Positions 1-64,000 of a stretch of 64,000 nucleotides of DNA are shown piece after piece (within the stretch, counting starts at the first letter, position 1; each line of letters opens with the position of its first letter). The position numbers and the translations under genes were made by a program. Source of the DNA: Bugula neritina (taxonomy: Eukaryota > Animalia > Bryozoa); assembly GCA_964035545.1 (NCBI GenBank), contig OZ037766.1, forward strand, positions 31,052,773-31,116,772, in the 5' to 3' direction. The notes under the pieces are model-generated. The model saw only the letters and a program-made list of their open reading frames with translations, searched no databases and had not been told where the DNA came from.

Positions 1-109
1 ACATATATTTCAGTCAATATTTGGCAAGTTGCACTAAAACTTGTTTGTTTTCATTTCCTAAGATTAATAATTCAAATTATTGTTGCATGATTTTTATTGA
101 ATATTTTAG

Positions 110-807
110 CCTGTTATACAGCATGGAATGTATGTAGTGTATATTGAAGAATTGTTCAAGTTTATACCAAGGGAGCGAATCTACATTAATCAATTGGAGG
201 AATATTCTCTTAACCAGGTAGTTTACATTTCAGTCACATGTGCAAATGCTGGCCAATCAATGCATTGCTCAGTTGCAATTTACTTTATAATTAAATACCT
301 ACTGTTATACATTTATTATATTTATTGTATGGAGTTGTCTTCTATTGTACTATTTGGCTACATGGAAACATTAGTAGTTACAATGTTATGCTTGATGACT
401 TATGGAACAATATTTACTAGCAACTGGTTAAGTATTTTATTGAATACATTTTATTAAAACATCTAAATCACAACAGCTCATAAACTTACATAACAATTAG
501 CACGTATTAATTTGTATTATTTCAGCTTTTCTCAAAATTAAATGAAAGCATTGCATAGAATAGAAGTCTTGAAATTTGTTTGTAGCTGCAGACGGCAGCT
601 AAAATGGTAGAATTCTTTGGAAGAAAACTGGACATAACAGAAGAAACAATTGCAACGTCATATAAAAGTAGGAACAAAGGCACTAAAACGGGCGTCCTCC
701 CAGAAACTTTGAGTAAACTGGACAATTTTTATAGACCTTATAATCAACGACTAGCAACTCTACTGGGTGATAAGAAATGGCTGTATAATGGAGAGGCTAA
801 GCAATGA
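110..807 (+). CDS. Carbohydrate sulfotransferase 15-like (GalNAc4S-6ST family), last two coding exons; 5' part lies outside the window
   Basis: Exons 110-217 (PVIQHGMYVVYIEELFKFIPRERIYINQLEEYSLNQ|gtagtt) and 586/592-807 (..KMVEFFG..LPETLSKLDNFYRPYNQRLATLLGDKKWLY..*), joined in phase 0. The G.Y..Y...L...PR.....LE.Y and L..FYRP.N..LA.LL.D motifs match the C-terminus of CHST15/HS3ST-type sulfotransferases. Confidence 0.75.
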
Positions 808-1222
808 TAGCTTTTTAATTATTTTTAATCAACATGCAAGCTAATATTAATTATTGTTAAATGCTCATATTTTACAATAATAATTCACTAACAAGCACAA
901 ACGACAGCAAACTAAGGGACTGTATTTATATTACACACAAAACCAGCCAAATTGTACTACAAAATGTGGCTGCTGTAATTTGAATTAACATAATTTACAA
1001 TTCCCATGTGGTTTCCAATTTCTTCATATGAAAGCTTTTGTGCTGAGAAGATGACTAACTTCCAGTTAGGCTGTGGGGTTATTTTCTTTATTTAATTTAG
1101 CAGATTTTTTATTTTAAATATTTTCCATAATATTGTGTTGCATTGTGTTATTACTTCAATTGGTCACGGCATTAAAAACCAATTAAATTTATTAAAGAAA
1201 TAAAAGCTTGCATATGATTGGT

Positions 1223-4200
1223 TCAAATGTATTCATCATCCATATCTGAGGTAAAGTCCAGGTGATCTACAAGACCTCCGTCCTTGTAACGCTGATTGAG
1301 TGACATAAACTGAATGATGAAAGCCTCCAGGTGAAATATATCCTTAGATCCTAGCTGTAGCCTGTGCTCATAGGTAGCAGCTATCTTCACCAACTCCAAC
1401 TTCAGTTTACCAGGAAGGGCTTCCAGAAGCTCATCAACCAGAGTCTAAAATAAATATCCACTCTGTATCCTTTATACATGGAAGTAAATGAAAATACTTG
1501 GTCAGCTCACATCCTATTGGCTAGATGCAACACAATCTAACCAATAATAGCATCCGTATTGTATTATATCGGAACACAACAGTACGGCCATTACACTTAC
1601 AGTTCTTATGGTCATACTTACAGTCACTATAGTTACACTTACAATCATAATAAATGTATGTACAATCTTTATAGTTGCACTTAGTCATTGTAATAGTACT
1701 TACAGTTATTATAGTCATACTTACAGTCATTATAGTCATACTTACAGTCATTATAGTCGTACTGGGTATCAAATGTATTTGTAGTTGATACAGCCGTTCT
1801 CTAATCTTCATCAGCCTGAAATTGTTTAACTTCATAAATTATAATGCAATCGGACCCTGTGACAAGGAACATAATTAGTAACACAGTCTATTTATTGCTT
1901 TGAGCATTAGGAAAGCAACTCCTAAATTTCAGAGTAGAATGATTACTGCAGTTGACAGCATTTAGTAGAGAACTGTCATTGGTTACAGTCATCCTCTAAT
2001 ATTAACTACAAATCTCTCATTACAACATAATGTATCAATATATTACCATATATCAATATATTACAATAGATCTACACCATATACGAACATAATATCATAT
2101 CAATATGTTACACCTTAAGTCATGCTGCAAAATAAATAATTACTAGAATAATTTAGACTTGAAGTTTTGTTCAAGTGTCCCAATCACAGCCTAGCACACA
2201 TGTTATATTAGACAGACATTTCTTTTGGCGTCACCTTAAATAATCATATAAAAATAATTATAAATACTTATGTTAGTTACAAAAATGTTTCAATTCATTT
2301 TTATAACCTTTCACTGTTGTAATCTTGAAATGCAAGCTGAGCCGTCTCTTGTATATACTGTTGCCATGGTAACGAAGGTACTGCTTGCCCTTTGCTAATG
2401 GGTTTCCTGTAAATGAGAGAAATGGTTCATAGCTTTTTTTAATTATAAAATTCATCCCTTACAATGGCATAAATATTGCTACATTATTATCAATACGTAA
2501 TCATTAAATAAAAACTATGCTGGTAAACTTATAGAAAATACTAGCAATCAACATCACTCTACACTTATTACTTAAATGAGATTTACTCAACTTATAAACT
2601 AAAAGTTAAAGTAAAATTGTGCTTTAAAAAAGCCCCATGATCCCAAAAGGCTGCAAAAAATATTTTCGATAAAAACAAGACATGCCAGTCATAAATTCGG
2701 AAAACAATAAGGACCAGTATATCTTTTACAACATAAAAGGAAGACATGCGACTGTGAACTGAATAATGGCATTAAAGCAGTTTACTCTTTAGTTTCGGAA
2801 ACACAAAAAGAATCTTACTGAGTCACATGACACGCCTCCAACATGAGAAGAGCTCTCCTCATATTTCTCTCCGACTTGACTACGATTTTCTCCGCGACAT
2901 CTTCGGGCAGAGTTATCCCCTCTTTGTGTGCCACCTCATTCAACACATGTAGCATCTGTAATGAAAGTTGGACCAGAGTCACTGAAACACAATCTAACTG
3001 AGGTAGAGCAGTAAATATGTGTTACAGTTGACCGAAGATGTGTCAAGGCTGACAGGGGAAGATATGGAACTGACTCTAGATATACAGAGTAGAGAAAGAA
3101 CTAAGTCAACTATTTACAAATATACAAAGTAAACATGAAGCCGACTATTTGCAGCTTCACAGAGTAGACACAAGCCTAGAAACACTGCCAGAATTCTCAA
3201 AAGTTTAGTATTTTTTCAAATAAAAAAACTGTTACACTACTGATATTTTTTGTAAGCAAACTAAATGTTCAACTGATTGACACACATGTAAACTGTAGCC
3301 AAAACAGTATTCTAAAACTGTTGATCGAGGTGAGTAATTTACAAACAGATTTTGAAACATGTCTTAAAACCAACTTCAGTGAAATTATTCAGTGTGAGTT
3401 TTCAGTTTGACTAGTCAATGTGATTATACAGTGTTACTAGTCAAAGTTCGACTAACCTCCTGTTTGGCAGGTGCTGCCACTCTAATAGGCAGGCAGCGAC
3501 TCCTGATGGCAGGTATGACTCGGCTAGTAGACGTACAGATGAGAATTAATCTGCACGAGGAGACGTACTTCTCCATGGTACGTCTCAGGGCGTGTTGAGC
3601 GTCCTTTGTAAGCTTGTCTACCTCATTCATTATGACCACTAGGGGGAGTTATACAGCAAGTTCTCACAACACAATAAGCTAACATGGTATTCAACTAACA
3701 TTAGCAGCGATATGTAAGATAAGATAGCTGGGAATTTAGGAGAAACTTCATATATGGTAAGATAACTTCAACAAAGTGTACAATGCCATAAAACAAATGA
3801 CAGTATAACTTTATATATTGAAAAACTCATTTTATGAAAAACAGTCAAAACACTCTATGAAATGAATTAGACATTGATTTTATCTGCTTTTTTAGTTTAA
3901 GCTCAATTACTTTTTTTATTTAACCTAATATTTACTTCATCACAATAGACCTAACGTATATAGCAGGTTATATATTTGTTGATTAGTAAATAAAAGAACA
4001 GCTTAATATTTTAAAAGCATGCAAGATGATGGCTAAAATAACTGAATTTTTTTTTAAAAAAGCAAATTTACTTCTTGAGAGTAAAACTCCTTTCATTACC
4101 TTTAAATCTTTTAGAGCCTGAAGTTCCACTACCGATACGGGCAGTTGACGCAAGATTCTTTATAACTTCCTGTATGACAACTCTATCGTGGATCCCGCAG

Positions 4201-5761
4201 TTGCTGTAAGAGTGATTAAAGTAGTTATTTATAGCACAGCTAATAATAATCATTTGTCATGTCCAGAGAATAATGGATAACGTGTTTATATTGATTATTC
4301 AATATCTCAAATAAAAAGTTTTTGGAAAAAATTAGCCAAAATATTGAAATTAAAACGACGTCTAACCTTGGGGTGACATCTACATGATAGTTTGTTGCGA
4401 TGGCTTTGAGTTCAACTTTAGCTCCAGATGGTGCTTTCATCTCCATATGCTCAAACCTCAGTTTGTCAATAGCCGACTCACCATAGACCTCTCGTAGAAA
4501 TGCCATAGCCCTGGTTTTTTTTCCTGCCCCACTCGGGCCATAAAACAGCAAGTGAGGAAAATCGCATCCTTCTTTCTAAAAATGACATCACAGAGCTATC
4601 CAATTAGTTTCCTGCGAACAAATCATGTAAGTTTCATTTAGACCTACTGGCAGTTTTATGCACAGAAAAAAAAAGAAGCTTTAAATCAAATATATAAAAA
4701 TTATTATTTATAAATTTACAACAAATATGGCCAGCTAATATTCTAAAAATATAAGATCAAGCATATTCCCTAGAGACTAGATCTGTGGTTAATCATATTG
4801 ATATTATTTTAAAATAAAATACCATATGCTCAAACTCTATTCAGGTTTATAGAAATACAATATCATAAAAATCAAACTCAGAGTTTAAGCTTTTCTATAC
4901 AGTTCACTAACACTAATCATTATACTTCTCGTGGTCATTAGAAAATCAAAAGGACTTCAAATGGAATTTTAATTTATAATAAATTTAATAATGATAGCAT
5001 AGTATTAACTAATACTAAAAGTAAAAATAATTAAAATTAGTAATTAAAACTAATACTAATAGTAAAAGTTTAAGTTGACCTAATCTAAAGTTACTGTTGA
5101 TAAATCAATAAATTCAAGTTACACTTACTGTTAGTATATATATTATATTATTATTATTATTATTATATAATACTAATAGTAACAATCTGAATCACAACGA
5201 CAATCACTTTGTGACAATTACAATGTGATTGTTATCCATATACTGATATAGAGCATAGCTGTAGCCTATGCCTATGGGCATAGCACTTAACTTAGCAAAG
5301 GTTGCAGATCTTCTATCAGTTACACTTACAGATTAAAGTTAATGTCTTACTTATAGTTATTGTTATGTTATTGTTATACTCATACTGGCCTGATGAACTT
5401 TGAGTTGAACTTAAATTTGATCAGTTAATGCTAAGCAATTCTTAAAGTTAAATTAAACATTGTGATCGTTCATTAGATCAACATATTTATATAAAAATCG
5501 TGCTAGTCACAATACACAAACTAAAACTCATTTACTCAAAGTGATTAATTTTTACTTTAAATTTGAACTGTCGAGTGAATATGCTATTGCTATACTTATG
5601 CTTAGTTTTACTGTTATAAAAAGGCACAATTTCAAATTCAATTTGAGTATCACTTCAATTAAACTGACCAATGCTATAAGTTGTTTCGCCTGTGAATCAT
5701 GATAACTCATTTGGTTCAACCTATGTGGTCGATGCTTGTCAACCCACAATTTTCCGCTCAT
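1223..5761 (-). CDS. RFC3: Replication factor C subunit 3 (38 kDa clamp-loader subunit), complete, 8 exons, 371 aa
   Basis: Exons 5761-5669, 4575-4367, 4203-4100, 3638-3457, 2955-2819, 2406-2308, 1815-1746, 1444-1223; all GT-AG with consistent phases. Motifs: [24 protein letters not shown] (Walker A), [67 protein letters not shown]. Confidence 0.97.
1690..1760 (-). repeat. 21-bp tandem repeat duplicating the RFC3 exon-7 splice donor
   Basis: Minus-strand unit ACTATAATGACT|GTAAGTATG, about 3 copies; donor copies follow positions 1746, 1725 and 1704. Confidence 0.8.
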
Positions 5762-5871
5762 TTTGATTTTGTAGGACAGAGACTGTAAGTGTAAGTGTAA
5801 GTGTGAGCGCGAATGTAGTGCTTAAAATTTAAAACAAACTTGAAATGTGTTTAATCAGCAACGTGCATTAG

Positions 5872-5879
5872 TTTCCCGC
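5872..5879 (+). promoter_or_regulatory. Candidate E2F site in the RFC3 promoter
   Basis: TTTCCCGC is the canonical E2F consensus and lies about 110 bp upstream of the RFC3 ATG. RFC subunits are established E2F targets in animals. A GCGCGAA half-site occurs near 5806. Confidence 0.45.
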
Positions 5880-6707
5880 GACGCATGCTCAAAGCACAGA
5901 ACTACTTATACATTGCATTCAATTGGATGTTCAACCGTGATCATAAATAACATGTTAAAGTTTTCGCTCCTTGCGCTTTTTAGACTTCAACGCTCTAGTT
6001 GGAAACACAACTCCAATAGCCATTTTAGAGAGAAATTCTTTGTAAACAGATATGGCGCAACAGTAATATTCCATTAGAATTCTACAGCACCACTATGTCT
6101 ATATATTATTTTTATAGTTAGAGGTCCATTTTCTGCATGTAAGGTCATAAGGGAAGGTAAAAGACATCACGTACTCTTTTTATCGTTTTATTGGTGAATA
6201 AATGAAAATAATGTAAGAATTTGCAACCACTAATGTAGCTGGGGTAGAAGAATGAATGCTGATTACGTGTATTGTAGATCAAAGCTATGTTTAAAATTTT
6301 TAAAATGCGCATTCTAATATAGCTTATTTGTGTTACAGATTTCAGTGATCACAAGAATTCATTTACAAATTATAAAGATGCCTACGTGAAACTATTTTTA
6401 ATAAAAGAAACAATTAGCAATAATATTTTACTTATAACATCATTATAATTGTTAATTGAAATGCTAACATCACAATGTGTTATCAAAATTAGTAGAATGT
6501 TGAATTATTGCAAGAATGTTAATTGCTTATAAAATGAGATGAGTACTTCTTCAGAATAATTTTGATTTATTTAATAATTATTAGTTTATTAGAGATTAAA
6601 AAATATATATATCACAACTACTACATTTCCTACATGCGTACATTGACTGTTTTCTTGTTGGCAGTATTTCACCTATTGTGTCATTTATGATATTACAGCA
6701 GTTCATA

Positions 6708-8003
6708 CTAACATAATTTTATCTTAGCTGGTCTAGTTTCTTTCTGTTCCAAAATTTTTTCAAAACAGGAAATAACTTTAGAGTTTCTCCGAGACTTAGC
6801 TAAGACTACTGGTGTAAAACCCTCTCTAAAATTCTTGATTTTGAGCAGCTCTAAACGTTGCTGTAATGAGAGATTGTTTAATAAAATTTTGAGTGGTTCA
6901 CAGTAGTCACTGTAGGCTACACAGTGTACGGGTGTATCACCATTCTTATCCTGGATAGCCAGCAGTCTGTATAAGTCAGCTGCCTTTACTGTGCCGACTA
7001 TGCATTCTAGTATCTTCCTGTGGCTATTATTCACTGCACAGTGCAGAGCTGTTTCATCAAAGTCGTTTTGTTTCGTGAGTAGTCTGTGTAGATCAGCCGC
7101 ATGTAAAGAGTCAACTATGTATCTCACCATCTCCGCACAGCCCTTTTTACCTGCTGCTTCGTGTAAAGCCGTGTTTCCACTTTTATTCGGCATGAGAAGT
7201 GATTTGTAAACCAAAACATTAGGTAAGCAGCCCAGCATTATCCGTATTGCTGAGGTGTGGCCATATCTTGCTGCTTCGTGTAAAGCTGTATCTCCATTTT
7301 CATTTTGTATTAGAAGCAGTTTGTACAAGCCAGCTGGTGATAATGACTTTAGCATTTGGTTCATAGTTTCTGGGTGACCTCTGGCTGCTACGCTGTGGAG
7401 AGCAGTGTTACCACCTTTATTCTGCATGGTAAGTAATTGGTAGAAATTTTTTGATGGCACTAAGCTTGCTATACACTGAACTATGTTGGCATAGCCGTAG
7501 TGTGCTGCATGATTTACCACCGTATTACCATTTACATCTGCCATAGTAAGTAGTTTATATGCATCAGGTGCTGATACAGAAACTAACATACGTTCTACAG
7601 TTTCAACATCACCTTTATATGCTGCGCAGTTTATGGCTGTGTTACCATACTTGTTCTGTATACAGAGCAGTCTGAATCCGTCAGCCTCTGGTACAGAGTC
7701 TACTATGCATTTCACCGTCTTTACGTGGCCATTTCTAGCTGCTTCATGCAAAGCTGTGTTTCCATCTTTGTTCTTTATAATAAGAATGTTAGACAAGGTA
7801 GAAACTGGCACAGACTGTATAAAACACTCTACTAGTTCTACGCTACCTGCCAAGGCTAGGAGGATAGTTAGTGTGTCCCCTCCATCCTCCTGATGACTCA
7901 TCACTTCAAGTCTCTCAGATGTTGGTAAGAAGCTCAGTATCAACTTGAATCTTTTCAAATCTTTCATCCGTGTTTTGAGCCGGTGAAAATTTCTGTCCGC
8001 CAT
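6708..8003 (-). CDS. Intronless ankyrin-repeat-only protein (431 aa, about 9-10 repeats of about 39 aa)
   Basis: Uninterrupted ORF with repeated N..G.TALH.AA..GH...V..I motifs. Clear paralogue of the ANK exon at 12741-14160: similar N-terminal cap and C-terminal TP..LAKS....C. Confidence 0.9.
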   Translation of the reverse strand: MADRNFHRLKTRMKDLKRFKLILSFLPTSERLEVMSHQEDGGDTLTILLALAGSVELVECFIQSVPVSTLSNILIIKNKDGNTALHEAARNGHVKTVKCIVDSVPEADGFRLLCIQNKYGNTAINCAAYKGDVETVERMLVSVSAPDAYKLLTMADVNGNTVVNHAAHYGYANIVQCIASLVPSKNFYQLLTMQNKGGNTALHSVAARGHPETMNQMLKSLSPAGLYKLLLIQNENGDTALHEAARYGHTSAIRIMLGCLPNVLVYKSLLMPNKSGNTALHEAAGKKGCAEMVRYIVDSLHAADLHRLLTKQNDFDETALHCAVNNSHRKILECIVGTVKAADLYRLLAIQDKNGDTPVHCVAYSDYCEPLKILLNNLSLQQRLELLKIKNFREGFTPVVLAKSRRNSKVISCFEKILEQKETRPAKIKLC

Positions 8004-9731
8004 TTCGTAGTACGCAACTATTTAATCACAGTGTATGGAATCTAGTAATTCTTAAAGCACATTATTGTGGCTGAAACCAGGAAAACTTTATGGATGAGTT
8101 CACAAGCATTAATATTGCGTTATGTGACACTCCTTTGGTGATTTCGTAAGACCATAAGATTAACTGCGAGATAAATTAGATTTTCGCCCAAAATTGAATG
8201 TAAAGATTCAACAATATATCAACAGATCTAGTGATATTTAGTTGTTTTTTCATTTGAAAAACAGTCAATGCTCAATAATGTTGCAATGCTTGTAGCTCTT
8301 GAGTCCCCAGAGTTGAATTTACACTCTCTATAAATGTGCTTATAGGTAAAAAAAATTAGTTTCTTCTATTGCAGGGGTGTCTAACCCTTTCAGAGCTTAA
8401 GGGCAGCTGAAATGCTTTTATAAATCCCAATTATTTACCGGTGCTTGTATAAGCTTTAGGCTAGGCTTTTCCACAAATACGCAGTTTTAGTCTATACCTA
8501 TGTAGATAACAGCTTTCCTGGTTTAAGAACCAGATGTGAAACATATTTTGATAGGGTTTTAAATAGTACTATATGCATACCAAATGCATGCACGCTGTAT
8601 AATTGGTACCAATTATTTAGTTTATGTATTCAGGTACAAGGCATTGTGAATATTTTTCCTGCAGCAAAAAATCTGTATTATCCTTGTAGCTGCAGCAGCT
8701 ACTGTTTGCATTAGTTTACAAACTTTAAAAATCATAAACAAATAAATATAACTCTTTGAATCTACTTTGAAACTGGCAGGCAGAGCCTGAATTAACAGAA
8801 CGAGAAACCTGCAGGTAATTAATTAATTTTTCACCAATAGTTTAAAGCTTGACTAAAAAGGCTTTCCTAATATGACCTAAACTTTAGTCAGTGAGTAATA
8901 CTGGAGTCTAAATAGATATTTTACATCTTTTTACTATAAGCATACTACATAGCTTTTATCTGAACCTGTTCTTATATATAAACTACAGCATTAAGTTAAT
9001 AAAAGTCATTGCATTGAGCAAAGAGTTGTTGTATTTTAAAGGATTCTTGAATTAGACAGAAACTAATGTGCAGTTTTCAAATTGAGCGAGTAAATAACTA
9101 CAATAACTAAATTTATTCAAAGTTATCTAGTCTCACTTTCATCATGGGAAGCAAGTCTTGCCTCTTTAACTCAGTGTTTCCTGAAGCAGGTGCTCTTTAC
9201 ATGTCAATTGTTAATCAACAACTACACCACCCTGGAAGGTCATGAATATGCAGGATGGTGATTGATTTTGGTTAGCTACAGTTCTATATTATTTGCTGCT
9301 TGTTTATTTACAATGTATTTAGAGCCATTAACGTTACAAATTACTTAAAGGGTTAAATAAGCAAAACTAGAATAAAACAAGTGTCACTGAAATAGTTGCA
9401 GTGAAAACCCACATTATACTATATAATTGAGAAATTAAAAAAAGTTATACTTATACAAGCTCATTAATGTAAACGCTCCAAGTATTAAAATGTTCAAACT
9501 TGTTGAAATGCAAACAAAAGCTGTAGTTCAAGCTTTAAATAAACAAATGCTGTATAACAAAAAGGTGGTATAGTGTTTAGAAAAAAATTTAAGAAGTAAA
9601 TTCTATTACAGTTAAAAACAGAAGCCATTTCTGATTAATTAGGAGAATGGTTAGTGTATGCTTCCTTAATTTGCTGTAAAATAATAACATGTTGCAACTG
9701 AAATGTTTCAGCACTATACTTCTATGCCTGT

Positions 9732-12700
9732 TTAAGGTGTTACAGGATTATATTTAGGAAAGAGAAAAAGTTTTCTTTTCTTGGTTGGAAAACATTCACA
9801 GGTTGGTTGTTGTCCTCCTATACTGAAATCTCTTTTAGATGCTTCAATACTTTTAGCTCTCACCATCTCTTTCACCTGTAGATAATAATATAACAAATAT
9901 TTATAAGTGTTATCTTAAGGGTTGTGGGTACTGGGTTGTAGAGCTCTTGATTACCACATAGTTCTTTAATTTGTTGTTTGAGTCAGTAACTATATTGAAG
10001 TGTAAGCCACAGCTTAAAGAAGTACAATAATACTTCTATAATATTTGAACAAAACTGAAGTTTTGAATGGTAATTATATACATGTATATTGTAGTCACAA
10101 TTGTCTCTTGGAGATCAGTGGACTAGAGCCACCAATCATAGCGTGGAATCAAACGCAGTGACTAGAAAAGCAGTTTTTTGGAGCTCTTTAAGCTGGCTAT
10201 CTATAATGACCATAATCTAGCAACCTAAATTTGTTATCATTGTCTACACTATGTTTCTTGTAAAAACTGTAAAACATTAATTAATATCCTAAATAATTTC
10301 ACTTGAAAACGAAAGTGAGATGACAAAATTAACAAGACTAGTTCAAATATTCATTTAGTTTATTAGATGTATGCTACAAGTAAACTAATAGTTGAAGTAT
10401 TAGACTAGTTTATATATACATACATTGTTATATTATATGTGCAAAAGCCATCAGTGCCAATGAGTGAACTATAAAGAAGTTCTTATTCATTAAGCTTTTT
10501 TAACTCTAATGCTACCTTAGGCGTATACAATTTTACCTCTTCAAATATAGCCTGTATATCTTTGTCACAAGCATGGTTGAACAGAGAGACAGCTAGGGAC
10601 CGTATCATCCAGGTCCCCAGTCTTGTATGTCTGGCTGATCGGTAACCTAAAATCATATTATTACGACCAGATTGTAAATTATTTAGTCATCCTGGTAACA
10701 GCTGATGTTATTATTTAGTTAATTTTTTCCAACGTATTCATACCTTTCCACATTTACTTTTCCATATTTTTAGCATCTACATAAAATAATTACCTAGAAA
10801 ACTGGCTCTCAAAATAAACATGTCATCAGTGGCCAAATGGTCGCCAGGAAATGGCTTCTCTGTCTTAACTTCCTGTGTAGGTTCAACAGTGTCGTCACAA
10901 TAGAATCCTAAACTGTCAGGTTTTTCTGTGAACAAAATCCAGTTGGTATTCGTGCATGTCAATATTATGTAATGCTGATCACACACATTATGATACAGTA
11001 TGAATTATCACGTTGCACATTAATATATTACTATATTACCACACTACCACATCACCACATTAATATAATATTACACGTTACAACATTACACCTTTTCACA
11101 TTATACACATTCTTACAATAATTTAGCACATTACCACATTACTATCATAATGTAATAAAATCAGTAAAAACTCAACACAAACTCACCCCCACCACAGGCC
11201 TGTATAATAATAATCTTAGGTTTGCCAACCATCGACTGGAATCTATATGGAGACATCAAATCAAAAATGTCTGTCATCTTGATTGGGCGGCCATCTCGTC
11301 CATACAGAAAGTTTTCTGCCCCATGAGTCATGATGACTAATACACTGACTCCGAGTACTTCATAGTCAGGATGGTGTGTTTCTCTCTTTATGTCTGCTAG
11401 CATTTGCTTTATTGAAAAGGAGAACAAAATTTTGATATCTCCAACCAGTGATCTATTTTTATTAAAGTGCTTAAAAGTCAGTCTGTTTGGCAGCTTTATT
11501 TTCTACTTTTCTTAATAATTAATTTTTTTTCTAGCCTCTCATGTTAGTAAACAATACGTAGAAACCAATAGATTTGTTTGACCATATAACATTTAATACA
11601 ACTCACCTTGCTAGTAAGGTTAGTTTTTAGCTCACAGTCAAAGCTTAGCTGTTGAAACACATTCAAGATGTTCATCACATCAGTCTCAGAGCCATCTCTG
11701 TGTTCTAGCTGAACCTGACCAGGAGCTGGAGTGGCAGGTTTGTCAAAGTACCTGTTGTTGATAATCAGACATCTTCCTCTCACAGGTGCTGACATTCTGT
11801 ACACCTGTTTATAAACATAGTTTGGATATTTTTAACAGTTTTAGCGTATAACATTTCTTCTGAACCAATAACAACAGCTTTAGTTTGGTAGTATTTTATT
11901 AAAGCCATAAGTCTTAGTAGTTGGTTAAAATGCTTTATATAATGTTTATTATAGGTACATTTACGATTGATGACTAGAAACTGAAAAGCAAACAAAGAAA
12001 GGTATTAAATTGGAGTGTTAACGTAAAGACATCACAAAATACATGCGCATAATTTCACTACTATACAGCTATGGACCAAAATGTAGCCAAGCAGTCTGTT
12101 ATGCAGCAATAATAATAGAATTATGATGAAACAAAGCTTTTTAGTAGTAAAAAAAGTGATATAATAATTATTTCAGAAGTATTTAGAACAACAACATGCT
12201 ATATAATATCATGTCATAACAAATTGCATACAGATTTTTACTTTTGGTGATGTATTACAAAGAATATTTTTGCCATTAAATATATGCATGATTTTTTACT
12301 GATTCTTTGTAAAGTTTTAATACTTATTGTACATGTTCTGAATTGAATTTTTCTTTTGCAAAACTCCCCATAGAAGATATCATGGGGAGCTGAATGGCTG
12401 CATTGCTGTCCAAATTGTCACTCAAGCTGGTCTTGTCTAAATATTTGAGATCTGCGGTCAGTCTTTCAAGCCCTGTGAGAATATAGTAGGCCTATATATA
12501 CTCTGAATTTACTGCCTATGTTTGACTGAGTAAACCAACTGCACCGATTATGAAATAGATATTTTTTCAAACTAAAACTAATTGACATGTTTCCAGAAAA
12601 TTACTCATTTGTTACAAAATTCCAATATAAGCGGTTTCGTCTGACACTGTATTTTAGGCTTCCAGTCCAATTAGATTAAAACATCAACTGATTTGTTAAA

Positions 12701-14160
12701 CTTAAGCAGTTTATAGTGAATTAAGTTTTAAAATTATTACCTTGAAGTGCCTGTTCGTTTGCATTCAAAAATTCTTTAATGCAAAATTCTGCTTTGAGAT
12801 TGTTTTTAGATTTAGCTAATTCCAGTGGAGTGTAGCAGGGGTCTTTATAGTTTCCTACATTCAGTATTTTCATTCGCTCAGTTGGTGAAAGGTTGTTCAA
12901 CATATATCTTAACTTCTCTGTGTTACCATTGATTCCAGCTGTTCGATGCACAACAGTATCACCTGCATCATTTTCTATGCTGACTACCTTGTAGACAGCA
13001 TCTACTCGCACTGCAGCATCTATCAGGTATGTGAATGCTTCCATGTGGTCACCTGATGCTGCCTTGTGCAAAGCTGTATTACCAGATCTATCCTTCACAC
13101 TGAGTATTTTGTACAAATCATCTGGTGGTACTGAGTCTATTATACATTTCAGTGTTTCTATACAACCTGTGCTCTGTCCTCTTGCTACACAATGCAAAAC
13201 ATATTCTCCCTCTTTATTCTGTGATAGAAAAAGCCTAACCAAATCTGTTGATGATACAAGATCGGCTATACATTTCACTACTTCTGTATGCCCCCTCTCT
13301 GCTGCCAGGTGTAGTAAAGTATTGCCACTAGATCCGCATATTTGAAGTAGTTTGTATAGGTCAGCTACTGGTACAGAGCTCAGAATGTATTTGGTTATTT
13401 CTGAGTGGCATTCGCTTGTTGCTAAGTGCAGAGCTGTATTGTTTTCCTGGTCCTGAATGCAGAGTAATCTGTACAACTCATCCGCTGGCACAAATTCCAA
13501 TATGCATTTAACTGTATCCATATGACCTTCATATGCTGCCCAGTGCAGACATGTCTTATAATTCTCAAAGCTCTGTATGCTGAGAAGGTTGTACGATTCA
13601 CCGGCTGGCAAATAATTCAGCATGAATAACACGGTGTCTGTGTGTCCTTCACGCGCTGCACATTGTACAACTGTATTCCTTCCCCACCCCAACGTGTCCA
13701 TCTCCAACAATTGACGAAGCTTATCTGATGACAGAGACTCTGATATACATTTTATGATCTCTGTATGACCATAAGTTGCTGCCATATGCAAAACTGTTAT
13801 TCCATGAATTTTTCGAACACGAAATAGTCGGTACAAATCATTTGGCGACAAAGCGTCTACCACACACTTGACAATAGCTGTATGACCTCCACTTACTGCA
13901 TGGTGTATAGATGTACTACCATACCTATCTTGTTTGTTAAGTAACTTACAGAAGCCTTCTGGAGACAAAGATTCAGCTATACACTGCATAGTATCTGCAT
14001 AGCAACTTCTTGCTATTCGCATTAGCAAAGTTTCCCCTCTCTTCCCCTTTTGCTTGAGAACCTGATACTTGCTAGACTCTGATATAGAAGACAACACTTC
14101 TCTAAACTCCTCTGGATTTTTCATGCAATTTTTCAGCTTGCTGTACTTGCTAAACGACAT
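9732..14160 (-). CDS. Ankyrin-repeat-caspase fusion protein (about 10-11 ANK repeats + linker + peptidase C14 p20/p10), 7 exons, about 787 aa
   Basis: Exons 14160-12741 (ANK, phase 1), 12472-12333 (linker), 11804-11607 (VYRMSAPVRGRCLIINN..RDGSETD), 11406-11187 (IMTHG..GKPKIIIIQACGG), 10925-10794, 10646-10537 (GYRSARHTRLGTWMI), 9875-9732 (QQPTC..KRKLFLFP..*). All junctions are phase-compatible. The caspase part is very secure; the ANK-to-caspase join relies on a weaker CAT|GTACAA donor at 12333. Confidence 0.85.
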
Positions 14161-14999
14161 TTCTATAACTCCCTCTCTGGTGGTGTCCAAGGCAAAATAA
14201 CTAAAGCAATCGCTCTTTTTTGTATTATTTGTTAATCAGTTATTGATTATTGGCATTCCAATTGTTGCAGTGCGTTGCTTTTCTTTTAGGCTGGCCACCA
14301 AACCCCCTATAATGTATAGCTGTTTACTTCTCATAGATGTGCAAAATCATTCTGTTTGTTTGATAATGATCGATTGCATGTGAAAAGCTTCGTTATAATT
14401 GTAATATAGCTTTTAATTATCATAATAGGCTGTAAAACTTGTGTGATGTTATATATAAATTTATACATTTCAATTCCTATATTAGAAAATTTAAAATTAA
14501 GTATTTAAAAATTGAATTTATTTTGGGAATTTTTAGGTATAAAAGTAAATGGATATTTGCTTCTCAATGTGACATGAAGAGGGTAACTTTTAATTAGATG
14601 ATCTCAATAATCACTGTCAACTTTTGCAAATTTGTATGTCAGTTTATCTGCATGTCTGGTGTTGATAATCTTTTACTAAGTGAAGTTGCCCCATCTTGAT
14701 TTTTTTAATTAAATTTTTAATGACTGCACTACAATATCCATAAAGGCATTTCTATCTAGTAGATATATATAATTTCTCAATAAGAATCTAAAAGAAATAT
14801 AAATTTAAAATGATTTAAGGGACATCAAACCTTTGTTAAACAATACAATTGTTAAAAGTCCCACAAATCACAACATTTATAAATATAGTGAAATTAAAAT
14901 AAGCATTGATGTTTTATTCAACAATTTAAAATTACTGCTGGCCAGTTATTTTTTAAACTACAACACAGCACAGGCCTATTAGTATGTAATGTATGTAAA

Positions 15000-15140
15000 A
15001 TATGAAGCGCGAATAGCGTTATTTTGGAGTTGTGCCGTCCCAGTTTAGAGAATCTACGAAAGAGCAGAAGCTGGAGCGATAATGACGCACTAGGGTGGAG
15101 TCGCGATTTATTTGCTAGTTGACCAATGAGCGGCCATTTC
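15000..15140. promoter_or_regulatory. CpG-enriched candidate promoter between the divergent ANK-caspase and SEA-mucin genes
   Basis: Local CpG enrichment (GCGCGAATAGCG, GTCGCG), a TGACG half-CRE near 15083 and CCAAT at 15123, in an otherwise very AT-rich interval. Confidence 0.3.
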
Positions 15141-16057
15141 CAAGTTCAAGGACTTTATTAACTTTGAGATGAGAACTGAAAATGTTAGGTGTTAGAAACA
15201 AAACTAGTGGTGCCTTTAGCTTGTAAAGAAATACTGCAATTACAACGCCGTTGGAGAAGTTAAATGCCCTAAAATTGGGCATAATATTAAAGGCTCTTTA
15301 TTGGTAGTTAAATCGTTATTAATGAACTCAATTCTAATTCTTCACCTTTGACACTTGAAACCAAATTGAAACTCAAACTCAGTTAAACTATAACTACGTC
15401 TACTTCAGTACTTGAAACTTTCAACGACGTTGACTTGTACTTGATCCTGTACAGTTGTAGTACTAATACTGAATCTAGTAGCTAGTTGGTGCTTGTTACA
15501 GAAAATTTAAATTCTAGTTTTCTTTTAAAAATTGTAACTGTTCCATGTTCGTATTGAATATCTAGTTCTACTACTAGAATTAGAAGTAGAATTAAAAGTG
15601 AATACATCGAATATTGAATTGAATTTGAATATCATAACACTTATACAATTATGTGGAACATGTAAAATTAAATTTTTTCCTATTTCAACTGCACCTTGAC
15701 TTGCAGTGTGATACTGTGTATGTTACGGTAATGCTATTAGTATTAGTATTACTATTACATTAGTATTACTATTAGTATTAGTAAGTCACTAACTCTATGT
15801 GAGTGACATTGAGAGTCAGTCTCACTAACTCAGGCCGGTTTGCTGTCAAATTACTGTTAGAACTCAACGCTTTCTACAAAGAATTTTATTGCAATTACCT
15901 GTCAAGACAGTGAGACACACAGTGACTGCGAGTTGGATTATCAGTCTGAATTTACATCAGTATCTCCCCCATCATATCAGATTGACATGGCTCACGGGCT
16001 CATTGCTTGACAAAATATATTTGGAACTTAGCTTGCTCTTAAAACACAAGCCAAGTA

Positions 16058-19000
16058 ATGGATGGTCAGCAACAGTTTCTCAAACCCGTGAGTATAATAA
16101 TAAAAAAATGACTTATTTATAGTTCATGTTTGTATTTATTAATTTAAAGTTCAATTAGGAATTTATCGTTGGATTTGATGGTCATAAGACACTAAGTAGC
16201 CTGCTGTAGCAGTCCAACAATTATTCAAAAATGTTTTGAAGAGTATGGCAGATGCAAGATAATATTCAATAACATAAGTCATTTTAGTTTGGTTTATTTA
16301 TATAAAGTACAAGTACAATTATGGTCATTTCATTTTTTCACTGTGCACACACTAAAATTCCCCCAACCAAATATCTGGTATTTATCTAAACTCTTGATAA
16401 GTTTTGCCTAAATATAAGTAGCTATGCCTTGTTCCAAAAGCACATTTGGTATTTTAAAAATGCAATTTTAATTTTGATAATGATGTCATGTATTGACAAA
16501 GTGGACTGTGGGAACAATACTCTACTTTTTTAGTTTCAGTATGTTTTATTGCTAAATTTATGTAATTCAAAAACTAATGGAGCAGAGTGAGTTGATAAAT
16601 AACATATCCTCTCCTTTTGAGCTCCTCAACATATTTAACAAAGACACTTAATATGTACATTATAACTTTATAGTCTTGAGTTGGAATAATTTCCCCAAAC
16701 AGGTTTTAGCTGGTTATCTGATACTGGCGTAGGGTTTTTGTAGTTTCTACAGTAGTCATTGCTTGCTGGGGTATTGTTCTGCTTTGTAATGGTTAGCTAG
16801 AAAGCATACTCTGTATGTTTGTGTAGTAATAGTGGCTGAAAGTTGAATTCTCAAAGTGACGTATCTCTCATGTAATTAACTACTTGTCAAAAAAAACTGG
16901 AAGTGTTTCTATACATACGAATAATTAAACATTGTTTAATTGATATTAGAGGTGTATGCACACTCAGAATTCTTAGTGGACTTTTTAGTAATCATAAGTT
17001 GAGTTTGTGTTTGTTGTTTAATTAAATCATTCTTATAGGACAATAGAATTCATGGTTCACTGCCTTGTAATGAATATACGCACTGGCTTGTTTATTTTTT
17101 ATAAGCACGCATTCAAATGATTATTCTGAACAAAAGAGTCGTCATAAAGCTATATGCAAATTGTAAATGATTACATAAATGCAGTATACAAATATGCAAC
17201 AGCTAGTTGTGACTCAGAACTCCTCCTAACTTCGATGGCCTCTTAATTTATTCGTTGAGGAAATTTTATTGTACCATTTCGTGGTTTACAGATGCTTTCT
17301 GAGAATATGTTAAGCATAATATGATTAGATGATATCCAGTTTTCTATGATGGGCAAAGTTGGTCTACTCTAGTAATTATTATTATTACATATCTTGTGAT
17401 ACTCTCAGGGTTTTCTTTTTCATCAAATTTACTTGGGAATTGAATGATTACTAATTTTACCATAAAAATGGAGTAGTTCAAATTGTTCTACGTATTATGT
17501 CTATCATCTGCACATAAGAAATATTTTTTTAACTTTAATTTGAAAGAGCAGACTTGCTTATCAGTTACTCTATAAAGCTACTCTGATGTTTTTTAGTTTG
17601 GTGAAAGTCTGATTTCTTCTTAAATCTAGACTCATGGCGTCATTAGATGTACTGCTCTAAGTGTTAAAACTGTTTATAGCCTTGCTTTAATTATGGTCAC
17701 TTGTATATTTATTTCATTATATACCATGAGCATATGTATTTGGTAGAATGAACATACATATGTTACAAGCATAATATATACTGTGAGCTTAAATTTAATG
17801 AACATATAATATACCATGTGCATATATTGTATTGTATATATTATGAGCGTGTATATCATAAGCATATGTACTTTCAAACTCAAACATGGCAACAGCTAAG
17901 TATCTATTTGAATAGTAACAAGTTTTTATGGCAATATTGAATTTCTACTTTCCCTATTTTTACCCCTTATTAATGCTCTATAATATATAGTTTTCAATTG
18001 TATCATATAAATAAAGGTAAAGACTTCCTTGAATTTAACACAAAAGAATAAAGCACACTGGCTTTGTGTAGCCTGCTAGTACAAACAGAATAGCCTATGT
18101 ATTATAAGTAGTGTTGTACACAAGCCATTACAAGATATTTGAAATGATTCTAATACTAATTACCTCCCATCATAGTTACATGAAGAAATAGCTGGGTGTA
18201 GCTCTTCAAACCCAACTCAGGAATTTTAATCATAAATCATACTGCATAACCTCTACTTTATGCTGGTCTTCCTGCTTTCTATTTCAACTACAAAGTTGAT
18301 GTGTTTGATGTTTAAAGTTGTTATTAAGCTATGAGTAGATGGTACCACGTGTAATTGTTTATTGGCAGCACTTGATGGTGGTTTATTGGCAGCAAGGCAG
18401 GACAGCTGCAGTTTGTCAACTTTGAATGTTATGTAATCTTCGGTGGCTCTCTCATTTAGACTTGGTTCTTTTCTCATGAGTTTTCTCTGTCTGGCTGTAA
18501 GTCAGCCAGCTGCTAGTTTCTGCAGAGTCTGCATTATTCTCTTAGATCCCAGCTGTCTTTAGGTGAAATTGTTTCCTCCATAAGAAAATGAATTAAATCA
18601 TAAATGATTGTGGTGTTTAGGTTAACATTGCAGGACTCTGGAATTTTGAACTAGTGGAGAGACCCTCTATGGTTTAACGTAAAAAGCAATGCCAATGGTT
18701 ACCAAGTTGTAAAAATTAGCTTTTCTGATATAATTGTTTTTAAGATTTTAACTTTACATCTATAAATAGCTATTATCTTCATGAAGTAATGACCTAGCAG
18801 TTATGCTGTGTCATACAGTAACGTGTTAGCCTTGTTGTTACTCTGTTGCTATGGTGATGTGTAACTACACCTTAATATGGGTGGACCTAATCACCTGTGC
18901 TTAAAAATGTCATTTGATTTTTATGACATCCTTTATACTGAACAGGCTAACGCAGTAACTCGAACCAGTGGCAGACTGGGTCTGACATGTACTGTAGGTA

Positions 19001-22000
19001 CATGCAGGTGTACTCCTCACCAGTTGGCTGCCGGCAGCATTATTGGCAGCTTCTTCTAGCTGACATTTTGACTCGTAGGTTTTGACAATTCATTGTTGGG
19101 AGTTGTCCTCTCATTGTTCCTAAGTATGAAAAAAGGTCCCATGCTGATGTCTGTATATCTGATAATGACCGAATTTCACCTTTGGTTTAGGATTAGAGTG
19201 GTTAATATTTGTAGCAAGCCATCAGAATTATTCTATAAGCAGGTTGGAGGTAACTAATTGCAGCAGTTTGTGGGTCTCCAGTTTAGGTTGTAGTTTTGTG
19301 CCCCAACTTCAAACTTGAGACCCACAAACTGCTGCACTCAGTCACCCCTAACTCGGAGCTGCTTATAGAACAACTCAAACCACCAGGCTATCCTCTTAGT
19401 GAGTTTTTACCATATCTGAGATGGTTGCCAATAAATTTTATCTAGAGTTGGAATAACTTGATAAGTGACCAGTGTGAATAATAGATTATACACTGGAGAC
19501 AGGTGGATAACTGAACATGTGAATTGATTTCAGGTGCAGCATGTGCCCTTCTACGTGAAAAGACCAATCACCATTGACGCATCCTCCCACCCTCAACTCT
19601 TTGCTTATGCTAATGGAGGTAACAAACCAGCATCTTACAGCGTGGACCTATCACACCCCAGGTGAGTTATCTCAGCCAATAAGGAGGCAGCTTTGATAGA
19701 CACGGTGTTTAGAAGAGTTCAGAAGTTGCTGACCTTCTGTTGTCTGTCTCAACGTATAATTTACAAGTCTCAGACGTGTCAAGCTATTGATAGGTTCATT
19801 ATCTTTGTTATTTGAGATGTGTGCTACTCACTTCTAGATAATATCACACATGAGATTGTCTACCTGCTTTGCCTAATGCCAAGATAATGATAGTTTATGA
19901 AAATTTCACTTTCTTCGAAGAAATTTTGAACTATTCTCCTCATAAAAGGATAAGGCAGGTGAAATGTCTAATAAAAAGTAAAAAACTAGCAGAGAAAAGG
20001 CTTTAAATTATTGTTTAAAGCCTGCCCCACCCAATTTTCAAGTTAGTTTGGTATCATAAACAAGAATACTTTATATATTCCCTAATGAACGCTTAGTTCC
20101 AGCAGGATGTTAGACGTGAGCATATTTTCTAGGTTTGGCCGACCTAAGCAAACTGACCAACTATCTGAGCCGATCAACAGAGCTCAGAGTAAAAGCCTTA
20201 GAGATGTGTTTGAAAAGGCAATACTGAGAGGGGACGTGGCTATATATTCTCCTGGTATTTCCTTGAATACTTTGTTACATTCTCAGTCTATTTGTCTCAT
20301 AATATCTTGTGCTGTATTTTAGTAAATAGTTCACTTGTTTCCTACTTTATTGAAGATGAGGACAGTGGAGTGATGCGAAACCCCAGCTTCATCACAGCCA
20401 GTCTTCCTAGACCAGACAAGCATAAACAGAAGTCTGCCACAATTGGTGGTGACAACTACATGCATATAGGTGAGTGTAATATGTGTTAACGCATGCATGT
20501 AGGTGAGTATAATATGTGTCAACACATGCATGTAGGTGAGTATAATATGTGTCAACACATGCATGTAGGTGAGTATAATATGTGTCAACACATGCATGTA
20601 GGTGAGTATAATATGTGTCAACACATGCATGTAGGTGAGTGTAAATTTTGTACTTTCTACAACATATACTCTTTTGCAGTATTTAGTTTGACTTTTGTAT
20701 GACATTTTTTATTAAGTCAGTTCGAGCTTTATTTGAGAACTAAGTAGGCTTTGGGATACCATGCTGACACCTGGTATCTTATGCTGACACCTGGTATCAT
20801 ATGCTGATACCTGGTATCTTATGCTGACACCTGGTATCATATGCTGACACCTGGTATCATATGCTGACACCTGGTATCACATGCTGATACCTGGTATCAT
20901 ATGCTGACACCTGGTATCTTATGCTGACACCTGGTATCATATGCTGACACCTGGTATCATATGCTGACACCTGGTATCATATGCTGATACCTGGTATCAT
21001 ATGCTGATACCTGGTATCTTATGCTGACACCTGGTATCACATGCTGACACCTGGTATCTTATGCTGACACCTGGTATCTTATGCTGATACCTGGTATCTT
21101 ATGCTGATACCTGGTATCTTATGCTGATACCTGGTATCTTATGCTGACACCTGGTATCACATGCTGACACCTGGTATCTTATGCTGACACCTGGTATCTT
21201 ATGCTGACACCTGGTATCTTATGCTGATACCTGCAGGTAAAAGTGGTTACCGGAAGAGAAATGACTACTTTGTCGACAGCTCCAGCGACTCCGACAGCGA
21301 CAGTGGGAGGGGAGGGCAGCACAATGACGCGTACGTTGATGACGCAAGCAGCACTGTTTCCGACGAGATGTTCAAGTCTACCAGTGAAGGGCCCGCTCAT
21401 TCTACTGGTTCGATACTACTGTAGAACTTAGTCTACTTGTATTGTAATATTTATCTCTGGTGTAATATTTCTGGTGTAATATTTGTGGGTAGTGGATGTA
21501 GTGTACTATATGCAGTGTAATAATGTATTGTAGCATTTACAGTGTAATGTTTGTGGTAGAACATTACACCCTGTTTAGGTATGACTACTTAGGTATGATA
21601 GGAAAGTTTACTTAACTTGAGTGGACATGGCTTTTTCTACACTCTCAAACTCTACTCTACATTGTAGAAACACAAAGACCCAAACGGGTATCACTACAAG
21701 TTGATATTGTGTGTAACTGCATTTACATTATATAACGTTTCTTTTTCTTCTATACGTTATTACTCTGTTATGTTCTAATACACCCACCTTTATGCTATGT
21801 AATCTATACTGAATAACATTTACATTTATATCTGTTTGGAAAGAAGTAGATGATAAAAAGCTGTTACAGTGTAGCAGTAGTTCTGGAAAAGCTGGTTAAA
21901 TATATCAGCTGTAGCAACGATTTCTATTTTTCAAGTTTCGAATATTTTTTTATAAAAACTTACTTTGATAATAAAATTTTGAGATTGTCAATTATATAGT

Positions 22001-25000
22001 TACATAACACCATTGTTTGTCTCTCATTTTTCTCTATAAATGCTAGTTGAATCCTTATTCGCCAGTTTGTGAAAGTATTTTTTAATTAAGACTCTTTTGT
22101 AGAAGAGGAAGAGTTTCACGTGCAGCCACTGCCCCACCTTCTCGATGTGGAAGTGGGTCACCAGGCCGGGCGGTCAACTCTGGGGGGTTTCTTCAAACCC
22201 AAGTACCGTGACTATCCCCGTAACAATGTGCACCGCAGCTCTGAGCGAGAGCATAAGGAAACTATAGACTCCGGAACCAGTCGTAATTTCCGAAACCTAC
22301 ACCGAAACTCTATTTCTCTAAACAAGGGGGATAACTCCGTACACAGAGATGGGAGTATGTTAACACATAGACAAGAACCAAGTAGTGACAGTGGTAGGTT
22401 ACCACGAACTAAGTTACTTATGGGAGAAAGGACTCAGACGGACTTAGTGCCCAATATTGGTACAGACTGGGACAGTATAGCCGTTGAAACTCAGGGTAGT
22501 GCTAGACAGGGTCGGATTGAAAGGCGGGACAGTAGGGGTGGCAGTCACAGCCCTCGCATGAGTCATAACAAATATTTACCGAAGAAAAGGCGGAATTCAA
22601 GGCCTCGATCTCCCCGATTAACCAGTCAAGACACAGCTTTCAATGGTTAGTCACTAAAGATTAGTATCTCCTTCTACATGCAGTTCTCACGTCATGTTTA
22701 TAGGAATGTATATCATTTTCATTGTCACTCACTTGGCAAGAAGAGTTAACTTGGTAAGACATGGCTGGCATCTTTGCGTTTCTCTTAGACATAATTTGTT
22801 ATGCCCAATGAGCAGTGATATGTGATACGCATCTCTGTTCTTCACTGGACTCAATCTTCTTATTAATTGTTTCCATAGCAACCGTATTTTAGTCCAACAG
22901 CAACACACCCATAGCCTGGGTTTCTTGCCTATAGCTAGTAACGTAAGTTTGGATTGCGTTTAAAGGTCCCCTTACTAAAATAGCTTTTGGCAGTTGAAAG
23001 CCAGCGGTGGCTGTGTGATTGGCTGACCACCTCACTTCACTAGCTATCATAAGTTTGTGTGACTTGAGTTGTATCTTCTGTGTAGATCTAGACAGTATTG
23101 AGGTGCTCAGCCCCGAGATTCAGAGACGACAAAGTCAACCTTTAGCTGTACCGCAACATCAGCGTGAGTAGTAGTACTAGTAGTAGTAGTAGCAGTAGTA
23201 GTAGCAGTAGTAGTACTAGTAGTAGTAGTAGTACTAGTGGTAGTAGCGGTAGTAGTAGTACTAGTGGTAGTAGTACTAGCGGTAGTTCTAGCGGTAGTAA
23301 TACTGGCGGTAGTAGTAGTAGTAGTAGTACTAGTAGTAGTAGTAGTAGTAATAGTTGTAGTAGCAGCAGCAGTAGTAGTAGTAGTACTAGCGGTAGTAGT
23401 AGTAGTAGTACTTATAATAACTAATAACCTGCTACATTGTTCAGGTCAAGGACGTCTCACAGCCGAGGGAACTCCCTTGGAACAGATGGAGTTGGAAGAC
23501 CCGCCGTGGATGAAGGCAGAGATCAGAGAGAGGAGACGTCGGAGGAATAAGAAGATCTGTGTAGCGGTGGTCATTCTCACTCTGCTGGGGGTTGTGGCTG
23601 GGTTGGCGGTCCTCCTCTCTCAGGTTCTAGTTCCTAAGGCTGAGGTGTCCAGCACTTCCTTACAGCCTGGTGAGTCATCAGCGTTTTGTTAACTGCAATT
23701 TTATTGGTCATTTGTGTGCTAGCTTTATTGTAATTGGTTATTGTCATGCGTTTTGATAGACTGTGGTTGTGTTAACTACATCTGGATTGGGTAATGAAAT
23801 GTGAACTAATATTCTATTGGTTGTTCTTTTGTTGCCGTTTCTCTGCTATTCACTCACAAACCTGTGCACTGCTTATGACAATGTGGAATATTTAGTTGGT
23901 TTTCTCAACACTTTTCTGGAATCTTCACGTTAATATTTGGTAGTTTATTCTGGCTGCTGATTCTTGGAGAATATGTTTTAATCAAATAATCCAGTAAAAT
24001 GGTTGTTTCTAGTATATTTCACTGTTCCTCTACTGAAGGTAGCAATAAGGCCTCTTCAAAACTTATCTAGTTGATAAGTTATGCTATTACCTAGACTTAC
24101 CACCAGAGCAGTTATTAGAAACTTTGCTATTTTGGCTCTCTGCATGGCATAGAATTGTTTTGCAATACTGTTGGGTTATTTTGTAGTGTCAGTGATACAA
24201 ACCACAACCCCAGTTCTATCCACTACAACCGCATCCACTCTTGAAACTCAAAATCTAAGTAAGTGCCAACCAAGTATGATCATGCAAGCAATTGTTAGAC
24301 TTCCTAGTAAGCTAAGCAAACTAATATCTTTGTTTTAGACACTAAATGTTATTTCTCAGATAAAAACTTGCCAATATTGTATGCCTTATTTAACACGAAT
24401 GTCAGTTCTTATTCTATAATGCCGTTATTTTGGGAAAATGGCTGATGTCAGCTTAGAGTATTGGTGATTCCAGTGATTTAGAATATTGAGTATTCCAACT
24501 TCAATCCTACTGCCTTTTGGCACTGTATCTCTTATCCACATGTTGTTATTTTTCCACATATCATTAGGTTATTGGGTGTGCACGGGTTACACCCATTTAG
24601 TAATCATTTACCTAGATGATAATGTGAACTCTAGTTTATGCTAAGTATACCACTGTGTCAGTGAAGCATTAAGCGTAAACATTGATAATTTATGTTCCTT
24701 TTTCCTTTCAATTAAGTCTAAGCTTAGTAGTCTTACACAGTATAAGGAGTAATAATGGAATTTGTTACATCATAGATGTAAAAAATAAAACATTTTCAAA
24801 TGGAGCCTAAGCTTACTCTTCTCATGGTGTCAATGGAACGAATCAAAGTGAAAGTTGGCATTATTTTAGGTTTTTATTCGTTTTATTTTTGGAGTTGTTG
24901 TTATTGCTATCATAAATCTCTCTTAGTTTAGATTCAATATTTTTAATTCTGTGCCATCTTCAAGACTATCTAGGTATTTTAATTCGGGATATTTTCTACA

Positions 25001-28000
25001 TTGGAGTTGCCCTATTTTATAAAACAAGTATTGCTAAATAGTCATACTGCTACTTTTCAATAGTTGTTCGAATGTGTTTGTAATTTCTAGCTCTGACATT
25101 CGACGGCTCCATGAGAGTACTGAATAAGGAGTTTGAAGTAGCTCTACAAAATCTCAGTAGCCCACAATCTATAACCCTGGCAAATGACTTTTGTGGCACG
25201 GTATGTTATCCACTCTAACCTAATGTAAATGTAAACCTTGACCTTGCTTAGAGTGCTTATACTGCATAGCTGTGGCTTCTCTCTTTCAGATGAAGAATGT
25301 CTTCACACTGAATGCCTCCAACAATGACTTCACATATGACAACTGCAGTGTGACCAAGTTCATGTGAGTCACAACTCCTACTTTCTGTGTGTCTGCTGCA
25401 GCCTTTCTATGTTGATAACATCATCAGTACAGTTTTGTCTTTTGCTGGCATAATTCCTGCTATTCAAACGCTATGCTAGGTTGGTGGGAGCTTTGGTTAC
25501 TAGTATTGATTGTAGGCGCTATTTCGTGTGGGTTGAAGAGCTTTTATATCCACTGATTTTCTTATAATCATAGCCCAACTTCTTTAGTCGGGGAGAAAAT
25601 TTAGGCATCAGAAAAACACAAAAAGCCTAAATTTTTCTTACCAATTGTAAATAACTTTTATATAGTTTTGGGTTACAGCTTTTGCAATCTAGGTTTTGGA
25701 CAATTGCTTGTCAAAGAGACTCTTTTCAAATCTCCGCAATTTTGAGCCGTTGCAATCTTAAAGCTACCTGAGTGGATAAAAATGTGTGTTGTCATAAAAT
25801 TTAAAGCTTCACCTGTCTTCGATATTATATTTTTTTCTAAAATTCGTTATGATTGGGAGGTTTCATGCTGATTGGCTGCGAACTCTTAATACGATTAGCA
25901 CCAAACTCGCAATGACTGCTTTTCATCACCACGTAAATTCGCTAGAACCATCTCTGGGTGAGTATTTCTAGCTCTTTTGATCACTTCTACTCTTTGTGAA
26001 TGTGTAAATGTTGCTAGTAACTTCTTAGTGCAGTAGTTGGCTGTAGCCAGAGTCAATGTTTTAGTTATTACTTGTATTTAAACTCAGTCTAGATTCTCAC
26101 AGTTGTGTGCTGTTGTTTTTTTAGAAATGGCAGTGTGATAATAAAGTTTGAACTGTTGCTGTTGACTTCAGGGTTGCCTTCTACAAACTATAGTGATCCG
26201 ATGGACATTATAACTATGGGACACTTTTGCCGCACTAATGTGAAGGACAATTCTTCTTGCTTGTTTTATTATTCAGATTTTGAGCTAACCCTTTTCAACA
26301 CTTCATATGTCACATCATATAACAAATCTACTTTCCCAGCTTTGGTATCATCCAGCATGTCTCCCATTGCACCTCTCTTTTCACTGAATGCTTCAACTTC
26401 AACGCCAGCTCCATCTGCCCCTTCAGCTCCCTCAAGCACTTCTGTCAAATCCCATTTGATCAGCTCAATAGAACGAGTGACTATCACTCCAAAACATTCT
26501 AAAGCTTCTACTGAAAAATCTACCAATGTTCTCTCTACAAGGAAACAGTCAATTAATTCTTCATTTAAGTCTCCCAGTGAGCCAGTCAGCTTTTCAAGTT
26601 TGAATTTTCCAGTTACATCACCTAGCCTAAATTCAATTAAACCATCAACCTTCTCTGCCGTCTTATCCTCTCAGTCACTGTCAACTATGACACCTCCTAC
26701 ATTTCCACTGTCCTCACCTATACCTGTGTCCATGTCACACCCAAAATTTTCATTTGCTTCTGTTTTTCCTAAAACAACACCAAAACCAGTTGATTTACAT
26801 ATTTCATTTCCTACTCACCAAGCATCATCCCCCCACGATTTAGCATCATCTACCACAACACCACCCACTGCGAAATCCAAGACCGCTGATGCTGCCTTTT
26901 CAGTATCAACAAATTTGAAACACCTCAAACCAACGCCTAGTGTATCACTCACAACAAAACCACCTGCCAAACCAATTGATCGGCTTACCATCAGAATTTC
27001 CAGCCCTACACAAAAGCCAATTCAGTCTGGCAAATCAGTTGTTTTTCCGTCCACCAAATCTTCAAACTCTAAAGATAAGAACTATAATTATAAAACTGGA
27101 ATTGATCATTGGCCAATTGCTACTCCTCCATGGAAACGATATGACTCATATTTTCATTAATTAGCTTGACCAAATCTCACCATATATGACATTAATATAT
27201 ATTTTACTTTGTGCTTACTGTTCAGGTATTTTGTGACAATTTAGTAGATTTATTCAGTTTTAATATCTGTTTAGAAAATTATTAGTTTTTTTGTGTTTTT
27301 AAATTAACAATTTAAAATGTTTTTTTTTTGATTATTGTGATACTTATCAAGATAATTACCTTCTGTTGATCACTCAACAACTGTTTTTGTTTTTATATTA
27401 ATAAACTCTCAACACTCAACCATTGCTTCTTGTCTTGCTGCTGGGAACTGGCTTACATGTTGTGCTGGATGTTACACTGTTTGTATTCTACTAAACTTCC
27501 TAAATTGCTTTCTAACTAGCAAGGGAGCGGATGAATTCCTCGCTGTAATATAATTAAAAGAAAACAACTAAATTATGCAGGTAAGATTATCGCTGCAGTT
27601 TATGTTGGTCGTGTAAAATTACTTGTAATAATTTGGTTAAGCTCCCATTATTTCAAGCCCCTATTTTACTTGCTGTTTTGTAGGGAGGGCAGTATTGTCA
27701 TAGATTTCAACTTGAACATCATTGCCAGAGTGAAGGGAGCAAGTACATCTAACTCTGTTGGAATAGGTGCTGTTGATAAGGTAGATCAAGCCAGAAAAGT
27801 TAATCAAATAAAGCAATTTACCAACAAAGAGTGGGCAAAACCGAATCCCGGTGGCGAGAGCTGGGTGGTTGATAACGTGAGACTGGAGTTGAACACGACT
27901 GAAAGTGATAATGAGCAGCACATTGACAAGTCACTGAATGTAACTGAGTTACCAACTTCTAAAAAACTGAAGCTAACCGTTACTCCTGCACCAACTACAA

Positions 28001-31000
28001 ACCCTACCACTACTACTGTTTCAACTACCACTACCCCTATGCCTACTACCACTACTAGAGTTCCCTCTACAACAACATCAACTAAAGCCACTGTCAGCTC
28101 AACTACTATGGTGGCTACCACCCGTAGATCAACGACAACAACTACGTTCTTTACTACAACGACTGAATTGCAAACCACAACAACTTTATCGCCTGCCACA
28201 ACAACTGCATTGCCAACTACGACAACCATGTCACCAGCCACAACACCAACCACAACACCAAATACAACGCCAACCACAACACTAACCACAACAACTGCAT
28301 TGCCAACCACAACAACTGCATTATCAAGCAGGCCTCCATCAAGATCAGCTTCCACAGCAGTGCCAGACAGTGATTCTGTTGCATCAGAAGAAGTGAACAC
28401 TGAAGGTGTTATTCCATTTACTTCTTCCAGGGCAACAGCTAGCACATCAGTAGCCACACCTAAACCAGTAACTCAAAGCCTTACTACTTCAAGCAACGGT
28501 AGTTCTGAATGCTTTATACATTTCTTAACGGAAAATTGTAACACTGCTTATTATCAATGTGGCACCACTAACGACCAAATACTATGCAGGAAGGGTATGG
28601 CATTGACATTAGAACTCACTCCATTTCCTTGGAACGATTCAGCCTGTACTATTCCAATAAACATATCTGCAGATAGCTCGACTTCTCTGAACGACAGTTG
28701 TCCTATTGAACGACAGTTTTTGCGTTACAATTGCCCTAGTCTCTTACAGATGGCGACACTACCTATGAACAACCTCGACTACATACCAGATTGTTGCCCA
28801 GTTGACTATATATTTGACAAGAATAGTAATACTTGCGAAGAGTGCATAGATTGTAGCTCAGCTGAATCTGAAGATGATACTGCATAGAAAGTGTCGTATA
28901 TTTCTTGTGTAGAAATCTTCAATCTAACTTGTTGAACTGGTAGAATATTTATTCAATATTAAGTTGCCCATTTTTGAAATGTTAAATTTCTGACTTCAGA
29001 TTTCTATATTTATCAAAGTTAGAGGTTTTCATTATCATACAAATAACATACTGTATAATCATATTTTTAATCCGTCCTTCAAAACTACTTATCTTCTCAT
29101 CATGCTAACATTTATTTATGGTGACAGAATATTTTGTTAATGTTATGGTGAAAGTCACATATTTATATAACATATTTTGCGCATGATACATATCGATATA
29201 ATGCAATTGTTGGTAATGGTAACATGTAATTGCGTTAGGCATTCAGTATTTAGCCTTTACTCTTTATTTTTCACAATAATTTATCATGGTTATCTCAAGT
29301 GTGTTATTATTAAAAATTTTCTCCCTTTAAAATCGTAAAAACATCGCACAATTTATGACATAAGGTAGCTTATATTTATTATAGCATTCCAAATAATTCA
29401 ATATTAGCAAATACATAGAGTTTACACTTCTTAATATTGCATTTGTTAGTCAGGTAGATTTTCTATGTTCTGTTCAACTATATTTGTAAAATTAACACAC
29501 TTTGTAAGAACGCATAACAACACTTAAGCTAGTATTTTTAGCTTATTTTTTGTTATTAAAGAAACGTAAATTTTTATGGTGATTTTTAAAGCATCTTTGC
29601 TGAAATTTTTAATTTATTCTTTATGTGTAATAATACCTTGAAAACATATTTTATAGCGCAATAAATTGATGAGTGTTTAAATGTAATTGTGTCATGTTTT
29701 GTGAATAATTTTTTTCCAAGTTTTGAAAATTCGGCGGTAATATCTTCACCAACTGTGTTTATCAACACATATCACTTTCTAGGAACGAGCGTTATGCCTA
29801 TTTGGTGGCTACGTAAGATTCATAAGCAGAAAATATAAAATAAACAAAAAGCAAAAGTACATCGTATATTTTTACAATTAATTTCTTATTTACTTCATCA
29901 TATATTGGCATACCAAGCTCCCAACCTAGCTTAGCATATCTGCGAAATCATACATCTTTTGTATTAAATGTTGATGACTGTATATGTGGAATGCGGTGTA
30001 TCATGTAGAAATGGCAGCATCGTGATAGAATTCAGGTTAGAGTTTATGGCAGCACCCAACACTTCTCTATCCACTGAGTGCGAGTCAGGTGCCGACAACT
30101 GCACCGACAGTTGGACAGAAGAGAGTGTAACAAATCATTTGAAAACACATTTTGGTAAGTGGCAGCAATAGACCATGTAAAACTCAGCCAATCAGCGAAG
30201 TGTACCAGGTCAATGTCTTACCATTGTAACTGATATAAAATTCTGCAAGTTCAATTGCAAAATGCATGCTTCTAAAAGCTAGTTGTGCAACTTTTTTTTT
30301 CATGCATTATTTAATTTCATATCTTAAATTGATGACTCTTGAAATGATTTTTTAAAATGTCTAAATTAAGTATTTATAAAACGCAATTAAAAATTGCATG
30401 TCTAGAAAAATGACCTGGTACACTTTTGCAACTTAAGGCCAATTATTACATAAGGGTCATTTTACTTAATTTAGTACACACTCGAAATCTTCAGTTTTTA
30501 GCTATTTTTCACAATTTAGCTGGTAATGAGCATGGTTTTTTGGCCAAAACTAGTTAAGCACCAATAAATACACCTAAATAATCGAAGTTCTTTTTAATTT
30601 TGTTTCATTTCCCACGTTTTTCCCTAATTATTCAGCTAGTTTTGGTTACGGACCGTTACGGTTTTTTCGTAACGTCCGTGCATATAGAATATTAAGTGCA
30701 TATGACAATGACCTGTGCTTTAATGTTGGGGAATCCCCTCCCAGCCTTTGCTGTTATGCGTAATTAAAACCAGCACATAAAAATACCATGTATAGTAAAT
30801 TTCAATGGATTTGGAGCAAACTTTAATGTTAGGTCATAATTTGCTGGTGTGTACTAAATGAAGTAAACTGACCCATAACTGCCAGCTTAGTAGTTATTTG
30901 TTGTTGCAGCTTGAATGGGTTATTGTTTAGCATTGGAAGCTTGCAGTAAACATCTGTGAATTTGGTACATGACTTTGATTGGCTGGTTTTTGAATGGCCC

Positions 31001-34000
31001 TTTAGTATATGCATCTGGATGGCTGGGTAGTGTAGACCCGCCTACATCTAGCTAATGTACAGTAGCCAATCCACAGTAGTATTACGAAATTTCTGTTTAA
31101 CAAATGAAATATTCTGGTCATTTGTTTTGTACTTTACAATAGTAAATATTCTATTCAACTAGAATTTTATTGTATGTAAGCCATGGGAACTACTAAGAGG
31201 TTAAATCAACCACCCATGCTGGTAATATTGTAGCTCACAGTCATAGCAAGTCCACACCATATAAATATACACATAAGCTATTATGTGCAGCTTATGAATG
31301 CTGAAATGACCCAATTTCTTACTTTCAATTTGAAAAAAATTGTATTACATATTCTGCCACTTCTGCACCAGGAACTTGTTTTCCTTTTAAATTTTGAAAA
31401 TAGTAGTCAGTTTCTATAGCAGTCAACATCCACAATAAACAACGTAAGCTTTCAAATAAACTATTAATATATGAAATATTAGTGTGGAAACAATGTAATT
31501 TATTCATTGCTATGATGAAAAATTACAAGAATATTATATAAAAGCTAGATATAGATTTCTAGTAAAATGGCACAGGTAAAAATAACACATTTTTACTTCA
31601 AATTCTAAATTTCATCAGTCACCAATGGTGGCTGTAGATTACAGAGAGCACAGCAGACTATCACAATCTTGTCTAATAGAGGTGCCAACACCAAGTTCAC
31701 ACCTCCAGGACCATTTAAAATATTGAACTCCTTTATTCTTTTGATTGCTCTTTCGACATGGATTCGAAGGTTAGCAATCAACTTTGTTTGCAGTAACTGC
31801 ATTTTAGTCATTTGCAAATGGCCTCTTTTCCCAGGTGGTATGGCCAACTTGGCTCCAGCGCCTATAAGTTCTTCTTCAATAAGAAAGCCTCTATCTGCCA
31901 TGACCACATCATCTGGGTTTATGAAGTCTAAGAACCCAGAGTCATTAACTACACACTTGTCTGAGGCTCTACCTCCCATTCCATGCGAAATAAAGCAGAT
32001 AGTGCCCCTGGGTGTAATTGCAACCAAATACTTAATGGTGTTGATATTTTTATACTTACTCCATGTTAAATATTGAGCCAGCTTTGATTGAGGTTTGCAA
32101 ATGAATATTTCTGTGTAGTCTATAATGCACCTAATGTTAGCATATTGGCTTTGAAAGCTCAGAGGGATGTTCTTGTTGGAAAAACTAATAGATTGTTCAG
32201 TTCTCTTGCTAAAATATCTAATGTGTTTTTGAAGGTTTTGCTTGCTAGCAATCTAGAGATATAAAAAAGGCCAGCAAGTATTTGAAACTGTAAACCTTGA
32301 CGCAGCTTCATCAAAGCCAATAAAAGTTTATCTTGTCTTGTTAACTTTTTTCTGAGAGTGAGAACTTTCATCTTCAGACATATAAATCTAAATATAGTAA
32401 ATAAAGAATGAAAATTAAATTATGATTCAAATTATATGTATGTGCTAAATAAATTTTGTGCTTAGTTTGTATTCATTCAGCAGTTTTTACCCTCTGGTAA
32501 GTAGCTTCAGTTATATTTGCAACAACTATGAAGTTCAAGAACTGCTAGCTGAAGGCTTGACCCAATATATCACCATCCAAACAGAATGTAATGTGTGTCA
32601 ACATGTGTTACGTAATGCTGTAACAGTACATAATAAGCTAGTTGTATGAATACATGCTTTGAATGAAGTCATGAGTTTAAACAAATAGTGTTGACCAACA
32701 ATTATTACTTCATTTTATAATTATACTATAACTAATTCAAACCCATATTATTTCTAGAATAGCATTTAATAATGTTTGTGAATGAGTGAAACTAGTAACA
32801 AGTGTAAACCATTTTAGTTTTAAACACTGAGTTAGTTTCAGCTAAAAATTAGATTAGGAGGCCACTTTTGATAAGCTTTAAAATAACCAAGGAAAATTTA
32901 AGTCAAAACAATTTACTTTTTCTGGAGAAAGTGAGTCAATTTGTCCACAAATAAAAGACTGCTGCTTGTTTAAATAAAACCCTAAACTAAATAAGTCGAA
33001 GCATACAGATGACCACTGTGGTATTTATGAATATCTTACATAAAACAACATCTTTAATAAAAAATGTATGAATGATGCACTCACACTGCAACAAATTTAA
33101 TTAAAATGACAGTTTTACTACACATCAAATTTAATCAATGTAGAAATTTTAGCATAGTGAAACTTGCATTGTTTATTTGTAATAAACCATAGTCTATCTT
33201 TGCAATAAGAAAATCATAATTTTTACCTTGCTAAAAAATAGTATAGAGAACGTGTAGGTATTCCAGTATAGAATTTAGTTTGCTCATCTGTAGTGGTGAA
33301 AGTTTTAAAAACTTACTTTTTCAATAGTTGCTTTTTGTTTAAAGGTGGAACTTTTTGAGCCTTTTCTTCCAACTTTTGATTTTCGTCTATCAATAGAATG
33401 TGCAGATCTTTTTTTTGAGTAGTTGATGGTTCTGGTAACTCAGTTACTTCTGATGAAGTCTGACTATGAGGATGGCTGTCAGATGAGTTCTGTTGCTCTA
33501 TATCAGCTGACTCTGTTGAAGACGTTTTTGTTCGCTTCCTTCACATGTTTCATTAAAACCACTGTTTTTTGTGCGTCTTACATTATATGTTTTAGTGCGT
33601 TAGTAACCCAAATGAAAGATTGGAGTTGGATTTTGCTCAGTGGGCTGACCATCCTTATGATTATGATAGTCTGCTATGCTCTCTGTAATCTACAGCCACC
33701 ATTGGTGACTGATGAAATTTAGAATTTGAAGTAAAAATGTGTTATTTTTACCTGTGCCAATTTATAGAAATCTATATCTAGCTTTTATATAATATTCTTG
33801 TAATTTTTCATCATAGCAAGAACTAAATTACATTGTTTCCACACTAATATTTCATATATTTATAGTTTATTTGAAAGCTTACGTTGTTTATTGTGGATGC
33901 AGTTGACTGCTGCAGAAACTGACTACTATTTTCAAATTTTAAAAGGAAAACAAATTCTTGGTGCAGAAGTGGCAGAATATGTAATACAATTTTTTTCAAA

Positions 34001-37000
34001 TTGAAAGTAAGAAATTGGGTCATTTCAGCATTCATAAGCTGCACATAATAGCTTATGTGTATATTTATATGGTGTGGACTTGCTATGACTGTGAGCAACA
34101 ATATTACTAGCATGGGTGGTTGATTTAACCTCTTAGTAGTTCCCATGGCTTACATACAATAAAATTCTAGTTGAATAGAATATTTACTATTGTAGAGTAC
34201 AAAACAAATGACTAGAATATTTCATTTGTTAAACAGAAATTTTGTAATACTACTGTGGATTGGCTACTGTACATTATCTAGATGTAGGCGGGTCTACACT
34301 ACCCAGCCATTCAGATGCATATACTAAAGGGCCATTCAAAAACCAGCCAATCAAAGTCATGTACCAAATTCACAGATGTTTACTGCAAGCTTCCAAAGCT
34401 AAACAATAACCCATTCAAGCTGCAACAACAAATAACTACTAAGCTGGCAGTTATGTAATAATTGGCCTTAAGTTGCAAAAGTGTACCAGGTCATTTTTCT
34501 AGACATGAAATTTTTAATTGCGTTTTTATAAACACTTAATTTAGACATTTTAAAAAATCATTTCAAGAGTCATCAATTTAAGATATGAAATTAAATAATG
34601 CATGAAAAAAAAGTTGCACAACTAGCTTTTAGAAGCATGCATTTTGCAATTGAACTTGCAGAATTTTATATCAGTTACAATGGTAAGACATCGACCTGGT
34701 ACACTTCGCTGATTGGCTGAGTTTTACATGGTCTATTGGAGTAATAGTAGCAGTTTTGTGAAAGAATGTGTGTATGCGTGTTCGAACATATGTATTTGGT
34801 GTGTGTACACACACACACACACACAATATGTTATCTAGATAAATTATATAACTTGTGATTAGTGTTGGGAAAGTTTCAAAAGTCTGTCAGCTGTAATAAT
34901 TCTATAGGAGCTCATGTTGTCAACTTGATAATTAGTTTGTCTGTTAACTTTGCAGAGAAAGAGTCTCTTAAGGATGGAAACAACCTAACCTTTGAGAAGG
35001 CGAGTCTGAGTGTAGAGAGAAAGAGTCCTGGGAGAGCACCGACTAAGCCGTCTGTAACCACCAACTCTTCCGTGCCTACAGTAACAGATAGAGCTAATAC
35101 TACTACCACTACAGTAGCCACTACAGTAGCTACTACATCTACTCAGTCCGTTACCACAACACTTACCACACCTTCAACAACTACCTCTAATGCACCATCT
35201 ACCACTACTACTTTATTAGAAACCACAGAAAAACCCACTGGTACGGAAAATATAGCATTCTTGAGTTTTTGTACTGTGCAATGTGATTTCCTTGCTTAGT
35301 GTTTTTTGTACAGATTTATGAAGGAGGTTTAATCACACAGCTAAGTCACCAAATCTATAGCATCCAGATATTAATATTTTATTGTCAATTCTGTCACAAT
35401 TTCATTAACGAGTGTGTACACCTTGATGAGAGTTATCGGTTATTTTGCATTTTTATAAAGGCTAGTGGTGATAAAACCTCTTTTTTCTTAGTTTTATCAA
35501 GTTAAACACAAAAACATGTGATTGGGTTTTGCTAAGCTTCCTGTTGCCATGTAAGCTGTAGGTTTAATTTTGATTTAGTAAGTAGTAGGTAACATATTCT
35601 GTTCAGGTACATATTGAACAGGATAGAAAAAAGTGGTTGGAAATTGAAAGCTGATGGCAAATTTTGTTTGCTTATTAGTCATTGGCCAGTTTAATATTAC
35701 TACCATAGACTAGTGAAGTTACCATATATTTGAAGTTGCAGGGCTGGCCCTCTTCATACCCTCAATCAACAAGTTTGTAGCTTCAATGGAACTCTATGCT
35801 ATAGCTTCTACCTTTTGCTCTGAAGCGGTTTTCAATTTGCTGTCAGCTAAATTTATCACAGTTGTATTTCAGTAGTTGAATTCTCAACTTGTTGCAGCTA
35901 ATTCTGTGATGCTTCTAATCAACATTTCAGTTACTACCAGGGAGATCTCCATGAGCAGTTCAGCACAGACTCTGACTGACACTCACTCATCCACTCTGAA
36001 CTCTGTCACTTCTACTACTATGACCTCTACTTCTACCTCACCTGTCTTTAACAGTTTTGGTACCACTGGTGGTACTACTAGTGGTGGTACTACTGCTACT
36101 ACCACTGTAGATCTCACTACTCATTATCCTGCCAGTCCTACTCCCACTACTATCAGTGCAACCACTACTACCTCTACTCTCAGTCCGACTACTATTCCCA
36201 CTACTGCTCCCACTACTAGTACCGCTACTACTACTCCCACTACTAGTACCGCTACTACTACTCCCACTACTAGTACCGCTACTACTACTCCCACTACTAG
36301 TACCGCTACTACTACTCCCACTACTAGTACTACTACTATTCCCGACACTACTGCTACTACAACTACCACTACTCCCACTTATACTCTCTCTACTACTACT
36401 AGTACTACTACAACTACTACTACTGTTGCTACTACTACTCCCACTACTACTACTACTACCACTACTACTCCCACTACTACTACTACTCCCACTACTCCCA
36501 CTACTACTCCCACTACTACTCCCACTACTACTACTACTCCCACTACTACTACTCCCACTACTACTACTACTACTCCTACTACTACCACTACTCCCACTAC
36601 TACCACTCCTATGACCACCACTACTACTACTACTCCCACAACTACTTCTACTACTACCAGTGCTCCTGCTACTACTACACTAACAGGTTAGAAAGAGCTG
36701 TTTTATTTTTCTGCTGGTGTGGGGTCATGGTTGAGGGTGCTCTTCCTTATCTGGTATCAGAGCGGTACCGTCTACTGTACGGCTCTCTTACCATTGCATA
36801 CCTCCATTTCATTATTTCATAGAGGTTTGGTTTGTTTCCAAATAACCTTTGGTTTAGAGGGGAAAATTGCATGATTTTGCCTTGGCCTGGACTCCAATCA
36901 CAACTAAGTGAATAGTGTTCAATAAGTGAGTAATTTACAGACTGGCTTTACATCGGTATCTTCTTGAGCTATCACCCAACCTTCAACTATTCTTTCCCGT

Positions 37001-40000
37001 TTCGATCATTTTCTTATTTGATTATGGAGACGGTATAGTCAGCTTCAACTGGTAGTTTCATACATTATTTTGTTAGCCAAGAACAATTTATACAGATTCA
37101 CAGTGCATTTCAATTCAAAGCAGTTTCAAGCTGTAAGTGTATGAAACTGTGGTTTTTTTATGCAGAGTTTTTATACCCCCTAAACACACTTTGCCGTAAA
37201 GTAGACTGTAAAGTAAAATGTCAGCCATTTTTAATGTATCCGGACCGAAGTTTTCAAAGTCTGCTATTGGGTACGATATGACACCTCATTGGACATTTAT
37301 ATTCAATGAGTTGATGAGAACGTCTCATTGTTCAATAGAAGTCTGACACAATTTTTTTTAATCCATCAGTGCTTGATCCTGACGTACCGTAACTTCGTAC
37401 GGTCAGCTCGGACATTGTGAAAAATGTCTGCCATTTGACGATACCGTTGACGTTACGCAAAGTGTGTCTAGGGGGCAAGTATGTATATGTACTAAATTCC
37501 TAGCTGAGAGTATTTCTTACAGCTTTAAAACCTTGAGACCGCTCTTTCTTTTCATAGAGTATGTGACATGCTTCTACTAATATCACTGTTCGCACCTACT
37601 TTCTTCCATTTTTATAAGAGTATATACCATAATACAACCTAGAAAATAGTTCTACACAATGGCAAGCAATGTTTTTACTCTTGCGTAGGGTGTGCTGCCG
37701 ATGGTAAGATAAACGCTGGTATGTACGAAGACGAGGAAAATTGTACTAGCTACTACGTTTGCTATGATGACATAGGTCCTAGAACTAATAACTGCTTACC
37801 AGGCACTATGTACAAAAAGGAGACAGAACATGCTGGCGGATGCGTAACGTAAGTGGCTGCTCTGTTACATGTGATATATCTTTGTCGGGAAGTGCCAACC
37901 AATGAAAATATCTTGACAAGGGTCTGTTTGGTGCTGTTACAATTACTCATCTTGCACACAATGGCAGGTGTCTGCCAGGTGACAGTTACTTACCGTGTAC
38001 CCACAATGGCAGGTGTCTGCCAGGTGACAATTACTCACCATGTACCCACAATGGCAGGTGTCTGTCATGTGACAATTATTTACCATGTACCCAGAATGAC
38101 AAATGACAGTTTCTCATTCTGCAAACAGTGACAAGTGTCTGTTCATGTGACAGGCACTTGTCATTATCTGTCACTTGACGAGTGTCTGTCATGGTCATGT
38201 GACACTAGTGTAAGCACAGTGACAGGTGTCTTTCTGCTGTCATGACAGTTACTTGTGTCTATCACGTGACTTACCCACCATAAAGTCGCAAGTTAATATA
38301 TGTGTTTGGACTTATTAAAATATTTAATATTTTTACTTAACCTTCACTAATTTGTACAACAATGTGTCATTCTAGAACTTGCTGGTATCTGTTTGTTCAT
38401 GTCTCATTCCATTTGAATCTTATGACATATTAGATTTGTCTTCTCATTTTAGCTGTGATACTAAAGTTTGCCCCACATGCATCCCCCTTTCTACAGAATA
38501 TGAGGTGAGACTCACTACTAACGACAAGATAAATATGATTTCAATTTATACTCTTTTCTTTGCTCACAATATTATATACGCAGCATGTCACATGGTGTTG
38601 AACTTTACTTGTATGGTTAGATGTAATATATACTCTACAATGTCGGTAAGTTGTCTTGCTCTTCTACTCTACCTTCCATTTGTTTGTCTCCGCCCACTGT
38701 AAGCTTACTATATACTGCAGTCTATGTCTCCGCCCACTGTGAGCTCACTATATACTGCAGTCTATGTCTCCGCCCACTGTGAGCTTACTATATACTGCAG
38801 TCTATGTCTCCGCCCACTGTAAGCTTACTATATACTACAGTCTATGTCTCCGCCCACTGTGAGCTTACTATATACTGCAGTCTATGTCTCCGCCCACTGT
38901 GAGCTTACTATATACTGCAGTCTATGTCTCCGCCCACTGTGAGCTAACTATATACTGCAGTCTATGTCTCCGCCCACTGTGAGCTTACTATATACTGCAG
39001 TCTATGTCTCCGCCCACTGTAAGCTTACTATATACTGCAGTCTATGTCTCCTCCCACTGTGAGCTTACTGTATACTGCAGTCTATGTCTCCGCCCACTGT
39101 AAGCTCACTATATACTGCAGTCTATGTCTCCGCCCACTGTAAGCTTACTATATACTGCAGTCTATGTCTCCGCCCACTGTGAGCTTACTATATACTGCAG
39201 TCTATGTCTCCGCCCACTGTGAGCTCACTATATACTGCAGTCTATGTCTCCGCCCACTGTAAGCTTACTATATACTGCAGTCTATGTCTCCGCCCACTGT
39301 AAGCTCACTATATACTGCAGTCTATGTCTCCGCCCACTGTAAGCTCACTATATACTGCAGTCTATGTCTCCGCCCACTGTGAGCTTACTATATACTGCAG
39401 TCTATGTCTCCGCCCACTGTGAGCTTACTATATACTGCAGTCTATGTCTCCGCCCACTGTGAGCTAACTATATACTGCAGTCTATGTCTCCGCCCACTGT
39501 AAGCTTACTATATACTGCAGTCTATGTCTCCGCCCACTGTGAGCTTACTATATACTGCAGTTTATGTCTCCGCCCACTGTGAGCTTACTATATACTGCAG
39601 TCTATGTCTCCGCCCACTGTAAGCTCACTATATACTGCAGTCTATGTCTCCGCTCACTGTGAGCTTACTATATACTGCAGTCTATGTCTCCGCCCACTGT
39701 AAGCTTACTATATACTGCAGTCTATGTCTCCGCCCACTGTAAGCTCACTATATACTACAGTCTATGTCTCCGCCCACTGTAAGCTCACTATATACTGCAG
39801 TCTATGTCTCCGCCCACTGTGAGCTTACTATATACTGCAGTCTATGTCTCCGCCCACTGTGAGCTTACTATATACTGCAGTCTATGTCTCCGCCCACTGT
39901 AAGCTTACTATATACTGCAGTCTATGTCTCCGCCCACTGTGAGCTTACTATATACTGCAGTCTATGTCTCCGCCCACTGTAAGCTCACTATATACTGCAG

Positions 40001-43000
40001 TCTATGTCTCCGCCCACTGTGAGCTTACTATATACTGCAGTCTATGTCTCCGCCCACTGTAAGCTCACTATATACTGCAGTCTATGTCTCCGCCCACTGT
40101 AAGCTTACTATATACTACAGTCTATGTCTCCGCCCACTGTAAGCTCACTATATACTACAGTCTATGTCTCCGCCCACTGTGAGCTTACTATATACTGCAG
40201 TCTATGTCTCCGCCCACTGTGAGCTAACTATATACTGCAGTCTATGTCTCCGCCCACTGTAAGCTTACTATATACTGCAGTCTATGTCTCCGCCCACTGT
40301 AAGCTCACTATATACTGCAGTCTATGTCTCCGCCCACTGTGAGCTTACTATATACTGCAGTCTATGTCTCCGCCCACTGTGAGCTTACTATATACTGCAG
40401 TCTATGTCTCCGCCCACTGTAAGCTTACTATATACTGCAGTCTATGTCTCCGCCCACTGTAAGCTCACTATATACTGCAGTCTATGTCTCCGCCCACTGT
40501 AAGCTTACTATATACTACAGTCTATGTCTCCGCCCACTGTAAGCTCACTATATACTGCAGTCTATGTCTCCGCCCACTGTGAGCTTACTATATACTGCAG
40601 TTTATGTCTCCGCCCACTGTGAGCTCACTATATACTGCAGTCTATGTCTCCGCCCACTGTAAGCTCACTATATACTGCAGTCTATGTCTCCGCCCACTGT
40701 GAGCTCACTATATACTGCAGTCTATGTCTCCGCCCACTGTAAGCTTACTATATACTGCAGTCTATGTCTCCGCCCACTGTAAGCTTACTGTATACTGCAG
40801 TCTATGTCTCCGCCCACTGTAAGCTCACTATATACTACAGTCTATGTCTCCGCCCACTGTGAGCTTACTATATACTGCAGTCTATGTCTCCTCCCACTGT
40901 GAGCTTACTATATACTGCAGTCTATGTCTCCGCCCACTGTAAGCTCACTATATACTGCAGTCTATGTCTCCGCCCACTGTGAGCTTACTATACACTGTAG
41001 TCTATGTCTCCGCCCACTGTGTTCTGATCCATTCTGGAATGTTACTTGCCTGTGGCGCGTAGTGCTGAGGTATTCTCTGCATCGTGAAGGTGTTATCTGC
41101 AATACAATTACTGCAGATAGTTGTTACAGGTGCTATAGCTTGCAGGTGTGCTAGGTAGTATATTATGTAGTGTATGCTAGGTAGTATATGATGTAGTGTA
41201 TGCTAGGTAGTATATTATATAATGCTGCTAGGTAATATATTATATAATTTACATCAGCCTCATTGTCAAACTGGTTGGCAAGGGTTACTACAGCGATAGT
41301 GGCTATCTGTAGAAAATTATATTATGCAGTATTTAGCAACTGTGTAGTGTGCAGCTACGTAGTTTATACAGGTGCTACACGCTATCTGTTGCTATTCACT
41401 CAATTACTACTGTATCTTCACACAGTCAACATTCTCAGCATGAATATGTGTTCTGGAGTTGCCTTCTTCCTGCTGTGGAAAAATAAGAAAACGGTTTTCT
41501 AAGATTTGTGGCAATTTTTCTGTAATTACTTTTTATTAGTGATGGAGATGCATACATGCATTATAATAATGTGTTTGGAGGACTTAGTGTTTATTTAGTG
41601 TGTAGATCAAACCTCAAATTCGGTACAAAATTACGCTCCAACAGCTTTTCTAGATTGTTTGTGATTGGGTGAATCATCAGTCTATATGGCGCTCAAGGCT
41701 TATTGATTTACTCGTATAATCAATAATATCTTGTTGGTGGTTTAACTCTGACTAATGGCTCCTTTGGCTCAACTACCAACTCAATTTAGAATGGGTTCCT
41801 GAAATATATTTAAAGCAACTGGAAACCAAAGCAACATTCTTAGGTTCTTCAGTGCACAGGCTTGAAAATTAGTTTTTGAAAAATGTAGGCTAACCAACTT
41901 CAGTTTTATCAGTCATCAGTGTTTACCTTTCCTGACATTAGCAATTATTATCTCTGAGAGAAGACAACTTCATTATAGTTGTGCTCCCAGCTGTATGCAT
42001 AATATACTTATAATAATGAGTTTGGAAGTGTAGTGGCTGTGTTGATAAATAATGTCATCATATGTTACTATAGTGACCAGTAAACAAGGTGTATCCAGGT
42101 AATGCCGTGCTCACTAATACTGCAATGCTTTCACCACATTGTGTGATAGATGTGAGATTTTTCTGCATTATCTAATCCTTGCAATATCCTAATATATACT
42201 TGATGTGTAACTGTGTAACTACGTGAATCCAGTGCCGTATAATTTCACTTCTAACTAGTTCTGCTAGGCAGCTGCCACTCCTAACACATATTATTTGCTG
42301 CCTGAATTCTTCACCGCATCTTACACTCTGCACTTTATTTAAATTTCCTATTCCGTTACTTTACACTTCTGTATCAATAGACTGGTGTCACCACAGACAG
42401 GTTTTTTGTGAATTAAACAGGCTTTCTTTACGTTTTTATCTAAATAACTTGAATTTTCCTAACTAAGACAGAATTCAATAAGTTGTTGTGAAACTCAATC
42501 AAATTATGAGTTGTTGTTGAATCTAGTTTTGTAGTTTTACAAGTTGTTGGCAAAATTTGGGAGTTGTCTTGTGTTGAAATAAAATTATTATACATTGTAA
42601 ATTGAAATACTATAAATGATTAATACAACTGAAAGCATAATTTCTTAATTTTTTGAAAACTGTAATCTCACTGGAATGACAACTCCAATATTAATTGTAC
42701 TGTGATGTTATTTTACTGTTAAACATAAGAATGTAGTTTTTATCTGTGTGCTCTTCACCAAATGTGACACATCATGTGTTTTCATTGTAGATTTGCGCTA
42801 CAAGTTACTTTTTATGTTTGTGTTTCCTCCTATCTGTGTGTACCTGAAATAGTTTTTTATTTCTGAGTATGTGACTGTGCTTTAGTTATTCAGTTTGGTG
42901 CTACTTTTCACTTGGTTACTGCACGCTTACTTTGCACTATGCTGCCTGCGTCTGTATGCTCTTCTTTGATTAAATCATTTAATGTAACAATTTGCAGAGT

Positions 43001-44225
43001 ACTTTCACTGTATTGACTCATTTGATGATTCATACTTGCAGACGTTGCCAACTGACAATCCTCACATTAACCAGCCGACTGCCACCACCTCCCCTTTATA
43101 TAATATAAATACAAACGAGTCACTCTCAAACTGTTCCGCAACTACAATACATAATCAAACAGTCAATCAGTCAGTCGATGAGTCCCCAGATAATAATCAG
43201 TCTACAAGCTCTATTCTAGTCAACAACACTTTGTCTGTCCCTCCTAATGTTGACACAACGCCTTCCGATGAAGCTCCTAGCACTACTACTGCATACCCAC
43301 GCCTGTCTACTGTTCACACTACGCTTGCTAGGAATGCTACCGCGCACTCGCAATTATCTACATCCAATAGAAGTGCTATTGCCTATACACGTACATCTTC
43401 AGCTAACAGTACAACCTCTAAGAGTGGTATGGTAGACACACAGTTGACAACTTCCGCTGAAGCTGCGAGTGTTACTGGTAAGTAGTAATCTTATCTTATT
43501 GTTTTGAGGGAACAACTCGAAAAAGACATCAAGTCTCAGTTTCACCAGCTTAACGGATGTGTCTTCTATGTTGTATTGTACTTAGATTTATAGCTTATAT
43601 TCATGGGTTTCCTATTGTAGAACGTTCTAGAGGTTCTACAGATGCCTCTGCTAGTACAATCAGAAGTTTCTCCACCACCAGAATGTCTAGTCACGGGATG
43701 TTAAAGTTAACTACAAATTACATGAGCTCTAGTGTACCTACCACTACCAGTAGCAGTACTACTACCAGTAGCAGTACCACTACCACTACTACTGCACCTA
43801 CTACTAGTACTACTGCACCTACTACTACTACTACGACTACTGTACCTACTACTAGTAGTAGTAGTACTACTAGTAGTACTACTACTACAACTACTGTACC
43901 TACTACTAGTACTGCTTTACCTACTACAACTACTACCACCACCACCACTACTACTCCAGTCACTGTATTAAGAACCAATACAGTGTACACTGTCGTACCA
44001 ACAGTTGAAACTACTGACTCAGAATTAGCCCTGGACTCTATCTGTGGTGATCTAGTGGACAGCATCATAGCCCACCCTCAACACTGCGATAAGTTTGTCT
44101 TCTGCTCAGCTAACTTCACCAACGTACTCACTGATTGTCCTTGCGGCAACATGTTTATAGAAGGCGAGAAAGAGTGTCTCCCTTGTGATCGCACAGTTTG
44201 TGTGTCATGTGACCTAACTTGCTAA
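16058..44225 (+). CDS. Type II transmembrane SEA-domain mucin-like protein with chitin-binding type-2 (CBM14/peritrophin-A) domains; longest isoform C about 1379 aa
   Basis: Common exons 16058-16087, 19534-19661, 20133-20254, 20323-20469, 21237-21407, 22103-22645, 23086-23163, 23445-23669 (RRRRRNKK + TM ICVAVVILTLLGVVAGLAVLLSQVLV), 24187-24258, 25091-25200 and 25290-25363 (SEA N-half TFDGSMRVLN..L.NLSS....LA..FC..CSVTKF). Isoform C continues 30009-30154, 34956-35240, 35931-36686, 37689-37848, 38453-38504, 43042-43477, 43621-44225. All phases are consistent. Thr-rich stalks; CBM14-like C..CTSYYVC..C.PGTMY..C and C..HPQHCDKFVFC..CPCGNMF..C. The first exon is the least certain. Confidence 0.8.
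19231..19370. repeat. Palindromic element (probable small MITE/hairpin)
   Basis: Perfect 20-bp arms TGCAGCAGTTTGTGGGTCTC (19259-19278) and GAGACCCACAAACTGCTGCA (19317-19336), plus outer arms TTCTATAAGCAG / CTGCTTATAGAA. Confidence 0.7.
20457..20643 (+). repeat. 33-bp tandem repeat (about 5.5 copies) duplicating an exon end and splice donor
   Basis: Unit CATGCATGTAG|GTGAGTATAATATGTGTCAACA; GTGAGT at 20470, 20503, 20536, 20569, 20602 and 20635. Confidence 0.9.
20761..21236 (+). repeat. 20-bp minisatellite (about 24 copies), intronic, ending at a splice acceptor
   Basis: Unit ATGCTGA(C/T)ACCTGGTATC(TT/AT/AC); the last unit reads ATGCTGATACCTGCAG|exon. Confidence 0.95.
23168..23411 (+). repeat. 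Imperfect (AGT)n microsatellite filling most of an intron
   Basis: AGT/AGC/ACT/GGT triplets run from the GTGAGT donor at 23164. Confidence 0.9.
25470..25506 (+). promoter_or_regulatory. Putative intronic docking sequence for mutually exclusive splicing
   Basis: GCTATGCTAGGTTGGTGGGAGCTTTGGTTACTAGTAT, about 107 nt after the shared donor; reverse-complementary to 29902-29935 and 27639-27650. Confidence 0.6.
26125..27160 (+). CDS. Alternative terminal exon 12A of the SEA gene (SEA C-half + Ser/Pro/Thr-rich mucin tail); isoform about 911 aa
   Basis: Acceptor ttttttag|A AAT GGC AGT GTG ATA = NGSVIIKF, phase 2, matching the donor at 25363. Open to the stop at 27160; AATAAA at 27400. Confidence 0.8.
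27639..27650 (+). promoter_or_regulatory. Putative selector sequence for exon 12B
   Basis: AAGCTCCCATTA pairs 12/12 (two G-U) with the docking core TGGTGGGAGCTT (25482-25493); 33 nt upstream of the 12B acceptor. Confidence 0.5.
27684..28887 (+). CDS. Alternative terminal exon 12B of the SEA gene (SEA C-half + Thr-rich stalk + Cys-rich end); isoform about 967 aa
   Basis: Acceptor ttttgtag|G GAG GGC AGT ATT GTC = EGSIVIDF, phase 2. Open to the stop at 28887. Confidence 0.8.
29902..29935 (+). promoter_or_regulatory. Putative selector sequence for exon 12C
   Basis: ATATTGGCATACCAAGCTCCCAACCTAGCTTAGC pairs over about 30 bp, with small bulges, with 25470-25506; about 73 nt upstream of the 12C acceptor. 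Confidence 0.6.
30009..30154 (+). CDS. Alternative internal exon 12C of the SEA gene, leading to the chitin-binding isoform
   Basis: Acceptor catgtag|A AAT GGC AGC ATC GTG = NGSIVIEF, phase 2. Ends TTT G|gtaagt in phase 1, compatible with the exon at 34956. Confidence 0.8.
30454..30874. mobile_element. 421-bp MITE nested in the left arm of the larger transposon
   Basis: TIRs of about 28 bp: GGGTCATTTTACTTAATTTAGTACACAC / GTGTGTACTAAATGAAGTAAACTGACCC. 4-bp TSD ATAA (30450-30453, 30875-30878). The right arm shows the empty site with a single ATAA. Confidence 0.85.
31605..33660 (-). pseudogene. Disrupted THAP/HTH_Tnp_4/DDE_Tnp_4 transposase
   Basis: Fragments: KDGQPTEQNPTPIFHLGY (THAP-like end, ~33600-33660); TKFYTGIP (~33260); DKLLLALMKLRQGL..LAGLF (HTH, 32159-32371). 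After a frameshift at ~32160: IRCIIDYTEIFI..TWSKYK..NTIKYLVAITPRG..GGRASD..VMADRGF..IANLRIHVERAIKRIK. Confidence 0.85.
37176..37475. mobile_element. MITE of about 300 bp with imperfect TIRs
   Basis: CCCCCTAAACACACTTTGCCGTAA... / ...TTACGCAAAGTGTGTCTAGGGGG; inverted similarity over about 55 bp; TSD not clearly resolved. Confidence 0.65.
37958..38092 (+). repeat. 45-bp tandem repeat, 3 copies, followed by degenerate GTGACA-rich copies
   Basis: Unit ACAATGGCAGGTGTCTGCCAGGTGACAGTTACTTACCGTGTACCC. Confidence 0.8.
38681..41020 (+). repeat. 40-bp minisatellite array, about 58 copies, intronic
   Basis: Unit TCTATGTCTCCGCCCACTGT(G/A)AGCT(T/C/A)ACTATATACTGCAG, head-to-tail with no unique spacers. Confidence 0.97.
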
Positions 44226-47200
44226 CTGCTCTCTTTTATGGGAGTCAATAAAACTATTACAGGGTGCGTAACATTTTATATGGGGCTTCTTGGATTATTG
44301 TGCAAATATTTATTATATGGGCTGTCTGTAGCTGCTCTAGTCATTATTATTCCTGTATATATTTGTGACTTGTCTTAGCCATGTGTTGAGACGTTTATAT
44401 TTTTGCTATGATAATCATTGTAGTATTGAACTTGCTGAAACTTCAGTGAAATATTATTTTAATCTTATTTTATAATGAGACAATCTTGCCATAATATCTG
44501 TTTTACTAGATAGATTTTCTTTACTTAAAGCAAAGGAGTCTTACTACCATATAAATACACTTGATGCATTTTTACTTTTATATAATAAAAATAACTTGGA
44601 AATTGAAGATTGTGTTGCTGTATTACACACTATAGGAATTTTGCAAGTTTCCTCTTGCTGTATAAATATTCCAGATAGCTATTTTCAAAGAGGACATAAC
44701 TCTGTGTTCAAAAATTTCAAGTTCTTATTTCTGTGTGTGGAATCGCGTCCTCCCAGGTCCGGCTACATCCAGTATTAGCTGTGAGTATATCTTAGTACAA
44801 AAATCATCATTTTCAATACGGAGTCAATATAAAGCTATCAAGCGAATTGGTTTACAGAAGTTTTAGAGGCAACGATGTATTTGTTAGGATAATTATTACT
44901 ATAGCTTGAACTGGTAACCTGGAGTTGTATAAAACTGCAATAATTAGATTTGATCATGGAAAAAGTGAATGAGACTTCAGTAGGCACAGTCATATCCTGT
45001 TTCCTTTTAGCTTGAAGAATATACTGCACCTCACCTCGTCTCCATATTTACCAGACCCAGGCATACAGGGAACTTCTTTAAAATTATTATTAGACAATTT
45101 ACTATAGCTTAAGGCTATTAACTGATCATTATTGATTATTGATTATTACAATGAAAGACTTGTGATGTAATGAGCAGGCAGGTTCATAGGTAAATCATTA
45201 TCATATGCAGTGAATAAGAAGATTAAATGTACTCATGGTAGAGCATATAAATTATAGACCATGATCAGTTTTGGCGCATATAGAAATATGTTTATGTGTG
45301 AAATTTTATTCTTCAAACTTCATAAAAAAACGTTAGAGAAAATATTGTCAACATGCTAGATACAGAGAGTACTTAGAACTTGCAGTATATTACAAGGGGT
45401 TACAGCTGACTAAGAACCAGAGCTTAGAGTTTAGCTAATTGCAAATCTTGTACTGGTGTTGTAGTTTAAAGCAACTTTAACAATTATTGAATTGTTTCAA
45501 AACAATAGCTCCAAAGTCCAAACCAGTATTCCCGTATAGAAAAACTTAACTGCAAATTCGGTAAATATAGTATAGGCTATATGTAAATGAGAAGGAATTG
45601 TGTCACTGCTTCGAAAATACGGATTTTTGGGGAAATTAAATTTAAGGTAAAAATAAGAATTAAGCAAGAAAGACTTAAAGTTTACTTTAAGCAGGGCAAT
45701 GTGTCAACATTGTAACAGCTTTCCTGCTTGTATTCACACGGTGATGGTTTTATTTACTTAAAATAATTGATACATTACGGAACAATGGTGAGTATTGAAA
45801 TAGAGGCACATGAGAAAGCTTTGAAGCACATGACGCAGTGTGTCATATGCCTTGTATACAATAGGATTATAGATTTTATTCAGTGACATCTGTGTAACTC
45901 CACGGCCATATTATTGATGACTTACAGTATAGGAGGCAGCAATCTCGTTACTCTATGCTTTTATGAAACGTTGGATGCACGTTTGTCATTTAACGCATTT
46001 CTGTTGAAACTCCTTATAGCCAAGCTGGACTGCAGCTAAAGTAGAATTCTCTCTACAATACAGAAAGGTTAGTAGAACTTTTAACCATGCAAATACTAAT
46101 TGATATATGTTTTGCTATGAAGATTCATACTATAGTGCAACAAATGTTATAGCATTATATATTCATTACATTAAAACCTTGTTATTATAAATAAAGTAAA
46201 TTATCTTCTAAAAAGACAGTTAACTTTATCTAGAGGAGAATTAAGTCAGTAAAAATTACAATTTGAATGAAATACATTCAATTATTTCACAGATATTTTG
46301 ACACAGTCTTGCACATGGAAAATTTTAACTTGAATGTATAAATGTTGATCTACTATGAAGTCGGTGCTCTGCTTAAACTTTAGTAAAATAATAAGCTACC
46401 TAGGTGATTAATTACGGAAACTCCTGAACAGAGAGTTAATCGGCATATATTACCATGTTTGCTAATAGCTTGTGGCAGCTTGTTATCCTAATTGTATATA
46501 ATATTATTTTATATAATATATGATTTTATATTAATAATATGTTATAATATAGTCTTAGAATGTAATACTATATTCTAAAATACCTTGTGATAAGACATAT
46601 CCAGTGCCAACAAATATCTTTATTAGGTTTTTCAAGAAAAATCATGAATTTTATTATGACGCACGATATATTTATAATTTAAAATGTGTTTGCACAATAT
46701 TGTATATTAGCAAGATTATATTACAATAAAACACATGACAACCATGTTTTTAAGATATTCAGGTTAGAGAAATACATGTTGCTTATATATTCAAAATACA
46801 GAATTCCTTCCAGAAAGGGGGTGGGGTTTAAAAAGAAATATTATACTAAAGGTGAGAGACTAAAATGTATTCAACAAAAAAGTTAAGCTAGTTGAATGAA
46901 TAATATATTTTGGAGACAAGGGCAAGAAGGAAATTGATAAGCAGCCCTTTAAGCTATATCATTATCATAATTATGAAATAGGGTACACCAACAAAATTCT
47001 TATTAAAAATATTTCGTTTTATCTTGGCAAAACGAAACTTTCCATACAACATTAATATCTCTTTTTTATGATAGAAGCAGTTTTTCAGATGCTATCAACT
47101 AACAAATATAAATTAACAACTAACAACAAGTAATTAGAAATTAACCACTAAAGCAATTAACAACTATAACAGTTAAAAATTAACAACAAGAAATTATCAA

Positions 47201-47951
47201 AGAGCTAAATTTTCAATTTACCCTCTTATAAATGACTGAATGTAATAAAATCTACTGCATATTTGATAATTTATCCGCAAATAACGGCTATCAGCAGTAT
47301 ACTTTATGCTGAACAGAAAAAGATGGATCGTGCCAGTTGATTCAAACAGTTATAATATTGGTTGATTCAAATCAGGCTTCTCTTTACAATATTACTTTGT
47401 ATGTTTTGAAACATTGGAAATGAGTGAGTGTTTGTAAAAACAAAGAATACTGTAACAATAGGGGTAAGAGAAAAGGAGTTTATTAGTGTTGTCTACGCTT
47501 TACAGGTTCAAGTGAATAGATATTTACTATTATTGTTTTGATTACTGGGTTATATATATATTTGCTGATTTACTTTAGTGAAGGTAAGAAAACATACAGT
47601 AAGCTATTGCCTGGGGTTAACTTTTAATCTATAGCTTTAAAAAGTCTAGAGAAAACAGCATCGAAATGCGTGAAAAGAATAATAGATGTTTTATGCTGCA
47701 TTTCCTTTCATTATGTACCTATTATCTGAAAGACTGGGTTAAAACAAAAAGCAAGTTTAAGTTTTAGTAGCAGAAATGTCTGCGTAAGTAATGCAGGTCA
47801 TTTTAGTCTAGCTACACTGCAAATCTGTGTTATGAGGATTTTATTATTCTAGTGAAACTATCAAAATCAACCATGTACCACTTTACATTCCACTATAAAT
47901 CCCTAATGATATATGCCTATGTCATATTGCATTGCACTCAAAAATTGTACT

Positions 47952-48164
47952 CACTCACGCAAGTTTATAGTTACTATCCCTGTGAGAGAAACCCCTGATA
48001 GAAAGGGTTTTTGTTAACGCAGGCTAAGGACTTGTTTAGATGTGGCACAGGAGCAATTATGACTGGATGCTCTTCCTAACATCACCAATGGCCTTTGTCA
48101 GGGCTCGAACCCATGTGACCTCGTGTTTACTAGGCAAACGCTCTAACCCCTAGACCACGGCTGC
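47952..48164 (-). mobile_element. tRNA-derived SINE, apparently full length
   Basis: Minus strand: A-box-like TGGTCTAGGGG, B-box GGTTCGAGCCC, body GATGTTAGGAAGAGCATCCAGTC and a GTGA-repeat tail. Flanked by a near-perfect direct repeat TGCACTCAAAA(A/G)TTGTACT (47933-47951, 48162-48180). A second copy lies at 54819. Confidence 0.8.
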
Positions 48165-51100
48165 ACTCAAAAGTTGTACTACAGTTTATATAATAATAGT
48201 ATTGCAAGAATGTTTTATAGTACAAAAATAATTTTTATGCAAAACTAAGCTACATTAATTTATTAAATCAAAGTTTTATCTTATTGAATGTATCTTATTA
48301 GAGGATGGAAGTTATGATCACAATTTATATGGCCAAAGATAAATAACTACACATTATGCATATTAATTTGTGGAAGAATTTAATTATTATTATTTTCTAA
48401 AAAAAAGTCGCTACCGAAACATCAAGAGAGTTTGTTAACTTCTCTTAAACATTATAGTGATATAGCTTCCTCGTTTGATTAGAGTTTTGACTAGTTATTA
48501 CCCTGATTAGCTTTGCAAATATCTATAATTATAAAGTGGCCTGCTTGTCATATATACCAGATTTATGGCTTGTAGTTATGGATTACATGGGTTTTATCTG
48601 TGCTAATATTTATGTGGTAATTATTGCATTACAATGCCCAATTAATTGCTGTAAGAGTGAGTTAATTGCATAATTGTTTCAAGATTAAAAAATAAGTTAG
48701 CTAATATTGTTGATGTATACATAAATATTATTAAAAGTATTATGCAAGCTAGATAATAGCATTTTAATTACAAATAAGCAAGATGAAAATTGTGGGCCCT
48801 CATACAACACTTAGGTTATCTTTGCAAAAAAACCTATCTTACAAGTTTGTCTACAAGTTTTAGAGACTTAAATTACTTGGCTCTATAAGTTTAGACCTGA
48901 AAGATAAGATCAATACTGAATTATGGAAAATATAAATTGAAAATAGGCTCTTGAGCTGATTCCACTGCACAGTTAATGCTTTATAACTTAGCATTCTATT
49001 ACAGCTTTTAAATACTAGCTAAACTAAGCTCTTTTAACCAGCAGTATGAGATGGTAGATCAGCCTTCCTACATTGTGATAACAATTATAGAACTGAGCTA
49101 GAAAATCAATGATTAATTTTATAAGTGATTATCATGGACTAGGCACAATAGCCAGTTCACACTTTAAGATGTGGCTACAAAGAGAAAGTGACTGCAGCAT
49201 ATACTTCAGGCTTCTTTGAGTCTGTAAGCATATGGCTTTTCTAAATACTGCTATTACTAAAAGTAGAAGTCCTGACAGCTAAACTTTGACAATAACTTCT
49301 GTAGTTGGATGTGAACAGCTCTTACGAAGGAATCTAAAGCTTTATTTCAGATAGTATGTATTGAATTATGTGATAAACAGGTGCTAACGGAATTGTAGTC
49401 CAAGTTTTTATTATAGCAGATTACAAGTTTAAATGTTGTGTCATTCAAAGTGTTTATCTGACCACATCAATGCTCTAAGTTTTGATGTTATTTTACTTTT
49501 ATCTAAATTTTACTAAGTAGGTACACCATCTATAGAATATATGCAGTTTATCTATATGATCTATACAATCTAATCCATATATTATACCTACATCTATAAT
49601 CTATACCATGTATATATACTATTCATACTGTCTATGTATATTATTTATAGGCTACAATATATCTATATATACATGCAACTATACAATTTATACCCTGTGT
49701 TCTAACTGTTATGGGAACTACATGCATTGAATGTAGAATCTCAGGCCATACAAACCAGCCACCAGTAGCCTAACTCTGTTAAGGTGCAACATTTTAGTTT
49801 TCCAGGAATTCCGTTTAGGCAGCCTAGTATGTTATTCTTTGATCTTTTTCCTATAAATATAATACGCTGTAAAGTAAGGGTGTCATTTATAGCCCTTAAA
49901 AACACTTTTTTGTGTAAACTTAGGGCCTGAGTCTACAAATCTAATTGAAGCTCTTCACGCACTCACCCAATTAAAGTGTTGATCAAATCACACGAGTAAT
50001 TAGTCAGAAATAAGTCCACAAGGAGATGCTATCCACGCGTAGAGAGCTCTTTACTATCACTGTATGACCCTTAATTATTGGCTATTTGCATTGATGTTCA
50101 TGAAATCATCACTCTGCTCTCAATTGACAGCTGCTGCCGAGCTATGATGTCATGGTAGACAGATTTGAAAGAAAAACTTAGATAATTTTTGGTTGCTGTC
50201 ATCAGATGCAATGCATTGAAATTCATCAATTTACTTGCTCTTCCATTTTGTAGGTCAGATTATAAGGGTTATTACATATTACATAATATATTATTTACAT
50301 AAGAATACAACACCTTGGCTAATGCATTCTCCTATAGTGTTACATGTTCCACATAATACACTGTAGCAATACATGTAGCATTACTATATACTATATACTA
50401 CTACTAGAATTATACTATACAGTATTATAAATTTATAAATAAAATAACATAATTTTAATTAGTTTTCAGAATGACATCCAAGATTTTAAATCAACCCAAT
50501 GCTTTTATTTTTAAAGAACAATGATGAAACAAGGTGGGATTTAATTCAAAAGAATCATGGATCTTTTTTATTCAACAGTGTAGTAGAACAGTTATGATCA
50601 AAAGTCAAAATATTTGAACGTATAATTAGCTATATATTGTTCATGAAATATTAAAACTGTGTTATATATTTTTACTATATTATTTCAGAATAGCTAGCCT
50701 TCCATGACTGCAAAAAGGAACCATTTTTAATTTCACCAACTAAGAAGTAAATTATGAAATAATTACTTTTCTGCATCGCATACCACAATAAACCATTCAA
50801 ATGTCAGATGTGCCTGTGATTATATGAGAAACTTTAACTTTGCAACTATAGTATAGACTGTAGGAAACATTGTGCCAATAAATTAGTTTCACTAGAACCT
50901 AAGCTATCTCTGAAGAAAAACAGGCTGCCTAGGTGTAAGCCCTTCCTTTCAGAGAACCCTAGGGCATAAGAACCTGGGTTATGCTGATGTAATAATAGTT
51001 TAATTATTTGAGTGCATTGTCTGTTTGTAAAGTTGTTGAAGCTGTAAAGCATAAGGGATGAGAAAACTAACAAATTAAATAATTATAGGCCTCTTTTCTT

Positions 51101-52107
51101 CTGAGTCATGACTGGGATAATAAGGGTAGCTGAGAAACCACCCATCAACTTCTTAAGTTAGGTTTTAGTATATGGGTTACCACGTTGCCATGGTGACATG
51201 ATGCTATGGGTGGAATTTTGTTAAGCTGAGTATATTATATTCATTATAATGAAGCTCACCAATGCGAATGAACACCGGTATCTAAAGCAAAAGTTTTACT
51301 TCAACTTAAAGAATATAAATGTAAGTAATTCACTAAAAGATTTCGATTTTAAGTTTTATTTTCAATTTCAAATGGGACATTCAACGTTGCATAAAATATC
51401 AGGGTATGTTAAAATGATGAGTGGTTTGCTTGACTTTATTCTATTTTATGACTTGTCCATGAACTTTGCTGGCAAATCAATTTGTGTAAAGATACAAAGC
51501 ATTAGATTTTCAGCACTTTCATTGCTAGATAGCTAGAACTGACATATTGCAGTGTGATAATACCTCAAGTATACTTATACTGCAAGTAGAAACTTTCAAG
51601 TGTAGTCTAGTGTTTACATTCGCCCTTTGAACTCTGTCTCTCTACTCTCAGAGGTATAATCTGCACTTGATTGTCAGCACATCAGCTGTTAGAGCATCTT
51701 GATTCAGACTTTTCACTATGTACAGTTTAACATATTATAAGTTTGGATATGGAAACTAATAAACATTAATTTTGTTATCAATTACACCAACCGTCAATTT
51801 TTTGCTTTTCAATTAGATTGTAATAATGCCCTAATGTAAAATAATGCTAATATATACTGTGAAAAAGCCGAAGTGGTTATAAATTAGATTTTAAAATCTC
51901 CATATAAAACTGCAGACATATAAATGTGTAGCTTATAGCAGATGTTTGTAGAGTACTAGTCTATTCTAAAAAGTAAACAGATTAAACTGTTATCAAAAAT
52001 GTAAATCAGTATATCTGTTGGCAAATCACCATGTTTAATTAACAATGGCTGTCTTAACCCCCTATATTCTGTTTCATAGAATGACCAGTGTTACGTGACT
52101 TAAGAAT

Positions 52108-52215
52108 AACAGTGTAGACTTGAGACTAACAGTATAAACTTGACACTAATAGTATAAACTTAAAACTAACAGTGTAGACTTGAGACTAACAGTATAGACT
52201 TGAGGCTAACAGTGT
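52108..52215 (+). repeat. 21-bp tandem repeat, about 5 copies
   Basis: Unit approximately AACAGT(G/A)TA(G/A)ACTTGAGACT. Confidence 0.7.
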
Positions 52216-52725
52216 TAGTTTTGACAACAAAGCATTTTGATAAAAGTTTGCTAATATAATATAAAGCAGAAGGGGTGTAACTGTGGCTAATGTTTTCTAT
52301 CAAAAGCACATTATTTGTGTTTTTGAAGCATAACCTTTGATAATATTTAATCAGTTATCATAGTTTGAAGTTTAAATATTCAATAGCAGTATGTTGAACA
52401 ATTTAAATACTCTCTAAAGACAGTCTACATCCTCATTTGTTTGAGTAATTGGAATATTTATTTGCCCAGTGTCCTATAACTATTATCTTTAAACAAGGCT
52501 CCCTTTGTCATCGGCCCTTAATTTTCAAACTTGAATAGCTCCTAAGTATTATAATTAGTGTTGGGATATTGACTCCAATAACACTGTTAGTCATTTATGG
52601 ACCAAACTGCCTCCCCAAACTGTCTGCATGTCAATTAAACAAAATGCTTATATATTTAATAGAGAACAGAAAGAAGTTGGAAAGAGATGCAGAATATACA
52701 TAGAAGTCTACACATAGTCTGAGAA

Positions 52726-55700
52726 ATGGCTAGATCTACTCCTCATACACTGGTGTTAGTAATGTCTGCGTTAGCGTGGGCTACTCATGCAAAAATTACT
52801 CCTTGTTCACCTGGTAAGTCTTGATATGCTTTATAGTAGCCATGTGTGTCTTTAGACAGCAGCTTTTCTGTTAATTGTAATAGACATTATGGAGTTAAAG
52901 CTCCTCCGACCGTAACTCGTACTATTAAGTAGCCATAGCAGTCTGCAGGCTAAAGGAAATGATCTAGCAATTGTTGAATTAGGTTAATAGTTTGAATCCT
53001 GGCAAGGCTATGAGTGATGGAGAAGGGCATTTGGAAATGTAACCGAGTTTGTGCTGCCAATAAAACTTTGACCAAGTCATGCTGCCATCACTTCTTGAGG
53101 CAAAAATTATCAGAATCTTGAAAATTACTACTCGAGGGAATATAGAAAACCCACAAAGATTAAACATTTCTCCTTAAAGTAGAAACCCTCTAAGCTTGCT
53201 CTGACAACAGAAGAGCTGGCTGGATATTCAAAGGATACTAACATCAGCTTAGAGCATATTATTAGTGATTATTGCTGATAAGAAATTATTCAGCTGCTTA
53301 TAGCTTTTCTGGAATGTTCCAAGAATTTGCTTGGTAGACAGCAAAGAGAAATGGGGTGGGGGTTAGTTCACAATCAACTAGTTCGTGTTAGTATAGTTAC
53401 ACAATCACATTTGTTTTGCTTTTTTTTATGAAGAGTAAAACAAATATTGGTTATTAACTTGCTTCAAATCTTATGAACTAAGTCTGGAACTCCTAGATGG
53501 CTTGCTAGCATGGCAGCTCTAGAGTTCAATATAACAATACATTGTGATTCAAATTGCTATATAATCAGACAAGTGAACTTTTGGTACCCAGGGTGTGTTT
53601 ATCTTCAGTTAAAACTGTGTGACTATACATAATGAGTGAACTGAAACTTTTTGACTTCCTTTTATCTGCTTCATCATGTAAATTACTACATAGTATATTA
53701 TAATTTATAATAATCAGCAGCTATTATATATCATATAAGGACCATGCATGTATTCCATGCCTAAGCACTATAGAGCAAATTAGATTCATTGGCATAGACT
53801 TTTCATAACCTCTCTGTCTGGGCAGTAGTTTCCTCTTGCAACCTGTGCACGTTAAGTCTCAACTTGCTCACCATCTCACCACGTAGTCTCCAAGTGTTTA
53901 GAGGTTACAGAAACATTCCTCTTGCATTATGACAACTGCACTAATTATAATATAACTGTGGAAGTATAAGCTGGGATAATCTCCAGTGCAGACATAACCA
54001 TATTGTCATTGCTACTATTAGAGATGTTTTTCAGGTTTATACAGCTACGTTATTTCTTAGTGCAGTAGAGAGGTACTTTGACTAACCGCTCAAATCTTCA
54101 TTTCCCGTTTGACCGATGGACGTTTAGTAGCCATTTCCTGTTTTCTGATATTGGCTTGCTAACCACACCGTCAAACGTTTGAAGTTGTGAACATGTTTTA
54201 TGGCTTATATTTCAAGATTTATTTTTGTAACTAGTTGAAGCAGTATTTACAGTGCCAATGCAAAAAGTTCCTGTTTTAGTATGTTGACTGCCATCTTTCT
54301 TTTAGTGTTTAAAGCCAGAAATACGCAGTATAGAAGCAAGCGGTATACTAGTCTAGTCACTAGTATAAAGTTTTTGTTAGATGATTGTTTAGTGCAAGTT
54401 GGGTGCAATGCTGGCATAAGCAGAGTTTACAATTTTTCTGTAGATGACATCAACTGTGATTGTGAAAGAATCCTATCAGCTGCAGATACCTACAAGATGA
54501 CTTGCTCTAGAGAAAGCTTAGCTCGAGTTCCAAAGCTGACAAAACAAGTAGAAGAACTGCACATGTCACACACATCCCTTACACAGACTGCTATCAGCCA
54601 GGATTCATTTAGAGAGGCCGAAAACCTTAAGGTATAAGTTACTTAGTGCTAATGGAACTTTAGCTAGCAAGGATAACCATTTATGTTTACTGCGTGATTA
54701 AACAGGAAATTAGTCTAAATATAGAATTAATTATCATTATGAGCATATAATAAGCAGATCAGTTACCCATATTTATGCATATGTTCAAACTAAAGTGGTT
54801 TTTGGTGCATTAAATTACCCGTGGTTTAGGGGTTAGAGAGTAGTAAGAACAAAGTCATGGGTACGAGCCTCAACAAAGGCTATTTGTGATGTTGGGAAGA
54901 GCATCCAGTCATAATTGCTCCTGTGCCCTATCTAAATATAAGTCCATTTCTGTCACGTAAATATTGGCATGGTTAAGCTCAAGACCAAGAGATATAAATA
55001 TAACATGGACACGAACAGCAACGCTGCAACTGTCAAAATTGTCTGTAGTGAAAATAAAGTTTTACTGAAAAAATATACAATTTTTTGTTGTGAAACTTTT
55101 AGACACTGACAATAGAGTCGTGTGACATCAGCGCTGTGGAAACCTCAGCATTTAACTCTTTGTATTCTTTACAACGGATCAGCCTAGCCCGTAACAACAT
55201 CAAGTCTCTACCCAATCAGGTCTTTGCCAACCTCAACTTCCTACTTGAGCTCGGTGAGTCAACTATAGACTGTTTACCGTCCTTAAATATGGCTGATTTA
55301 TATTGTAACATATCGGTCTTTACTAGAGACTTTTCTTAGTTCTAAAGATTTATTAAGTGAGTCAAATAGGCAAAGCTTTAAATATTTCAAATATTAGCTT
55401 TATAAGATTTGTCTTCTAATGATTAGAAAACGCTATTATAATAGATTTTTCTTGTTACCAGCTCCTAGTAACAAATCATGATATTTTATTTCTCATGTTT
55501 TACATGTTACAGATTTATCCTACAATTCAATAGACTCGTTAACATCAGAAACATTTGATGGACTTAGAAACTTGAATAGCCTAGACTTATCCTACAATAG
55601 CCTTCAATCACTCCCCGGCAATATTTTTCAACATCTGACAAGTCTTAAAGTTCTCAGGCTAGAAAGTGGCTTGCTGGGTATTGAAAGACTTCCGGATGAC

Positions 55701-58700
55701 ACACTTGCCCACAACGCTCAGTTGGAAGAACTGCACTTAGAGAGAAATAAGATCAGACAACTCCAACCAGTATTATTTGGTAAGGCATACAAGAAAATAA
55801 TGCAAATGTCAAATTGTTTTGATGAGAAAGTAGCTTTGCACTAAAAATGCACGAAACTTCAGTTTTGATGACCATTCTTATTTAAAATGAATCTTGCCCC
55901 CAGACAGCACCTTGAAATTTTAGATTTCGTGTTTGATATAAAAGCATGCAGTTTTTTAGGGCTAGTTTTACATATACTATAGTAGTGCTGGGAAAGAAGA
56001 GCCACATTGCTATTTGCTACTAGTTATTCAACTTAAACTGTGCAACAATCACATATTAGCAGTTGTATATTTTAGCCAAAGTACAGCTAAAAAAACTCTT
56101 TGTGAATGAAAATGAAATCAAGTCAATCTCTGCTGATCTTCTGCAAAACTTGAATGGATTGTCAGAGTTGGATATTAGCAATAATCCGTTTATCTGCAAC
56201 TGTGAACTCGTGGGTTATAAAAGCTGGATAGATGGAATGGTATGCCTATTACATCATATCCTATTGTATTGCCCATAGACATAATCTTATGGAAAATGCA
56301 TTATACTGCTAGGTCTAGCATTTAGTGTAGGATTATGTGTAGAATGCATTGTGTACAGAACATGTTAGTAGTTCAGTAATACAGAGAGAGTGAAATCAGT
56401 GTATTAAAAAAATTGCTGTTTAACTAAAAGCTTTTGATGGCTTTTTCTCTGAAAGCTTTTATATATAATACCAATGCTATAATACAACATTCTGTCTGTA
56501 TACACTCACCATCAAGGTGATCCAGTATCACAGAAAATGTTTTCATGTAGTCAAGCTTACAGCATACTATGATTGACATAAACGTGTTGTAGACATCAAG
56601 GAAATGGTCCCCAGACAAGACAGGAAGCTGTAGCAGTCCGTCCGAGTTATATAATCAGTATATTAGTACTCTTCCTCTCAATCAGTTCACATGCACCGAG
56701 ACAACCGCGCCTACAACTGATGACGTGACGTCATTTATTTCAGAGAGAGTGACTCAGCATGAGACCGCTGAAACCCACTCAATAGAAAGAGTTGTTACTA
56801 CTAGTGAGCCTGGGGTTAAAGTTATAGAAGTTGAATCTATAGTACAGGTAAGCTAGTCATCATACCACTATAGAATAGCCATATATGGAAAGTACTTGAT
56901 GGGATACAATGTGGTATATTTGTCAAAATGCACCAGAGGCTAGTAAGCTGAAAATCTGCAGCAGACGGCATAATTAGAGGCTGATTTAGTCTAAATGTGC
57001 ACTGATTACACCGCCATGTAGGGAATCCGTAATTACTCTTCATGTTTGATTTTTAGAAAATTAATGTGTAGTTTTCTTGTAAACCGGAATTAGAGATTTT
57101 CTAATGGAGTGAATGTTTTAGGTATATCTAAACTAAAACTGACATTTTTATAAATCTATGTCTCTCTAGAGGAACCTATTCAGCTCTGTAGATCATTTTT
57201 GTTGCATTAATTACCAGTAAAAAGCTGTTAGGTTTAATTCTTCTTATTCATACACTAGCTTCAGTTTATTAAAAATTATAGTATAAATTACAGTAATTTT
57301 ATGTTTCAGACTACTCAGCAAGGCCTGACAAAATCCTTGGAGAGGTCAGTTATCATTGGTTGCTCAATAGGGGGTGCTTTTCTGCTCATTTCTGTCAACA
57401 TAATGATTATCTGCTGTGTTAGATGGTCAAAAAGGCACACTGGGACTAGAAAAATGAAATATATTATCAGACCAGATGAGCTAGAGGGCGCAACTGTGAG
57501 TCTATAAAGCAAACTTCTAGTTTTAAATTACATTTAGTCACATGATACAATGAAATGTTTATAATTGCTTAAAAATGCTAAAAGTTGCTATGACTATCAG
57601 TTTTTGTAACAAATTAACAGATTTTTTAAATTATCAACTTATTTTGGTTTTCCTATTTACCTTCAGGATGAACCAGTGGAAGACACAACTCCTTATAAAC
57701 AGCCTACTGTAAATGGCACTGGCCCTGGATATATAATTAGTAACGGAGTGTCAGGGTTTTACCATACAGGGAGTAGGAGTCGTCTGCACAGTGCAGAGCA
57801 AGAACATTTAGAATATAACGCTGCATCACATCTACCTAATAAACTGAAAGGTGATCATGACCAAGAAGATGTATTGTCTAGCCAATACGAAAACAGCGTC
57901 TTCCGTAAGTCAAGATATGTTTGCCCATAATTCAGCTGTGGTGCTTGCTTCTAGAATAACAAGATTATAGCTGATAATAAAATGTTGATCTATAATATTA
58001 AAGTGGATGTCTTCATTATTGTCTATATATTATATTTTACACAGTATAAAAGCATTGACTCCTAAAAGAGTTGAATAAAACAAATACAAAAAGACTTTTG
58101 GGTTAGTTCTAAATCAAAACGACACTGTTGCAGTAACCAGTATCATTTCTTGTGAGCAACATGCTTTTACCAGATATTTTCTTTGTAGAAATAAACCAAT
58201 ATTGTCACACACTAGTCTAAGGAATATTATACTAACATAATGCTGATAAAAGCAATTCAACAGACAACTGAATACGTTTGGTTATTGTTCTAGATATATT
58301 ATATTACTGCAAAAAGGCAACCTACCTTAAATTGTATTGCATTATAACATATTTTTGTAAAACCACATAGTACAAAATAAAAATTATCTGCCATATTGTA
58401 CTTTCAACGCAATCTCCTCTATTCTCAGTATCTGCATTTTTATGGAGACATTTCACTTTCATAAACTGTATTATTTATATTACAGAAATCACCATGCCAC
58501 CCGAATCTAGATTCCAAGATGAGCCGAACTACTCACATGCGGAATATTTAGGGGGGTCATACTGCGCACCCACATCAAGTTATCCTCCAACAAACATGAG
58601 CTATAAATCAACCAATCCGTGGTCAGAACACTCAGTTTGTTCACCAGAGTCCTTTAGAAGGGCTGGTGGTGAACCATTTGACACTATTAATAACAGTGCT

Positions 58701-59003
58701 GTCTTCCCACATTATATAGACTACATGGAGTCAGGTGACTGTGACTTTACAGCAAGTAGAGAAGTCTTATCAAGTCTCAAAAGGCCAACAGTTAAATTTT
58801 CTACAGGAAGTACGGATAGTGGCGTACATTCAAATTCCCCTTACATCACAGGGGTGGATCCAAACAATCCTTACATCACAGGCGTAGATCTTAACTCTTC
58901 CCAAATACTGGATACAGAGAGCATGTCTCCAGTTATAAGCCACCGGAACGCTTCAATGCAATCACCAAACTCCAAAAGAATTAGAAATGAAACTTATGTT
59001 TAG
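52726..59003 (+). CDS. Type I transmembrane leucine-rich-repeat protein (signal peptide, LRRNT, about 7-8 LRRs, LRRCT, Thr-rich stalk, TM, long cytoplasmic tail, no TIR), 9 exons, about 684 aa
   Basis: Exons 52726-52813 (MARSTPHTLVLVMSALAWATHA signal), 54444-54631, 55103-55253, 55513-55779, 56076-56239 (NNPFICNC), 56593-56847 (CSSP..FTC), 57310-57495 (TM VIIGCSIGGAFLLISVNIMIICCV), 57667-57904, 58486-59003 (..ETYV*). Phases consistent; LxxLxLxxN repeats. Confidence 0.88.
54819..54947 (+). mobile_element. Degenerate copy of the tRNA-derived SINE, intronic
   Basis: CCGTGGTTTAGGGGTTAGAG..CATGGGTACGAGCC..GATGTTGGGAAGAGCATCCAGTCATAATTGCTCCTGTGCC aligns with the reverse complement of 48026-48160. 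Confidence 0.8.
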
Positions 59004-59467
59004 GAATACATTAGTTCACTTTTTTACATTTTATTTTTCACTATTTATAGTTCGTCCAGAATTTAGTTGTAGATATATTGTAGTTGAAAGAATTCTCAAA
59101 CTGGTTACTAAATGAGAATAAAACCAAATATGTCTAGTAACTGGTTGACCTTCACCTAGTCGCTAGCTCAACACACGTTGATCTCACCATATCTGGATGG
59201 TAGAAGGGTGCAACTATGTGCAATGCAAGTTTCACCAATCCAGAGTTTTATTACTGATATACTCACGTCACCACGAGCAGCTCTCAGTGGAACTACGAAT
59301 TTAGATTCTATTTATTATATATTTATTATCAAACATATTACACCATATTACAATTCTTTTGAAGATTTCAAGTATTATATACAAAATAATAAATGATTAT
59401 ACTACAAACATACATATTGAAGATACTGTTTTTACACTGTCATTGCCTAAAGTTACTTGAATAACAG

Positions 59468-62400
59468 TCAAGGATCACTTTCAACGTCCAATTCAGTGGA
59501 AGGTGATAACTCCGAACGTTCAATCTTTTTGGGAATTTCCCCGGATGAGATTCGAATTAATGAGTTTTGACCTTGAGTTTTAATACTGTGTACAGTTGGT
59601 GCGGCAATAGCTGGGCCTTGTATGACGACTGGTGACAGCTTAGAAGTGGGCATCTGTTTGACAACCAGAGGGGTGGAGCCTTTCTTGAGTCCGGCCGGAG
59701 AAGACCAAGTTGTGATCATAGCGGGTCCGGCCTTGACCCCTGAGGCTAGGTAGAGTAACACACAATGTCATCCAACAGTAAGATTAGAATTTAATTATCA
59801 ACTGTTCGAATACAGTCAAACCTTTTTACATAAAGAAGTTAGATTAGTTTAACATATGTTCAGATATTTGTTGGTAAAATTCTTATACATACTAGGTAGG
59901 GTGGCGGGAGCTAGCGTACCATCTGGCTGCAGAACTCTGGTTATCATAGGCGACTTTCCTGTGGCTTTAGTAGTCAGCATTGATGTCTTCTGCAAAAGTA
60001 ATAAAATTATATGACAACTACGTGGAGAGAATAATGTACGGCATTAGGGACTAAAAGTCAGCGAATTGGCCTTTACTTAGAGATCAGCCATCAGCTCTAG
60101 TTAACCTTGACCCAGAGTAGACGACATAAAATGAAGTAGAGAAATTACTTCTACAGAAATGCGTACAATAGTATGTGCGAAAACTTGGTTAATATTTGCC
60201 GTCAAGTATTACCCTATCATCTGGGACACACAGATGTTGAATATACGAGATGAAGTGTACACATTCAGACTACAGTCACTATTGCATGTCATGGATTGCC
60301 ATGTAAGTGTGAGACAAACGTCCCTGTCTGTCTGTCCACATACTCTGCACGTACCTGTCCAGAGTTGGAAGTGAGGATGTACGCCGGGGAGGGGGTCTTC
60401 TTTTCAGCAGACGATATCAGAGCTTTCACCAGTTGAAGTTGTCCCCCTCTACCATCTGCAAGGAAACATTAAAATACAACTACATTACAATACAACTACA
60501 TTACAATACAACTACATTACAATACAACTACATTACTACACAAATATACTACTACACCACAATACAACTACATGGCAATACAACTACATTACTACACAAA
60601 TATACTACTACATTACAATACAACTACACAGCTACACAATCTGATTGGCTAAAATCTCACCTTTCTGACCAGTAAGAAGGGAGGCTGCCCTTTGACCCCC
60701 AGTAGACGCAGCCACCAGTTTCCCAGTTCCAAGTCTTTGCTGGATGTTGGAAACGTTGATTTGATTGTATATGGCCTGATGCTGGGGATCTACAGAAGAA
60801 TATATGCAGATTACACTTAAGTGTACGCTACAGATTACACCTGCAGCTATGTGCCACAGAATACACCTGAAATACTTGACATATCAGCTGCAGAAAACAT
60901 CTACAGCATAAATTAGATAATTCTAAATGTTTTAGAAAATTATGCTACATATCACCCCTGCTGCTATACAGGAAGTTCTGTATATTACAGCAGCAGTACA
61001 TACTGCAGATAACATCTACTTACTTATATGCCTGACTGCAGATGGAACAGATCTTTGGGCTGCTGCCACACTATTTGGATTAGTAGTATAAGAGGCAGCG
61101 CTGAGAGTAGCTCCGCCCACTGTAGCTTTAGCCCCTCCCACATTCTGAACTTGTATAAAGTTGGGTCTGTTGTGTTCGGGAGCAGAGGCTGAGACAACTT
61201 GCACAGCCCTAGAACCTCCAACTGAGCCCATGTTGATAGGCAGGGTCAGCCGCTCCCCGCCTGCAGTATAGAGAACACTATTACCCATTTACACATTATA
61301 CGCTATACAGTTGTGTTCCCTTCCATTCAAAAGAAACTCTACTCGCGCCAACGTGTTCAAAATAATAGTATTTGCATCTCAATATCATTTGATACTTTAC
61401 TATTAACATTTGATCACAAGTTAGACTGCTAATATAATTGCACAACACAACTGAAACTCCTAAATCGATTAAGAGAATAAAAAGAGCTTTCAGGATATAA
61501 CGAGGTGGTTGTAGGACAGACCTGGCAGCTGAACTCTAGTCAGCTGTTGCCCGGAGAGTCCAGCCCCGCCCACTACTTTCTTCCCGCCATTTCCTGGAGT
61601 CTGCACAAGTCGAGCCAAAACTGGAGTCCCAGACGGACTTCCTATAATCTTGTGCATCAGGGTTGTTGGCTGTTTACCTGAAAATATGGGACTGTTGACT
61701 AGCTGAGTCACACTAGCTGAGTCACACTAGCTGAGTCATACTAGCTGAGTCACACTAGCTGAGTCACACTAGCTGAGTCACACTAGCTGAGTCACACTAG
61801 CTGAGTCATACTAGCTGAGTCACACTAGCTGAGTCATACTAGCCGAGTCATACTAGCTGAGTCACACTAGCTGAGTCATACTAGCCGAGTCATACTAGCT
61901 GAGTCACACTAGCTGAGTCATACTAGCCGAGTCACACTAGCTGAGTCACACTAGCTGAGTCATACTAGCCGAGTCACACTAGCTGGGTCACACTAGCTGA
62001 GTCACACTAGCTGAGTCATACTAGCTGGGTCACACTAGCTGAGTCACACTAGCCGAGTCATACTAGCCGAGTCACACTAGCTGGGTCACACTAGCTGAGT
62101 CACACTAGCTGAGTCACACTAGCTGAGTCACACTAGCCGGGTCACACTAGCCGAGTCACACTAGCTGGGTCACACTAGCTGAGTCACACTAGCTGAGTCA
62201 CACTAGCTGGGTCACACTAGCTGGGTCACACTAGCTGAGTCACACTAGCTGAGTCACACTAGCTGGGTCACACTAGCTGGGTCACACTAGCTGAGTCACA
62301 CTAGCTGAGTCACACTAGCTGGGTCACACTAGCTGGGTCACACTAGCTGAGTCACACTAGCTGAGTCACACTAGCTGAGTCACACTAGCTGAGTCACACT

Positions 62401-64000
62401 AGCTGAGTCACACTAGCTGAGTCACACTAGCTGAGTCACACTAGCTGAGTCACACTAGCTGAGTCACACTAGCTGAGTCACACTAGCTGAGTCACACTAG
62501 CTGAGTCACACTAGCTGAGTCATACTAGCTGAGTCACACTAGCTGAGTCACACTAGTTAACCAAAGAGATGAAGACACCCGTTGAAAATCTGTTCTGGTC
62601 TCAGATACAGACATCATGTGTGAGCGTGATGCTTTTTCCATCACGCCCACACACCCAAATTTACTAAAAAATAGGATAAAACATATAAAATCAGCGAAAC
62701 TGGAAAAAAATTGCTTATTCAGCTGTATTTGTTAACATTTTATCAATTTAATGCAAAAAACTATATACATTAGCGGCTAAACTGTGAAAAATAGCTAAAA
62801 GCTAGAGATATATAGCGTGTCATAAATTATGTTAAGTGACCCATTTACAAGACAACATGCATGCAGTGCTTCTGCAGCTGCTATAAGGACTGATTATTCA
62901 TGATTCTACACAGAATATAAAAGTTTAGTCACAATTAAATAGTAATACAATAAGACAATAAAAATGAACACCACACAGTCACACTATGTGACTCATTAAC
63001 AAAAACTGTTCAATGGTAAAGTGAAGAATGTCCTATAAACTTTTACTCAACATCCTATTGTGGCGATAAAACTCTCAGGTAGCAGTGAACGTACCTGGGT
63101 GAGAAGTTACTCTCTGGTAGAACACAGCATTCTTGGGAGGTACGTCTGCAGTGACTGATTTGCTCTGAGCAACTCGCTGAACTGCAGCCTCTCTTTGAGA
63201 TATCTCTATGTTAGTGGACGGCGCTGGAGCGGATACTTGGCGAGCCAGTTGAGGGTTCTGAGAATGAGGCTAAAAACAGTCACGCAACGATATGTTGTAG
63301 TGATATGATATGCTGTAACGATATGATACAATGTGATATGATGTAAGTTTACAGTATGATGTGCTGTATTGTGGCTTTCAGCACATCAACCGTTATCAAC
63401 TCTTGCAGTATTAAGATATCAGAATACTCAAGTATGGCACTGAATTAAATGTCAACAAGCTTACATTAAAAAGACAAAATATTCCCCCAGATTAATAAAC
63501 CTTTACTTCATCTATTTCTGTGCCAAAATAATATATTGTAATGCAGGGAAATAGAACAAGACTACAACTAATAGCTGTGAGTTGGTCAGACAGTGTCTAT
63601 GGTAGTAGCGGTGGTTGGTTAGCCAATCAGTGTCTATGGTAGTAGTGGTGGTTGGTTAGCCAATCAGTGTCTATGGTAAGAGTGAGGGAGAGCCAATCAG
63701 CACCTGATTAGTAGGAGTGAGGGAGGGAGAGCCAACCATCTGTATGCCGAGCAGACGTCCAGCGTTGCTAGGAGCTCCGAGGGACGAAGGTTCCAACTTT
63801 ATTCCCTTCATTTGATGTGAAATGGGGAGAGATTTTCCGGTTAACTGAAACACATGATGTCATATGGTTAGTGTGAATGTTGCTACCTTCAAAAGGTCAA
63901 GGAGAAAACCTAGTAGCCACATCTAAGACAATGATAGCTTAGCATGCTATTACAGGTAATAATCCATCATACCTTAGTCTGAGTGTATTGTACTGCAGGT
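59468..64000 (-). CDS. 3' exons of an unidentified gene encoding a low-complexity Ser/Thr/Gly/Pro/Gln-rich, probably disordered nuclear protein; 5' part beyond the window
   Basis: Exons >64000-63973, 63844-63704, 63269-63095, 61677-61522, 61260-61024, 60789-60661, 60455-60355, 59989-59893, 59745-59468; all phase-compatible GT-AG. Contains an IKLE SUMO-type motif; no recognisable folded domain in the window. Confidence 0.75.
61699..62556 (+). repeat. 14-bp minisatellite, about 61 copies, intronic
   Basis: Unit CTAGCTGAGTCACA with variants CCGAG, CTGGG and CATA; begins about 20 nt from the acceptor of exon 61677-61522. Confidence 0.97.

Follow-up and report, generated by a model that had tools for sequence, protein, structure and literature searches.

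A predicted intronic helix and repeated unannotated 5' splice sites at the alternative 3' exons of a bryozoan SEA-domain mucin gene

In the Drosophila genes PGRP-LC, CG42235 and Pip, long-range RNA pairing steers the choice among 3' cassettes, as was shown by mutation (PMC6191721), and it is these 3' variable regions, not Dscam1, that are the closest precedent for the locus described here, a single-copy gene of the bryozoan Bugula neritina that encodes a type II SEA-domain mucin. As in the Drosophila genes, a common 5' part is followed by tandem homologous alternative 3' cassettes served by one shared donor, sequence near that donor pairs (by prediction in Bugula) with sequence preceding a cassette farther along, cassette choice and poly(A) choice are linked, and pairings are lineage-restricted (PMC6191721). 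The Bugula gene differs, however, in being lophotrochozoan, in having one conserved partner, so that competition is not apparent, in a helix known from sequence alone and in the additional unannotated donor that precedes each terminal exon. Dscam1 exon 6, 14-3-3 zeta and Mhc likewise have an upstream intronic element complementary to sequence before an alternative acceptor, but their exons are internal and mutually exclusive, with one conserved selector each (PMC6071210). The Dscam analogy of the original prediction breaks down here, since Bugula exons A and B are terminal and carry poly(A) sites, and since, of the at least two conserved selectors for the same docking bases that accompany an internal exclusive cluster in Dscam1-type systems, only that of C is found. 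The literature searched yielded no docking-type pairing from a bryozoan or any other lophotrochozoan, and a strong bryozoan candidate would extend this mechanism to another major animal clade.

The window analysed (64 kb, with all features on its forward strand) contains the exon encoding a hydrophobic, transmembrane segment (23446-23670) and, further downstream, the last shared exon (25290-25363), which lies in the middle of the SEA domain and ends at a phase 2 donor (GT at 25364) facing three possible acceptors, A (26125), B (27684) and C (30009). The gene has the attributes of a SEA mucin (SEA domain with GS[VI], transmembrane segment, Ser/Thr stalk), the domain itself being matched by PF01390 on database isoforms of orthologues, and x-GS[VIT] opens every alternative exon. 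MUC1-type SEA domains cleave; in the Bugula gene the G/S site is known as a motif alone. Terminal exon A (26125-27160) starts with x-GSVI, is Ser/Thr-rich and runs to a stop codon, with a 344-aa open frame in this lineage and its sister alike and a poly(A) hexamer at 27400. Terminal exon B (27684-28887) starts with x-GSIV and encodes a Thr-rich stalk and a Cys-rich C-terminal domain; its 3' UTR extends to about 29650-29860, where a distal hexamer and probable cleavage site (29839-29860) precede the 3' arm of the helix discussed below by some 40 nt. This hexamer is present in both Bugula lineages, B has additional ones further upstream, and cleavage is placed at about 29859 on the weak evidence of one RNA contig that stops there with two untemplated A. 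Exon C (30009-30154), which also starts with x-GSIV, alone has a downstream donor, through which it is spliced to 34956 and then to exons with chitin-binding-type Cys domains, whereas A and B finish in stop codons and poly(A) hexamers. A transposon occupies 30166-34738, downstream of the region that the helix would loop out, and is missing in the sister lineage. The original prediction is refined in one respect, in that A and B are not internal cassettes.

Contigs from three RNA runs contain junctions from the shared donor to both B and C, and none from the shared exon to A, which does not support the proposal that an unpaired transcript yields A by default. Rough B:C contig depths are 157:339, 82:49 and 45:24 in the three runs, and C is thus a major isoform although it is distal and has a weak acceptor; B is abundantly spliced, as a major isoform, in RNA of the sister lineage. 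Choice among 3' acceptors, coupled for A and B to polyadenylation at the exon's end, places alternative ectodomains on one membrane anchor, namely those of B and C and presumably, as a third, that of A. Since poly(A) sites terminate A and B, exclusivity requires no docking system, and the question posed by this locus is access to the distal acceptor rather than exclusivity.

A candidate answer is a long helix across the A and B exons. The three segments on which the original prediction rested, two of them forming the helix and the third lying before B (27639-27650), were all found in place, at 73 nt from acceptor C and 33 nt from acceptor B, and pairing of 25470-25506 with 29902-29935 is calculated at -39.5 kcal/mol. 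The full duplex has 39 pairs and -46.3 kcal/mol, with a 5' arm or dock at 25469-25510 (+106 to +147 from the shared donor) and a 3' arm at 29897-29944, whose core (29912-29938) lies 71 nt before acceptor C. The helix was initially chosen by eye from many possible pairs. The C arm is the top partner of the dock among all windows in the 64 kb (-42 vs -34 kcal/mol for the next), no strong partner was found upstream of A (as had been noted), and a mere two of 2,600 random 200 x 200-nt pairs, both from transposon terminal repeats, score better. By these calculations, the dock:C helix is real and far beyond chance. For the dock core, a shortened three-way construct gives predicted pairing of 0.95 and 0.83 to the C arm, against 0.0 to B. 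The arms are single-copy and non-repetitive, which rules out dispersed repeats as their origin, and they are not transposon ends because the region looped out holds ancestral exons, present in all orthologues.

In the sister lineage (about 10% diverged overall, 8-11% in introns), the helix is kept at equal energy (-44.3 vs -44.2 kcal/mol): the dock arm has one change in 41 nt, turning U-G into C-G, and the 3' arm one in 44 nt, accommodated by a bulge shift. The pairing is thus kept in this one sister lineage, and no two-sided compensatory change was found between the two informative lineages with the helix, where changes are one-sided and helix-neutral. Moreover, equal conservation between the two lineages is seen in 23% of 41-nt windows of the introns (both arms jointly give a p of about 0.05), and the position of the 3' arm, between the poly(A) site of B and the branch region of C, could alone explain its conservation. 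The 3' splice site of C (29989-30008) has 7/17 pyrimidines in this lineage and 9/17 in the sister lineage, compared with 12-13/17 in three distant bryozoans that have a strong C acceptor and lack such a helix (no equivalent was found in the lineages L004 and L012, nor before Watersipora C). The helix is associated with a weak C acceptor and probably helps splicing to reach this farthest one. This would suggest that pairing can arise to compensate for a weakened acceptor.

Our preferred reading, which we hold slightly more probable than the reverse, is that a single helix acts as a lineage-specific activator of distal C and that, separately, upstream 5' splice sites silence individual terminal exons. 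The helix would loop out A and B and place the shared donor close to the weak C acceptor, the use of which would rise, and would be a lineage-specific distal activator, not a two-selector switch. A true competing system, with one dock and selectors before B and C that diverge fast between lineages, seems unlikely to us. It was proposed because the B element pairs with the dock core at 12/12 positions (two G-U), which is correct, and in this lineage the element exceeds the shuffle background (weakest-link P 0.008) and dock:B forms in a two-part construct. However, dock:B is modest, being matched in some 2% of random pairs and in 4% of windows 300 nt long, and its complementarity is confined to this lineage: in the sister lineage 4/12 positions are substituted, the duplex falls from -18.7 to -11.6 kcal/mol and predicted pairing from about 1 to 0.17, and B is still well spliced, which rules out a conserved B selector and undermines competition for the dock core. 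Selectors that pair mutually exclusively are, by predicted pairing, possible in this lineage and not in its sister. Such pairings are lineage-restricted in Drosophila too (PMC6191721), and Watersipora, with five acceptors on the shared donor (four of them in RefSeq isoforms), gives a weak positional signal, since an unbiased scan there has its peak at the same place (+131; combined z of -5.3 relative to shuffles), the partners lying before B1 and B3. Yet pairing with these partners is weak, as 9-24% of background windows equal its -12 to -18 kcal/mol; the partners occupy neighbouring stretches of the dock instead of the same bases, and no strong one lies upstream of C; the scan gives no signal in L004 or L012, and no dock or selector conservation above chance was seen between families, the Bugula and Watersipora dock alignment included. 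Two further protein searches yielded no orthologues at intermediate distance.

We consider it equally improbable that the complementarity is incidental (a product of chance or the relic of a small inverted duplication), with splice-site strength, poly(A) kinetics and proteins setting the choice and the arms conserved for a GU-rich element after the donor and for constraints downstream of the poly(A) site and in the branch region. The absence of the helix in three distant orthologues, the weakness of the conservation test and the mostly Watson-Crick pairing, which lets the antisense strand pair nearly as well (-40.2 vs -44.3 kcal/mol), would all fit, but not so easily a score above 2,598 of 2,600 random pairs, arms that are neither repeats nor transposon ends and lie at regulatory distances from donor and acceptor, two substitutions that both keep the helix, and its coincidence with a weak C acceptor. 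It is far less probable still that the helix chiefly affects 3' end processing, hindering cleavage at the distal poly(A) site of B and raising C indirectly. The 3' arm does start about 40 nt past the probable cleavage site, just beyond a U-rich stretch, and no strong donor intervenes between B and C in Bugula; but that site is based on one contig end, the hexamer and most of the U-rich stretch lie outside the helix, and B has further upstream hexamers.

The other half of the preferred reading concerns unannotated 5' splice-site consensuses before the terminal exons, an observation that is new here and bears on how the shared donor skips strong proximal terminal exons with their own poly(A) sites. 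One (25955-25963, GT at 25958) lies 167 nt before acceptor A, is kept in the sister lineage and has counterparts upstream of A in three distant bryozoans; the other (GT at 27581) lies 103 nt upstream of acceptor B and 181 nt past the hexamer of A, within a predicted local hairpin (27566-27638; z -2.8 and -3.1 in the two Bugula lineages). Across seven lineages, a strong donor (at least 5 bits in a generic matrix, the pattern being found post hoc) stands 80-310 nt upstream of 9/11 terminal-exon acceptors, compared with 0/24 constitutive and 0/4 C acceptors. In Watersipora the same 9-mer donor is present in four copies over 91 kb, one each before A, B1, B2 and B3. This signal is conserved before terminal exons of bryozoans and may be an older control element than the helix. 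Several simpler identities were discarded: coding first exons with signal peptides (there is no in-frame start or hydrophobic leader), recursive AG|GT sites (AG is missing in three), general masking by hairpins (true of Bugula B alone) and a constant position after a poly(A) signal.

Most likely, each such site would restrain its terminal exon and let transcripts reach distal exons, and two routes can be envisaged. The donor might engage the acceptor of its own exon across a short intron, as in the intrasplicing of protein 4.1R (10.1101/159350); an intronic 5' splice site of that kind could use up the proximal acceptor, so that the genuine donor is left to join one farther away. Bugula shares the intronic donor upstream of a proximal acceptor, but its donors recur once per terminal exon and the nested junction is not among the contig joints; no junction from 25958 or 27581 was found in contigs of the three RNA runs, which lose rare variants. 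Alternatively, U1 might block cleavage for as long as the site has not been removed by splicing. U1-bound 5' splice sites are known to inhibit polyadenylation in HIV-1 and BPV and to activate it in the CT/CGRP intron enhancer (PMC2874999), and in Bugula, L004 and L012 the donor consensus similarly follows the hexamer of the preceding exon by 170-185 nt; unlike those sites, the donor before A has no upstream hexamer in 3/4 species. The region concerned (4.8 kb) fits one minigene, which makes the ideas on the helix and on the donors both directly testable. A broader scheme, about which we are doubtful, is a two-layer RNA code for choosing from a set of 3' ectodomain exons that can expand (Bugula has three and Watersipora five), in which a silencing decoy 5' splice site, co-duplicated with each exon, would be kept across families while dock/selector pairings that turn over between lineages would activate the chosen acceptor. 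No decoy-donor array of this repeated kind was found in the literature searched.

The locus is ~90% identical to that of Bugula neritina GCA_010799875.2, the source of which is therefore a sister lineage inside the Bugula neritina complex. In the encoded SEA mucin, a cytoplasmic N-terminus and hydrophobic anchor are followed by a SEA domain spread across small exons and by alternative C-terminal parts. No close paralogue of its gene was found in the searches made (run exon by exon). A shared exon (25290-25363) is followed by acceptors A (26125, the exon reaching a stop codon at 27160), B (27684, stop codon at 28887), both with poly(A) hexamers beyond, and C (exon 30009-30154, spliced on to 34956 across a transposon), each of which contributes x-GS[VI] and completes the SEA motif in identical phase. 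The order A, B, C recurs in two more bryozoan contigs (L004 and L012), and the Watersipora subatra array (L011 50311-63734) has expanded to five alternative exons, A (458 codons), three B copies (B1, B2 and B3) and C. Exon B ends in a Cys-rich domain (28490-28887) that matches nothing in Pfam and has eight cysteines invariant across nine sequences from bryozoans. The DNA transposon beyond exon C (30166-34738) is inserted 11 nt past the exon C donor and is missing from the sister lineage. It carries a DDE_Tnp_4 fragment and terminal inverted repeats that exceed 1 kb and are 93-99% complementary, so that the C-isoform pre-mRNA would contain a large duplex of its two arms.

The original prediction, that intronic 25470-25506 pairs with 29902-29935, is borne out as an observation; the segments lie at these positions, within a dock following the shared donor (25469-25510) and an arm preceding acceptor C (29897-29944). 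Their duplex (-46.3 kcal/mol, 39 pairs) is the top-ranked local helix of the first intron against the entire alternative region, and nowhere in the window does the dock have a better partner than the C arm. Among 2,600 random pairs of 200x200 nt at 1-10 kb spacing, only two scored higher, both of them transposon terminal repeats. Dock and C arm are each single-copy in a search of the 216-Mb assembly. Conservation in the sister lineage is favourable but a weak signal, given that equal conservation is seen in 23% of 41-nt intron windows and that two-sided compensatory change is absent between the two lineages. Against an intron divergence of 8-11%, the dock differs by 1 substitution in 41 nt (T25501C, which replaces a U-G pair with C-G) and the C arm by 1 in 44 (G29917A, accommodated by a bulge shift), and helix energy is kept (-44.2 vs -44.3). 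No comparable helix was found in L004 or L012. An unbiased scan of Watersipora has its maximum +131 from the donor, where the Bugula dock also lies (combined z -5.3 vs shuffles), which is a lead only; the partners there are ordinary against real background windows, 9-24% of which equal them, and none before C is strong. Taking all explanations together, we consider it likely that the Bugula helix is functional.

The polypyrimidine tract of C, predicted to be weak, has indeed 7/17 pyrimidines in the window (9/17 in the sister lineage, 12-13/17 in three helix-less species). On the simplest reading, the helix would loop out 4.4 kb and leave ~180 nt between the shared donor and this weak acceptor. 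Its formation would have to wait until the polymerase is past the B poly(A) region, where the distal hexamer (29839) and the probable site of cleavage (~29859) lie just 5' of the C arm, so that pairing would compete in time with B splicing and cleavage. We infer that this predicted structure raises the use of C, taking as analogues PGRP-LC, CG42235 and Pip, in which cassette activation by pairing was demonstrated by mutation (PMC6191721).

The original interpretation is partly supported, and its competition and default did not fare as well. The B element (27639-27650), thought to contend for the dock, forms a duplex of about -17 to -19 kcal/mol that ~2% of random pairs equal, and in the sister lineage 4 of its 12 nt are substituted, the duplex falls to -11.6 and predicted pairing drops from ~1 to 0.17. 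Contigs of that lineage from three probable RNA runs nevertheless contain shared-exon junctions to both B and C (B:C contig depth, a rough measure, 157:339, 82:49 and 45:24), so B is used well where its proposed selector is broken, and true competition between selectors is unlikely. Exon A, held to be the default when the dock is unpaired, has no junction to the shared exon listed among these contigs, its region appearing only in unspliced ones of lower depth, and no A isoform is found among Watersipora RefSeq X1-X7; A as the default is not supported. Since its frame is open in every orthologue, with 344 codons kept in both Bugula lineages, exon A is probably a genuine exon that is either rare or limited to certain stages. 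Pairing of a dock to a distal cassette resembles Drosophila 3' variable regions. Membership in the Dscam1 docking/selector class is rejected, as the exons are not all internal and conservation is limited to one partner. No earlier report was found for bryozoans or any SEA mucin (in literature searched without most subscription journals).

More broadly conserved than the helix are unannotated donors preceding the terminal exons. The 4.6-kb alternative region holds only two donor-like sites, GT 25958 before A and GT 27581 before B, each outscoring the shared donor and retained in the sister lineage. In a pattern recognised post hoc, with a generic scoring matrix, such sites (>=5 bits, <=330 nt upstream) precede 9/11 terminal-exon acceptors in seven lineages, 0/24 constitutive acceptors of the same gene (Fisher P 8e-7) and 0/4 C acceptors (P 0.011), although homology or co-duplication means that these counts are not independent events. 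In the two exceptions a strong site is present farther upstream. A matrix-free count of GGTRAG likewise gives 9/11, with one C also matching (background 10-12% of windows in Bugula and Watersipora, up to 27% in two short GC-richer loci). In Watersipora, a single 9-mer has four identical copies in 91 kb of sense strand, one each before A, B1, B2 and B3 (consensus at L011 50088, 52591, 54413 and 56524); further consensus sites lie at L004 1185 and 1992 and L012 2654 and 4030. The flanking introns being unalignable between families, this retention suggests that selection maintains the donors.

What they do may be nested splicing that uses up the proximal acceptor, as in 4.1R (10.1101/159350), U1 control of cleavage, as in HIV-1, BPV and CT/CGRP (PMC2874999), or a part in unproductive mini-exons. 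For the last, a highly conserved candidate before B spans 27520-27580 (61 nt; its sister-lineage counterpart has 60); it has a stop codon in frame and a fair acceptor, and might act as a poison exon. No junction from any unannotated donor occurs in the contigs of the three probable RNA runs. We favour a role in silencing the terminal exons they precede, because it would account both for C, which has its own donor, lacking such a site and for the nearest exon being the rarest.

Upstream of the gene lie two minus-strand ankyrin-repeat open frames (6708-8003 and 12721-14190). Its introns contain minisatellites at ~38680-41020 (40-nt unit), 20760-21235 (20-nt unit) and 20458-20640, the 33-nt unit of which copies the donor of the exon just before.

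Follow-up and report, generated by a model that had tools for sequence, protein, structure and literature searches.

The Bugula neritina locus described here encodes a membrane mucin with a SEA domain and predicted type II topology. Within the window, which is the whole analysed stretch of 64,000 nucleotides, the gene is best explained by a 3' tandem cassette cluster whose branch point is the last SEA intron, an ancestral one, and we consider it likely that its products carry a self-cut, swappable outer subunit. An initial annotation of the same DNA had proposed three mutually exclusive exons. What we find instead are alternative 3' cassettes, namely two alternative last exons (A and B) and the seven-exon cassette C (Table 1).

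Table 1. Gene features, in positions of the window
Feature	Position	Strand	Exons, evidence or remarks
Predicted cytoplasmic region, ~400-430 residues, 7 constant exons	16058..23163	+	16058-16087, 19534-19661, 20133-20254, 20356-20469, 21237-21407, 22103-22645, 23086-23163
Basic stretch, then one transmembrane helix; constant exon	23445..23669	+	Sequence; dN/dS; RNA
Short Thr-rich stalk, constant exon	24187..24258	+	RNA joint 24258>25091
SEA N-half exon 1 (strand 1 + helix), phase 0 end	25091..25200	+	Pfam SEA positions 2-33
SEA N-half exon 2, ending at common phase-2 donor	25290..25363	+	RNA, sequence; human TMPRSS6 intron match
Intronic arm of predicted long-range RNA duplex	25468..25498	+	Pairs with 29911-29945
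Cassette A: last exon, SEA C-half + Ser/Thr/Pro mucin tail	26125..27160	+	dN/dS, Watersipora orthologous exon
Cassette B: last exon, SEA C-half, Thr stalk, unnamed 12-Cys head	27684..28887	+	RNA junction, NCBI model KAF6020502.1
Second arm of predicted duplex, 64-98 nt before acceptor C	29911..29945	+	Pairs with 25468-25498
Cassette C exon 1: SEA C-half, 146 nt	30009..30154	+	RNA junction; spliced on to 34956
Cassette C, six further exons: Thr stalks + two peritrophin-A-type domains	34956..44225	+	34956-35240, 35931-36686, 37689-37848, 38453-38504, 43042-43477, 43621-44225

A constant membrane anchor

The constant part comprises 11 exons with about 555 codons for the cytoplasmic region, the transmembrane helix, a short stalk and the N-terminal half of the SEA domain. 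Its seven cytoplasmic exons read through as one open frame and are bounded by GT-AG, with best-fit placements for two splice sites (donor 21407, acceptor 23086), and six of them have matching exons of 47-91% identity in the Watersipora subatra orthologue. The topology of the transmembrane exon would be type II as judged from the sequence. This exon shows a dN/dS of 0.09 between B. neritina lineages, and loose ends of RNA contigs join its donor to 24187. The two following joints, from the stalk to the SEA domain and 25200>25290, were present in all four RNA runs. In the first SEA exon 36 of 36 residues are the same between the lineages despite seven synonymous changes.

One donor and its acceptors

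The common donor follows position 25363 in phase 2 (AT|gtgagt), two residues ahead of Gly-Ser. AG acceptors in its frame precede 26125 (A), 27684 (B) and 30009 (C), and each cassette starts with a SEA C-half, reading xGSVII in A and xGSIVI in B and C. A scan for AG followed by phase-2 xGS(I/V)(I/V/L)(I/V/L/M)xF gave three occurrences in the 64 kb and none in any of 20 shuffles. Frames and scan thus bear out the earlier proposal of one phase-2 donor facing three in-frame phase-2 acceptors. The open frames likewise agree that A and B end at their own stops and that C runs on through six further exons to a stop of its own. AATAAA signals lie at 27400 after A, at 29660 and 29839, near the region where cassette B contigs stop (29650-29835), and at 44247 after C.

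RNA contigs contain the junctions 25363>27684 (B; runs X4 and X11) and 25363>30009 (C; joined in X1 and X11, and visible in X3 and X4 as loose ends of 17 nt), so that both occur in X11 and the case of a single observed junction falls away. The third, 25363>26125 (A), is absent from the contigs of the four runs; such contigs drop rare junctions. One X4 contig that begins 17 nt upstream of acceptor A might have concealed a junction but was not counted, being intronic from its first base on.

A second B. neritina assembly and two metagenome contigs show the same arrangement, as does Watersipora. This recurrence speaks against reading the cassettes as remnants of tandem gene copies or as an assembly artefact, a view in whose favour the common starts make a duplicated origin evident. 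We regard that reading as highly improbable, since RNA joints lead from one donor to two acceptors, which refutes it for B and C, and the upstream SEA exon, like cassette B, exists as one copy in the genome.

The three cassettes

Cassette B has 400 codons to its stop at 28887. The SEA domain of isoform B reaches 27.4 bits in Pfam (PF01390, cut-off 26.4), and its AlphaFold model (pLDDT 79) adopts the ferredoxin-like alpha/beta SEA fold. The best Foldseek matches are the SEA domains of TMPRSS6 and MUC16 (E 1e-4 to 1e-3), with Z of 8.1-8.6 to SEA structures, a value tied by one transposase of similar fold. Both the family search and the predicted structure therefore favour the SEA assignment of the initial annotation for B. 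The 12-Cys head matches those of Watersipora B1-B3 (E 1e-15 to 7e-23), and a Pfam search assigned it to no family. Folded alone it yields no usable model (pLDDT 33), and a comparison with CBM14 offers a weak lead (Atlas 0.81-0.84, all below 0.9; hhalign probability 5%).

The splice 30154>34956 within cassette C is visible as an RNA contig loose end, and the C exons, bounded by GT-AG, hold a single open frame to 44225. Exon 1 shows a dN/dS of 0.13. The two chitin-binding domains proposed for C both match the Watersipora isoform; domain 1 exceeds the Pfam cut-off for CBM_14 (PF01607, 25 bits), and domain 2 stays under it (19.9 bits, E 8e-4).

Cassette A, with 344 codons to the stop at 27160, is under purifying selection: between lineages its dN/dS is 0.44-0.52 (p<0.01), falling to 0.26 in the first 70 codons, and five of five indels are multiples of 3. 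Watersipora subatra has an orthologous exon (E 2e-8) that retains acceptor, phase and SEA-type start. We strongly infer that the constant exons are spliced to A too. The unseen junction would also fit an arrangement in which B and C are the sole working alternatives, with A seldom or never joined to the donor, or forming a nested single-exon gene of its own (NCBI model KAF6020503.1). In line with this, A contigs in runs X1 and X3 are shallow and unspliced across the acceptor, and an A isoform is missing among the Watersipora RefSeq isoforms X1-X7. However, the 25 codons upstream of the KAF6020503.1 methionine are conserved and in frame, the low dN/dS covers the start of the cassette, the internal methionine lacks an evident signal peptide by eye, Watersipora keeps the splice features, and contigs lose rare junctions. 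A silent or independent A therefore appears unlikely. Two metagenome scans for contigs with cassette A or the SEA N-half gave no match.

Origin of the cluster and age of the branch intron

The Watersipora orthologue has the same phase-2 donor, behind which lie five acceptors, for A, B1, B2, B3 and C in that order. RefSeq isoforms X5, X4, X2 and X1/3/6/7 use B1, B2, B3 and C, respectively, with an identical N-terminal part, and Pfam SEA scores of 45-56 bits, over the cut-off. The idea of a constant anchor that carries one of three outer parts thus gains from RNA for B and C and from four Watersipora isoform types, and lacks the junction to A. Beyond these two genera no orthologue was found, one search having scored 8000 candidates of 0.55-1.75x length. 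The cluster would have arisen by tandem duplication of the SEA C-half exon before the split of Bugula and Watersipora; thereafter either B was duplicated twice more in Watersipora or copies of it were lost in Bugula.

An intron beside Gly-Ser is also found in six other SEA exons of the B. neritina genome, and the branch donor equals human TMPRSS6 intron 4 (c.431) in position and phase. The intron adjoining Gly-Ser is therefore an ancestral SEA intron that was co-opted for the switch, and on this ground we rejected the idea of a splice site that evolved its place next to the cut. Consequently, the closeness of the two sites alone does not indicate that selection favoured a swappable subunit. 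The splice choice does fall two residues before the cleavage motif, as first noted, but its position taken by itself is no sign of modular design.

A predicted RNA duplex

The two duplex arms listed in Table 1 pair with -40 kcal/mol, a value matched by none of 40 shuffles, and are kept in both B. neritina lineages. According to this prediction the intronic duplex may favour cassette C. Selector pairings for A and B are no better than chance (reached by 22/40 and 24/40 shuffles), and no pairing stands out near the Watersipora acceptors. A Dscam-like selector set for all three cassettes was rejected, as pairing exceeds chance for C only.

Probable self-cleavage of the SEA domain

The SEA domain probably cleaves itself at Gly|Ser, as its motif suggests. 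Gly-Ser is retained in all eight cassettes of Bugula and Watersipora, which are otherwise about 20% identical, and some other SEA relatives lack it. F-x-x-G-S-(V/I) is intact in the same eight across two genera, in agreement with known cleaved motifs. All three Bugula cassettes read G-S-(V/I)-(V/I), located within the strand 2-3 hairpin of the B model. The published autoproteolytic motif is GSxxV, and matriptase has Ala at the fifth position; all three Bugula cassettes carry Ile there. Watersipora C reads GSVIV, the enteropeptidase motif, and B3 reads GSILM. Against a SEA C-half profile the eight starts outscore nearly all of about 200 shuffles, scores that owe most to the first strand. Cysteines are paired inside each SEA half, so that no disulfide between the halves is expected. 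In Pfam searches of both species no cassette contains a protease domain.

The same splicing could also operate on an uncut SEA domain and yield single-chain isoforms with alternative C-termini, the branch merely reusing an old intron. The ancestral intron position suits such a scenario, and not every SEA domain is cleaved. Given the motif shared by all eight cassettes we judge it improbable, though less so than a silent cassette A.

Proposed mechanism

In the self-cleaving scheme, the 11 constant exons are spliced to B or C, as RNA demonstrates, and by strong inference to A. As A and B end the transcript, cassette choice would be coupled to the poly(A) site. Exon lengths predict products of about 900 residues for A, 956 for B and 1368 for C. 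Each cassette would contribute the final strands and helix of the SEA fold, as modelled for B, and the folded domain would cut itself at Gly|Ser by analogy with MUC1, matriptase and enteropeptidase. The outcome would be two subunits held together non-covalently, an anchor that hardly varies and a sheddable outer part encoded by the cassette. Their likely role would be that of an epithelial glycocalyx or cuticle tether, in which C would bind chitin and A and B would provide different coats elsewhere in the body or at further stages.

More tentatively, the gene might represent a bryozoan family of cleaved surface receptors with two subunits. Regulated 3' splicing would then equip the conserved anchor with any one of three to five unrelated partners that are shed under force (a bare mucin, a novel 12-Cys head or a chitin binder) and that join the epithelium to different outer matrices by stage. 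Shed anchors might even rebind a different C-half at the cell surface.

Comparison with known systems

In Drosophila PGRP-LC, CG42235 and pipe, duplicated 3' cassettes are spliced alternatively to common exons, and the choice goes along with alternative polyadenylation; the isoforms of PGRP-LC have the same cytoplasmic and transmembrane domains but different ectodomains, and intronic RNA pairing can promote the distal cassette in such clusters (PMC6191721). The Bugula cluster is of the PGRP-LC type, with duplicated 3' cassettes and one common donor seen in two Bugula junctions and four Watersipora isoform types. Whereas the PGRP-LC cassettes are paralogous recognition domains, in Bugula the SEA C-half alone is paralogous and the downstream parts are unrelated. 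Unlike in PGRP-LC, the branch falls within a probably self-cleaving domain, and a single pairing (to C) contrasts with the competing selectors of Dscam1 and PGRP-LC.

With matriptase, enteropeptidase, TMPRSS6 and TMPRSS11 the gene shares a cytoplasmic N-terminus, a transmembrane helix and a SEA domain with Gly-Ser. Its SEA domain has the three-exon layout of TMPRSS6 (phase 0, then phase 2), which is also the best structural match. It differs from the type II transmembrane serine proteases by a much longer cytoplasmic region and by having no CUB, LDLRA or protease domain. We found no literature report of alternative SEA C-halves, including for SEA serine proteases. The splicing logic is thus known, and what appears new is its setting, a swap inside a probably self-cleaving SEA domain, of which we found no description.

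The cluster offers a natural experiment on SEA, in which one unchanging N-half would fold together with three to five C-halves that are about 20% identical. This enables a direct test of the residues that set self-cleavage and of how strongly the two halves hold together non-covalently. The cluster also shows that 3' exon duplication, given an old intron at the cleavage site, can exchange the shed subunit in its entirety. Bryozoan biology gains a 12-Cys domain that has no name yet and a candidate connection of the epithelium to the chitinous cuticle.

Cassette C resembles peritrophins and insect intestinal mucins in its Thr-rich stalks and two peritrophin-A-type domains, one of them under the Pfam cut-off for CBM14; its product would be membrane-anchored via SEA, in contrast to the secreted peritrophins. 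Like MUC1, MUC3/12/17, MUC16 and IMPG1/2, the Bugula gene combines SEA with Ser/Thr/Pro-rich stalks, a probable cleaved non-covalent heterodimer and a sheddable mucin subunit. Transmembrane SEA mucins are type I, with the shed part N-terminal and the SEA C-half on the anchor. The Bugula topology is reversed, and it is this type II orientation that allows 3' splicing to replace the whole shed subunit.

Gene layout and splicing

Eleven exons (~555 codons) 5' of the cassettes form the constant part of the gene. They encode, in order, a cytoplasmic region of ~430 residues, a basic run, one transmembrane helix, a short stalk and the N-terminal half of a SEA domain. The cytoplasmic region has no known Pfam domain, and its matches are limited to Bugula and Watersipora subatra. 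The initial annotation had placed three acceptors behind one donor, all in the same frame and with x-G-S starts, and the coordinates were confirmed. Each cassette opens with x-G-S-(V/I)-(V/I)-I-x-F, and this combination of acceptor and motif was counted three times in the window (64 kb) and not once in 20 shuffles. Cassettes A and B end at their own stops, and the 146-nt first exon of cassette C is followed by six GT-AG exons in a single open frame. These six exons, said to lead to two chitin-binding domains, stand; of the two CBM_14 matches, one lies above and one below the Pfam cut-off.

Positions of features in the window
Feature	Position	Strand	Remarks
Ankyrin-repeat frames and caspase exons	6711-14235	-	Peptidase_C14 at 11547-11831; caspase exons lie between the two long ankyrin-repeat frames
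Start codon (ATG)	16058		constant part
Cytoplasmic region	16058-23163		blocks 66-91% identical, Bugula vs Watersipora
Intronic minisatellites	20470-20640; 20755-21232; 38690-41020		units ~34, ~20 and ~40 nt (by eye)
Last constant exon	25290-25363	+	GT donor at end, phase 2
Acceptor A	26125	+	stop at 27160
Acceptor B	27684	+	stop at 28887
12-Cys domain	28507-28884		in cassette B
Acceptor C	30009	+	open to 44225
DNA transposon	30166-34738		~4.6 kb, in intron 3' of exon C; long terminal inverted repeats, nested arms, 93-99% complementary; missing in other B. neritina lineage
DDE_Tnp_4 frame	31608-32252	-	in transposon

Contigs from four runs of four studies (X1, X3, X4 and X11; putative RNA of the other B. 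neritina lineage, with clean GT-AG joints) were aligned to 24175-30170. Constant joints are present in all four. Of the three junctions proposed from the shared donor, two were recovered: the gene is spliced to B (X4, X11) and to C (X1 and X11 contain the joint, X3 and X4 a loose end of 17 nt), run X11 carrying both, and exon C is spliced onward to 34956. A donor-to-A joint is not listed among these contigs, which are shallow over cassette A and cross its acceptor unspliced in X1 and X3. Because contigs drop rare forms, the missing joint is no proof of absence.

The SEA domain and its probable cleavage site

Database isoforms were searched or folded whole, and the A and C forms of Bugula were examined exon by exon. 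The expectation that the reconstituted domains are SEA domains is borne out at whole-isoform level for Bugula B: it exceeds the Pfam SEA cut-off (four Watersipora forms reach 45-56 bits), and its model (pLDDT 79) places Gly-Ser at the turn joining strands 2 and 3, with SEA domains from TMPRSS6 and MUC16 as best structural matches. The model supports a SEA fold for this form. Against a profile of non-bryozoan SEA C-terminal halves, all eight cassette starts of the two genera outscore almost all shuffles, the first strand giving much of the score.

Known cleaved SEA motifs are GSVVV, GSVIV and GSVIA, summarized as GSxxV (PMC9478142), and the cleaved halves remain bound and separate under force (PMC10556640). 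In the Bugula cassettes the motif is GSVII or GSIVI, and a Phe precedes the Gly by three residues. All eight cassettes keep the Gly-Ser pair, which has been lost from some other SEA relatives. From these motifs, self-cleavage of the Bugula cassettes is likely.

At other SEA loci of the Bugula genome, 6/6 motif exons begin at the same place and phase; as they include three near-identical repeats, they represent three loci. One gene (G000:C2:12931756-12963137, stretches L002-L005 and L007) carries a tandem array of several nearly identical SEA repeats, and the intron 5' of Gly-Ser recurs in each. In human TMPRSS6, exons 3-5 encode the SEA domain (PMC2958558), with introns 3 and 4 after c.363 and c.431 (PMC12841354). 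Aligned to the solved TMPRSS6 structure, with residue numbering inferred from Tyr141, these introns match two Bugula SEA introns in position and phase. Since position and phase are shared by other Bugula SEA loci and human TMPRSS6, the intron before Gly-Ser is an ancestral SEA feature. The type II orientation of the protein makes all that follows the cut C-terminal, and therefore duplicating the exon that starts at the cut would swap the entire post-cleavage subunit.

Conservation of the cassettes

The gene is also present in Watersipora subatra (XP_067944013-19). Its genome keeps the phase-2 donor, and five acceptors come after it (A, B1, B2, B3 and C, in that order). Four of these cassettes appear in RefSeq isoforms whose N-terminal parts are identical (B1, X5; B2, X4; B3, X2; C, X1, X3, X6 and X7). 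The C path reaches the two chitin-binding-type domains; it varies further, X3 skipping a stalk exon and the short forms X6 and X7 ending after the first chitin-binding domain. The Cys-rich head of Bugula B is common to B1-B3 (E 1e-15 to 7e-23). This domain (125 residues, 12 invariant Cys), with one copy in Bugula and three in Watersipora (L016), matches no Pfam family and gives weak CBM14-like leads. The cassette cluster is old and conserved, and its copy number has changed.

The A exons share 39% identity over 79 residues (E 2e-8); a six-Cys tail closes the Watersipora exon but is absent from the Bugula one. No Watersipora RefSeq isoform (X1-X7) uses A, so the cassette is conserved in both genera yet its junction is unseen in both. 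The nearest database proteins, KAF6020502.1 and KAF6020503.1, come from an assembly of a diverged B. neritina lineage, with ~7% nucleotide difference at this locus, and they assign the window to B. neritina or its species complex. Between the lineages, cassette A keeps acceptor, frame and stop, and its dN/dS of 0.44-0.52 (p < 0.01) falls to 0.26 over codons 1-70. In A, 5/5 indels are multiples of three versus 2/21 in flanking non-coding DNA; dN/dS is 0.39 for B and 0.13 for C. Cassette A is probably a spliced form of the gene, most simply read as an isoform that is rare or confined to certain stages. A metagenome contig (L012, 4890-4930) lacks 24 nt in frame, close to where exon C begins, relative to sequences L011 and L013, an allele or an assembly slip.

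Control of cassette choice

One strong duplex is predicted, pairing 25468-25498 with 29911-29945 (-40 kcal/mol, reached by 0/40 shuffles) and kept in both B. neritina lineages. It would loop out A and B, placing the donor close to acceptor C. Dscam-like selectors for every cassette were rejected: pairings for A and B do not exceed those of shuffled sequence, and only that for C does. Near the Watersipora acceptors there is no comparable standout pairing. The intron past the shared donor (25364-26124) shows 4.9% mismatch between lineages versus 12-17% at cassette synonymous sites, and this low divergence suggests splicing control elements besides the one duplex.

Comparison with known systems

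The cassette arrangement is genuine and conserved; the function of its products we infer. Literature searches, with most subscription papers outside their reach, returned no report of alternative SEA C-terminal halves or of SEA proteins in Bugula. The gene follows the logic of the known 3' tandem cassette cluster, and its new element is the ancestral SEA intron serving as branch point. PGRP-LC likewise combines common cytoplasmic and transmembrane parts with variable ectodomains (PMC6191721). In its working the Bugula protein would be comparable to the SEA mucins, and it has the same topology as the type II proteases but without the protease domain.
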